From: Azolla caroliniana
Taxonomy: Eukaryota > Plantae > Polypodiophyta
Assembly (NCBI GenBank): GCA_043228905.1
Contig: JBHGNT010000016.1
Span: 9,486,001-9,550,000 of the forward strand
DNA: 64,000 nucleotides
Direction of reading: 5' to 3'
The position numbers were made by a program, and so were the translations under genes. Numbering within the stretch: the first letter of the stretch is position 1; every line of letters starts with the position of its first letter. Positions 1 to 64,000 of this stretch are shown here, one piece after another. Below the pieces are notes generated by a model. That model saw nothing but the letters and a program-made list of their open reading frames with translations, did no database searches and was not told the origin of the DNA.

Positions 1-1176
1 CAGTTCATGCAGAAGCCGACCGTTGAGCACCTTTAGTGCGCAGACCGGATACTCTGGTATGTTAGCGGCACGAAGGATCGGGGACTGTTATACCGACACG
101 GTATAGCTGGGAAGCTAGTCAGATATACCGATGTTGACTGGGTCAATGATGCTTCGGATCGTCGATCCACCTCCGGTTACATGTTTTCTCTTAGTAGTGT
201 GGTTGTTGCATGAAGTAGCAAAAAGCAGCCAATAGTGGCTTTGTCGAGCACTATGGCTGAATACCAGGGCGGTACCATTGCCACCTGTGAAACTATCTGG
301 CTTCGGAGATTGCTGCGAGACCTTCAGATCGAGGTGCCGACCCCGATCCTGATTTATTGTGACAACGTAAGCAACATATAGCTCTCCAAGAATCCTGTAT
401 TCCATGCTCGGACAAAGCACATAGAAGTGCATTATCACTTTGTTCGTGAGTATGTCCTGAGCGGTGAAGTTGAACTTCAGTATGTTCACACGAATCGGTA
501 GATTGCCGACATCTTCACCAAGCTGCTCGGATTGGACAAGTTGCATCATTTTTCAGAGATGCTTGGCATTCAACATCTCGATGTGCCACACTTGAGGGGG
601 AGAACAAGAACGGGAATGGATGACACCGGACAAGGAGAAGGAGAGGAAGAAAGAACCAAGGGGGAAGATGAGCAAATAAAGGAAGCCGAGCCGATCGAAG
701 GAGTCGGCACATCCGAATAAGTCAAAGCAAATGGTAGAGTCAAGAAGGACAAAGCCGATCAGAAGAAGGCCAAGAGCCGGACGTAGTCCAATGTGGTGAA
801 GTGCCTAAAAACGGAAGAAGAGTCCGACACTACCAACTCGAACAAGAGCTGGAACGAATCGGAGGAAGCCGATTCGGTTCAATAGTTGGATTCGGAAGAG
901 CTCGATCAACTAAAGGCCAAGCAGACAAGAAGGCACTGGAAGTCGAGACAAATACGGGCGAATCGATGGGTCGACAAGCGCCAGAGTCGTAGCAGCAAAG
1001 GAGCTGAGATGGGCCTGCTGAGCAGAAAAGCCGACCAAGGAGCACGAGGTGCACAGAACTGGACTGGACGAGGAGTGCGAGCAAGGCGGGAGGACGTTAA
1101 AAGAAGCTGAAGGAAAGAACCGGCCACTGTAGACACTGACACCATGATCCGACCTCAAGTTGAGCTTGAGGAGGAG
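1..1176 (+). pseudogene. 3' part of a Ty1/copia pol (RT C-terminus, RNase H) plus purine-rich 3' tail and PPT; disrupted
   Basis: Translates to copia RH motifs ([54 protein letters not shown]) with in-frame stops. PPT TTGAGGAGGAG lies just before TG at 1177. Confidence 0.92.
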
Positions 1177-1466
1177 TGTTGAGCGAGCAAGCTCAACCGG
1201 ATCCGGATCGGTATCCGGATGATATCTGGAACCAAGAGCCGAATCGGAGACCTGGATCGGATTGAAACCAGTAGGTCGTTAGAGGCTTAGGGATCCAGCC
1301 TAGTATGTAGGCATAGTTTTGGGGGTCAGTTACAGTCACTCATGTGAGCATTGAAGTACCTGTCAATACTTCTATCAGTCCTTTATGGACTCGCATAAAA
1401 GTCTCTCTCAGCACATTCAATGTACAGAGTCATATATAGAGTATTATTTTTTAATATAGTTTATGT
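1177..1466 (+). repeat. copia 3' LTR, left part (interrupted by a gypsy insertion)
   Basis: Starts TGTTGAGCGAGCAAGCTCAAC directly after the PPT; similar to the LTRs at 31617, 36903 and (reverse) 25209 and 58506. Confidence 0.85.
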
Positions 1467-2262
1467 TGTCATGCCTTTCGGCTCCAGATCGTTGCATGAG
1501 TCGGGTGGGAACCACTGAGGTTTTAGACTAGGAGAAAGAAGAATACAATATAAGGCTAGTTATGAATAGGTAGAAAGAGAAGTAAGAAATAAAAACTTAT
1601 GAATCCCACGTGTTTAGTGTATTTAATCAATATTTAGATTGTAAGAAAGAGAATTTTTATGATAAACTCGTGAATCCCACGAATATATTAGATTGATCAA
1701 TCCTTGTAAAATAATCAACAACATCATACATCTTTCTCTCCTCCTTATATAAGGATGGAAAAGACTAAGCATAGCGTCATGCTTTTTCTAAAGTGTTCAT
1801 GCACACTAAATGTGCATGAGTTGCTTTTTCCACTATGCTTTTATTTCCTAAATATAATGCTCATGCTCGCTAGATGTGCATGAGTAGTTTTTTATAGGTG
1901 TACATTTTGTTTATAAATAAAATATTCACGCATTCTAAACATGCATGACTTACCTTTTAGCGTAAATAAAGGTCTTATATGTATTAAATCTATATTTAAA
2001 ACACTTAGGATAAGTTAGTTCAATGGTAAGGTTGTGGTTTGTCTACGTAGAGGTATAAGGTTCAAATCTTGCCCTATCCATGTAACAATCCTTCCTTCTA
2101 TTTATAAATTTATTTCTTCATCCTGTGAGAGACTCTCACTAGCCTTCCCGGTTCCTCCTTCATCCGGTTCACCTTACCGGGTCCTCCTTACCGGTTCCTC
2201 TTTGTCCCATCCGGAGGAACCAAAATGCAAATTTCACGTACTGTGCGAATTACACTATGACA
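1467..2262 (-). repeat. gypsy 3' LTR (796 bp)
   Basis: TGTCA...TGACA termini; 1838-2262 is repeated at ~11293-11728; abuts the PPT. Confidence 0.9.
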
Positions 2263-2318
2263 CTCACCCCCTCCAAACCCGCACATCCTCCAGTATGTGC
2301 CGAAGTTCCCGATGCTCA

Positions 2319-5300
2319 TTATTCGCCTTCATCCGTAGTACTCTCCGATTCTCCCCTTATGTTGACTACGAGTTGAAGTTCACTTTCTTCGTTTTCCGCA
2401 TCACCGCGATCTTTGTCCGGTTGTTCCTCGTTGTCGGTCTTGTCTAGGGTTACATAGGGTTCGTCATTAGTCCACTTCTTGAAGATCTTTACCCGTATCC
2501 CCGCTATAGGCACTCGTAGTATCGTACCGTTGTCGAAAACTTTCCGAACCTCGTATGGCCTGAACCACCTTTTCGCGAACTTCTATATCGTTGTATGTTG
2601 ATGATCTAAAATACTGTCATAGACAATCACCCAATCTCCTTCTTCAATCTTCCGTGGTTGTAGTTGGTGCTTTGTGTCGAATCGGCTTTTGTTCCGGAAT
2701 CGCGCTTCTTGTTGTTGGCGTGTTGCTTCCGCTATGTCTTCCGGTCTTCCCTCTAGTTGTCGTATCCGGACTGCTAGTAGTTCTTCCCGGCTCATCTCTT
2801 CCTTCCACAACAACACTGTCCATGTCTCAATTGCGGTTTCCGTCAGCATTACCGGTGCTTGTCTGGTCATGAGTTCGGCCGGCAGAAAACCAGTCACAGA
2901 ACTATGCATCGTACGATCCGCCCATAGTTCATATGGGAGCATCTGCGGCCAATCCTCCACCCTTCCATCGCATGCTTTTGCAAGTGCTTTGACAATTGGA
3001 CTATGTCCTCATTCGATCTTCCCGTTGGCTTCCGGATTGTATGTCGTTGTTAGTGTTAACCGAACTCCATGTTTGGTGAAGAATTCCCTAGCTTTATTAG
3101 TGTCGAGTTCTCCCCGATCCGCAATCACTTGTCCTACACACCCGTACCTGCAAAACACTTCTTCCAAAAGAAATTGGCATACTGCAGAACATGTTTTCCT
3201 CTGTAGTGCTTGACCTTCTACTTGGTTTGTGAGATCTTCCCGAGCTAACACCAAGTACTTCTTTTGTTCGATCCCGGTTGGCATGGCTACAATGTCGACC
3301 ATCCATTTGAAGTTGATTGTTGGTGAGAATGTCGGATGTAACTCATCCTGCTGTCGAACCCTGGAGTAGACTTGGTATTTCTCACAGCTTTCCGTGAACT
3401 CCGCGACATCTTTGTACATATTCTTCCACCAATATCTTTGCTTGATCTTCACAAATGTTGGCCAATCAGATTCGTGAAATTTGGACATTATCTGGTTTCG
3501 TTGCTCTTTTGTCCCGACTACTCGAAGTGGTATGCCATCCGGTCTTTTCGGCTCCCACCATATTAATCCATTTTTCAAGAAGAACTTTCGCACTTGCCGC
3601 TTCTTACTTCGGATCTCGGCTCTCTTCTCTTTATTTTCCAATGATTCCTCGATTTCTTGTAGCACTTTCCCAATCAACAAGCTTTCTCCCTCGTATTCTT
3701 CTTCCCGGAATTCTCGGATTACGTTCACCCGACATATGTACTCTAAAGCAAAGTAGTCTTTGGAAACTTCTTCATTATCGGATTCGGTTATGTTGTCTCT
3801 GAACCGCGCCCTTGATAGCATATCTGCTACCGCGTTGTCTTTTCCGGAGATGTGTCATACCTCCGGATTAAGTGACTTAACATATGCAATCGACCTTAAC
3901 ATAGCCACATCCGATATAGTACAACACCGCATCATCCCGAGTATCGGAACACAATCCGTTTCGATCTCTACTTCGGCTCCGATCAAATAATCTCGATCCG
4001 ATTTGATTGCCGACACGACTCCCCATAATTCTCTTTTGACTTGTGCATATCCGCCTTGCATCTGATCCCGGTTGGACATGTATCAACCGTTACTATGATC
4101 GATCGCTCATAGCTCGGCTTCTAAAGTGCTTCAGCTCTCCGCAGTGTTTTCTTGAGCTTCTTCATGGCTTTGGTGTGTTCCAGTTTCCATTCGAACTTCA
4201 TCCCCCCTTCCGCGCAACAAGTGATAGAGTGGGTTCGCAATATGTGCATAGTGCGGAATCCATATGTGATAGAATGCACATCCTCCAAGAAACCTTCGGA
4301 CTTTGGATTGTGACTCACATACTTCTTTCATGGCTTGAATCGCATGGATCTTGGTTGGTGACGGTCTTCGGCCGTAGGGCCCACATAGATATCCAATTAC
4401 TAATATCTCTTCTTGCCCGAATGCCGATTTCTCCCCAGAAAGTGTTAGGTGCACATCTTCTAACTTTCGAAGCACTTTCTCGCAATCATGAATATGGTCG
4501 ACTATGAACTTTCGGCATCCCCAATCATCCATAGTTTCATCTCTTTCTTCTACCACACATCCTTTCATCGGAATGTCATCTAGGAATGACATCATTATCT
4601 CCGAGATGCAATCTCGAGGCACCTTTTCATTGCGTTCATCATATGTGCCACCGAGTTTGTCGCTCCTTGTGGTAGTGTGCACATTTGGACTAATCCTATC
4701 GGTGTTCGCATGGTAGTGATGTCTCGGCTCTCCACGGCTAGTTGGAATTGGTCATACCCCGAGTATAGGTCTCCGATGGAGTATATCGCACGACCGGCAA
4801 ATGCTTCCGCAAATTCGTCCACTATTGGACCGACTCCGGAGTTCCGGATCGTGACCTTGTTCACCTGTTGCAAGTCTTGGATAAATCGGAGTGAACCATT
4901 CTTCTTCGGAATCGTAAACCATCGATTTGAGTACGGAGCGTTTGATGGCTTTAGAATCCCCATCGCCACCTTCTCCTTGAGCAACTCGATGACTTTCGGA
5001 ATATGCGCCTATGGCACCGGAATCGGCTTCAGGTTCCACAACACATGATCAATCGTGAAGATCACCATCGGCTCCACTATCTTCGGATCAACGCACCCTA
5101 TCTCTTTCGATGTGAATGCAAATGCTTTTCCATGTTGTTCCAACATCTCACGAAATCGTTCTTCTTCTTTATGTAAGAGGAAACCACCTCCACCGATCCG
5201 AAGTTTTTTCCGGGTTTCATCCGTGAAGGCATGTCCGATATCCACCGACTTTCGAAGTGTTGGATCTCCCGAGACTTCTTCCCTCTTTTTTTTGCAATCG

Positions 5301-6195
5301 ACGGGTAGCGGTCCCGCGGCCGGTTTCACTTTCTTCTCCACGGTCTTGTATTTCGTACTGACCATTGCTTCTTCTTTGCGGAGCACATCCGGCCCCATTT
5401 TCGCAATGATCTCGTACATCTCGACCGATTCCACCGGAACTACCCGGTCTCCCTAGCTATTTTCTTTCGCAAGATCTTCAAGCCATTGTAGCGTGCTCCC
5501 ATGGAACACTTCTTCGACTACTCCCACGATTTCTTCGTCTTCTTTTATTATTGATGCTGACCGTAACTTATCCTCTACTTGTCGGTATTCTTTCTTCATT
5601 CCTCCGGTTATGGCTGTGTACATGGATGCCCCATCCGGACCGATTTGTACTTGTTTTGCTTTGAGAGTTTTCTGCCTGTGTCTCCGCTTTGACTCCGAAT
5701 TCGTGCGAAAGTCGCACCGCTATCGAGCACCTTCGTCTCCATCCATGATGCCGTGATAAAGGGTTGCCCAAGGATCACGGAGTGTGAGACCTCATCTTGC
5801 ACGAAGAAATTTTGGTCTATCTCCATATCTCCGATCTTCACTATTACATTCGAACAAGCCGCAAATAGGTCTTCTGTTGCTTTAGTGGCTGCCCGGATCT
5901 TCCATCCATGATTAGTATTAATAGGGCACTTCCCCTTTCGGTAGAACTCCTTGGACATCAAGTTGATCTCCGATCCGTGATCAAGCAATGCTAGTACGAG
6001 CTCTTTGATGTTGCCGATTTGAACCGGAGTCTCCGTAGTTGCACGTGCCCAATGTGGCCTTGGGTAGTGGGAGTTCGGAATTTCGTCCTCGAATTCGGTG
6101 TCATTCATTAAAACGGTATTTGCATTCACCCTTGGAGCATTTTCCTCCGTACTTTGTCTTTTCCTCTTCACGACATCCACAAGAAGATCGTGGAA
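2319..6195 (-). pseudogene. gypsy pol (aspartic protease, RT, RNase H, integrase), frameshifted
   Basis: ALLDHGSEINLM (PR); KKNGSLRFIQDL, DLYSGYDQF, LPQGATNS, FLDDI (RT); IETDCVPI, AVADMLSR (RH); WMVDIV, IADRGE, YNPEANGKIE, LWADR (INT). Confidence 0.92.
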
Positions 6196-7561
6196 AACAC
6201 CTTTGCATTCATAAGTGGAAGGATTGCGCATTCCACTTATAGATTCCTTTTATAATCTTGTGATTTTAGACAATTTCCAAAAACTTCATACACCAGTATC
6301 ACATGTTTTAAATAGCATGTAAATTTTGCTAATTTTTTGAGATTTAACAAATTTCAAAATGATCATTTCTAAAATTGAATAGTTTAGGGATAAATGTTTA
6401 AATGTTGATGGTTTGTAGATATGAAATGTAGTTAACTTAAAGAAAATCACAATTATGGTCAACTCAAGGCACAAGTTAAGATTAATGGTTTCACCATATT
6501 GAGAAGATTAAGGTTACATTTATTGTTAGACTTGAAAATGTTTTAAGTATAAAAGGTAATATTGCAATCCTTAATGTCATCATCTATAAATTAGTGCTCA
6601 TTAACATCCATAAATTCACAACTCAAGAAATGTAGACAATATTCATAAACAATTTTGATAAATCCACAACTCCTAAAATGTAGATGATATTCATAAACTG
6701 TCAAACTTTAGATGTGAACATTAATATATCAATTTGAACATAACACATAGTTATCAGGGTATCTACAATGTTATAATCTCCTTCCTTATAAGAATTCCCC
6801 TTCAAAATTTGTGAAGTAAATGGCATTTGCAAAGTTCAATTACCATCAACACAATTATTAATGGTTTTCTTCTAATAAATGAAGCACATATTTACCATAA
6901 GGTATCTTGTTGTGCAACATACATCTTTAAAAAACCTCTTTTATTTGAAAAACAACAAGAGTTTTAAACATGAACACGATATGTTGTATTGAATTGACGT
7001 AAAAAATAGAGTTTTCATCATAACTCTATACAATATATTGAATTCATGTTCAAAGTTTTTTTACCAGATTTAAATAATAATAATAATAATAAATTAAGCT
7101 TGAGTTCATAGAAAAACCAGATTTTTCATCACAATTCAATACAATGTATCGAGTTCATGTTTAAAGTAATTTTTTCTAATTTTTAAAAAAACATTTTCAA
7201 TTTGTTTCAATATTTTATTTTATTTTCAATTTTTTTTTGTTTTTTCCAATTTTTTTCATTTTTTAATTTTTTTATGGAAAAATTAATAATTTTAAACATG
7301 AACTCGATACATTGTATCGACTTGTGATAAAAACTCTGGTTTTTTCATCACTTATTAAAGCTCAAAAAAAAATTCTAAGACAGAGACAAAATTAGTACTA
7401 ATGAGAATTTAAGGTGTAGAACACTTGAGAAAAGAAGAGATAGAGAGAGTGTGTGTGAGAGAGAGAGGGATTGAGAGGGAATGATGATGACAACGATATA
7501 CTGTGTGACAAGAATATACAAGGAACGCTCGATATAGTAAAAATGAAAATAATATTCTATA

Positions 7562-8765
7562 CATTACAATGTATGGTCTAATGGTCAAGAGGGGGACCCA
7601 TGTAGCATAAGGTCATGGGTTCGAGTCCTACCATATCATGAAATGAGTTAATCTATCTCTTTTACATGAACTCATAACTTTTTGACATGAACTCGATACG
7701 GCGTATCGAGTTCATGTTGAAAAGCTAACTCTTGTACATGAACTCGATACGCCGTATCGAGTTCATGTTGAAAAGATAACTTTTTGACATGAACTCGATA
7801 AGCCGTATCGAGTTCATGTTTAAAGTTTTATTTCGGATTTTTTTTATTTCATGTTGAAAAGCTAACTCTTTTACATGAACTCGATACGGCGTATCGAGTT
7901 CATGTTGAAAAGCTAACTCTTGTACATGAACTCGATACGCCGTATCGAGTTCATGTTGAAAAGCTAACTTTTTGACATGAACTCGATACGGCGTATCGAG
8001 TTCATGTTTAAAGTTTTATTTCGGATTTTTTTTTAAAGATAATTACATTTTTTCCTATTTTATTTTTGGTATTTTTTCCTATTAACGCTTTAATAAGCGA
8101 TGAAAATAATATTTCATGTATTACAATGTATGGTGTAATGGTCAAGAGCTCAACCCATGTAGCAAAAGGTCATGGGTTTGAGTCTTACCATATCATGACA
8201 TGAACTAAGCTAACTTCTTTACATGAACTCGATACGCCGTATCGAGTTCATGTTGAAAAGCTAACTTTTTTACATGAACTCGATACGGCGTAGCGAGTTC
8301 ATGTTTAAAGTTTTATTTCGGATTTTTTTTTAAAAATAATTACATTTTTTTCTATTTTATTTTGGTGTTTTCTTTTTTTTCTAAAAAAAATTACGCTTTA
8401 ATAAGTGATGAAAATAATGTTTTATGTATTACAATGTATGGTCTCATGGTCAAAAGCTCGACCCATGTAGCGTAAGGTTATGGGTTCGAGTCCTACCATA
8501 TCATGACATGAACTAAGCTAACTTTCATACATGAACTCGATACGCCGTATCGAGTTCATGTTTAAAGTTTTATTTCGGATTTTTTTAAATAAATAATTAC
8601 ATTTTTTCCTATTTTATTTTGGTGGTTTGTTTTTTTTCTAAAAAAATTTGAGCTTTAATAAGTGATAAAAATAATATTTTATGTATTACAATGTATGGTC
8701 TAATGGTCAAGAGCTTGACCCATGTAGCATAAGGTCATGGGTTCAAGTCCTACCATATCATGACA
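7562..8765 (+). repeat. four tRNA-like (Pol III A-box/B-box) units at ~7574, 8131, 8438, 8696
   Basis: TGGTCTAATGGT ... GGTTCGAGTCC with tRNA-like spacing; no intact cloverleaf. Confidence 0.7.
7685..8562. repeat. array of ~9 33-bp palindromes ACATGAACTCGATAC-GGC/GCC-GTATCGAGTTCATGT
   Basis: Directly visible; 51-bp period within clusters; half-sites also scattered through the arms. Confidence 0.92.
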
Positions 8766-10242
8766 TGAAAAGTTTAATTTTGGATTTTTAAAAAAAAATA
8801 ATTACATTTTTTTCTATTTTATTTTGGTATTTTGTTTTTTTTCTAAAACAAAATTGAGCTTTAATAAGTGATGAAAAAACCAGAGCTTTTATCACAAGTC
8901 GATACAATCAAATTGATGTTTAAAAAATAAAACAAAATCAATAATTTTTTTTTAAAAATTGACAAAAATTGAAACAAAATTGAAAACAATTAGAAAAAAT
9001 TACTTTAAGCATGAACTCAATACATTATATCGAATTGTGATGAAAAATTATGGTTTTCTAGATGAACTCAAGCACAATTTATTATTATCATTATTTTTTA
9101 AATCCAGTAATAAAAACTTTGAGCAAGAATTCAATACATTGTATGGAATTATGATGAAAACTCTATTTTTTACATCAACTCGATACAACATATCGACTTA
9201 ATGTTTAAAATCTTGTTGTTTTTCAAATAAAAGAGGTTTTTTAAACATGAACTTGAATCGTACTAAAATGTTTGTTTTAACAAGAGAAAAAGATGTATAT
9301 CGATAGTGCAAACAAGTATGTTGTACAACAAGATACTTTATGGTGAACACGTGCATCATTGATTAACAAAAAACTATTAATAATTGTGTTGATGGTAATT
9401 GAACCTTGCAAATGCCATTTACATGGTCCATATAGTGTTCGCGTGGTTCTTAATCACTACTTAATGTTAATCTTTATAGTTGGAACGAAGGATGACAACA
9501 CAAGCATAACTCAGATGAGAAGGAAAATTGCAAGAACTCAAGATGGGGATATTAATAGCTACACATGTAGATGGCCATGACCTAGGGTACCAATTCTGCA
9601 TTGGTAAAGTTTTGGACGTGATGATGTATTAAACCTTTGTAATACATCTATCATTGACATTAATGAGGTGGATATCATTATGTATGACTTTACACAGACA
9701 AAAGTTGGATGTATAAGGACAACAACGATATGCATAATAAAAGAGATATTAGCAAGTCTAGAAGATATCTCATATTGAAGGCGAAGAAGATTTATTGCAC
9801 AAAATTTGGAAATACCATTTGGTGAAGACAATGATTTGATTGGTACATTGGAAGATGAGGAGGAAGAGTCACAATTGTATATTATCTATAATAGTGATTC
9901 TCATGAAAAGAATGATGATAGTCATGCAAATAACTCCCAAATGTATTTATTGTGCAACTATATGTAACAAATTTAGACAACATTTTATCGAATGGAATAA
10001 AAACGTTCATTGTTTTGAAATATTCTACTTTGATTTCTTTAAGATCTAAAAACTTATTAGTTGTCATTTTTCTTTAAAAATCCACAAAGTTACTTTTCAT
10101 ATTTTACCCAAATTTGGCATTTTTCAATTTTACCAAATGGTGAAATTTTCAACTTTTTCATCAAGTTTTGGAGAACATGTGATACTAGTATCAAGACGTT
10201 TTGTGAAATGGCAAAAAAAACCCCAAAATCAAATGGAATATT

Positions 10243-11292
10243 CCTTATCCTTCCGCTTGTGCGCGATCCTTCCACTTGTGAACGCAAACGTGTTGGAACT
10301 CCTTCTTCGCTATTCTGAGTAATTCCCGATGCGAAAATTCTACCTGGCTATCGAGGATTCTCTCCTCGAACACATTTTTCAAGTCCGTTTGTTGTTCGAT
10401 GTCCGAGGCGAGCTTGAATGCCGGAATCGTCTTTTCTTTTGCCTTCCCTCCGGAGTTCTAGCTTTTCGGTGTCTTCGATGGTTCGGTTGCATCATCCGTG
10501 CACTGTCGTTTCTCGTCTATATACACTTCATGCAATTGACATAAGGCGTACACACTATTCTTCTTGACGGGGCACTCCCATCCTGTAGCTTCACGGATGC
10601 CTTCCGCGGTGCTTCGGATCTCATTAGAGTCGGTTTTCTCAGGGTTTTCTAGCACATCCGACCAAAAAGACGCCTTTGCTCCCGATGACTCACCCACACT
10701 TATTCCCGCGGTTGTTGCATAATTACCTTTCGCCGCTATTTCCTCCTCTATGACCTTCTTCATGCCGCCTTTCCGGAAGTTCGGTCGGAGTGGCTTCCGA
10801 GAGTCCATCGAATGAATCTGATTTCCCTCGTGATAGATAAGATCTCGTTGTAACGCCTCCTTGTGCTCGTCGCAATCCCTCCGATCATGTTCAGTGCTAT
10901 CACACCATATACACCGACAATCCGTATACTTGGAACTTGTAGGACAGTCATCCGACTTCTTCACCATCGCGATTTTTAGATTCTCCATCTCCTTCAGCAA
11001 CTGCTCCACCGTGGTTGCGTCGATTTCCTTCTCGGTCGTAGTCTCCCGAGCCCGCAGTTGATGGTCTTCCAGTCCGGATCTTGGTTTCGGAATCGGTTCC
11101 GAAACCTTGTTTTCTTCGTTAGCAAGCCATTGCCCCCTCTTCGTGTATCGTGTGACGATATCCTACACGCTTTCCCATGTTTTGGTGAGGCCACTCTCAA
11201 TGGCCATGTCCTCCAAAAGCACTCCAAGATCTTTCCGGTCCCAGATGTCCACGACTCATAGGAACATGATCACTTTGTCCAGTGCGAGGATA
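10243..11292 (-). pseudogene. gypsy gag C-terminal part (zinc knuckle)
   Basis: ORF 10458-11009 has CIWCDSTEHDRRDC (CCHC knuckle); homologous to the gag at 50450-52382. Confidence 0.85.
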
Positions 11293-11728
11293 GCTTTTAT
11301 TTCCTAAATATAATGCTCACGCTCGCTAGATGTGCATGAGTAATTTTTTATAGGTGTACATTTTTCTTATAAATAAAGTATTCATGCATTCTAAAAATGC
11401 ATGACTTACCTTTTAATAAAGGTAGGCGTAAATAAAGGTCTTATACATATTAAATCCTTATTTAAAACACTTAGGATAAGTTAGTACAATGGTAAGGTTG
11501 TGGTTTGTCTATGTGGAGGTATAGGGTTTGAATCCTGCCCTATGCATGTAATAATCTTTCCTTCTATTTATAAATTTGACTCTTCATCCGGTGAGAGACT
11601 CTCACCAGCCTTCCTTACCGGTTCCTCCTTCATCCGGTTCTCAGCGGTTCTCCTTACCGGTTCCTCCTTGTCCCATCCGGAGGAACCAAAATGCAAATTT
11701 CACATAGTGTGCGAATTACACTATGACA
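11293..11728 (-). repeat. gypsy 5' LTR, partial (a deletion removed the gag start, PBS and part of the LTR)
   Basis: Close match to 1838-2262; ends ...CACTATGACA. Confidence 0.88.
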
Positions 11729-11855
11729 ACGTTCTGCTCTCTCTATGTCTCTCTTGTGCATATTCTCTGTGTTAAGCTTCCATTGAACCTTTCTCTCTAC
11801 TGTTGCTATCCGGTAGAGCCGGTTTGTAATACGCTTCCGCATGCTAACTTTTACA
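11729..11855 (+). repeat. copia 3' LTR, right part
   Basis: CT-rich U5 ending CTTTTACA, like the LTR ends at 31994 and 37303; continues the LTR broken at 1466. Confidence 0.75.
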
Positions 11856-12075
11856 TCCCTGCATCTATGATGAAGCACAAAGCCAATCAAATGGGAGTGG
11901 GCACTTCAAAGCCAAAGAGGTGTGGTATGTGCACTCTGGCACTTCCAAGCACATGACAAACCATTGTTAAGAGTAATGTGTAGAAGCTCGTACACACAAC
12001 TGGCTCAGCCGGATAACAACAGAAATAGGACGAAGGTTTAATGGAAACCTTGTATGAAAATATAGAGAAATTTGT
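11856..12075. mobile_element. small copia fragments: protease motif (+) and an inverted LTR end (-)
   Basis: MMKHKANQM...VWYVHSGTSKHMTNH; from ~11965 the sequence is the reverse complement of a U5 similar to 11790-11855. Confidence 0.65.
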
Positions 12076-12246
12076 TGCAAAGATGCGCATGCATGTGTGC
12101 TTTGCTTGAACTGGACCACCAGGGTCTCGGACCTAGGAGGACGTCCCTCAAGTTATTGAGAAGAGGACGATGTGAATGTAAGATTTGAGGAAACAATGCT
12201 ATACTTGAGAAGATCGAAAATTTGTAGAATTGAGAAGAAGATAAAC

Positions 12247-12322
12247 AAGAAGAAGAAGAAGAAGAAGAAGAAGAATATATTGATGGTGATGATGGTGATG
12301 ATGGTGATGATGGTGATGATGA
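12247..12322. repeat. (GAA)n and (GATGGTGAT)n microsatellites
   Basis: Directly visible. Confidence 0.9.
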
Positions 12323-13225
12323 TATCACATATTGAGCACCTCCATGCTTGTGACATTCACAAAACCATGGGCTAAGACCATAGTTTTCTACACACGGTTT
12401 TGCTTATGACATGCAGAAAACCATAGGCTTAAACCATGGTGTTGTGTACATGGTTTTGTACGTTTGTTTCCTTTGCAATACTGAATATGAGAAGAAAATA
12501 TACAAAATCTACAACACTCAGTAGTAGCTTTAATGGTAAGTCAATTGTCTCCTATCTTGGAGGTGCAAGGTTCAAATTGTACTTACACCAGTCTATACGC
12601 ACTCAATGCCAGTAGGCCCTAGGTTTATTTATTATTGATTTATTTGCATGTTTACAAGTATTTGTGAAATGTGCATCTGGGTCGAAGCACGCTACGGTGT
12701 ACCAGAAAAGTACTGTTTTTGGCCACAAAAATTGTCAGTACTTTCAATACTATTAGTACTGAATAATTCAGAAAAAAAATTAGAGAAAAAGAAAATCGAT
12801 TTTGGAGAGTGGGGTGACTGTAGTACAAGTGTCATTTACTGTAGAAGGAGTGGGGAGAACACGTGAGGAGATGTTCTTCCATTTTGGGGGCTATTTTCCC
12901 CTCACGTCGATTTTGGCGCTTCCCCTCACGTCGTTTTGGCGCTTCCCCTCATACTCCTCTTCCTATATCCCTCTGAGCTTTTCATCACAGACATCCATGT
13001 CACGTTTCTGATTTTCCTTCAATCTAAATCTTAGACATCCATGTCTGGTTGGAGAGTTTGAGTTGAGGATTTCTGATTTTTTTAGGGTTTCTGTTTTTGT
13101 TAGGGTTTAGGTTGAGGTACAGAGACTGTTCTGAGGGTTTAGGTAGCAGCCAATAGTGACTTTTTCGACAACGACTTTCTTACTTCCACCGATTGTAGTT
13201 GATGTCGTGGTGATTTGGGGCTTTT

Positions 13226-13409
13226 TCCACCAAATCGAGGTGGCATTGAAGGTTCCTTCCACCAAATCGAGGCGGCATATCCAACGCTCCCTCCACCATT
13301 GGAGGTTCCTTCCACCAAATCGAGGCTGCATATCCATGCTCCCTCCACCATTGGAGGTTCCTTCCACCAAATCGAGGCGGCATATCCAACGCTCCCTTCA
13401 CCATTGGAG
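13226..13409. repeat. ~52-53-bp tandem minisatellite (about 3.5 copies)
   Basis: Repeated GGAGGTTCCTTCCACCAAATCGAGGCGGCATATCCA...CTCCCTCCACCATT. Confidence 0.9.
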
Positions 13410-13663
13410 GTAATTCAGTACTAAAATCTTTCATTTCTTCATATTTTTAGTACTAAAATGTTTCATTTCTTCATATTTCAGTACTAAATTTTTAGAATTG
13501 ACATTTGTCATATTTGATATGTAATTCTAATGTTTGAAACAAAATATTTCTCACTTTGCAGGCCACATTTTAAAACATTTGATTGTGTTTTCTTGGTTGA
13601 GTCTATATAACATTAACTACTTTCACAAGACACTTAATTTTTGTGGATAAATCTAGTGACCGA

Positions 13664-16600
13664 ATGGGGGTTCCTAACGAGAGTGAGTTGTCAAGTAACT
13701 CATGCATATCTGAAAGGACTAAGAGACGAGTGGTTCTTCACATAGTCCGTTATTTGGTAGAAATAACGAAGAGATTTAGTGAAGAGGATCGTAGGGATAT
13801 TATCTGTAGAGTGTTACACCATCAAAGTTTGAATGAAGACATGGAGAGAATAAAATTTAGGGACCAATGTGTTTCAGAAGAGATTGTGGAGTCTATGAAG
13901 TCATCCCTAGACTTAGTGAAAGGTGTAGAGAGCTTAGACAAACTAGCTGCAAAGAGGGCAGCCCTACACATGGTTGTGAACGGTGCAAGAGAAAAAAAAT
14001 ATAGTGATACTAAAGTTGCCGAAATATACACTCAAGCAAATTCAAGTGGCTGGGGTTGGGACGTAGACGACGATGTGATGCCTTATCTCAAGAGATTATT
14101 GAGAAAGTGGATTCATTTTGGGCCAACAATACACGTGTCTCACCAAATAAGAAGGACGTGTGTAGACAACGAATAAGTCAGGGTAAGTACCAGATTCACC
14201 CTAGACACTTCTTGGAGATGACAGAGGTATTCCATTTTTTTATATCAATTCACATTCCATAACTTTGTGTTTTGACCAAGTGTATATTAATGTTTGATAT
14301 ATATATTGGTTGATGTAGGCTAAATTGTACATGAACTTTAAAGACCAACATCCAAGCTTGACTGTTGGATTCTGCAAGTTCCAAGGTTTGAAACCATTTT
14401 ATGTTAGAAAATTAAATGAGAGGAATACATGTTGTTGTGTGTACCATGTGAAGATGGACATGTTAAGGCTAGCAGTGAATGCAATGCGTACTGATTCTAA
14501 GGGTATACACGGGGAATTATGTGTCTGCACTTGTGAGATTTGTAGACCAAATGGGGAGGATAATAGGTGTAATGCACGAAACATGACTTATGCATCCGTT
14601 TCTGAGCTATGGAGGTCTTGTGTTTGTGAAAAAGAACCATCATGTGAGTGGCATCGTCGTACATGTCTATTAAGAACATGTAAGGTTTGTCCGCTACCAT
14701 TATTTTGTAGGCAGGAGCTTGATTTGGGAAATAGTCATATCGTGAAATGGAAATATTTGGAGTATGTGACTGAAAATATTGGCAAGGGAGTTGTAACTAA
14801 GCGTATCAAGGAAGTATATAAGGAGACATGTGCTGCTACCCTTGTCTCAGAATTTAAGAAACAACTTGGGGTGTTCATTCCACATAACTTCCGGAGTTAT
14901 TGACAAAATTCACAGTTCAAGGAATGTATTAATAACTTACCAACGGGTGTCATCGTATCCGTTATTGATTTTGCAGAAAACTATGCATTTAAAGTTCAAA
15001 ATGAGGTTCAATCAATGCATTGGTACAATGATCAATGTACAATACTTGTACATATTTGCTATTGGAGGCAAGACGGTGAGTTACATAAGAAATCAATATT
15101 TTACATTTCAGATGATAAAAAGCATGATACACTATTTGTTCAACATTGTTTTAAGCTTCACCATGCAGATTTATTTTCTCTAGGGTTAACCTTTAACCGT
15201 CATTTGGTTTGGTCTGATGGTGCTGCCTCGCAGTTTAAGGCGGCACAATCGTTCTACTTTATCGCCAGGTAATTTTTAATCCATATGTTTAGTACTTATC
15301 ATGCAATGTGTAAGGAAGTAATTCTTGTGTTAGTGGATGCATACTAATTATGTTTGTAACTATTAACAAACAGTACTATTCACATGAATGCATATTAATT
15401 ATGTTTGTAACTATTCGAATCTTGCACTTGTGAATGGATGCATGCATACTAATTTTGTTTGTACTAAATCTGTACTAAATCAGTATTTACTGAAGGATGT
15501 AAAGTACTCGTATTGTACTCTATAGTATTGTCCGTCCTTAAGAGAATTGTACTAAGTAACTTCTAATCCATGTGAAGTGTTCTCCATAGACACAGTGTAC
15601 TATGTTGTGTTTACAAAAGGATGTAAAGTACTCATCTTGTACTCATAGTATTGTCCGTCCTTAAGAGAATTGTACTAATTATCTTTTTATCCATGTGAAG
15701 TGTTCTCCATAGACACATTGTACTATGTTGTGTGTTGTATCTGTACTATGTTGTGTGTATAGAAGGATGTAAAGTACTCATATTGTACTCAGAGTATTGT
15801 TCGTGCTTAAGAGAATTGTACTAAGTATCGATTAATCCATGTGAAGGGTTCTCCATAGACACATTGTAGTATGTTGTGTGTTGGTTCTGTACTATGTTGT
15901 GTTTACAAAAGGATGTAAAGTACTCATCTTGTACTTATAGTATTGTCCTTCCTTAAGAGAATTGTACTAATTATGTTTTAATCCATGTGAAGGGTTCTCC
16001 AAAGACACATTGTACTATGTTGTGTGTTGTATCTGTACTATGTTGTGTGTATAGAAGGATGTAAAGTACTCATATTGTACTCAGAGTATTGTCCGTGCTT
16101 AAGAGAATTGTACTAAGTATCGATTAATCCATGTGAAGGGTTCTCCATAGACACATTGTACTATGTTGTGTTTACAAAAGGATGTAAAGTACTCATCTTG
16201 TACTTATAGTATTGTCCGTCCTTAAGAGAATTGTACTAAATCAGTATTTAATCATGTTGTACTCAATAGTATTGTACTCATCTTTTAAACACACTGTGTG
16301 GTACTGATTATCTATTAATCAATGTTCAGCGTTCTCCATGAACACATTGTATTGTACTATGTGTTGTATCTATACTAAATCAGTGTTTATTGGGGGATGT
16401 AAAGTACATGTCTTGTAGTACTAATGATCTTCTAAGGAGGGTTGTGTTCTCCGTGGACACATTGTACTGTACTATCCGATATTGAACATTTTGTACTATT
16501 TATCTGTTAATACATGTAGAGTGCTTTCCATGAACTCATTGTACTATACTTTGTGCTATATCCATACTAAGTTAGTATTAAATGGATGCCAGGTACTGTT

Positions 16601-17590
16601 GGTTGACAACATAGTACTATTTATCTTTTAATAAGTGTAGAGTGTAGTACTCTCAATTGACAACATAGTACTAATTTTGTTGGAAACCTGAGATACCAAA
16701 GCAGGTATTTCTCCTTATTCAATATTCGTATGCAATGGAATTACTTCGGGTCTGGACATGGAAAAGGAGAGCATGATGGCACGGGGGCTGTGATCAAACG
16801 TGCCCTTACAAGTGAGCAGTTGGATAATAATGGTGCTAAGTTACAAAATGCACATGATGTTGTGCAGTGGCTAACATGGAAGATGTCAAATGATGGTAAG
16901 AACTGATTGTTTGTTGAAGTTCGCGCTGATGAGGTCGATAGAACTAAATCATATGGTTGTAAAACCGTGAAAGGCACACGCAACACTCATTGTGTGTTAG
17001 GGTTTAGCCGCAAGGACACCACACAATTGTTACTCCATAGTTTATCATGCTTTTGTTCCATGTGTCTAGATGAAGCTTGGGATAAATGCATCAACCTATC
17101 AATCGTGGAGCCCTGGAAGTTGCAGAAGCTTGAGCATGAACGACAAGATGATATTGAAGAGGATGTGCATTCAAACGATATTATATACTACAACCAAAAT
17201 CAAGACTTGGCAGTTTTATTGGAAGTTGGAGATCATTTTACAGTGCTCAAATCTCCTCAGAATGAAGATTTAGAAGACTACTACATTGTGGTGTGCAAGC
17301 AAGGAAAGACATTATTGAAAGAAGTGGTGAGGGATGGTTGGGGCAACAATTTCAATGTTGGTGAGTCTGTTGTGTATGGAAACTATTATGCAAAGTTGCC
17401 GCAGTGCAAGAACACATATGCATTACTAAAAGAAGCACCCATCGCAATAATCTACGTTGATGCCATTCTTGCGATCAAATTCAATATGACTCAAGCAAAG
17501 CACAAGGTTAAGGGATACAACACTGTCTACAAGGTCCCCCTAGAGGTTCATGAGCACATATTAGGGGAGGTCTCTCTATTTAATGCTTGA
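13664..17590 (+). pseudogene. Sola-type DDD transposase, spliced (introns 14227-14318 and 15269-~16692), with about two premature stops and one frameshift
   Basis: Cys-rich region (TCCCVYH, C-x-C-x2-C, CLLRTCKVC), then IDFAENY, EVQSMHWY, ISDDKKHD, VWSDGAASQFK, and after the intron WNYFGSGHGKGEHDGTG and LSCFCSMC. GT-AG introns keep the frame. Stops at ~14901 and ~16904. Confidence 0.85.
15470..16680. repeat. GTAC-rich tandem repeats (~120-150-bp units) in transposase intron 2
   Basis: Repeated AAGGATGTAAAGTACTCAT...CTTAAGAGAATTGTACTAA...TCTCCATAGACACATTGTACTATGTTGTG. Confidence 0.9.
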
Positions 17591-17735
17591 AAGTCACCCT
17601 ATCAATACATTGTACCAGAAAACTGAAAAACATCCACTTGGAGTTCACTATTAATTTTGATGATTGACAAATGAATTGATATATTTCGTCTTTCTTCTAA
17701 AGTGTTTATGCCTCTCAACCACTTGTACTTATCTT

Positions 17736-18721
17736 TCATAATATATTAGCTGTTGTCAACAGGACTTGGATTTCTTCATTGCCGATATTGCTCATGTTTC
17801 CTGATGTTATTTGAGCATAGAAGTTTTGCAGAGCCATGTTAAAATGAGTAAAAATATTGTATATCTTCTTGATAAAGTCTAGATTCATAAGAGTTGGTGT
17901 GTCCTCTGTTGGCACATAAATTTGCTCTTCTTTTGCTACCAAGAGAAGATTGTTAGTTGAATTCATTAAAGACTTTAATATTGTAAGATTTTCTACTGTA
18001 AGTTCATTCTTCAAAGGGGGCGATGAATTCTGTGAAGACAACAAAGAAAATTATTCTCTTAGAATCCTTTTTTGTTTCATGATATGTCCTGTGAAGCCAT
18101 CTGAGTTTTAACTTCTTGTATATAAGTCCTGAATATCCAGGCTATGGATTTTAAAGTACAGACCTTCCTTTCCTTAACAAAATAATCCAACTCCTGAAAC
18201 GATAATTTGTGATAGCTCAAAAAGGTAAGTGTTTCCTTACTACTGTTAGTGGATGGTTCATCCTTTGGGATGATATCATCAAAATATGGCCCACATTGCT
18301 TCAACAATTGGCACACATTCTGGTTACCCTCCAAATGGGATTGATGAAACAGTCTATACTTCAGTATATCTTCAATAACACCCGATATTTTCTATTTCTC
18401 ATCATCAACACCTGAAAACCTAAATTTTCCTAGCAAGCTAAGAAGACTTTCAAGCATTTTATCTACAACAGACTGAAAGACTTTGCGAGGATTAGGAGAT
18501 GATCTCAAAAAAGAAACAAAACGTTGTAAAATAAGAATACTTAGATCAAAAAGTATATTCCCATTGTTTTTGATATATGTTGACGAGCAAAATACAGAAG
18601 CAATTCTTAAACATGAACTTGATTTCACACTGGTATAACTATTTCAGATTCATAAACTGGATTTTTGACATTGGCAATTGAAACAGTATTTTGGTATCCA
18701 AATAGTTCAATTTCAGACATC
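17736..18721 (-). pseudogene. uncharacterised, fragmented ORF inside the transposon, convergent with the transposase
   Basis: Consecutive minus-strand ORFs (18392-18628, 18077-18334, 17736-18044) with protein-like composition; ATG at 18721; no recognisable domain. Confidence 0.45.
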
Positions 18722-18757
18722 ACTAACAACTAAAGTTCAAGTATAATCGAAAGACAA

Positions 18758-21700
18758 TCAGGCACTAGAGGGTAACTTGGCCGATCTTGTAATGCGCTTG
18801 TTGTTGGTGCCAGATTTTTCTGATTTTACATTCTTCTTTATCTTAAAGCCTTTAGGTATGAGCTGACTAAGTGGCACTTCATCATCAGAGGCATCAGAGA
18901 CAGGCGTGGATGCGCGGGCACCTTGTACTGGTGTCAAGCTTGAGAGAGCAACTATGTTTTCTGCAACTGCAATGCTTGTACACAAATCCACAAAGGTGCT
19001 GTTGATAGACAAATTATCACTCACCTCCTGAATGCTTGTACTCCTAGCGATCTTTATTGCCCTATCATCATCACCGATGCCTATACACTCGTTCTTATTA
19101 GACTCCTGTATGTGGACCGTGACAGTAGTCATGGTCAACTCCTATTATACGGTGGATGTCACCTCATTCTTAAGACAACGTGTACCTACTTGGGTGGTCG
19201 TTATTGCCTGGTCCTCTTGGGTGATGCTAGTATGCTCGCTTTGAGTACAATCAGGCCCCCTTCATTAGTAACGTTGTTCGCTCTACACTCCTCATGGGAT
19301 TCTGTACAATCAGGCTTATCTTCAGGGGAATCTTTAGACAGTACTAGCACATTATTAGTAGACACTACTAACACATTATCAGTACAACTAGTCTTCTCTT
19401 CAGCACTTGCCACATTATCAATACAATTAGTCTTCTCTTCAGTACTTGCCATATTCTTTCCACACTCTTCATGGGCTTCAATCTTCTCTTCAGTACTTGC
19501 CATATTCTTTCCACACTCCTCATAGGCTTCTTTAGACATACTGTTGTTTGTACATGCCAGCTGCTCTTCACATATGAATGCTTCGTTTTTCTCACAATCC
19601 TCATGTGTGGAAGATGTGCTTCCAGAGTCTGCCTCTGTGCAAAGGTTAATTTGATTCTGACTCTGACTAGAATCTGACTCTACACTTGTGCTCCATGAAG
19701 TTCCCGATTCATTTGATTGCAGTTGGGAATCACATTGCTCTTGTAAACCTAATTAATGGGATTCCAAAGAATATTAGTATCAACTCACATACTCAAAAGT
19801 TTGCAAACAATGAACATAGGGTTTGGGGCCACATTTTTACCTAATGTTACATCGTCATACTGTATAGCGCTTAGATACCCCATTGCAAGTGGTGGGCTCG
19901 GTCATCTTCTCCACAACATCTAGGTGCTCAACAGTGTTGTTATGATCTATAATAGCAACAAAAATAGGGTTGTTATGAGCTAAATCATTGTTTTCAAAGT
20001 CTGGCTTTTGACGTGTACCTGGGAGTGTGATAAATTCGTCTTCACGATCAGGTTTTGGACTCGTATCTCCGTCACCAAATATCATTTCGTCATCAACTAG
20101 TAACACAAGTACATGGTATTATACAATGGATTAGGTTGACAATGCTCCGGACAGGTGAGAACTTATATGACTCACCATTGCATTCAACTTTGCCTTTCTT
20201 TCCATCTCCATACAACATTCTTGCAGCATTTCTCTTCTTACTGGGCTCTATTTGTAAAGAAACTGCATTTCTCTTCTTAGTGGGCTCTATTTCTTGATGT
20301 TGACCGGAGCTTGGGGAATTTGTTTGTAGAAGCATATGTTCCACTACTCCAATGGCCCTTCTCATACATTCATCCTCATCATAAAAATCATAGGTTATTG
20401 GTAATGATGGTCCCTGAACCTTGGAATGTGCAGCAGATATTGAGGGTTTAGGCACAGGGCCTGGTTGTTCCATTACCTTCCCTGGCGTGGAGTTGCTTGA
20501 CACTACAAGATTTATTGCAAGAAACAAAAAAACCTTGAATGTTAGTACCATCATCTAAAATATATAATGTAGGTCACAAGAGCTGCTTCCCATATTACAC
20601 AATGTACCAATCATGAACAATGTACTACTCACATAGTTCCTAAATTACTGAACTAGTACTAATAAGGAACACTGTACTACTCACTTAGTTCCCAATTTAC
20701 ACAAGTAGTACTAATCATGCACAATATACACAAGTAGTACTAATCATGCACAATATACTACTCACTTAGTTACCAAATTACACAAGGAGTACTAATCCCG
20801 AACAATGTACCACTGACTTAGTCAAATTAAAAAGTAGTACTAATCTTGAATAATGTACTACTCACTTGTTTCCTAAATTACTGAACTAGTACTAATAAGG
20901 AACAATGAACTGCTCACTTAGTTCCCAATATACACGATTTGTACTAATCATGCACAATATACACAAGTAGTACTAATCATGCACAATATACTACTCACTT
21001 AGTTACCAAATTACACAAGTACTAATCCCGAAAAATGTACCACTGACTTAGTCAAATTAATAAGTAGTACTAATCTTGAACAATGTACTACTCACTTATT
21101 TCCTAAATCACTACACTAGTACTAATAAGGAACAATGTACTGCTCACTTAGTTCCCAATTTACACAAGTAGTACTAATCATGCACAATATACTCCTCACT
21201 TAGTTACCAAATTACACAAGGAGTACTAATCCCGAACAATGTACTGCTCACTTAGTTCCCAATTTACAAAAGTAGTACTAATCATGCACAATATACTACT
21301 CACTTAGTTACCAAATTACACAAGGAGTACTAATCCCGAACAATGTAATGCTCTCTTAGTTCCCAATTTACACAAGTAGTACTAATCATGCACAATATAC
21401 TACTCACTTAGTTACCAAATTACACAAGGAGTACTAATCCCGAACAATGTACCACTAACTTAGTCAAATTACACAATTAGTACTAATCCTGAACAATGTA
21501 CTACTCAACAATGTACCACTGACTTAGTCAAATTACACAATTAGTACTAATCCTACAAAATGTACTACTCACTTATTTTCTAGATTACTAATCTAGTACT
21601 GATAAGGTACAAAACTAGTACTAATAAGGAACAAAGTACTACTCAGTTCCCAAATTACAAAACTAGTATTAATCATGAGCAATGTACTTGTAACTTAGTT

Positions 21701-23494
21701 CACAAAGTACAGAACTAGTACTAATCATGAACCATTTAGTACTTACTAAGTACTAATCCAACAAATGTAGATTCGTATTTTGCACACAAGTAATACTAAA
21801 CGTGATATGTGTTCTACACACCTAGTTACATAACTTGTACTAATTACACCAACAGTATTAATCTTGAACAGTATTAGTACTAAACGTGATATGTGTTTGA
21901 CACACCTCATTTCCAAATTACAAAAACTGTACTATTATTCAGCAATTTACTATACACCTTGTTCCCAAATTACCTTACTAGTACTAATTCCCAAGTTACA
22001 CAAACAATACTAACAGTCAACAGTGTACTATAAGTATAGTGTTTACTAAACTGAATATTAGGCAAGTTGCAATATAGATTGGACGATGTTGTACCTGGTT
22101 CCCTTTTAGTACTACTAGTTCTAGTCCAAATGTTAATTGACATCATATAATACAAACAATAGAATAGTAGAGCCACATACCGTACAAGTGTACTTTTAAA
22201 CCCCAAGCATAGTACCACTCAGCCGCAATTGTAGTTTTACAGTCCATACATGTATTCTCTTTCTCAAAATGATACTTAGCACATAGCACATGATATGTGT
22301 GCAAGCATGGTGTAATCACAACATCCATAGCCTCCAGCTTGAATCCGAGGCCACAAAATATACACCTAGAAGATTGCAAACACAAGTTATAATATATTAG
22401 TTGCTCACTTATTTATACCAGAGAAGTAGAAATAAATAACTTTTAAAGCCAATACCGTGATATAGCTATACTAGTAATGGTACTTTCTATACCACTTGGG
22501 TGCTCAATTACAGATGGACACAAAGTATCAAAACCATTTTGTTTTAAATCCTGCATCAAGCATGCAAGGTTCTCAGAATGCAACTTTAAGGCTGACAACT
22601 TATTATCTATTTCTTCATGTGCATTCCTGCAAGTATCAAGGTCTCTCATCTGTGAACCTAATTGAGTGCCCATATTGTTCAGCTCTTTCTTCAACTCCTC
22701 TTTCAACACCTCACTTTCTGAATTTTGGATTGTCGATGCAATCCATTCATATGTAGTTTTTATTGAAGAAAATTTCTTTTCTGCCTGTATCTCAGCTGAT
22801 TTAACTGCTTCCAAATCAGCAAGTAGTGCTTGTATTCTTGAGCTCATAGAAGCTATGCAACCGGCCATCATCTGTTCATGCTTTTCAGTCATTGTGGCCC
22901 GTACCTTTGCCTCTAGAACTTGGTGGACAGGTGTTGTAGCTGGAATATCCACATGAGAGGTTCCAGATGACTTCAAGCCAGTGTTGGTACTCGAGGACCC
23001 TTTGTAATGTTCTGACCGGTGACGATTAAAATCTTCCCAATTTACGTCAATGCCACCTTGAACTTCACATGCAAAAGCACGTGCAAAAACAGTACCCACC
23101 TCATTGTTAGTGATTTGATTTGTATCATAAACATGTTCGTATCTCGTCTTCAATAAATTCATGTATTCCCTCTTCAAACCACTTATGTGGAATCCTCGCC
23201 TTGTGTCGGGATGTGCTGACCCCCAGGTTTTTAACAACCACTCTCTCAGCTCTGGATAAACGTCAGGTCGTGCTCGAAGGAAATAATTCCATCCAAGAGG
23301 TGTGTCTCGACTGATGGAGTGGTACATCTTCTTTCTCTGTGTTGATGAATTCATCACCCTTTCTCTTGTGGGTGTCCTTCTTCCTTCCTTCACCGGTGTC
23401 TTCACTTTCTCTTTCATCAATGTCTTCTTTATGGGCGTCCTTCTCGTCATTGTCCTAGTCAACTCAATTCTCAGGGAATGAATATGCATGTACT
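18758..23494 (-). CDS. multi-exon accessory gene: globular domain, coiled coil, RING-H2 finger, long disordered tail (putative E3 ligase; may be partly decayed; upstream exons possible to ~24540)
   Basis: ORF 22443-23489 splices in phase (TCACG|GTATT...TTCTAG|GTGT) into CIFC...PCLHTYHVLC...CMDC (C3H2C3). The donor G|GTATGT at ~22181 joins in phase to the acceptor TTGTAG|TGTCA at ~20503. Downstream exon joins are less certain. Confidence 0.7.
20600..21970. repeat. AGTACT-rich ~57-bp tandem repeats in the RING-gene intron
   Basis: Repeated AGTACTAATC...ACAATRTACTACTCACTTAGTT.CCAAATTACACAAG. Confidence 0.9.
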
Positions 23495-24899
23495 AGAAGA
23501 AAACTCAAGCAATTACCATCAACACATAGCAAATCATCACATTGCATGTACAAACCATGTCAAACACATAATAACCCTAAATAGTCGGAAAAAAACTCAT
23601 CCATGTCAAACACACAGACAATAAAAACAGACGGATAGGAAAGTCAAAGAAAACGAAAACATTGTAAATCATCATAGCCAACTCCATCACATCGCATGTA
23701 CAAGCCATGTCAAACACACAAAAACCCAAAATAGTCGGAAAAAAACTCATCCATGTCAAACTCACACAAAATAAAACAGATGGACAGGAAACAAGAACAA
23801 AACGAAAACATAGCAACTCATCATAGCCAACTCCATTTACGTTGCATGTACAAACATGTCTAACACACAACCACCTCGATCAAAATATTGTCATACATTT
23901 TTAAAAGAAACATAGAGAAACATAGAGAAAACAAAAACATACCAGTTGGGCATGCAACACATAGACTATGAATAATCAAAACCTAAAAATGGCCATACAC
24001 ATGCAAATAAAAAACAGACAGACAAGAAACATTCAGAAAAAGAAAACATACCAGTTGGGCATGCAACACAGAGAATACCTGGAGGTCGTACAACTTGCAG
24101 AGGTACCACACCGTGTTGATTTCGACACCTTGGGAGCACACCAAGCCTTCAAAATCACCTATATGTAAGAGGTTGTTGACGAGGCTGCTGCAGAGGAGAC
24201 AAACGAGCATACACAGAGGAGACAAACGAGCATACACAAGGAAGGAAAATCAACAACACATACAACGAGCAGGGGAAACAAGAACAGAGTTCAGAGATCG
24301 AACCTGGCATAGAGGGGAACACAAGAACAACTACATGGGGAAACAGAGAATCGAAGGTGGAGTGAGAGAGAGAAACAGAAAGAAAGAAAGAAACAGAGCT
24401 TCGAAGGTGGAGTGAGAGAGAGAAAGAGAGAGATAGACCTGTAATAGATATGTCGTCTTTCTTTAACTTTCTGCCACAGTCGGTCTGACAACTTCGAGAC
24501 AGAATCGAGACAGAAGAGAGAGAGAGAGAGAGAGACATACCAACTAACATGTTCGACTACCCATACCAGAGAGAGAGAGAGAGATACTAAGACTGACCAA
24601 CTGTCACAATGGATACCTTCTCCAGGTGTGCTTTCGTACAACTCTACCGAGGAGACTGGGGCAACAATTAATGTATCAAATATGGCCTAGGGACATTTCG
24701 AGTGTGACGTATAATATCTTTGTGCATTCGAGTGTGACGTAATGAATTTTTTTTTTGTTTTTTGAAATTTATTTACAATTTTTAATGTTTATTTTCTTCT
24801 TCAATTTAGTACTAAATTTTTGGCCAAAAGTTGGTACACCGTAGCATGCTTCGACCCATCTATCCTCAATTTTTCCATTTTTCTCGCACTAAACACACC

Positions 24900-26181
24900 A
24901 CATCACGACAATGAAGGAGAGACAAAGACAACAGAACATAGAAAACTCTATTTCCAAAATAATACTTTATACAAGTCCTTAAAAAGATTAACAAAAGTAC
25001 TTCAATGCTCGTACTGAGCGACATACACTAACTCCCAAAAATATGCTTATGTATTAGGCTAGGATCGTAGGCCTCTAATGGCCTACCGATATCACACTGA
25101 TCTGGTTCCCTCTGATCCGGCTCTCCGTTTTGGACACCGATCTGGCTCTTCGATCCGAACCAGGCCTAGCCGATCGGTCTTCATCCATGTTGAGCTTGTC
25201 CACTCAACACTTCCCGTCAAGCTCAACTTGAGGTTGGACTGTTGTGTTGGTCTTTTGTTTGTCCCTATCTTCGGCTTTTCTTGGCCTCTTCACGCCTGGC
25301 TCGCGCTCCTCGATCCACCTGGTCCCGCTTTCCACGACTTGTCCGGTTCCACGCACCTCGATTTTCTTGGTTGGCATGTCTGCTCCTTTGCTCCTCTAAC
25401 TCTAGCACTTCTCAACCCATCTACTCCTCCGTGTCGGTGTTGACTTCCGTTGCCTTCTAGTTTGCTTGTCCTTCATGTGATCCGACTCCTCCAAATTGAG
25501 TTGTTCAATCGAAGCGGCCGCCTCCGATTCGTTCTCACTCTTGTTGGAATTGGCTGTCTCCAATTCGTCTTCATTCTTCAAGCCCTTCACCACATTAGAC
25601 CATATCCGGTCTTGGCCTTCATTTTCCGGTTAGCTCTATCTTTCTTGACTCTGCCGTAGTTGCAGACTTCTTCAGTCGACTCGGCTCCCTTTTTCTTGGT
25701 TGCTCCCTCGATTTCGTTCTCATTCCCTTTCACTGCGGCCGTTTCTCTGGTGCATTTACATGTTCTCCTCGTTTTTGTTCCCCCCCTCAAGTGTAGCACG
25801 TCGAGATGTTGTAGCCCAATCACTCGGAAAAGTGATGCAAGTTGTCAAATCTGAATGCCTTGGCGAAGATGTTGAAAACTTGCCGATCGGTTCGAACATA
25901 CTGGAGTTCGACTTCACCGCTCAAGACCCACTCACGCACAAAGTGATAATGCACATCGATGTGCTTTGTGTGAGCATAGAACACGAGGTTCGTGGCCAGG
26001 TGCATGTTGCTGATGTTGTCATAGTAGATCGGGATCGGAGTTGGTACTTTGATCCGTAGGTCTTGAAGCAACCACTGAAGCCATATGGCTTCACACGTCA
26101 CGATGGTTGTTCCTCAGTACTCAGCCTCAGTGCTCGACAGAGCCAATGTCGACTACTTCTTGTTGCTCCACGAAACAACCA
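24900..26181 (-). mobile_element. 3' end of a copia element (RH fragment, tail, PPT, 3' LTR ~24900-25209)
   Basis: [35 protein letters not shown]; LTR start TGTTGAGTGGACAAGCTCAACA on the minus strand at 25209. Confidence 0.85.
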
Positions 26182-26577
26182 TGTATTAACTCTTAGGGCC
26201 GGACAATGGCCTAACACAGGGTGTCTACGGAAGACACTTCACCAAAGGGGTGTTACGACAAGAGGATTAGGCTCAACGATTAATCCAACTTAATTAGGTT
26301 ACTTAGCAAGATCGTCCTTAATAATCACACGCGTAAGATATAACAATGAATGCAGAACGACAATTAACACAGAGAGATAAAAGCACTAAGCTTCATTAAC
26401 TATCCGCTCCAAATTACATTGTATCCGGGCCTTTAAATAGGTTTCCAGTTTGTAGTACAAAATGGTGCCATCCGCACCTGTTTAGGATCGGTCTGGATCC
26501 GGAATGGCATACCGATTCCGGTCCGTCCATCCACACTAATAGCTCACTTACAACCATTCCTTAATAATTAAATAACA
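26182..26577 (-). repeat. 3' LTR of a gypsy element of the dual-PBS lineage (family A)
   Basis: Minus strand starts TGTTATTT 2 nt after the tRNA-Arg-like site; TATA-like TATTTAAAG on the minus strand; left end approximate. Confidence 0.65.
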
Positions 26578-26579
26578 CA

Positions 26580-26620
26580 TGGCACGCCTGTGGGACAGTA
26601 CCTTGTACGTCGAATCCACC
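26580..26620 (-). other. tRNA-Arg 3'-end copy (inverted PBS) in the PPT position
   Basis: Minus strand reads GGTGGATTCGA-CGTACAAGGTACT-GTCCCACAGGCGTGCCA-TG-LTR. Confidence 0.8.
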
Positions 26621-26632
26621 ATCCGACCCTTG

Positions 26633-29214
26633 CTATTCTTCGTCCAAAATATCCAGAATGCTTTGTTCGAGAGTCTCCAGTGGTTCATCTGGAATTGGTT
26701 GTTGTTGTTGTTGTTGTGGTTGCTGTTGCTGCTCCATTGATGGGTGCTGCGACTGGTCCGTTGGTGGCTGCTGCGGCTGCTCCTTCGTTTGTTGCTCTGA
26801 CACCGGCGTTACCATCATTGCTCCCTCCGTCGTAGTGGTCTCTGGTTGACTGGTTCCGGCCTGGCCCTCGTCCAGCGACGGTTCCTCATCACTAAGGTTA
26901 ACCGTTGCCGCTTCCCGTGCTTTTTCTTCCCGAACCCGGGACCGCTCGTAGCTCTCAAACTGGATTTGAGCGTCCAACCTATCATCATCTAGCTGAGCTA
27001 CGAGTTGCCAGACCTGCACCAGTTATTCATCCACCAGGACTTGGAAGTCTTCGGCCAGCTTGTCCCGTGTGGCGGTGAAGTCCTCGGAAGTCAACGTGTA
27101 ACAATCATCTCCTTCCTTCCACCGGTTTTCCACGTCTGCCCGTAGCAATTGGAGTTCCGCCGTATTTGGTGCCCACTTTGTCCACCATCTTACGGAGCTT
27201 TCGTCAATCAAGCGTTTTGTTTGATTCAGCCATGCCCGGAGGATGCACTGAATCTGGCCCGTTCCCATCTGTGATTTGATCTCCGCAGCTTGCTGTTCCT
27301 CCTTCAATTGCTTGATGATTTTGACGTTGTCGTCCGCCTGCTCCTTGTAATGCGTCAATTTCCCTTGATATATGCTTTCAATTGTAATTTTTGCAATACC
27401 GTTGACGCTCTCTCCCTTTCTTCCTGCTGCTGCCTCTGGAGCTCCATCCGGACCCTCTTCACCTCGTCCAGCCGTCTTGTATTTTCCGCTCGTTCGTCGG
27501 CGAGCGTCGTCGCGGCCTGATCAACTTCCTGCCAGAGCTCAGCCATCCGTTCCTTATGCTCCGTTTCCAGCCGTTTGTAGTCCTGGTGCAAGTGCTCAAA
27601 ATCATCTGTCTTTTGCTTGAGCCGTACGTTGATCTGTCGACGGGCCCGGTCCTCGCGGTCCTTCTGCTAGCGGAGCTCCTCCTTTAGCCGTTCAATTTCC
27701 GTTTTCGCCGTCTTCCGCAGCTTGTCCTTTTCCTGCAGCACTTTGTCTTTTTCCTCCCTTAGCCGGTCGTAAGCTTGATGGCCTTTTCAGAGGCTCTCCT
27801 CTGCCCGGCGGAGGTTCTCAACAGTCTTCTTTAATTCTGCTTCGGCCGTTGTCTTCAATTCCAGTTCACGGCTCCTTAGCGCTTCGTGTGTGGCAAGTTC
27901 ATCTCTCAATTCCGCAAGCTCCTGGGCTTGCGCCACATCTCTCTCTGGAATGGTTTCCGTTGCCGGGGTCTTATTAGTATGTACAGGTTGGTCTGTTTCT
28001 TTACTCTGTACACTTATCAGAGTCACCGGTGCTTGGATCTATGTTGCCGTTAAGGCCATTTTGGCCATTTCTGCCGTGACCTGATCCAAGTCTTTTTCAA
28101 GGCACCAAATTCTGGACCGGACCATCTCTAGTTGTTCGGTTGTGACGAGCAATCGTTCACTTTGCGCTCTTTCTTCCGCCTCAATATACCCCACTGCTTC
28201 GGCAACCTGTTCGCCTATCCACCAGAGCCACAGGCTACCGGTGCATTGTTGTTGTGCTTGCACGGAGGTTTGACGGATGGGCTCGCTTGTGGGTGGGTGG
28301 TCCCGCCTGATTGCGCCGAGGGACAATTCCGTTTCTGCTCGTGGACCACCCTGTTGTCCTGGTTCCCCTTGCGCTTCTCCTTGGTTGGCCGAGGGAGGCT
28401 GTATTGACCTTTCTGGCTCTGGTGGAACGGGACTTGCCTGTGCTGCCGGTGATGCAGGGGCTTCTGATTCCGGTGCCATGCGCATCGGTTCCGGTTCCTC
28501 CCTTGGCGTGGGAGTCTCAGTATGGGGAGCCGGTGTTCCCTCCGTCTGAGGGTCTGAACGTTTCCCGGCTGCCTCAACGGTCCTTGCCGACGACCGTCGC
28601 TGGAGGTGCTCCGTAGGCTCCTCCTCTATTTCCTCTTCCTGAGTCCCGGCATTGATTTTTGCCGCTAAGGGGTCCGCTTCTCTATTCACTGGTTGGCGGA
28701 GTGTAATCTTTACGGGCCGTACCGGTGTTTCCTCCTGCGCATCCATTGGCCGCTTCCGGTTGGCACGCTCCTTTCCCGCCTGTTCTGGGTCTGCGGCCTT
28801 CCCCTTAGTGGCCTTAGAGGCCAACAACTGTTGTCTTTTGGAAGCAGTCTTTGGGGTGCTATCCGCCACTCTTCCCCGCTTCTTGGGTTGGACGGGCTGG
28901 ATGGGTGGCACAAGCAAGGTGAGCCACTGCGTTACTGCGTGCCATATCTTCCGTCCGTCTCGGCCTTCTTTGCCGTCTTTTCCTCTGACGATCTCGATCG
29001 CCGCACACAAACCGTCTGCGATCAATACCGGCCAATCCACCTTGATCCCTTCATAGGTGGCGATGATCATCCATGCCTGGTTCTGCGGCATGACAGGGGG
29101 TCTAGGGTACACATGGCCGTATTCGTGGAGCACACGGGCAATCTCGTGGAACAGCATATCTCCGCCGCCCTGTGTCCGATTTCCCTTGCTGGCTAGGGAG
29201 TACTCACCAGGCAT
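26633..29214 (-). pseudogene. extra ORF of the dual-PBS gypsy lineage (globular domain, basic/Pro-rich linker, long coiled coil, Q-rich tail), fragmented
   Basis: ORFs 28039-29214, 27787-28026, 27355-27591, 27023-27358, 26633-27019; homologous pieces at 54896-55553, 58507-59380 and ~38800-39000. Confidence 0.7.
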
Positions 29215-29216
29215 GA

Positions 29217-30350
29217 AATGAAATGAAGATAAACATGGAGGACCTTCTCATAGTCAAAGCACTGCGTGATTATTGGAATCGGCACAATATAGCTCAACCT
29301 TCCAGGTGGCTCTACAGTGGTACTACATAATGTCTGACATGTACCTGAGCTCTCAAGACCTTTGATCTCAGTCGGACAATTGGACGAAGATGACATCCGT
29401 ATCGGCTTTTCATAAGGAGGATTGACACTCCATAGGGGGAACCTCCTGCTTGCTCAAGGATGGAAAGTACACTCGTTGTACCCATTATGTGTCACACTTA
29501 GAGAGGGTGACTTGTTCTTGGTCGACATTCCCGTGTCATCACTTTGGCATGGACGACTGAAACACCTCAACAAGGTTGTCATCACGCATTTATCTAGAGT
29601 TGGATACTTCCCTAAACTCTCCTTCTTTCATCATCAATTTTGTGAGCATTGATAGGACGGCAAACAAATAGTCGCATCACATCCGACATCAGCACCGAGA
29701 GAATTGAGTACCCTCGATTTGGTCCACTTGCACGTCTGTGGTCCTATGCCACATCAGTCACTCGACGGTGCCTTGTATTTCATCAGCTTTATTGACGACT
29801 CGACTCGGACGGTGTGGGCTTATACAATTAAAACTAAGGATCGAGTGTTCTCGATTTTTTTCGATTGGCTCGCTATGGTCGAGAATCAGTCTGGTCAAAA
29901 ACTAAAATGCTTTCAATTTGATAATGCAGGAGAGTTCAAATCTGAAGAATTCCTCTGATTTTGCCAACAACGTGACATACGATGGGAATATAGGGCACCC
30001 CACATTCCGGAGCAGAACGGAATTGCCAAGCAGATGAATTAGACAATTCAAGAAAGGATAGTTTCCATGCTCCAGCACTCTAGACTATCGTGATGGCTTC
30101 TAGGCATAGTCACGATTTACAGTAGTACACATAATCAATATGTCGCATAGTAGGCCTCTAGGACTTCGTATACCTCAAAAACTATGGAACGGTAGCAAGC
30201 CAAATTACGACAAGCTGAGCATTTTCAGGTGTGAGGCCTACGCCGTCATACCTAAAGAAGATTGCTGCGCAAACTTGCACCAAGGTCCAAGAAATGCATT
30301 TTCCTCGGTTATGGACCAGAAGGCGAAATTGGCGAAATGCATTTTCCTCA
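29217..30350 (+). pseudogene. old copia fragment (gag-pre-integrase and integrase) of a different family
   Basis: HVPELSRPLISVGQLDED, LWHGRLKH, LDLVHLHVCGP, FISFIDDSTR, DNAGEF, PEQNG; many stops. Confidence 0.85.
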
Positions 30351-30814
30351 GTACGTGGCGGAGGTCAGGGTGAGAGAGGAATTGCTCGGCAATCCGATTC
30401 ATGCCCAAAATGATTGGTTAGCCGTAAAACCCCGATTGTAATCCGAGAAGTTATTATTTAGAAATGCGGTTAAGACACAAACCAGATTTGACCCAAAACT
30501 AGATGTTTATTACGTAATACGGGATAGTGATTACGCGGTGCACAACGGAAAATTACAACAGAAATTATGAGCAGATATTCTACGTTCCTGAGTACTCTAT
30601 TCTAACTAGGGCCTACTCTTCTCTCTTCTGTCCTCTTCCCCTTGTTACATTTCTACTTAACGTTTTATAGTTTGCTTTCCTGCTCTTCACTCGTTTTGGT
30701 TCCATGTTTGATGGTTGCATTATCTTCGCTAACTTCCATCTTACGGTTGCTTACTTAACCTACATCTAGATTCGTTTCATAGCCAAATTACCAATCTATC
30801 CCACAGACAACACT

Positions 30815-30856
30815 TGGCACGCCCGTGGGACAGTGCCTTTGCACATCGAACCCACC
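30815..30856 (-). other. tRNA-Arg 3'-end copy (inverted PBS) in the PPT position
   Basis: Minus strand reads GGTGGGTTCGA-TGTGCAAAGGCACT-GTCCCACGGGCGTGCCA-AG-LTR. Confidence 0.82.
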
Positions 30857-31616
30857 ATAATAAATAAAAAAGATTCGCAAAATTGTTATAATACAGTGAT
30901 TCCTCGGTCAAAATGTCGAAGATGCCTTCGGAGGTCGTGGTGCACAGTTGGTTCCTCCGTCGTAGCCGCCGAGATAGCAGGTTACGACTCATTCTGTGGG
31001 GTCTGCTCGGCCAAGAAATAAAGCTCGTCAGCGATATTTGTCCTCATTGTTGGTAGGGGTGGGGCTTCCTCTTCGTGGTCATGTTGCCATGCCGTTTCTG
31101 TGAAGGCCCTTTTGGTTTTAAGAATCAACAACAATTGGTTGTCATTGAATACCTCAAGGAGGCTTTTGATTCCCGTGGTGTGCATTTTTGCCAAGGCTTG
31201 GAAGTTCTTGGTGAGGTCTTCTTGGACCATTTGTATGCTATTTTCTTCCATTTTATAAAACCCTTGGCCTTCTCTCTTCCGATTTTCGGTGTCAGCCCGT
31301 AAAACCTAGAGTTCAGCTGGTTGAGCCAACCATTCCTTCCAGCCATTGGTGAGAGTTTCTTTGACCTTCAGGTTAAGCTTCTGCCATTGTTTCACCACCA
31401 AGGCGTGGATTCGTTCCTCACGCATGTCGTATTTGGCTTGGAGGTTGATCCTTTCTTTTTTAGCTTCTTCTGCCTCACGCTACAGTTTGACTTTAATGAA
31501 CTCACATGACGTGTTGACGGTGGCGATCTGTGCTGTCTGCGAATTCCTTCAAATACATCTTGCATTGCCTTTCGAGTTCCAACGCTGAGTTCATTTGATG
31601 TTCGTGATGGGAGTCC

Positions 31617-34600
31617 TGTTGAGAGACAAGCTCAACATTGGCCGGATCGGTTGGGACCGATCAGTTAGGCCGAGTGCGTAAACCGGGAGGCCGTTAGGAA
31701 AGATATTCCGTGAGGAATATATTTGGGAGTTAGTGTAGAAGCTCTTAAAGAGCATTGAAGTACGGTCAGTACTTCGGTCAGTCCTTCGAGGACTTGTATA
31801 AAAGTGTTCATGGAACACACATATGTATAGAGTAGTGAATCGAGATCTTTTGTTGAATATAGTTCTTGTGTTTTCTCTCTCTCACTCTCTCTGTCTCTCC
31901 CGTGTATACTGTGTAAGCTCAAGCTCTCCATTAAACCTGAGTTTTCTTCCTTCTGTTCGGTCTTCATACTTGCTTTCGCACGTTACTTTTTACATGGTAT
32001 CAAAGCGCGAGGGTTGAGAACCTCTCTGCAGCCGACAGAGCTTGACGAAGAAGAACAAGAAGAACGATGGATAGAGGCATGGCGAGCTCGCTTCCAACAG
32101 AGAAGCTTGACAGAACCAACTACGCGTCTTGGTCTTACAAGATGCACCAGTACCTACTCGGGCACGACTACTAGAGTTATGTCGAAGGAACTAATGATGC
32201 GGCACCCGAATCGACACACAGAGACTTTCCGTCATGGGAGCAATCGGCGAGCAGGGTATTATACTACTTCGCGTCGTGTGTGGGCGAACAACTATTGAGC
32301 TATGTTCGGGATGCAAAGACGCCGAAGGGTGCGTGGGAAAATCTGAAGAAGATCTTCACCGCGAGCACCACAGCCAGGAAGCTTCAGCTCCGATAGGAGT
32401 TGAGCAACCTACGACAACGCGACTTGTCGGTGGCGGACTATACCTCGAAGATCAACGATATCTGCAACTCCCTCGCCTCTATAGAGGTGAACATCGAGGA
32501 GAGCGAGATGGTCCAGATCTATCTCGGAGGTTTGGCGTCCAAGTTCGGAGCGTTCCGGATGGCTGTGTGTACCCGGGAGAATACGTCGTCCTTTTTCGAC
32601 TTACAGTCAATGCTCCTGGTAGAGGAGAACCACGCGGGTGCGTCTACAAGCACGCACACCGACAACAGAATGCTATACACGGAGGGAGATAGGCCCCGTG
32701 GACGTGGAGGACGAGGCGAGTCGGCGCGCAATGGAGGCGGCCGACGAGATCAAGGAAGAAGGCACCGAAGTGATGCCGACAGCAACTCCGGACCCTCCGG
32801 AAACAGGGGGAGTCGAAGCGATGAGAACCGGCAAGGGAAGGCCATCGCGGAGTGCTGGTACTGTGGCAAGAAATGCCACAGGGAAAGTGAGTGCTGGAAG
32901 AAGCGCGCTGATTCGGAGAGAACCGGTTCCGGAAACGGCTCCGGACATACCGACAAGGGAAATCGGCAGCGATCACACTACGCCAAAGACTCCGAGAGAG
33001 CCAGAGAAGGGTCTGCCTTCGTGACGAGACACGAAGCAAACTCAATGAAACGGATCACCCGGAGATAGAACGAGGTGTGGTACGTAGACTCCGGCGCGTC
33101 AAACCACATGACGAGCCATAAGGAGTGGTTCTCGTACCTTGAAAAACCGATACAACCTGGAGTAGTCGCAACTGGAGACGACACTCCGCATCCGATCGCG
33201 AATGTCGGAGAAGTTCCCCTTAGCCATGTCGGGCAGAAAGGGAAACTCATGAACGTGTTCCGACAATCACGAAGAACTTGGTCTCGGTCGGACAGATCGT
33301 CGACCAAGGGATGGAGGTTCAGTTTACACACCTCGGGTGCTTCATTGAGGAAGAAGGCCGTGTGATTGCGTAAGGGCGCAGAGACGGGAGGATGTTCATC
33401 CTCGACTCCACTGATGGCGGCACCGCAATGTTCGCGAAGGGAAGAAAAACCGAGTCGGACATCGACTTGTGGCACAAGCGGATAGGCCACATCAATTACC
33501 AGCGGCTTAAAGATCTGCAATGGAAACAGGTAGTGTTCGGATTGCCCAAATTTAGTGGCCGAAAGGCACAAATTTGTGAAGCCTGCCAGCTCGGGAAGCA
33601 ACACCGACTTCCTTTCCCCAACGAGCAAAACCGGAGCCGGAATAAGCTCGACCTTATACACTCTGATGTATGGAGGCTGGCACAAAACGTTAATCTTGGC
33701 GGGAGCCGATATTTCGTCTCCTTCATCGACGACCACACGCGGCACACGTGGGTCTACCTCATTGAGAGGAAGAGCGAAGTCTTCGACTGTTTCCGGGACC
33801 TCAAAGGGTTCGTGGAAACGGAAACGGGACGAAAGATCAAGTGCCTGCGGTCGGATGGCGGGAAAGAGTACTTTTCTGGTCAATTCAACGGTTATCTACA
33901 ACAAATGGGAATTCGGCGCGAATTCAGTTGTAGATACACGCCAGAGCAGAACGGCGTGGCCGAGAGGAAGAATCGGTCAGTTGTGGAAGTGGCACGGGCA
34001 ATGTTGGAGGAGAAGATCTTGCCCAAGTTCTACTGGGCCGAGGCGGTAAGGACGGCGGTATACATCCAGAACCGGATCAGAGACGAAGTGTCGGCGCACG
34101 AGCTGTATTTCGGAATGAAGCCGAACTTGCGACACTTGAGGGTGTTCGGTAACATTGCGTATGTGCATGTACCGAAGGAGAAAAGGAGGAAGCTGGACGC
34201 AAAGGCCGAGAAATGCATCTTGGTCGGTTACTCTGACGAGCAAAAGGGTTATAAGTGCTATAACCCTCGCACCAAACAAGCGCGTGTTAGCCGCGACGTT
34301 GTGTTTGACGAGTCCGCATCCTGGTACCAGCCCCCGACTCTGAACCCCAACTCTAATCCGAGCTCTGATGATGAGGTCAGCGAGGCCGAGATGCCTCCGG
34401 ATGAGCCCGAAATCGAGACCCGCAAAGAGAGTCCGATTTCACTCCGTTTAAGTGGACCGATTGGATGACTGAGTCGGTACGACCAGTCCGATGAAGAGCC
34501 GGCGAGTAGTGGAGACTCGGCCGTGCATTCCCCGCAGAGGAAGCCGAGGAGACGGCTTACGCGCAAAGAGAAAGGGAAGAAGAAGGTGTCGTATTCCGGC

Positions 34601-37303
34601 ACGGATAGAAACGAGTCAGACCGACGCGAGTCCGACTCCGAGGGAACCGGTGACAGGTCTTTAAAGGTGAAGACCGTGTCGACCGAGAAGGCCTCGACAT
34701 CGGCTAATGTGAGATTACGCCGATCTACCCGCTAGAAGAATCCTGTTTTGCGGTTCGGATACAACGAGTACATGGCGCATCATTATGCGTACATGACCCG
34801 TGTAGCGGAAGTGCGTGAGCCGGAGAGCTACGCAGAAGTGGCTAAAGACGCGAATTGGCGTGCCGCGATGGAGGAAGAGATGCACACATTGGCGGAGAAC
34901 GAGACCTGGGACCTGGTTGACGCACCAAGAGGGGTAAAACCGATTGGGTGTAGGTGGGTGTACAAGGCCAAGTACAACACCGATGGCTCGGTCAACCGGT
35001 ACAAGGCTCGGCTAGTGGCAAAGGGCTACGCGCAAAAACACGGCATCGACTACGATGAAACGTTTGCGCCGGTCGCGAAAATGACGATCGTCCGTGTTTT
35101 GCTCGCATTAGCTGCGGTGAAGGGGTGGCACTTACATCAGATGGATGTAAAGAATGCGTTCCGGCAAGGTGACCTTGAGGAACAGGTGTACATGGTACAG
35201 CCCCCCAGATTTCATTCTGGAACGAACTCCTTGGCAGTATGCCGACTGAAGAAGTCCCTTTACGGACTGAAGCAAGCCCCGTGTGCCTGGAACGCGAAGA
35301 TCACGCAACAACTGCGTCGGATGGGCTTCGTCACGTCAAAATCGGACTCTTCCCTGTTCATCCGGAAAGGTCGACTCGGACCGGTTAGTATTTTACTATA
35401 TGTTGATGACTTAGTCATCACCGGCGCCGACCTATGTGAAATCGACCGCGTGAAGCTCCAGCTTGCGGCATCGTTCGACATGAAGGATTTGGGGGACCTT
35501 CATTACTTCCTCGTGATCGAAGTGATCCGTACCCCCGAAGGCATATTGATCAGCCAACGTCACTACGTGCTAAGTATGCTCTTCAAATTTGGGATGGCCG
35601 ACTGTAAGTCAGTCTCGACTCCTCTAGACAGAACCCGTCAAGCTTCTTCCCGATACGGGGACGGTATGCGACCCGAAGAGGTACCGACAAATTGTCGGAA
35701 GCCTCATATACTTGACCATCACCCGACTCGACCTCAGTTATCCGGTCGGAGTGATCAGTCAGTTCATGGCACGACCTACCGAGGAGCACCTTCAGTGTGC
35801 GCAATGCATACTTCGGTATGTCAACGGCACTAAGGACCGGGGACTACCATATCGGACCAGTGCAGCCGCGCAGTAAGTCGGCTACACCGATGTTGATTGG
35901 GTTGGCAACGCCGCCGATCGCCGATCCACGTCCGGATACGCGTTCTCCCTCGGGAGTGTCGCGATCGCGTGGCGCAGTAAGAAGCAGCCGACAGTTGCAC
36001 TGTCGAGCACCGAAGCTGAGTACCGAGGAGCGGCTGTCGCGACATGCGAAGCCATATGGTTGAAGCGGCTACTTAAGGACCTGCAAGAGGAGGTGTCAGA
36101 TCCGACGACGATCTACTGCAACAACCTCAGCAGCATCCAGCTCGCGAAAAACCCCGTTTTCCACGCACGGACCAAGCACATTGAGGTGCACTACCATTTC
36201 GTCCGTGAGCGTGTCCTTTCCGGTGATGTCGAACTTCAGTACGTTCCGACGGATCGGAAGACTGCCGACATCTTCACTAAGCCCCTTGGTCTGGACAAGT
36301 TGCGGCAATTCTCTGGTGCGCTCGGATTGCGTCACCTCGACGTGCCAAACTTGAGGGGGAGAACAGTCCCGAATGACCAAGCAAAGCAGCAAGAAAGGAG
36401 CGGAGGTCGCGACACCGAGTCGGTTGACTCGGCTGTTGACTCGGTTGTCGAGTTCGACTTCGGATCGGCTGAAGAAGCCGAGGACGGACCCGCGGAAAAG
36501 TCCGAAAGCGGACAGAAGGGGAGCAGCCGAAGGAGAGAGCCGAAGCCAACCACGCATGGGGAAGATGACGCCACCAAGGGCGAGATGACCGAAGACGAGT
36601 TGGAGACAGCCAACTCACACGAGAGCGAAAACCGATCGGAGGTAGCCGAGTCGGTTCGGATGTTTGATTCAGATACGCTGAATCAACCGAGGCCCAAGCG
36701 GAAGAAAAGGTAGCAGGAGAAGCGTCAACACCGCAACAGCAGAAGAGCTGATAAGGGCCGCATGAGCAGACAAGCCGACCGGAAGGGTCGAAGCGCGCGG
36801 AGTCGAACAGGTCGAGGAGCGCGAGCGAGGCGTGAAGCCAGGAGGAACCGGAGCTGTGAACCCGAGGATCCCGAAGAGCCTCAAGTTGAGCTTGAGGGGG
36901 AGTGTTGAGAGACAAGCTCAACATCGATCGGTCGGCTGAAGAAGCTGAGGACCGGATCGGTTGGGACCGATCGGTTAGGCCGAGTGCGTAAACTGGGAGG
37001 CCGTTAGGAAAGATATTCTGTGAGGAATATATTTGGGAGTTAGTGTAGAAGCTCTTAAAGAGCATTGAAGTATGGTCAATACTTCGGTCAGTCCTTCGAG
37101 GACTTGTATAAAAGTGTTCATGGAACACACATATGTATAGAGTAGTGAATCAAGATCTTTTGTTGAATATAGTTCTTGTGTTTTCTCTCTCTCACTCTCT
37201 CTGTCTCTCCCGCATATACTGTGTAAGCTCAAGCTCTCCATTAAACTTGAGTTTTCTTCCTTCTGTTCGGTCTTCATACTTGCTTCTGCACGTTACTTTT
37301 ACA
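31617..37303 (+). mobile_element. full-length Ty1/copia LTR retrotransposon (5,687 bp), coding region disrupted
   Basis: LTRs 31617-31994 and 36903-37303 (TG...CA); exact TSD AGTCC (31612-31616 / 37304-37308); tRNA-iMet PBS TGGTATCAAAGC 31995-32006; PPT TTGAGGGGGAG 36892-36902. Confidence 0.97.
32067..36713 (+). pseudogene. copia gag-pol (gag, CCHC knuckle, PR, INT, RT, RH, C-terminal extension) with several stops and frameshifts
   Basis: CWYCGKKCHRESEC, WYVDSGASNHM, WHKRIGH...[62 protein letters not shown]. Confidence 0.95.
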
Positions 37304-39679
37304 AGTCCACTAGTTGGCACCGCTCCTGCTCTATTTGGTCCAATATTTGCAGGAACTGACTAGAGCGCACCTGTAATTCCACGAGCTCCTTGTTTAGAGA
37401 TACTATTTGTGCAACCACTATATCTTGTGTAGTCCTGAGGGCGGCTGCAGCATTGTGTTCTGTCTCCTAGAGCTTGGTCGTCTGGTCATGGAGAAGTTTT
37501 TGTAGCTCGGCTTTCCTTTTCGTTGCTTGCTCCTTTATTTTGGCTGCCTCGGCTTTGGCTGTGTCGTAACGTTCCATGGCTGTTTGAACGATAAGTTCTT
37601 CCTTATATCAACAGATAGCATCTTCGAACGGAGCCGTGTTGTGATCGCCCTCAGTTTGGGTTGTTTCACTGTGCATCGCACAGGGGCTGGGTGGTTCTGT
37701 TTGGGTAGATATATCGACCATTGCGACACAACTTCGTAGTTCTGTTTGGGTCGACGCATCGTGTGGGTGGTAGGGGGCAAGCCGAGCAAAGTGAACTCGA
37801 TGTTTGTCTGGAGTCGTGCCTCTAGTCTGGCCAAGCAACGTTCTGATGCTTGCCACAACTCGGTGGCGGTCTTGGCTTGCTTTCATGCTTCTTTGCTGCT
37901 AATGGCCATATCTTTAGCCGCGCGTGTAGTCCTTGCCAGCTCGCGGTAAACCTCGACAAGCGTCATGTTGAGGTTGGGTAGCTCAATGCATGTGTGACGT
38001 TTCTTCGTGGCTCTCTTCCCTCCTACTTTTTATAACTTGGGCTCGTCGTCAGATTCCATTTCGTTGGCCAACGCCCTTTCCACCATCTATTGGTCGCCAT
38101 GTTCTTGGGCCATACGGGCCGCGGCAGCGACTTGGAGGCGGGCAAGGAAATCAATGAGTTCATAAGTCGTGCCGTGTTGTAAAATGGCACCGAGCTCATG
38201 TGATTCGGCTGGTAAGTCCTTGAAGGTCGTTACCTCTTCGTCTGAGAACTGTGATTGTTGCCCTTGTTCAATCTAACCGGTCAGAGCGAGGGGTTTAGCC
38301 GTCACGACTGCGACTGTCTTCTTTGGTACATTGACCAGTTGCTGGTCCTCGGCTGAGGAGTCAGTGGTTGTTCCTTCCTCGCTGTGATGTTGTAGGTGGA
38401 GTTTCTTGGCGGGGTTGAGTTTTGGGCTACAAGTTCGTTGTGATCCCGCTTCTATTGGATCATCGGGGAGTGATCTATACGCATACCGGATTTTCGGTTG
38501 TCTGTTTTCTGCTCTGAGCGTGGAGTGGTTGCAGGTCATGGGGACGTGATACAAATCGTGGAGGATTGAGGTTTGCTGCTCTCCCAAATGGTAATGTTGT
38601 TGGGGGCCTTATGGTTCTTCGACTTGGCTCAAGGCAAGTTGAGGTGTGCGTCGGTGTTTCGTCCTGCCATTCGTCCTGTGGCAACTGCAGGGCTCTTGGT
38701 TTTCTGTCCTAGGTGGGTAGAACTGGTAGGGCCAATGTTTGGCGAGGTGGGGTCATGGTTTGGGGAGTGTAAAGTATGGCCAGATACTATGCAAACACTC
38801 GAAGGAAACACTTACCTTATTGGAAGGAGGCCAATGCGGCACAAATTCCTTCCCCAGTGAGTATACCCCAATCAATAGCTTTGCCTCGATATGCCGTGAT
38901 GATTAAGCGGCGCTCTTCTTGGGTATGCTATATGCATTGGAGGTGATATATCCATACTCCAAAAGAAAATGGGCCAGATTTCCGAAAAATTCATTGGAAC
39001 CTCCATGGTTGGGGCGTGGTGCCCCCGAAATCCTCTGTTCTACCTACCATGGGTTGATTCTAGCTATGTTGTTGTTCGGCGAAGGGGTTTGGTGGTGTCG
39101 GGACGCAGTATGTCTTCAATAGAAATCCATTGAATCAATTCTTCAAGATTTCCCCAGCCAATGTGCCGAGCTCGAACGTTCCGTTGAAATCGTCGACAAT
39201 CTAGAATGGTCCCGTCCACCAAAACCGAAGTTTTACTAGCATTGACCCGAGTCTGTTTTGGAACACAAGGACCAATCTACCGATCTCGAAAGAATTTTCG
39301 GTATCTCAGCGATGGAGATCCACGAAAGCTTTCATTTTTCCTTGGCCTTGTTCTAATTAGTTGAGACTGGCTATTCGTTCTTCCCTAAGTTCGAGTAATT
39401 GTTCTAGCCGTTTGTGTTCGGACACGGATTCGGACGCAGATTTGGACAATCGTTCTATTACTTGCACTCGGACACTTCAAACCTGAAATTCGATCGGCAT
39501 TATGGCTTCGAAGCCGAAAGTCATTCAAAAGGGCGTGGATCTGATGCTTGTCTTGAAAGCGGTGCGGTAGGCCCACAGTGCACTGTGTAATTTATCAACC
39601 CAATCCGTTTGAAGCTCGTTCATGATTTTCTTGAGAATCATCTGTAGGGTCTTATTCGTAGACTCGGCCAATCTATTGG

Positions 39680-42600
39680 TGTTGCCCGTCGGAATAGTAA
39701 CCGACGGAAAAGCGCGTAGGAATAGGAAATAATATAAGATCATAACGCATGTAACGGTTCACGCAGGAAGCATGAACGGCTAAATAGACCCTGCGTATAT
39801 AAAGTGCAGAAAACCTCTGATAGAGGTAGCGTGTATTTTGGAATGTAAGGAAGCGTATCATAATAGAATTCTATCTTCTCTGAAAGTCTGTGTATAGCTA
39901 TGGCTAAACTATTGTGTGTCTGGAATACCTGAGCGTGTAAGAACGTGAGTGTAATTACAGATAAGGTGTCGGTGGTAGCCGTCTCCCTTATACGCTGATA
40001 GGTTACAGGGGAACATTCCCCTACGCATTACGCATATACACCACCATTCGTTGTTCCACAATCACTTGGAGGTCTAGGTCGAAGGACTAACCGTAGACCG
40101 TGTTCCTAATCGGTAACACTTTTGGCACGCCTGGTGATCTGTGTCTTCTCATAGACGAACAACGACGAATGGATGTTTAGCCGTAGACGCCCCAGAGAAC
40201 CAACACGACAAGACCGGCCAATCAGAATGTCCGTCACACGCTAGGTAGACGAACGCGCACGACAAAAGCCTCGCCTCAGCGACCTCAGTACTACCTGTCG
40301 TGATTACAAAGGCTATTCTTTGCTCTCCAAATACCTCAACGATACGCAGCGAGCACGCTTACCTCAGCCACCTTGTGGTCTTTCCCGACCCACAGTAGCC
40401 CCCAACATGGCCTTTGCTTATCCCCGCTTTAACGGCGAAACCGACGCCGCAACCCATATTCAAATATTCCTTAATGTATGGAATGCGAACCACATGGTGC
40501 AGAGGCTTTCGGAGGCGGTAGCGCACCAGTAAAAAATGACGGAGTTCGGGTTAACATTGGATGGGCGAGCGGCGTTTTGGCATTCACAAATGGATTTACC
40601 AGCCCTCACAACCGTTGATCAGCTGCAGTCCGCTTTCTTGTGGTTCCTCGGACAGTTCTACACGATTAAGCAACTACCAACCGAGACGATCGCAGACTTC
40701 AACTTACGTTTCCAAAATTTACGGCAAAAACTAGAACGCAACCCCGCAGAGGACGAGGCTCGAGAGACATTTCTAGCAGCGTTACGCCGACCCATACGGG
40801 CAACGCTCAACAACAATACCATGAAAGGGGAAACAACGGATATGGTCATTGAACGAGCATTACAACTCGAGCTGGACGAGGAGGAGGAAAGGTTTTCTAT
40901 GTCCTCCTTACGACAAGTGTTACCCCAAGACGAGGAATGCTAGTTTCGTCAAGCGATCCAATGCACGATTTGCTTGAATTTGGGGCATTCCGCAGTGGAG
41001 TGCAACATGCAAATCCACTGCCCAATCTACCACTCGAAGGCTCACACAGTCAAACAATGCGAATACAATATGTTGAACAGAGCCACTCCCACAGTTCGCA
41101 GCATGGACACACAACGTCCCCCATGCCATGCTGAACAAAGGAGCCAAGAAGACCGACCACAGTACATGGAGCGCAACCCATGTGACGACCGGCACCACCG
41201 GAATCGCCGAAATAACAACGACTCCGAGGAAGACGAACCAGAGGATGAGGCTTATCGTGGACATTTGAGTTATGCTAAAGGGGGCTGGCGCTATGAGAAT
41301 CACCGGCCGACAAACAAACGTGGTGGCTTCAATGGTTATCGTGGGAAGCCGCGGCAATATCTAGATCACCGGCGTTACGAGGAAAGCTCGGGCGATGAGC
41401 GACACCACGAACCACGACGTGACCAACAGCAACCACCGTCTGCGTTCCGACAACCAAGGCCGAACCGTGAGGAGCAAGTTACACCTGGGGATCGGCACAC
41501 ACCACCACGAGCCGAGAAGGGCAAATCAAGCATCCATTGTCAGCAGCCCGGACATTATGCCATGCAATGCCCAACACGCAAGGGCAAGGGGCCCACCGTC
41601 AATACTATTACGGCGGAAGTACAACAAGTCATGACACGCCAGCAAACAAAAACGACTGATTGGGCTGTGCAAGATGAGATACAACGACAAGCCCAAGCAT
41701 GGGTGGAAAAAGCCAACACGACCAATACAGAGCGCATGCGGAGGGAGTCCGCGAATGCGAGGGAAGGAGTAGCGGATGAAGGACTGGTTCCAGACCCCAT
41801 TTGGCAGGCATTAGCGGGCTATGAAATAACGTTAACCATGGAGAAACTACTGCAGTTAGTCCCACGCTTCCGCCAGACCATGGAAGAACGGGTGACGGGC
41901 ATACCCAGGGTGAGCGTCGCTACAAACCTTACATATGTTAGCGACGGCCCGCCTGTAGTGGATCACCACAACCCGGTTATTACGCTAATATTACACGGAC
42001 AGGAAATTCCTGGATGCGTAATGGATGGCCGCTCATGCATCAATGTAATTAGCGTGAAAACTTGCGAACAGTTAGGCATTTCAGAATGGGAGGCTTGCCC
42101 ATTCTGGCTCCGAATGGCAGATACCCGCTCATTACAACCATTGGGGTTAATTCACAAGATAGGCATTATCGTGGGCGGACATTGTTTCGACATCTTGGCG
42201 GTCTTCCTCGCCTTGGACGCCCCAGGGGTGTACCCAGTGCTTTCTGGGCTGACCATGGCTTTGGGCAGCAAATATCAAGCAAAGCTGGCAACACAAGTGA
42301 ATCAATTTCCGACACGGGCGCACTAAGGTTCGCGTACCTACGAAAGGAAGCACGCCACAACCCAAGGGTATAACACCGTTATACGCAGAAGATATAAATA
42401 TGTTGGTTGGGGTGGAGGGTGCAGAATTAGAGGCATACCTAGATGAGCACCCTCAGATCATTCCGCTATTCGAAATCGACGTCATCGCAACTGCGGCAGA
42501 ATATGCCACGACCACTAGTCTCCACGATGAGGCTTACGAACCAAACCCAGAGTCCATATTGGAACTCAGCAGAGCACGGGAGGCATTCGAAAGGGAAATG

Positions 42601-45600
42601 GAAATTTCACGACGATTCACCGCCTCCGCCTTGGAAGAAGTAAATGTGGGTACGGAGTCGGAACCCCGTTTCCTCTCCATTGCAAAGGAATTAAGGTCGG
42701 ACCAGAGAAACACAATGATCGCACTACTCACGAAATATAAAGATGTGTTCGCTTGGGCTCACGAGGACATGAAGGGGTTACATCCCAAGTTCTATCAGCA
42801 TAAGATCAATTTAGCAACCGATGCGAAACCCGTCCAGCAGTGCCGCTACCGCATGAACCCGAACTACGCGACCCGCGTGAAAGAAGAAATTGACAAGCTC
42901 CTGAAGGCGGGGTTCATACGGCCAGTTAAACAAGCGACATGGTTAAGCCCGATAGTCGTCGTTCCAAAGAAAAACGGTAAAATACGGGTATGCGTAGATT
43001 ACCAAAAATTAAACGTCGTAACCATTATGGACGCATTTCCCTTACCCTTCACCGATAGCGTACTGGACGTCGTCGCAGGACATGAGATGTACAGTTTTTT
43101 AGATGGCTTCAGTGGCTATAACCAGGTATGCATGCATCCCGAGGACCAAGAAAAGACGGCATTTGTCACGGACTAGGGAGTCTATGTGGCAGTCGTCATG
43201 ATGTTCGAGCTTCAGACGGCACCGACAACATTTCAACGGACAATTACGGAGATCTTTGGGGAATACATTCCAGAGATCATGCAAGTTTTTTTAGAGGACT
43301 TTGTGGTATATGGGAGAACAATAGACCATTTTACACACTTACAACTGTGCCTGGAACGTTGCCGCACCGCATGCTTAAGCCTGAATCCCGCAAAATGTGC
43401 TTTCGGCGTGACCAGTGGGACTCTCCTGGGCCATATAGTCAGCAAAGAGGGAATAGTGGTTGATCCGAACAAGATCTCCGCGATTACGCAAGCCAAAACT
43501 CCGACAAACGCCAAATCGCTCAACCATTTTTTAGGACAAATACAGTGGCATAGTCGGATGATACGGTGTTTGGCGGACTTCGCCACGCCGTTACATGCTG
43601 TCGTACATCGGACTCCTTTCCAATGGACTGTAACAGAGGATAAGGCCTATGAGGCACTTAAGATAATGCTCACACAGGCCCCCGTCGTACAACCAGCAGT
43701 TTGGGCGAAGCCATTCCACGTGTTCGTCGATGCCTCGGACATAGCTATAGGAAGTGCACTAATGCAGCTCACCGAACCAAACTAGTACCAGCTAGTGTAG
43801 TATGCTAGTCGCAAATTATCAACAACAGAGCGTAACTATTCCACAACGGAGCGGGAGGCGCTAGGGATGATCTATAGCATCAATAAATTCTGGCATTATT
43901 TACTAGGGAGGAAATTCACGTTCCACGTGGATCATTCGACGCTGCTGTATGTGGTGGAGAAACAAACCCTGACGGGGAAATTGGTGCGGTGGATGTTGCT
44001 GCTCCAAGAATTCGATTTCGTAATCCAGCACTGACCAGGGACGCAACACACAGTGGCGGATTTTTTTAGCAAACTCGAGAATGGAGAAACAGTAAAGAAA
44101 GATGACGCCGATTTTCCGGACGCCGACATCCTGCGGGTAGCAGCACTAGTAGAAAGAACGGAATCGACCTTTCCAGACCGGTGGCTTATGGAAATGACGT
44201 ACTTTTTGACTACGGGACTGCCTCCACCACAATTACGCATGGACGAGAAGAAACGACTAGTGGTCACTTCTGCCTCGTAGAAGGAGTTTTATATCACAAA
44301 GGTAGTGATGGCATTTGGTGACGTGGGGTATGTTAGGACGAGAAGGAAGCAGTTTTACGGGAGGCGCACTACGGCACGACAGGCGGCCATTACGCGGGCG
44401 ACGTTACAGCCCGGAAAATATGGCAGGTGGGCTTATGGTGGACAACAACATAGAAGGACACATCCGAGTATTATAGAAAGTGTGATTTGTGTCAACGGAT
44501 GGGCCAGCCCGCGGAGAGCGCAAGGATGCCACACCAGCCCGTATTATCGTTACACCCCTTCCAAAAGTGGGGATTGGATTTTGTGGGCCCCTTCACACCG
44601 GCGGCAGCCCGTACGGGCAATAAATACATATTGGTAGCTATGGATTATTGCACCAAGTGGGTAGAAGCAAAGGCACTACGTGAAAATATGGCGGCTGTCA
44701 CAGCTAGATTCGTTTACGAGCACATCTGGTGCCGGTTCGGCTGTCCGATTGAGCTCATCAGTAACCAGCGGAGTCACTTTCTCAATACGGTGGTTCGGGA
44801 ACTAACACATCATTACGTCATAGTCCACAAGAAGAGTACGCCATATTATCCACAGGCGAATGGGTTAGCGAAATCTACCAACAAGATGTTGCAGACCATC
44901 TTGAAGAAAATCGTCAATAAAAATAGAACGGACGGGGATACCAAATTACAGAGTGCGTTAAGGGCATACAGAACCAGCTACAAAACAAGCATACAGTCAA
45001 CACCATTTCGGCTAGCGTTTGGGCTGGAGGCTGTGATGCCGGTAGAATTTCAGGTACCCAGTTTGCGGATTCAGGTACAGAACCGACTATTAGAAGCCAA
45101 GTCGAAGGAGGTACGGCTCCACCAACTACTCGAACTCGGGGAAAAACACGTACACAACATGGTTGTGTTGGAGCAGGAACAACGACAGCATAAAGCCTTT
45201 GTGGATTGACATCGGAACGCAAGGGAAAAGGAGTTCCCCGTCGGTCGAGCGGTGCTGGTTTTCCAAACCCACATGGGCCATATGCCAGGGAAGTTACGAT
45301 TCCGCTGGACCGGCCCATATTGGATAATTGGAGCGGAACAAGGCACGTTCCAATTAGGTACACTGGCCGGGGAAGTAGTACGGCAAAAGGTGAATGGGTT
45401 TCGGCTCAAACCTTACCTGGGCCCTACGCCACCTAACCCATTCACCGCCGAACGGGACAGAGCTGGAGAACCCGCAGCATAAAGGGACGGCCCAACTTGT
45501 ACCATAATGTAAAAATAGGTTGTAGATAACCATTACAAAAAAAGAAAGGGGGGGAGAAGATAGCTACTCTTAAAATGACTAAATGCATGCACAGACTCCT

Positions 45601-45874
45601 AGTTCAAGAACACGCGACACCACGATGGCTCACCGCCCAATGAACCCTAAGCCACAAAAGGAAGGAAATAGAAGATTTTCTGCACAAAACAGAAACCCAT
45701 CTTCTAGCTATCAGCGCTCCCATCGCTCCTCCGTCTCACCTTCTCCTCCATCCTATCACAAAGCTTCAGCCCACAGCAATCACCGGTCTCCTTCCCACGA
45801 ACCTCCTCTGGCGATGCCGATCTCTATGTCTACTCTTCCTCCTCACTTCTCAATGCCGATCTTCATCTCTACAT
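39680..45874 (+). mobile_element. gypsy element of the dual-PBS lineage (family C), 3'-truncated
   Basis: 5' LTR 39680-40118; PBS TGGCACGCCTGGTG 40123-40136; gag, PR, RT, RH, INT in gypsy order; 3' end lost at ~45874. Confidence 0.9.
40387..45482 (+). pseudogene. gypsy gag-pol, disrupted
   Basis: YPRFNG (gag), tandem Zn knuckles, CVMDGRSCINVI (PR), KKNGKIRVCVDY, FLDGFSGYNQ (RT), VFVDASDIAIG (RH), KWGLDFVGP, YYPQANG, RWTGPY (INT/GPY-F); no chromodomain or extra RH seen. Confidence 0.92.
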
Positions 45875-46159
45875 AGCATTCATGGCCTTGTCGCTTTAAC
45901 TTCCTAAATTCTCCCTCCCTGATTCTCTCTCCTCGTAACTCTCCCTTCTTACGCGATGTTTGAATCCCTATTAATGCTTTAACTACCTAGTACAAACCTC
46001 CTTTTTCTTATGCCTAGTAGTTACGCTATCTAATTCCCTAGGGGTGTGCACTCGTGCACATCAATGCTCCAGCGTGTTTCACTTTGTTTCTACCGATGGC
46101 CCGGAATCTTCACGATATCCACCCCCACTAAACCGCACATACTCCATTATGTGCCGGGC

Positions 46160-49100
46160 AACGATTTTAGTGAGGGATTCTGGGCCATCTGCTACTCGTC
46201 CTCCCCTTCTGAACTGGCACTTTCGGCTCCTAGGTCTGGTTCCGCCTCCTTTCGCCTCTTGAAGGCCTTTATCTGCTTCCCGACCACCAGAGTCGTCATT
46301 CGGGTCTCGGCGAGCTCGGCGAGATGATACGTCGCGTTATCGTTGACGTTAATTACCATGTATGGCCCTAATCATCGCGTCGCGAACTTACGCGTAGATT
46401 TATGTTGGTTGTTGAGGTTGTTATGGTGGACTAACACCCAATCGCCCTCCTCGATCTTCCTTGGCCGGAGCCGGTGTGTCCGGTCGAACCAGGCCTTGAT
46501 CCGGATTCTCCCTTCTTTTACCCTTGCCGTGTCCCGCTCCACGTCTTCTGGCCTTCACTTGAGTTGCTAGATTCGGGCTGCAAGCAATTCTTCTCGGCTC
46601 ATTTCATTGGCCCAATCAATCGTCGTCCACGAGGCGGTCGTGCGCTCTACTCGCATGATGGGTTTCTGTCCAAACATTCGTTCCACTGGCATGTACCCTG
46701 TCACCAAACTGTGGGCAGTCCTGTCCGCCCATAGTGCGTAAGGGAGCAACCTCGGCCAGTCGTCGACTTGTCCTTCGCACGCGCATACAATGGCTTTTAC
46801 GATTGGGTCGTGGCCCCGCTCAATCTTTCCATTGGCTTCCGGGTTGTGTGCCGTCATGAGGGACAATTTTATGCCTAGCCGATTGAACAGTTCCTCGGCC
46901 TCTTCCGCGTCTAACTCTCCTCGGTCAGCCGCGATTTTTCCAACGCACCCGTATCGGCATATGACATCTTCGATCAGAAACTTACATACTGCCGCGGTGG
47001 TCTTGTTTGTTAGTGCTCGGCACTCTACCTGGTTCATTAGGTCTTCTCTAGCCAGCACCAGGTATCGCTTCTAGCCCTCTCCCATCGGCATGGTCACTTA
47101 GTCGACCATCCATTTGAAGTGCACGGCCGGGGGGTAGGTTGGGTGCAGCTCGTTGCGGTGTCGAACCACCGAGTGCATCTAGCAACTTTCGCACGTGGAC
47201 ACGAAGTAATGAAAGCTCTTATAAATACCCAGCCACCAATATTTCTCCTTTAACTTCTCAAATGTGGCCCATGTACCCTGGTGTCCAGACCAACGGCTTT
47301 CGTGGAACTCCGATATTAGCTTCTCTTGATCATCCACCCACGCTATTACCCGGAGCGGCGCGTCGTTTCGCCTTTTTGGGACCCTCCAGATTTCCCGTTC
47401 CGTAAGAAGTACCGGTATGCCCTTTTTCGGAGCTGTCCCATCTCCTTCCTAGTCATCGTGGGGTCCGCCGTCATTGTTTTTAGAAACCTTTCGATTAGAA
47501 GCCACTCCCCGTCATAGTCGTCTTCGTCGAACTCGTTCAGGGGCGGAGCACTTCTCCTTTTTATCCTCATCCTTACCGATTCGAAGAAGTCCGCGCCGAC
47601 TTCTTCGTTCTCCGATACCATGTCATCCTCGTCCTCGAACCTTGCTCTGGAAAGCATATCGGCCATGGCGTTTTCTTTACCCGAGATGTGTCGTATCTCT
47701 AGGTTTAGGAGTTGCGCATCTGGAGACCATACCGAGAATCGGTAGGCAATTCGTTTCTATAATCACTTCTGTCCTGATTAGTTAATCTTTGTCGACCTTA
47801 ACCGCTGAAACGATACCCCATAGCTCACGCTTGACGTGTATCCTCGTTGTTGCTCGCTTAGTACCTTCGCACCGAATTGGATAGGGAAACACGTGCCATC
47901 TTCGTCCTCTTGATTTACAACCCATCCGATCCCGGTCGGGCTAGTGTCCACCGTGATGTAGACCGGAGTTCCCGGTGCATATTTCGCTTTGCATAAAGTT
48001 GGTGCCCCGGTGAGCGTTTGGTTTAGCCTCCGGACTGCCTCGGTATGTTCCTTTTTCCATTCAAATTTCCTCCTCTTCTTTAGCAAGCCGTAGAGTGGTT
48101 CAGCGATGTGCACGTAATGAGGGATCCATATGTGGTAGAAGGCGCATGCTCCTAAGAATCGTTGGACCTCTGTGATGGATCTGCACTCCTCCTTCATTGC
48201 CAAGATGGCCTCTACCTTGGTCGGCGATGGCTTCCGTCCATATGACCCACATAGATGGCCCACCACTAAGATCTCTAGTTTTCCGAAGGCCGACTTTTCT
48301 CCCGAGAAGGTAAGCCACGCGCCTTCGAGCCTCTGTAGTATCTTCTTGTAGTCGGAGATATGGTCGGTGACAAATCTTCGGCACCCATCCACGTTGATCG
48401 ACTCATCCTTGGTGTCCTCCGGACACCCCTTCATAAGGATGTCATCCAGGAAAGGCATGGTGATGTCTGGAATGTAGTCCCGCAGAACTCTGTTCATTGC
48501 ATTCACCATGTGTGCCACCGAGTTGATCCCTCCCTGTGGTAGGGTACACATTCAAACCAGGCCGAGAGGGGTTCGCATTGTTGTGATGTCCCTACTTTCC
48601 ATGGCCAACTAGAATTGGTCGTACCCAAAGTAAAGGTCTCTGACCGAGTATATGAATCTTTCAGTGAAGGCTTCCGTGAACTCATCAATCGACGGTCCAA
48701 CTCACATATTGCGGATGGTCACCTTGTTGACCGGTTGCAAGTCCTAGATGAAGCGCAACGTACTGTTCTTCTTTGGTATCGTACACCACCGGTTAGAGTA
48801 AGGGGCACTCGATGGTTCGAGGATGCCCAGCTCCACCTTCTGCTTAAGAAGCTCCATCAACATTGGCATGTGAGCTCTCAGTACTTGAATTGGTTTGAGA
48901 CTCCATGGCACATGCGACACGATAAAGATCACCATTGGTTCGACAATGGTTGGATCGACGCATCCGATCTCTCCCGGCGAGAATGTGAAGGCTTTCTCGT
49001 GCCTCTCGAGCATCCTTCTGAACCGGTCCTCTTCCGCCAGCAGTAGGAAGTCACCCCCACCGATCTTCAACTCTCGTAGTGTTTTGTCGGTGAAACGGTG

Positions 49101-52100
49101 TCCTATGCCGGCCGGATCTCGCAAGCTCGAGTCGGTAGCGACCGCCTTTATTCATTTCTAGCTGCCCTCCGGTAAGGGGGACCGCGACGGGCTTCACCTT
49201 CCGGTCCACAGTCTTGTACTTGGTGTCTACTCGAGTGATCGGATGCGCCCTGGTTTTCCTTTCGAAGTCAGCAATGACTTCATACATGTCGACCGAGTTT
49301 ACCCGTATGACTCGATCTTCGCTTAGGCCTCCCTCGACTACCTTCCTAATTTCTCCAAGGGTATCATCAAACGAGACCGCCTCCACGGCTTCCCCAATCC
49401 CTTCGTTGTGACTCAAGGCTCCGCACGCTTTTAAGCGTATCTCGGCCAGCTTTCTTTCTCGGCCACTGATGTTGGCCAAGGTACATCCCCCGTTGTCGGA
49501 GAACAAAGCTTTCCTTCCTATTTTACAGGTGTGGAGAATTTTCCGGCTATCTGGACTATCGCAGCCCCACGCCTTGATAGCCCTTTCTAAAAATCCGCCT
49601 TGTCGTTATTCCCGAGGGTGTCCCTGTTTCGCTCGTGATTCTTCCGAACGGTCAAAAATTGGACGAAATGATGGCCGTCCTGACTTTTTACCCTTGCATA
49701 AGCTGAACCATTGTCCAACACTTTTTTCTCCATTCTAGCCACCGTGATGTATGGTTCGCCGAGGATGACCGGGTGGGAGGACGTCTCTTGCACGAAAAAG
49801 TGTTGGTTTATATCGATGTCTCCGACGCTCACCCTGACGTTCGGGCAAGCCCCGTGTAGTTCTTCCGTGTCTCTTGTAGCCGTGCGTATCTTCTACCCGT
49901 GTTTGGTGTTGATCGGCCAATTCCCCTTTTTGTAGAAGTCCATGGACATCAGGTTAATTTCCGACCTGTGGTCGATTAATGCTACCACTGGTTCCTTCAT
50001 GTCCCCGATACGAACAGGGGTTTCTGTAGTCACTCTTGCCCATTGCAGCCTAGCGTAGTGACTTTCCGCAATCTCATCTTCCGCAACCATCTCGTCAAGG
50101 AGTGTCGTCCTTACCTCAACCGGCTTCTCAAGCTCCGGTTATGTCACGAGACGCTTTCTCTTAACGAGGTCCACGATGTTGTTGTGGAATTCCCTTCTCG
50201 TTATGCCAAACACTTCCCTAAGCGTGAGTTCTATGCGACTGTCGAGAACTCACTCCTCTAGAACCTTCTGTAGGTTCGTTGTTTTCTTGATTTCCTAGCA
50301 TAAACAGAAGCTCGGAATCCTGCCCTTCTCCTTCTCCCGGGATCCGGTCGGAGTGGCATCGTGCCCTTTTGGCATGCTTCGGGTGTCATACCTCCCGGAA
50401 GGGCCCGCTCCCCCGGTTTTCCCTGCTCTCCTTTCGTCAATTAGGGCCTTGTAGTTCCTGCATGCTGCCTACACAAAGCCGGTGCTCTCCTCAACAGGGT
50501 CACTCCAGCTGGTAACTTCATGCACACGCTCCTCCACGCTGTCGTGAAGAATTTCGGCCATAGGCGAAAACCGGGAAACATTGTCTACATTGGCGGGGTG
50601 CAGCGTGTGTACGCACCCATGTACATTTGGTGTGAATATCGAGGGCGCCTTTATGGCGCCGAAGAGTAGTCAGGTCGGGACAGACGATCCCATGAAAGTC
50701 GGGATTTGTCCCACATTGTAATGCATCCCTCTCCTTGTTCTATAAAAGGGAGGGAACGCCCTTTGTAAAGGGGTTGCCCATTTTGGATTAGAGGGTATAC
50801 CGGTAGGTTTAGGGTTAGGTTTCTTCTGCTTCTTCTTCTTCCCCTTTCGCGTTCGTTTAGGGTTGGCTGCAGCTTATCTCCTGTGCAAGACCCCGCTCGG
50901 CGCGACGAGCCCGAGAGCTCCCCGACGGCGGCTTGACAGCAGACGACTGTTGTAAACTATCCTGGTCCGGCTCGAAGCCGGGAGTGTATTCTTCTTATAT
51001 ATATATACATATACGTTTGCGTCTGTCTGTGTATATTGGCGTCTCGTTGGTGTCGGGTGCTCCCCTCCTTCCCTGCGTTTCCTGTACAAGAGGGGGTGCC
51101 CCAGAAAAACGGTGAAGTGCGACTTCCTACGCTCTGTCGCTCCCTAGTCCAAGACCCCCGTGGTCTCGCCTTTCTCCACGCACGCGCATAACAACGTGAC
51201 AACGCGCTCCGCTTCTCCCTTCTACAACCTTCCTCCAAACAAGGTCTCGAGAATAACCGGCCATAACCCAGGGTTTGAACCAGGTTTAGCCGTTCTTTCG
51301 CCTACGCGGATGCCGGCCGAAGCCGAGTAGTGGACTGCTTCGACATGTCGTGTCGCGGCTTCTTCCATTAGCCTCTTCATGCCACCTCGTCTGAAATTTG
51401 TGTCAAGCAACCTTCGCGTGTCGCTCGCATGTATCCTACCATTCAAGAGATAGACTACATTACTTTTGAGCGCTTCACCAAGGTTAGTGCAATCTCTCCG
51501 GGAATGCCCGGTGGCGTCGCACCATATGCACCTCTGATTGGTCGGCGGTCGTCGGTCGCGCGGCTAATCCTCATCCCTTCGCCGGGCCTAGGCGATCTGA
51601 AGATCGCGCACCATCCTTGTCAGTTCTTCTAGTCCTGCGCCGCCTGTAGGCCCCGCAACTAACTTTGTCGCAGGTGGGCCTACCTCAGGCCACCTCCTCG
51701 TTTCTTCCATTAGGGTCGGTGTCGGCTCGGCTTTGATTTCGACAGCCGGTCCGGCCGGCGAGGACCCCCTTTCTTTCCAATCTCGGCGTTTGTCAATCCT
51801 ACCGCATACTTCTTTGACGGTCGCCCAGTCAGTCGTGAGACCACTGTTGATTTCAAGAAGAAGACCCACACTTTCCCGAACGAGCAAGTCAAACGATGTG
51901 AAGAAAAATAGGACTTTGCTCGTTTCGAGCACGGTTCGGTCCAATCTAGAGAGCCACGCGAATCGTGACTCGAACTCCTAGAGGAGCGCCGAAGCGTTCT
52001 AACCCTTGTCGGGGTTGTTGACCCAATCCATGAAGTCCGTCCTCGATAGCCAGAGCAAGTCTTCATAGCTATATCTTTCGAGAACGTCCTCCGCGAACTC

Positions 52101-52382
52101 CGCCCAATCACGGCAGCCCGCTTGTATTTTGGTCATCTCTGTATGGATGTGTGGTGTCATGACCCGGGGAAACCCTGTTAGCCGTCTATCCTCGGGTATA
52201 TTCCTCATATGCATCTCAGATTTGTAGGCCTCTAAGTAACTCATGGCATCTTTTCCATTGAACCGGCCTATCTTGTCGACCGTTACTTCTATGGCCCTGT
52301 CGAGGGCACTCGCGCCCTCGCGAGCGCTAACCAAGCGGTCTACCGCCACCGCCATTGCTTCTGCCAGTTCGCTCCCTCTCAT
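46160..52382 (-). pseudogene. gypsy gag-pol, disrupted, with a solo LTR in gag
   Basis: KIGRFNGKD (gag), ALIDHRSEINLM (PR), LPQGGINS, FLDDI (RT), ITVDTSPTGIG (RH), ALWADR, HNPEANGKIERGH (INT). Confidence 0.9.
50540..51201. repeat. gypsy solo LTR (662 bp) with 4-bp TSD ACGC
   Basis: TGTCGTGAAG...GTGACA; the start is the reverse complement of the 53222 LTR end; ACGC at 50536-50539 and 51202-51205; TATAAAAGG at ~50741. Confidence 0.85.
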
Positions 52383-52406
52383 TTTCAGATTCCTTTGCCG
52401 CCCTTT

Positions 52407-52424
52407 TTCACGTCGGGTTCACCA
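52407..52424 (-). other. primer-binding site complementary to tRNA-Trp
   Basis: Plus strand TTCACGTCGGGTTCACCA matches the 18-nt 3' end of plant tRNA-Trp(CCA) as recalled; 4 nt from the LTR. Confidence 0.8.
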
Positions 52425-53375
52425 AAGATGTCGAGGAAATCCTCGCGGATGCGTAGAAGTTGGGCAGGACCACGGGGGTCTTGAACCAAGGAATCAAGAA
52501 GTGAGGAGGAAGAGTCTGTGGTTTACGAGAGCCCTGAGACCACAGTTTAGACAGAAAAGATTAGCAAAGCGAGAGAGATAGTATAAGAGGAACGTGCGTA
52601 GACACAGGCACAGACAAATATGTTAAGAACAACTTGCATTAGGTGGATAAGCTTCTATTAATCAAGATATGCGCGTGGCGCTATGGGTGATTACAACCAG
52701 ATCAGTGTCGGTGTTCGAGCGTAGGCTCTACAGTAGTCAAATATGGAGATGAGTGGGCACACAGAAGGTCGATCCCCTAGTCGAGAGCACTTGGGCGTCT
52801 GACGCAAGCAGGGGAAGCGCCTTCCGGCGGCACGTCATAGGACTCCTCGTCTTCTTTCCTCTCTGTTTCCTTTCTCCTCTCTCTCTCTCTCTAATTGAGG
52901 TCCGTTCTTTCTATAAAAAAATCACATCATCAAAACAGTCTAGGGTTGCCCCTGTTATAGCACAAGGAGCGACCATTACAGAGCATTCATGGCCTTGTCG
53001 CTTTAACTTCCTAAATTCTTCCTCCCTGATTCGCTCTCCTCATAACTCTCCCTACTTACGCAATGTTTGAATCCCTATTAATGCTTTAACTACCTAGTAC
53101 ACCTCCCTTTTCCTATGCCTAGTACTTACACTATCTAATTCACTAGGGGTGTGCACTCGTGCACATCAATGTTCCGGCGCGTTTCACTTTATTTCTACTA
53201 ATGGCCCGAAATCTTCACGACACCGTTTGGATCGTTTCGGGTTTACTAACCTCATCCTTCGGAATCGAGTCGGAGTCGGACATCAGAATCGGTAGAGGGT
53301 ACCATGATCCTGACTCATCAAATTCGACATCTCGGCTTACTCGAACTTGTTTTGTTTGGGGGTTATACCACTTAT

Positions 53376-56038
53376 TGTTGTCCGCCGGAAGAGTAACCGA
53401 CGGACAAGAGCGTAAGAATAAGAAATAATATAAGATCATAACGCATGTAACGGTTCATGCAGGAAGCGTGAACGGCTAAATAGACCTTGCGTATATAAAG
53501 GGCAGAAAACCTCTGATAGAGGGAGCGTGTATTTTGGAATGTAAAGAAGCGTAGCATAATAGAATTCTATCTTCTCTGAAAGTCTGTGTATAGCTACGGC
53601 TAATCTACTGTGTGTCTGGAATACCTGAGCATGTAAGAATGTGAGTATAATCACTGATAAGGAGTCGGTTGTAGCTGTCTCCCTTTTACGCTGATAGGTT
53701 ATGGGGAACATTCCCCTACGCATTTTGCATAGACACCACCATTCGTTGTTTCACAATCACTTGGAGGTCTAGGTCGAAGGATTGACCACAGACCGTGTTC
53801 CTAATTGGCAACACTTTTGGCACGCTTGGTGATCTGTGTCTTCTCACAGATGAACAACGACAAATGGATGTTTAGCCGCAAACGCCCCAGAGAACCAACA
53901 CGACAAGACCGGCCAATCAGAAGGTCCGTCACATGCCAGGCAGAGGAACGTGCACGGCAAAAGCCTCGCCTCAGCGACCTCAATACTACCTGCCGTGATT
54001 ACAAAGGTGATTCTTCGCTCTCCAAATACCTCGACGATACGCAGGGAGAACGCTCACCTCAACCACCCAGTGGTCTTTCCCGACCCGCCGTAGCCCCCAG
54101 CATGGCCTTTGCCTATCCCCGCTTTAACGGCAAAACCGACGCCGCAACCCATATTCGCATGTTCCTTAATGTATGGAATGCGAACCACATGGTGCAGAGC
54201 CTTTCGAAGGCGGTAGCACACCAGTCAACAATGACGGAGTTCGGGTTAACATTGGATGGGCGAGCGGCGTTTTGGCATTCACAGATGGATTTACCAGCCA
54301 TCACAACCTTCGATCAGCTGTAGTCCGCTTTCTGGCGGTTCTTCCATCAGAAGGTTCCACCACGCGAAATCCTCGGACAGTTCTACACGATTAAGCAACT
54401 GTCGACCGAGACGATCGCAGACTTCAGCTTATGTTTCCAAAATTTACGGCGGAAACTAGAACGGAGCCCCGCGGAGAACGAGGCTCAAGAGACATTTCTG
54501 GCACCATTACGCTGACCCATACGGGCCACACTCAACAACAATAGCGTGAAAGGGGAAACGGCGGATATGGTTATTGAACGAGCTTTACAACTCGAGTTGG
54601 ACGACGAGGAGGAAAGGTTTTCTATGTCCTCCTTACGACAAGCGTTACCCCAGGACGAGGAACGCCAGTTTCCTCAAGAAATCCAATGCACGATTTGCTT
54701 GAACTCGGGGCATTCTGCAGTAGAGTGCAACATGCGAATCCACTACCCAATCTACCACTCGAAGGCTCACACAGTCGAACAATGCGAATACAATATGTTG
54801 AACAAAGCCGCTCCCACAGTTCGCAGCATTGACACACAGCGTCCCCCACGCCGTACTGAACAAAGGAGGCAAGAAGACCGACCACGGTATATGGAGAGCA
54901 TCGCGACCGTACGCGAGGACCTAGCGCAAGACTATCGTGCACTAGCGGACCAACATTCCGAAGAACTCGCGTAGCTCTTAGATGATTTTGGTGAAAGCCA
55001 GGAGGAGCTATTTCACCAGATCACACAAGCCGGCAACACACGAACAAATGAGGAATCCAGTGCAATGCCAAGTCCGGGCACGGCCGAAGAAGAGGAACCT
55101 CGGGCCAAATCACCAGAAATTTCAACGACGGTGAACAGCGCGGACCGACGAGCGGGGTCCCCCACAGTACCAGACAGCGAAACCGCTGCCCAAGAGGAGC
55201 TCCATCCGCAAGAGCCCACGCTATCGTCGGACCACATAGAGAACGGTGCGGGCCAGGTGGAATCGTAGCCCCAGTCCCCGGAATGTACAAAGACGGCCGA
55301 CACCATGGAGGAAGTAATGATTGAGACAGAGCCGCGGCCGACCGCAAGCACGATGATAGCGGAGCCCAACCCACTAGCTCAAGAAGAGCCCACCATACCC
55401 GGACCGCCCACACACGACGACTGCAACACCGGGAGAAACCATTCCGACCAAACAGGGGAGCCACACCATGATGCACCTACGGGCCCTACGTCGCCTCCGG
55501 ACGCGGACACCATAGCAGAGCCAAACATCCAGGCCATTTTGGAAGAACATTAACGGGATGGGTCCGACGTGCCAGGGCACTGTCCCACAGGCATGCCAGG
55601 TGTTGTCCGCTGGAATAGTAACCGACGGACAAGAGCGTAGGAATAAGAAATAATATAAGATCATAACGCATGTAATGGTGCACGCAAGAAGCGTGAACGG
55701 CTAAATAGACCCTGCATATATAAAGGGCAGAAAACCTCTGATAGAGGGAGCTTGTATTTTGGAATGTAAAGAAGCGTATCATAATAGAATTCTATCTTCT
55801 CTGAAAGTCTGTGTATAGCTACGGCTAATCTACTGTGTGTTTGGAATACCTGAGTGTGTAAGAACGTGAGTGTAACCACTGATAAGGAGTCGGTTGTAGT
55901 CGACTCCCTTATATGCTGATAGGTTACGGGGAACATTCCCCTACGCATTACGCATAGACGCCACCATTCATTGTTTCACAATCACTTGGAAGTCTAGGTC
56001 GAAGGATTGACCACAGACCGTGTTCCTAATCGGCAACA
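53376..56038 (+). mobile_element. internally deleted, TSD-bounded gypsy element (family C) carrying both tRNA-Arg sites
   Basis: 438-bp LTRs 53376-53813 and 55601-56038; exact TSD CTTAT (53371-53375 / 56039-56043); PBS 53818-53831; gag fused at ~54896 to the extra-ORF tail; tRNA-like site 55557-55598. Confidence 0.93.
55557..55598 (+). other. tRNA-Arg 3'-end copy (inverted PBS) in the PPT position
   Basis: GATGGGTCCGA-CGTGCCAGGGCACT-GTCCCACAGGCATGCCA-GG-TGTTG(LTR). Confidence 0.85.
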
Positions 56039-58506
56039 CTTATTTCCCTTTTGCTCATGTGAGTAGCCGACAAGGATGCACTTAACTTCGGGTCCAGCTT
56101 TCTCCTCTTCTCATTCGATACATGCACATAGGCAATGTTATCGAATATCTTAAGGTGCCTTAAATTCGGCTTCCACCCGAAATACAGCTCATGTACTAAC
56201 ACCTTATCCCCAATCCGGTTTTGAATGTAGACGGCCGTCCGGATTGCCTCCGCCCAGTAGAACTTGGGCATCCTCTTCTCCTCCAGCATTGCCCGTGTCG
56301 CCTCCACAATCGACCGGTTCTTCCTTTCAGCCACACCATTTTGTTCCGGTGTGTATCGACAGTTGAATTCCCTCCGAATTCCTTCTGCTACAAAGAATTG
56401 GCCGGAAAAGTATTCTTTTCCGCCATCCGACCACATGCACTTGATCTTCCTCTCTGTTTCCCATTCAACAAGACTTTGCAGGTTCCCGAACCAGCCGAAG
56501 ACTTCGTTTTTCTTCTCAATGAGGTAGATCCATGTGTGCCAGCTATAGTTGTCAATGAAGGAGACAAAATATCGGCTCCCCCCAGACTAACGTTCTGTGT
56601 CGATCCCCATACATTTGAATGTATTAGATCGAGCTTGTTACGGCTCCGGTTTCTTTCAGTGGGGAATGGAAGCCGGGGTTGCTTCCCAAGTTGGCATGCT
56701 TCACATATTTGGGCCTTCCGGCCACTGAATTTCGGCAATCCGAAAACAACTTGTTTCGATTGTATGTCCTGAAGTCTCTGGTAGTTGATGTAGCCTATCC
56801 GTTTGTGCTAGAGATCGATGTCTGATTCGATCTTCTGTCCTTTGGCAAACAACGCGTTGCCAACGCCATTGGTGTCGAGGATGAACATCCTCCCATCCTT
56901 GCGCCCTTGCACGATTATTCGGCCTTCTTCCTCGATGAAGCACCTAAGGTGCATCAACCGCACCTGAATCCCCTGGTCAACGATCTACCCTACCGACACC
57001 AGGTTCTTTCTGATTGTTGGAACATGTAGTGCGTTCTTCAGCTTTCCCTTTTGTCCGACATGGCTTAAAGGGACTTCTCTGACATGCACAATCGGGTGAG
57101 GAGTGTCGTCTCCGGTTTCGACAACTCTCGGTTGCTCCGGCTTTTCCAAAAACAAGAACACTCTTCGTGGCTCGTCATGTGGTTAGATGCTCCATAGTCA
57201 ATGTACCACACTTCCTCCAATCCGGAAGTAGTATTCTTCATCGAGTTTGCCTTGTGCTTCATCAAAAACGTTGGTTCCTTTTTGGTCTTACTAGTTCCAG
57301 ATCCTTCTGCGTAGTGCGAGCTTTACCGATTTCCTTGTCCGGCTTTGCCAGATCTGGATTTATCCGAATCGCGTGCTTCTTCTAGCACTCTCTTTCTCAA
57401 TCGCCTTTCTTGCCACAATACCAGCATTCCGTATCAGCTTTCGATTGTCGGTTTCCGGCACCGTTTTGACTCCCCCTACTTGTGGAGGGTTCGGAACTGC
57501 TGTTAGCACTATCTCTGTGCCTTTGATTCTGCTCTTGTCGCCCGCCTCTATTGCGTAACGACCCACCTTGACCTCCACGCCCACGGGGCCAATCCGCCTC
57601 CGTGTACAACATCCGGTTGTCCGATTGACTGGTCCTTGACCCACTCGTGTGGTTTTCTTTGACCATAAACATCGATTGCAAGTTGAAGAAGGACGGTGGT
57701 TTCTCTCGGGTGATGATAGTGGTTCAGATGGGCCCGTACCTTTGAGCTAGACCACCGAGTCAGATTTGCACCATTTCGTCCAGTTCTATCGTAATGTCAA
57801 TGGACCCTAGTGCATCGTCCTCATTTATCTTCGCGGTGTAGTCTGAAACTGACATATCCTTTTGTCGCATATTGTTGTACCTAACATATCCTTCGCGTTG
57901 TAGCTTCTGGACTGAGGTACTTGCGGCGAAAATCTTTTTCAAATTTTCCCAGGCCTATTTCGGCGACTTAGCATCTCTAGTGTAGCCAATCCTCTGGTCA
58001 TGCACGGAGAACGCAAGGCAGTATAGAACTCTGCTTGCTCCTTGTTCCCATGCCAGCAACTCCTTTTGTGACGACTTCGACGCTATTTCATTCGCACCCT
58101 CAACATAACTCTAGTATCCATGTCCGAGAAGATACCGGTGCATCTTGTATAACCAAGATGCATAGTTGTGTCTATCAAGCTTCTCTGTTAGAAGGTTAAA
58201 TGAAAGCTTAAGAATAGAGAATACACAAGAGAGACCGAGAGAGCAAAAAGCATAAACTCAACTCAAAAAAATAACACTCTCTACATAGAACGTGCTCAGA
58301 GAGCACTTTTATACAAGTTCTTACATGAACTAATAGAAGTATTGACATGTACTTCAATGCTCATACGAGTGACTGACACTGACTCCATGGAATCTGCCTA
58401 TGTACTAGGCTAGATTTGTAGGCCTCTAACGGCCTACCGGTTACGATCCGATCCGACTCTGGCTTATTCAATCAATACAAATCCGGTTAAGCTTGTCCGC
58501 TCAACA

Positions 58507-59380
58507 GTTCTCAATCACAAGCAAAGCTTACCGGACGCAGGGAAGAGAGAACTTCCTATTCCAAGAAATAGCTAGAATCTTGCTTGAATACAGGTTTCTG
58601 CATCCCAAGCCAGTCGCCATGCTGAAGAACAAAGAGGGCTTCATCACAGCATCTTTTGAAGGCTTGCGAGTGCATTGGCCCTTGATTGTGGCAAACTCCC
58701 TCTGCAGTGGCAGACATGAAGAAAGCGTGGGCCGGAGTAGCACAGTGGTTGATAATCCTCGCACAGCCACAACGCACCATTAAGCCAAAGAAGCAGATTG
58801 GGCGAAAATGACGCCACAACCATCATCAAAGCGGAAACAATTACTTGTGAAGCACACCCCCAAATGGGCAGTAGAAGCATCCCGCCAAGTAGAACGAATG
58901 TCGGAACCAAGAAGAGAAGAACCTGTCAGGCCAGTTAAACCCATTTGGATTAAGCTGAGAAGGAAAGATAGAGAGCACAAGCAACTGGAACCGGTAGAGA
59001 CAGCACACTAAGAGACCGCAGAGAAGGAGGAGCTAGAAGAAGAAGAAGAACTCCACCAGAGACATCCTAGAAAACATCACGATGAGCAATCTGGGAATGG
59101 ATCGGGTCCGGAGATGGACAGTACACCAACCACCCGCTCAACGGTGGTGGACCCGAGGTCGGAGGAGCATGCAGAATCACAACGACCAGTAGTGGTTGAG
59201 AGGATTCAGCCTAAACCAAAGCCAAAGGGAGCAATGCAACCAAGTCATAATGAACAACAGAAGAATGAGGAGGAGCATCAGTTGGAGAACCAAGAAAGAC
59301 TCCTTTGTCTCGCAGATCTTTGCAAAGTTCAGCACCAAAGGATAGGGAGGAACAAGCCACCTGAAATCAGAAATCAATAA
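58507..59380 (+). pseudogene. fragment of the gypsy extra ORF
   Basis: FLFQEIARILLEYRFLHPKPVAM...FEGLRVHWPLIVANSL, SSKRKQLL and PVRPVKPIWIKLR align with 28039-29214. Confidence 0.75.
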
Positions 59381-59504
59381 ATGTTACCTCTACTGGGACA
59401 TGTGTATTTAGAATCATAATTAGCATGGAAGAATCAAGAATAAAAAATCAAGCACATGCATCAAAAACCAAAATCAAGTTTGGTGGAAATTTATAGACAG
59501 ACAA

Positions 59505-59745
59505 ACATTGTAATCAGAAATGTGTATTGATGTAAATTTTCAACTCTAATCAGAAATGTGTATGAAATCAACCCTAATTCCGAGATTTTCAGCCCTAATC
59601 AGAAATGTGTACCAAATCAACCCTAATTAGAATTTTTCACAATCTAATTCTATGTACGTCAAGCCCTAATCATAAATTTTCAACCCTAATCAGAAATGTG
59701 TATGAAATCCACCCTAATCAGAAATTTTGACAATCTGATTCTATG
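59505..59745. repeat. degenerate tandem repeat with AACCCTAATCAGAAAT core
   Basis: About 8 imperfect copies visible. Confidence 0.75.
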
Positions 59746-61321
59746 AACCCGAATCGCGACAATTATAGAAATGTCTGAAAACGCACCTGCTAGACCCCGA
59801 TTTTCGTGACATCCTTGTTTGTGACTCCAACGACTTCGCCGTAATCAGTTACAATAAAAGACATTGATGCAAGACAGTTACAATAAAGGGAAAAAAATAG
59901 GATATAGAAAAGCATGTAATTTGTAGTTGATGCATACCTTGACGAGGAGAGAATTGGTGGCATGTTGGTGGTCTGAAGGTGGAATGTCGATATCAAAGAT
60001 TTTGTGCTATTGCGGGAGCTTTGTGTACGTTCGTGATCAGAGTGCTCCATCTATTTGAATTTCGAACTAAACCTCAGGATTAGCAAGACTTTGGTGACAT
60101 CAAAGTCGAGTTTAGATGAAGGCATTGTTCCCCATGTTCTACTACGTTAGAAACCCAAGTTCAAATTTTTGAGTATTCCCATATTGCTTATTCACCATAA
60201 TAAATGACATATATTTAATTAATAAAGCAAAAAAAAATTCGTGAATGATCCTTAAGATTTGCCCACAAAAATATAACTAAACAAATAATTAAATAGCTAT
60301 GGCCATTTTACCTACATGTTAGCTATAATAGTCTTTGCATTCCCATGGTTTCACCCTGTAACACATCTAGAAGCTCAATACCAAACTCGTTGCTACTTCC
60401 AAGGAATTAGAACATTTTGTGGCACTATCAGTGAGCTTTTTGCAAGCTCTTGAAGCAAGAGATCTTGTTACGAGATATTAAGAAGCCACAATAAAGAAAG
60501 AGGGTGTTGAGGGCATCCCAATCACTCTTAAACCACTAATGGTCATGTTAATTACCTTGAGGAACTTCTCCCCTATTTCTTATCATGTTAATTTAATTAA
60601 TAAAACTGTTGGTTGAACATAAAGGCGTAGGGTTTAGGGTTTGAAACACATTAAAGTAAATGAGATCTAATTAAGAAACAACCATGCACTTCGAAATTTG
60701 ATTAATCAAGTTAACATTAACATAATATTAGTGCAAGGTTTAGAATTAACCATTGATAGAGATGTAGAGACGCTTCGATAAATAAGAAGTGATAAAAAGC
60801 CTCATGATGACTTGTAAACATCTTGTACAAAGTTAAGGATACATTTCTAAGTGTTAATCTATATCTTTATACAATGTATCCTTTGCATTTATACCAATGT
60901 TTCCGAACAAATGCCACGAGTGAAGTGTACGACAAGTGCTTACACTGATATGTAAGGTAATCCTTTTGTATTCAATCAATCGAATTGTGTGCAAGAAAGT
61001 GTTGTGTTTCAAAGTCATTTGATTGAAGACACCCGCATTATTGCAATTACTATTTAAAAAGTTGTCTATTTATAGTATGGTTCTACTTTGTTAATCAATG
61101 TATACAAAAGCAACCTCCATATAGGAATCCAATCCTCAAATACGAGATATAACGCCCTTGTATGCCTAGTAACATTTTTCATAATATCAATATTCCCTGG
61201 AGTCCCAAATCCTAATGACTGCCATTAGAGGACAATGCTATTAAATAGATTTGTATGTGTTGAAAAAGATGTTTAGTTTATAACTCATTAATAGCAATGG
61301 TTTTATATACATATAAAAGGA

Positions 61322-61344
61322 ATATATATATATATATATATATA
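61322..61344. repeat. (AT)n microsatellite
   Basis: Directly visible. Confidence 0.9.
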
Positions 61345-61932
61345 CAACTTGGAAAGCTTCTTTTATAGCTGTGAAAATATTATCTTTGTGCATTGATAGT
61401 CTTAACAATTATTATTTATAGAAACGTGCACAGAAAATGCTTGAATATGTCAATAGGATACATAACACATAGGATGCGGAAAGATTTCATGAATTGTCAA
61501 TAGGATAAATAACATGTAGGATGTGGAAAGATTTCATGGATGGGACACTTTTATGTGTACATTTTAGTAACATATTGGTATAAGTTAATTTAGAATTTAA
61601 GATGCCCTTTTACTACTAGAGAAATATGTAAAAGTTGTGAGGTGAAGATTTTGAATTATGCATACTTGTGTCTTCTTGGTTAGGTAAGCTCAATCAAGTA
61701 ATATTGTTATTAGTCAACAAGGAAAACTTAGAATCAAAGAACTGCTTTCAAAATCTTGGGCATGTGTAAAGATTGTGCATGCATATAGAGAGAGATCGAG
61801 GGCCACGGCACACCCTGCTATTCTTATATCATTAAAAAGAAGTTGTGGCACAATTTGTGTTCTCTACAAGCGGGGTCAAATATGACACATAAAAAATTTC
61901 TTATGAAGAAAACGTGTTATTTAAAATGGAAC

Positions 61933-61937
<5 letters not shown>

Positions 61938-61963
<26 letters not shown>
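61938..61963. repeat. (GA)n microsatellite
   Basis: Directly visible. Confidence 0.9.
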
Positions 61964-64000
61964 CTTTCATTCCAAAACATTAAAAATCAAATAACGCATT
62001 GATTTGTCTTTATCATTACACTCACTGGGAAAAACTACGTATAAAACAAAATAGCGATAACAATATTTTTCTCATATAAAACAGGCTATTGAAACCATGT
62101 GATCCTAGCCTCTCCTAGCTTCAATATTGCAGAATGAATGCTGAAGATACTTAATATAGACATAATACCTTTCAACACTAGCATGACTCCAACATTTACC
62201 ACTCACTTCAACATCCATTGTGTACCTTGTGAATGATCATACAAGATGCAAAATATCATGATATCATCATTTGAGATTCGAAGTTTGCAAATTAGATAAT
62301 GGTCAAGGAGCATTCGAGTTGATGGTTATTGATTGATATGTTTCCATTAGAACTCACATGATGCTTTCCAAGTGTATTCCTCGTTAGAAATTGTAGGTGG
62401 TTTTCTTAAAAGTTTATATGTATCACGTGATTGTTTAACAAGGAAACCATTATGAATTATTCAAGTGGTATAAGTTTGGTACCATGCAACCTTTAAAAAA
62501 GTTCTTGAAGCACACATGATAAGCGAAGGCATGATTTGTTGGAATATGGAGATAATTTTGATTCTCCGTTGATGCTATAAATGTGAATGAAGGTGAGATT
62601 ATAATATCCAATTTTCCATTATAAGTATACTATAAACAAATAGTGAGCCATCAAATTTCCTTGCAAACAAATGTCGAAGAAAATGCTTTCCTCGTGTACA
62701 TAGGGCTGAAATTTTGATATGAATGAATGTTCATCTTTCCTTAAATTTGGACAAACATATGATTCATCGCACTTTCTGAAAGAAGATCTAATTCTTATTG
62801 CTTGCAAGTCATTTATGATTAGGTTCAATAATCAACCCAACACATCGTGCATATGGAGTTTTCCATTGGATATGGGAGAATTTATTGGATTTTTGTGCCC
62901 CTTGGATTGGTGTGACACTGGACAAGTATGCCAATTCTCAGTTGTTCACATGGCTCTAAAGTTATTCGTTGTGGTCATACATTGATGCATGTGCTTTTAG
63001 TTTCTACATGTTTTTTGTGAGCGCATCAGGTGTGTCCTAAAACAAGAAAACATAAAAATCCACTAATAACACCTACCATCATGATATGGGTATATGGAAT
63101 TGAAGGGGTGTGTGTATATGTGACTATATTATTGAGACTTTATAGAAGGCGTGTATCAATTAATGTGTACTAATGTAGTTTGCTAAGTGTTTGGTTCAAA
63201 ACTATGTTGTGTTCAAATTATGATTATTAGTAATTACTAATCATTTTCACCCATTTTTATTTGTGTGTTTTGTAACGAATTTTTTGTGGTTTCTAAATAT
63301 TGTATTTGACCTATATCATGATATCATTAATCCATAATCCATTCATTATTGGCCCCTTCAGTTCAAGAATGTGTAGAGTTTGGCCCATAATGGTGACTAA
63401 CCCAAGAACCTTTTGATATACGTGTTTGAACGATTTCTATTATCTTTTGAAATTAAATACTTCCAATAAAAAAGACCAGGGTTGTATCAATGTTAATTTG
63501 TCATTTGCAACTCGCCAAATGTTTGGTTAAAGAGTATGTCCAATTCAGCAAATAATTGTTAACAAAGTATTATTTTGCTTTGTATCAACACGTCTTTCAA
63601 AGACTTGCATTTTTTGAAAGCGCATGCTTCCAATAAACAAGAATGGGGATGTACAAACAAGAAATTTGCTGATTTATGTACAAACTCATAACTAGATCAA
63701 TAAGGTTGTTCTCCTATGGTGGGCAAATCATCATCAGGGCCTCAATGGAACTACCAAGCACCCCACCCCGATGGTTGTTTCCCCCAATGGTTTCCATTAG
63801 TGACTAGGTGTTGTAAATATGTATAGATATGGTACAAATTACTAGGTTATAGGAGTTATTTGGATACTTTTGTTGAAAATGAGGTGGGGACTATGTCCAC
63901 TTTGGTGGGAAGGCCAGAGTGAGGGTTGATGAGAGGAATTTTTGGTGATCTGTGATGTAATTTGTTTGCTAACTAATGTGAAGTAGTGTTTTTTTGAAAA

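Follow-up and report, generated by a model that had tools for sequence, protein, structure and literature searches.

Nested retrotransposons and three bipartite tRNA sites in the window

The window (the whole 64-kb stretch of DNA analyzed here) is nested LTR-retrotransposon DNA of plant type and contains, next to three LTRs, short sites that resemble the 3' part of a tRNA-Arg interrupted by a small hairpin (Table 1). When the letters of the window were reread, all three copies claimed in an earlier note on this DNA were present, with the sequences described there. We read the focal copy and the integrase end upstream of it as belonging to one element, which a nested copia element appears to have split. 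This copia element, taken as a control, has an ordinary polypurine tract (PPT) at 36894-36902, the place equivalent to that of the tRNA site, and a primer-binding site (PBS) that we take, from its motif, to be of the Met type. The third copy lies in an internally deleted element whose direct LTRs have TG...CA ends and are 93% identical; a related coding element starts at 39680, and its 3' end was not found within the 64-kb window.

Table 1. Coordinates of the bipartite tRNA sites and of the surrounding elements in the window
Feature	Positions	Strand	Description
Focal copy, whole site	30815-30855	− (tRNA sense)	Stem and loop GTGC-AAAG-GCAC
Focal copy, acceptor half of 3' tRNA site	30815-30831	−	tRNA-Arg positions 59-76 with CCA, lacking one C (65/66)
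Focal copy, 14-nt insert	30832-30845	−	Spacer base, 4-bp stem (30833-30836 with 30841-30844), 4-nt loop, nearly invariant T beside position 59
Focal copy, T-arm half	30846-30855	−	Identical to tRNA-Arg positions 49-58
2-nt spacer from CCA to TG of 3' LTR	30813-30814	−	LTR starts at 30812 on the − strand
Integrase end upstream of focal copy	39072-39683	−	58% to P0123; nested copia element between
Second copy	26580-26619	− (tRNA sense)	Stem and loop GTAC-AAG-GTAC; 2 nt before LTR 26182-26577
Third copy	55558-55598	+ (tRNA sense)	Stem and loop GTGC-CAGG-GCAC; 2 nt before 3' LTR 55601-56038
Internally deleted element with both LTRs	53376-56038	+	5' LTR 53376-53813, 3' LTR 55601-56038, 5-bp target site duplication (TSD), gag on +
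5' PBS for tRNA-Arg of element 53376-56038	53818-53831	+	After the 5' LTR, on the gag strand
5' PBS of related coding element	40123-40136	+	LTR from 39680; gag-PR-RT-RH-INT 40404-45452 on +
Copia element nested in the focal element	31617-37303		Both LTRs 97% identical, 5-bp TSD, normal PPT

The best-scoring named relatives of the gypsy reverse transcriptases (RTs) in the window are liverwort and fern proteins with about 50 to 60% identity, which suggests that the host is a non-seed land plant; one of the query RTs came from a different gypsy family that the window also contains, and its result bears on the host alone. ARAGORN found no tRNA genes in the window, and Rfam gave no matches at 30700-31000. 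Elsewhere, the region at 6800-9420 is AT-rich and MITE-like, bearing long terminal inverted repeats and, in its interior, palindromic repeats of 51 nt, and tandem arrays with units of about 146 nt and about 52 nt lie at 15520-16570 and 20550-22000.

A tRNA-Arg site in the place of the polypurine tract

A full-length tRNA-Arg(UCU) sequence with its CCA was found in locus L005 (L005:1190-1265), where it adjoins an element's extra-ORF tail and is oriented like a 5' PBS, possibly as a plus-strand read-through of the entire primer. Compared with this tRNA, the 3' site consists of positions 49-58, the insert, and then positions 59-76 minus one C (65/66), which confirms against a real tRNA the split between positions 58 and 59 that had been proposed. 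Removal of the insert was also said to restore the tRNA, and it mostly does, although not fully, as the acceptor half has 17 nt instead of 18. The C is missing in all three window copies and in five additional 3' sites recovered by a fuzzy search that permitted an extra base; its absence was forced by the pattern of the metagenome scan described below, and the window copies and fuzzy-search sites are free of that constraint. With no tRNA gene called in the window and the B-box pattern absent in 118 of 118 sites, the site does not qualify as a tRNA gene or pseudogene, which would have a full cloverleaf with an intact T-loop and B-box. The tRNA-Arg(UCU) sequence matches 206 to 332 contigs per run in three sequencing runs that contain the window's element; some of the tRNA-Arg(UCU) contigs in the host runs are tandem fragments.

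In the three window copies, which no search pattern constrained, the CCA ends 2 nt before the TG of the LTR. A PPT adjoining the 3' LTR, given as a feature of most LTR elements in the accessible text of PMC6317226, is absent from all three, and the tRNA site fills its place. The site reads in the tRNA sense on the gag-pol strand, and a separate short 5' PBS is also present. Among the loci fetched from the metagenome collection, all matches to pol, gag, and the extra ORF run in the tRNA-sense direction, with integrase and the extra ORF upstream of the site and gag beyond the LTR in the same sense; a lone pol match beyond an LTR, in L054, belongs to a distant element. TATA-like boxes occur on the tRNA-sense strand of 65 of 76 LTRs and on the opposite strand of 12 of 76. 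On the strands of the element, pairing with the tRNA is possible solely as minus-strand DNA or as antisense RNA. The orientation and position of the site therefore imply that it replaces the PPT and would pair with the tRNA only once it has been copied into minus-strand DNA. The polarity of the genome suggested by these features is supported by the orientation of the tRNA copy in L005, which is PBS-like, and by a sense-oriented host gene capture in L062, where an HSP70 N-terminal fragment (L062:1939-2178, − strand; Pfam E value, 5.6e-14) lies inside a noncoding derivative.

The same locus, L062, holds two related elements tail to tail, and an apparent bipartite 5' PBS there was rejected on that account. 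Short derivatives that lack pol matches retain both sites (L019, L031, L033, and L076). In L019, L031, and L076, tandem units of 2.2 to 2.5 kb without a pol match repeat the LTR and the 5' PBS as well as the 3' site, and these are either tandem arrays or the result of assembly collapse. A PPT-like purine tract is present at 45535-45560 in the window, just past the point where pol stops in the element that begins at 39680; no matching tract follows the integrase of L013, and a search for a conserved internal PPT found none.

Conservation of the site in metagenomic loci

Only the edge of the LTR, the length of the spacer, and the 17-nt acceptor half were specified in the metagenome scan; the hairpin and the T-arm half were left free. 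The scan yielded 122 rows, which correspond to 120 loci from 33 of the collection's 64 parts. After removal of two truncated loci, 118 were analyzed, and these still include two chance matches and one copy broken by a microsatellite. One accession series covers 118 of the 120 loci, so the breadth of hosts is narrow. Clustering of the flanks of the loci at an 80% threshold gives 42 clusters. At least 7 of the 10 bases of the T-arm half are matched in 113 of 118 loci (41 of 42 flank clusters), compared with 14 of 210 control windows. All four Watson-Crick pairs of the stem are formed in 73 of 118 loci, and at least three in 109 of 118, compared with four pairs in 30 of 1,529 shifted controls and 2.4% of shuffles. 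As both the T-arm match and the pairing are far above their controls, the site is not a chance occurrence.

The insert is 13 to 14 nt long in 111 of 116 cases, and 115 of 118 loci retain the T adjacent to position 59. Across 100 unique sites, T54 is retained in 96, T or C at position 55 in 99, C56 in 90, G or A at position 57 in 93, and A58 in 59; the changes include loss of A58 (41 sites), T55C (29 sites), and G53A (20 sites). Upstream of the T-arm half, identity drops to background. The third copy is matched by 1,249 to 2,054 contigs in each of four host-related runs, and the variants listed within its site affect the loop, position 49, and two bases of the acceptor half, with others in the adjoining spacer; none of those listed is in the stem.

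Searches of other collections contributed little. The viral collection gave three and one look-alike matches, which have neither LTR context nor a hairpin, and no relative of pol. Contigs of prokaryote genomes gave nine distant or short gypsy-like pieces, which were not used in the analysis; the gypsy-like pol fragments within bacterial genome records (L125-L133) are probably eukaryotic contamination.

Covariation of the hairpin stem

Covariation was assessed in 49 rows with a 3-nt loop and a 13-nt insert, 46 of which are distinct. In these 46, both inner pairs are intact throughout, with 21 and 22 double changes (counted as sequences, not as evolutionary events), a combination reached by 0 of 500 shuffles, and the real stem pairs in 95% of cases versus 16 to 62% for slid controls. 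At least three stem switches lie on well-supported branches of an LTR tree of 38 representatives, which is itself noisy: a change from T-A to G-C via a half-changed intermediate, a change from T-A to C-G, and a change from G-C to A-T in a clade that includes the second window copy, at 26580. Two further switches are suggested within flank clusters.

The 4-bp stem with a compensatory G-C/A-T pair, first pointed out from three copies, thus covaries, and its A-T form is the fixed state of a clade, which rules out that the A-T pair represents two independent deaminations in a single dead copy. Moreover, changes from T-A to G-C and from T-A to C-G do not arise from cytosine deamination, so the objection that the earlier note had raised against its own reading does not apply. 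Its other concern, that the T-arm half might decay like neutral sequence, was not borne out either, as this half is conserved while the flanks diverge. Stem covariation and the conserved T-arm half together sustain the proposal of a selected site over passive tRNA capture, and, judged from sequence comparison, selection on the site is well supported.

A longer hairpin of 7 bp, extended by GAC/GTC, is broken in 10 and 6 of the 46 rows, and its 3' side was fixed by the scan pattern, as was that of the self-pairing T-stem. Folding energies computed with DNA parameters differ by only about 0.4 kcal/mol, in favor of the hairpin on the minus strand. The hairpin loops are A-rich on the coding strand, as is the whole strand. 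Neither of these two observations was counted as evidence.

Predicted pairing with tRNA-Arg and the role of the insert

When A58 was blocked, cofolding of the site with the tRNA gave a three-way junction in eight of nine examples. For 70 of 89 unique sites (33 of 42 clusters), folding with RNA parameters predicts the bipartite complex, and 19 of 89 fold without it. About 26 of the last 28 tRNA bases are predicted to pair, leaving A58 and one C unpaired. The geometry that had been envisaged, in which the template loops out a hairpin and anneals to about 27 nt of the tRNA, is therefore retained. The reason given for the hairpin, that it bypasses a nonpairing m1A58 (a modification that we presume to be present in the tRNA-Arg of these elements), is not: with A58 blocked, the natural uninterrupted complement binds at about −36 kcal/mol net, versus a median of −19 kcal/mol for the split sites; because RNA parameters stood in for DNA, only the order of these values is meaningful. 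As the uninterrupted complement binds better, the insert carries a penalty and calls for a different explanation, and the missing C, too, weakens tRNA binding in the folding predictions. Shuffling the insert usually costs a few kcal/mol, which indicates that the stem softens the penalty that the insert creates.

The pattern of conservation in the T-arm half bears on what it pairs with. A mimic of the tRNA T-loop should keep A58, U55, and G53. The retention of T54, of T or C at position 55, and of C56 together with a loose A58 fits pairing to a tRNA with a nonpairing A58, unlike a T-loop mimic, although A58 predominates in 32 of 41 clusters. If the T-stem paired with itself, positions 54 to 56 would stay unpaired, which gives no reason for their conservation. 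Shuffled T-arm halves sometimes score as well as the native complex, and the site can self-fold on either strand. Wobble asymmetry at positions 51 to 57 was rejected as a strand test because it is weak, with six of the seven possible transitions being wobble compatible in any case; C56T occurs in eight clusters.

A tRNA as the putative plus-strand primer

We propose that tRNA-Arg pairs with the 3' site on minus-strand DNA, forming a three-way junction, and initiates plus-strand synthesis 2 nt short of the LTR; from the sequences and the folding models, we regard this as the probable function of the site. As in the canonical cycle, a tRNA would first initiate minus-strand synthesis from the 5' PBS. 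After strand transfer and clearing by RNase H, the orientation of the 3' site would make it a tRNA complement on single-stranded DNA, where tRNA positions 59-76 and 49-57 are predicted to anneal to the sequences that flank the 4-bp hairpin, leaving out A58 and one C; RT would then extend from the CCA, as the position of the site suggests. The stem of the insert would hold the two halves adjacent cheaply. The purpose of the insert and of the missing C is not explained by priming alone. Probably, the insert, which breaks the T-loop in genomic RNA and the polymerase III B-box in DNA, keeps these nucleic acids from tRNA-like handling (A58 methylation blocking RT, processing, or TFIIIC), or else it pauses or positions RT and RNase H.

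The 5' PBS matches tRNA-Arg mostly over 10 to 14 nt and retains the base missing from the 3' site. It follows the tRNA further (13 to 14 nt in several clusters) than it follows the 3' site, with which it shares 10 to 11 complementary bases. In 23 of 25 rows, base 10 of the 5' PBS and base 67 of the 3' site are in agreement; since the latter lies in a CpG and has switched between the members of many sister pairs, this agreement reflects few events and is only a hint, one that would fit either a shared tRNA (handed over in cis or from a sister RNA) or direct pairing between the 5' and 3' sites. A single tRNA might even prime both strands, swapping from the 10- to 14-bp 5' PBS to the approximately 26-bp 3' site once the latter has been copied into the same DNA, with RNase H cutting the tRNA-DNA junction and the freed CCA starting the plus strand. 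We offer this extension tentatively and consider it rather doubtful. If true, it would account for the greater length of the 3' site, for the concordance of the two bases, and for a 5' PBS that has not been corrected to 18 nt. Plus-strand transfer of the Ty3 type requires no tRNA copy and passes none on (PMC5371799, in its accessible text), so such a cycle could still close.

Instead of a host tRNA, the element's own RNA might supply the primer: its tRNA-like segment would stay on the minus-strand DNA, RNase H would cut after the CCA by its tRNA-removal specificity, and the hairpin would pause RT 18 nt from the cut. A second tRNA would then be unnecessary, the constant distance from stem to CCA, seen in the T beside position 59, would be explained, as might the missing C, and the sense strand can indeed form a stem-loop at −9 to −17 kcal/mol. 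We nevertheless consider this unlikely, because it leaves the conserved T54, T55/C, and C56, which are unpaired in the self-fold, without explanation, because the loss of A58 and the T55C and G53A changes contradict a T-loop mimic, and because the polymerase-to-RNase H spacing of Ty3 RT is about 13 bp in the accessible text of PMC5371799 and PMC4974528. A role confined to genomic RNA appears improbable as well. The 3' site would there pair with the 5' PBS for circularization or dimerization, like CYC5:CYC3 of Ty1, or recruit the tRNA for packaging, and the plus strand would be primed otherwise. The complementary bases and the agreement of bases 10 and 67 are consistent with such pairing, and contacts of this kind are required in Ty1 and Ty3 (PMC5371799 and PMC4974528, accessible text); however, the 5' PBS tracks the tRNA further than the 3' site, few events underlie the agreement at the flipping CpG, and there is no other primer at the LTR edge, the PPT-like tract near 45535 being unmatched after the integrase of L013.

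We see very little probability that the packaged genome is an antisense RNA on which the 3' site would be an extended minus-strand PBS of the Ty1 type, with the short site serving the second strand. Extended, looped contacts between PBS and tRNA on RNA do have precedent (PMC5371799 and PMC4974528, accessible text), and of the two sites the 3' one is the stronger, but the TATA-like boxes point gag-ward, the HSP70 fragment in L062 lies in the sense of the gag strand, the full tRNA copy in L005 is oriented as a read-through of the 5' PBS, and tRNA priming at both ends would still be needed. Passive capture of a tRNA followed by neutral decay, for which the abundance of tRNA-Arg copies in the host runs might speak, has next to no probability and is effectively refuted by the covarying stem, the conserved T-arm half, the nearly constant insert length, and conservation across 42 flank clusters.

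Relationship to known elements and priming systems

On the basis of their LTRs, 5-bp TSD, domain order, and tRNA-Arg PBS, we assign the elements to the Ty3/gypsy LTR retrotransposons. The RT motifs appear similar to those of the OTA superclade. The order GAG-PR-RT-RH-INT was found, with the protease read from a sequence motif and giving no Pfam match; P0123 and P0125, relatives that are 73% identical to the window RT over a 202-aa query, are single frames of this order in which neither a second RNase H nor a chromodomain was found (Pfam gave one RNase H region). The best solved relatives are Ty3 RT and Gag-Pol, and the acidic residues of the RNase H of one relative align with those of Ty3.

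Judged by a table of features, the elements fit no clade listed in the accessible text of PMC6317226 on all features. They share the domain order, 5-bp TSD, extra ORF, and long 3' region with the plant OTA nonchromovirus Ty3/gypsy elements described there (Athila and Tat/Ogre/Retand) and the tRNA-Arg PBS with Ogre and TatIII. In contrast to Tat (Ogre, Retand, and TatI-III), no archaeal RNase H was detected by Pfam in P0123 and P0125; in contrast to Athila, whose dominant PBSs are for tRNA-Asp, -Asn, or -Ala, the PBS here matches tRNA-Arg(UCU); and Phygy/Selgy differ in having a 4-bp TSD and a tRNA-Trp or tRNA-Ala PBS. What sets the present elements apart from OTA elements is the inverted bipartite tRNA site in place of the PPT, of which the accessible text of PMC6317226 makes no mention.

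The site resembles the bipartite PBS of Ty1 and Ty3 in that acceptor stem and T-arm both pair, with looped-out sequence between them, and differs in that theirs is complementary to the tRNA on genomic RNA, primes the minus strand, and coexists with a PPT, whereas here the site is in the tRNA sense at the position of the PPT (PMC5371799 and PMC4974528, accessible text). As in canonical PPT priming in Ty3 and HIV-1, the 3' end of the primer would lie at the edge of U3, although a host tRNA acting in trans is proposed here in place of a purine fragment of the genome that resists RNase H (PMC5371799, accessible text). Self-priming in Tf1 and Tcn1, which is relevant to priming by the element's own RNA, illustrates that an element RNA structure can replace a standard primer, but there it replaces the minus-strand tRNA and the PPT is kept (bioRxiv 10.1101/2022.12.06.519325 and PMC6317226, accessible text). 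The Ty1 and Ty3 precedent invoked in the earlier note thus stands for the existence of extended contacts, but those serve minus-strand priming on RNA, unlike the present site. In HIV-1, the primer activation signal contacts the primer tRNA.

To our knowledge, plus-strand priming from a PPT is treated as near-universal in LTR retrotransposons and retroviruses. No description of a tRNA site in place of the PPT was found in full-text literature searches covering few subscription journals or in a literature search with the sequence string of the site. A high-copy plant clade that apparently uses a tRNA would show a second way in which RT and RNase H define the left end of the cDNA, and the size of the site, 40 nt, makes it testable with oligonucleotides. 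Such elements can be missed or inverted by annotation software for which a PPT is mandatory or in which the strongest PBS decides the orientation.

Some variation was also seen at the primer sites themselves. The sister elements of the window differ at base 9 of the 5' PBS (53818-53831 versus 40123-40136), and a G-to-A variant at 55590 reaches about 10% of depth. Loose ends in tRNA-Arg contigs, compared over a short stretch with no variant rows, hint at acceptor-stem variants, and, together with the variant at 55590, they hint that PBS variants track tRNA-Arg isodecoders.
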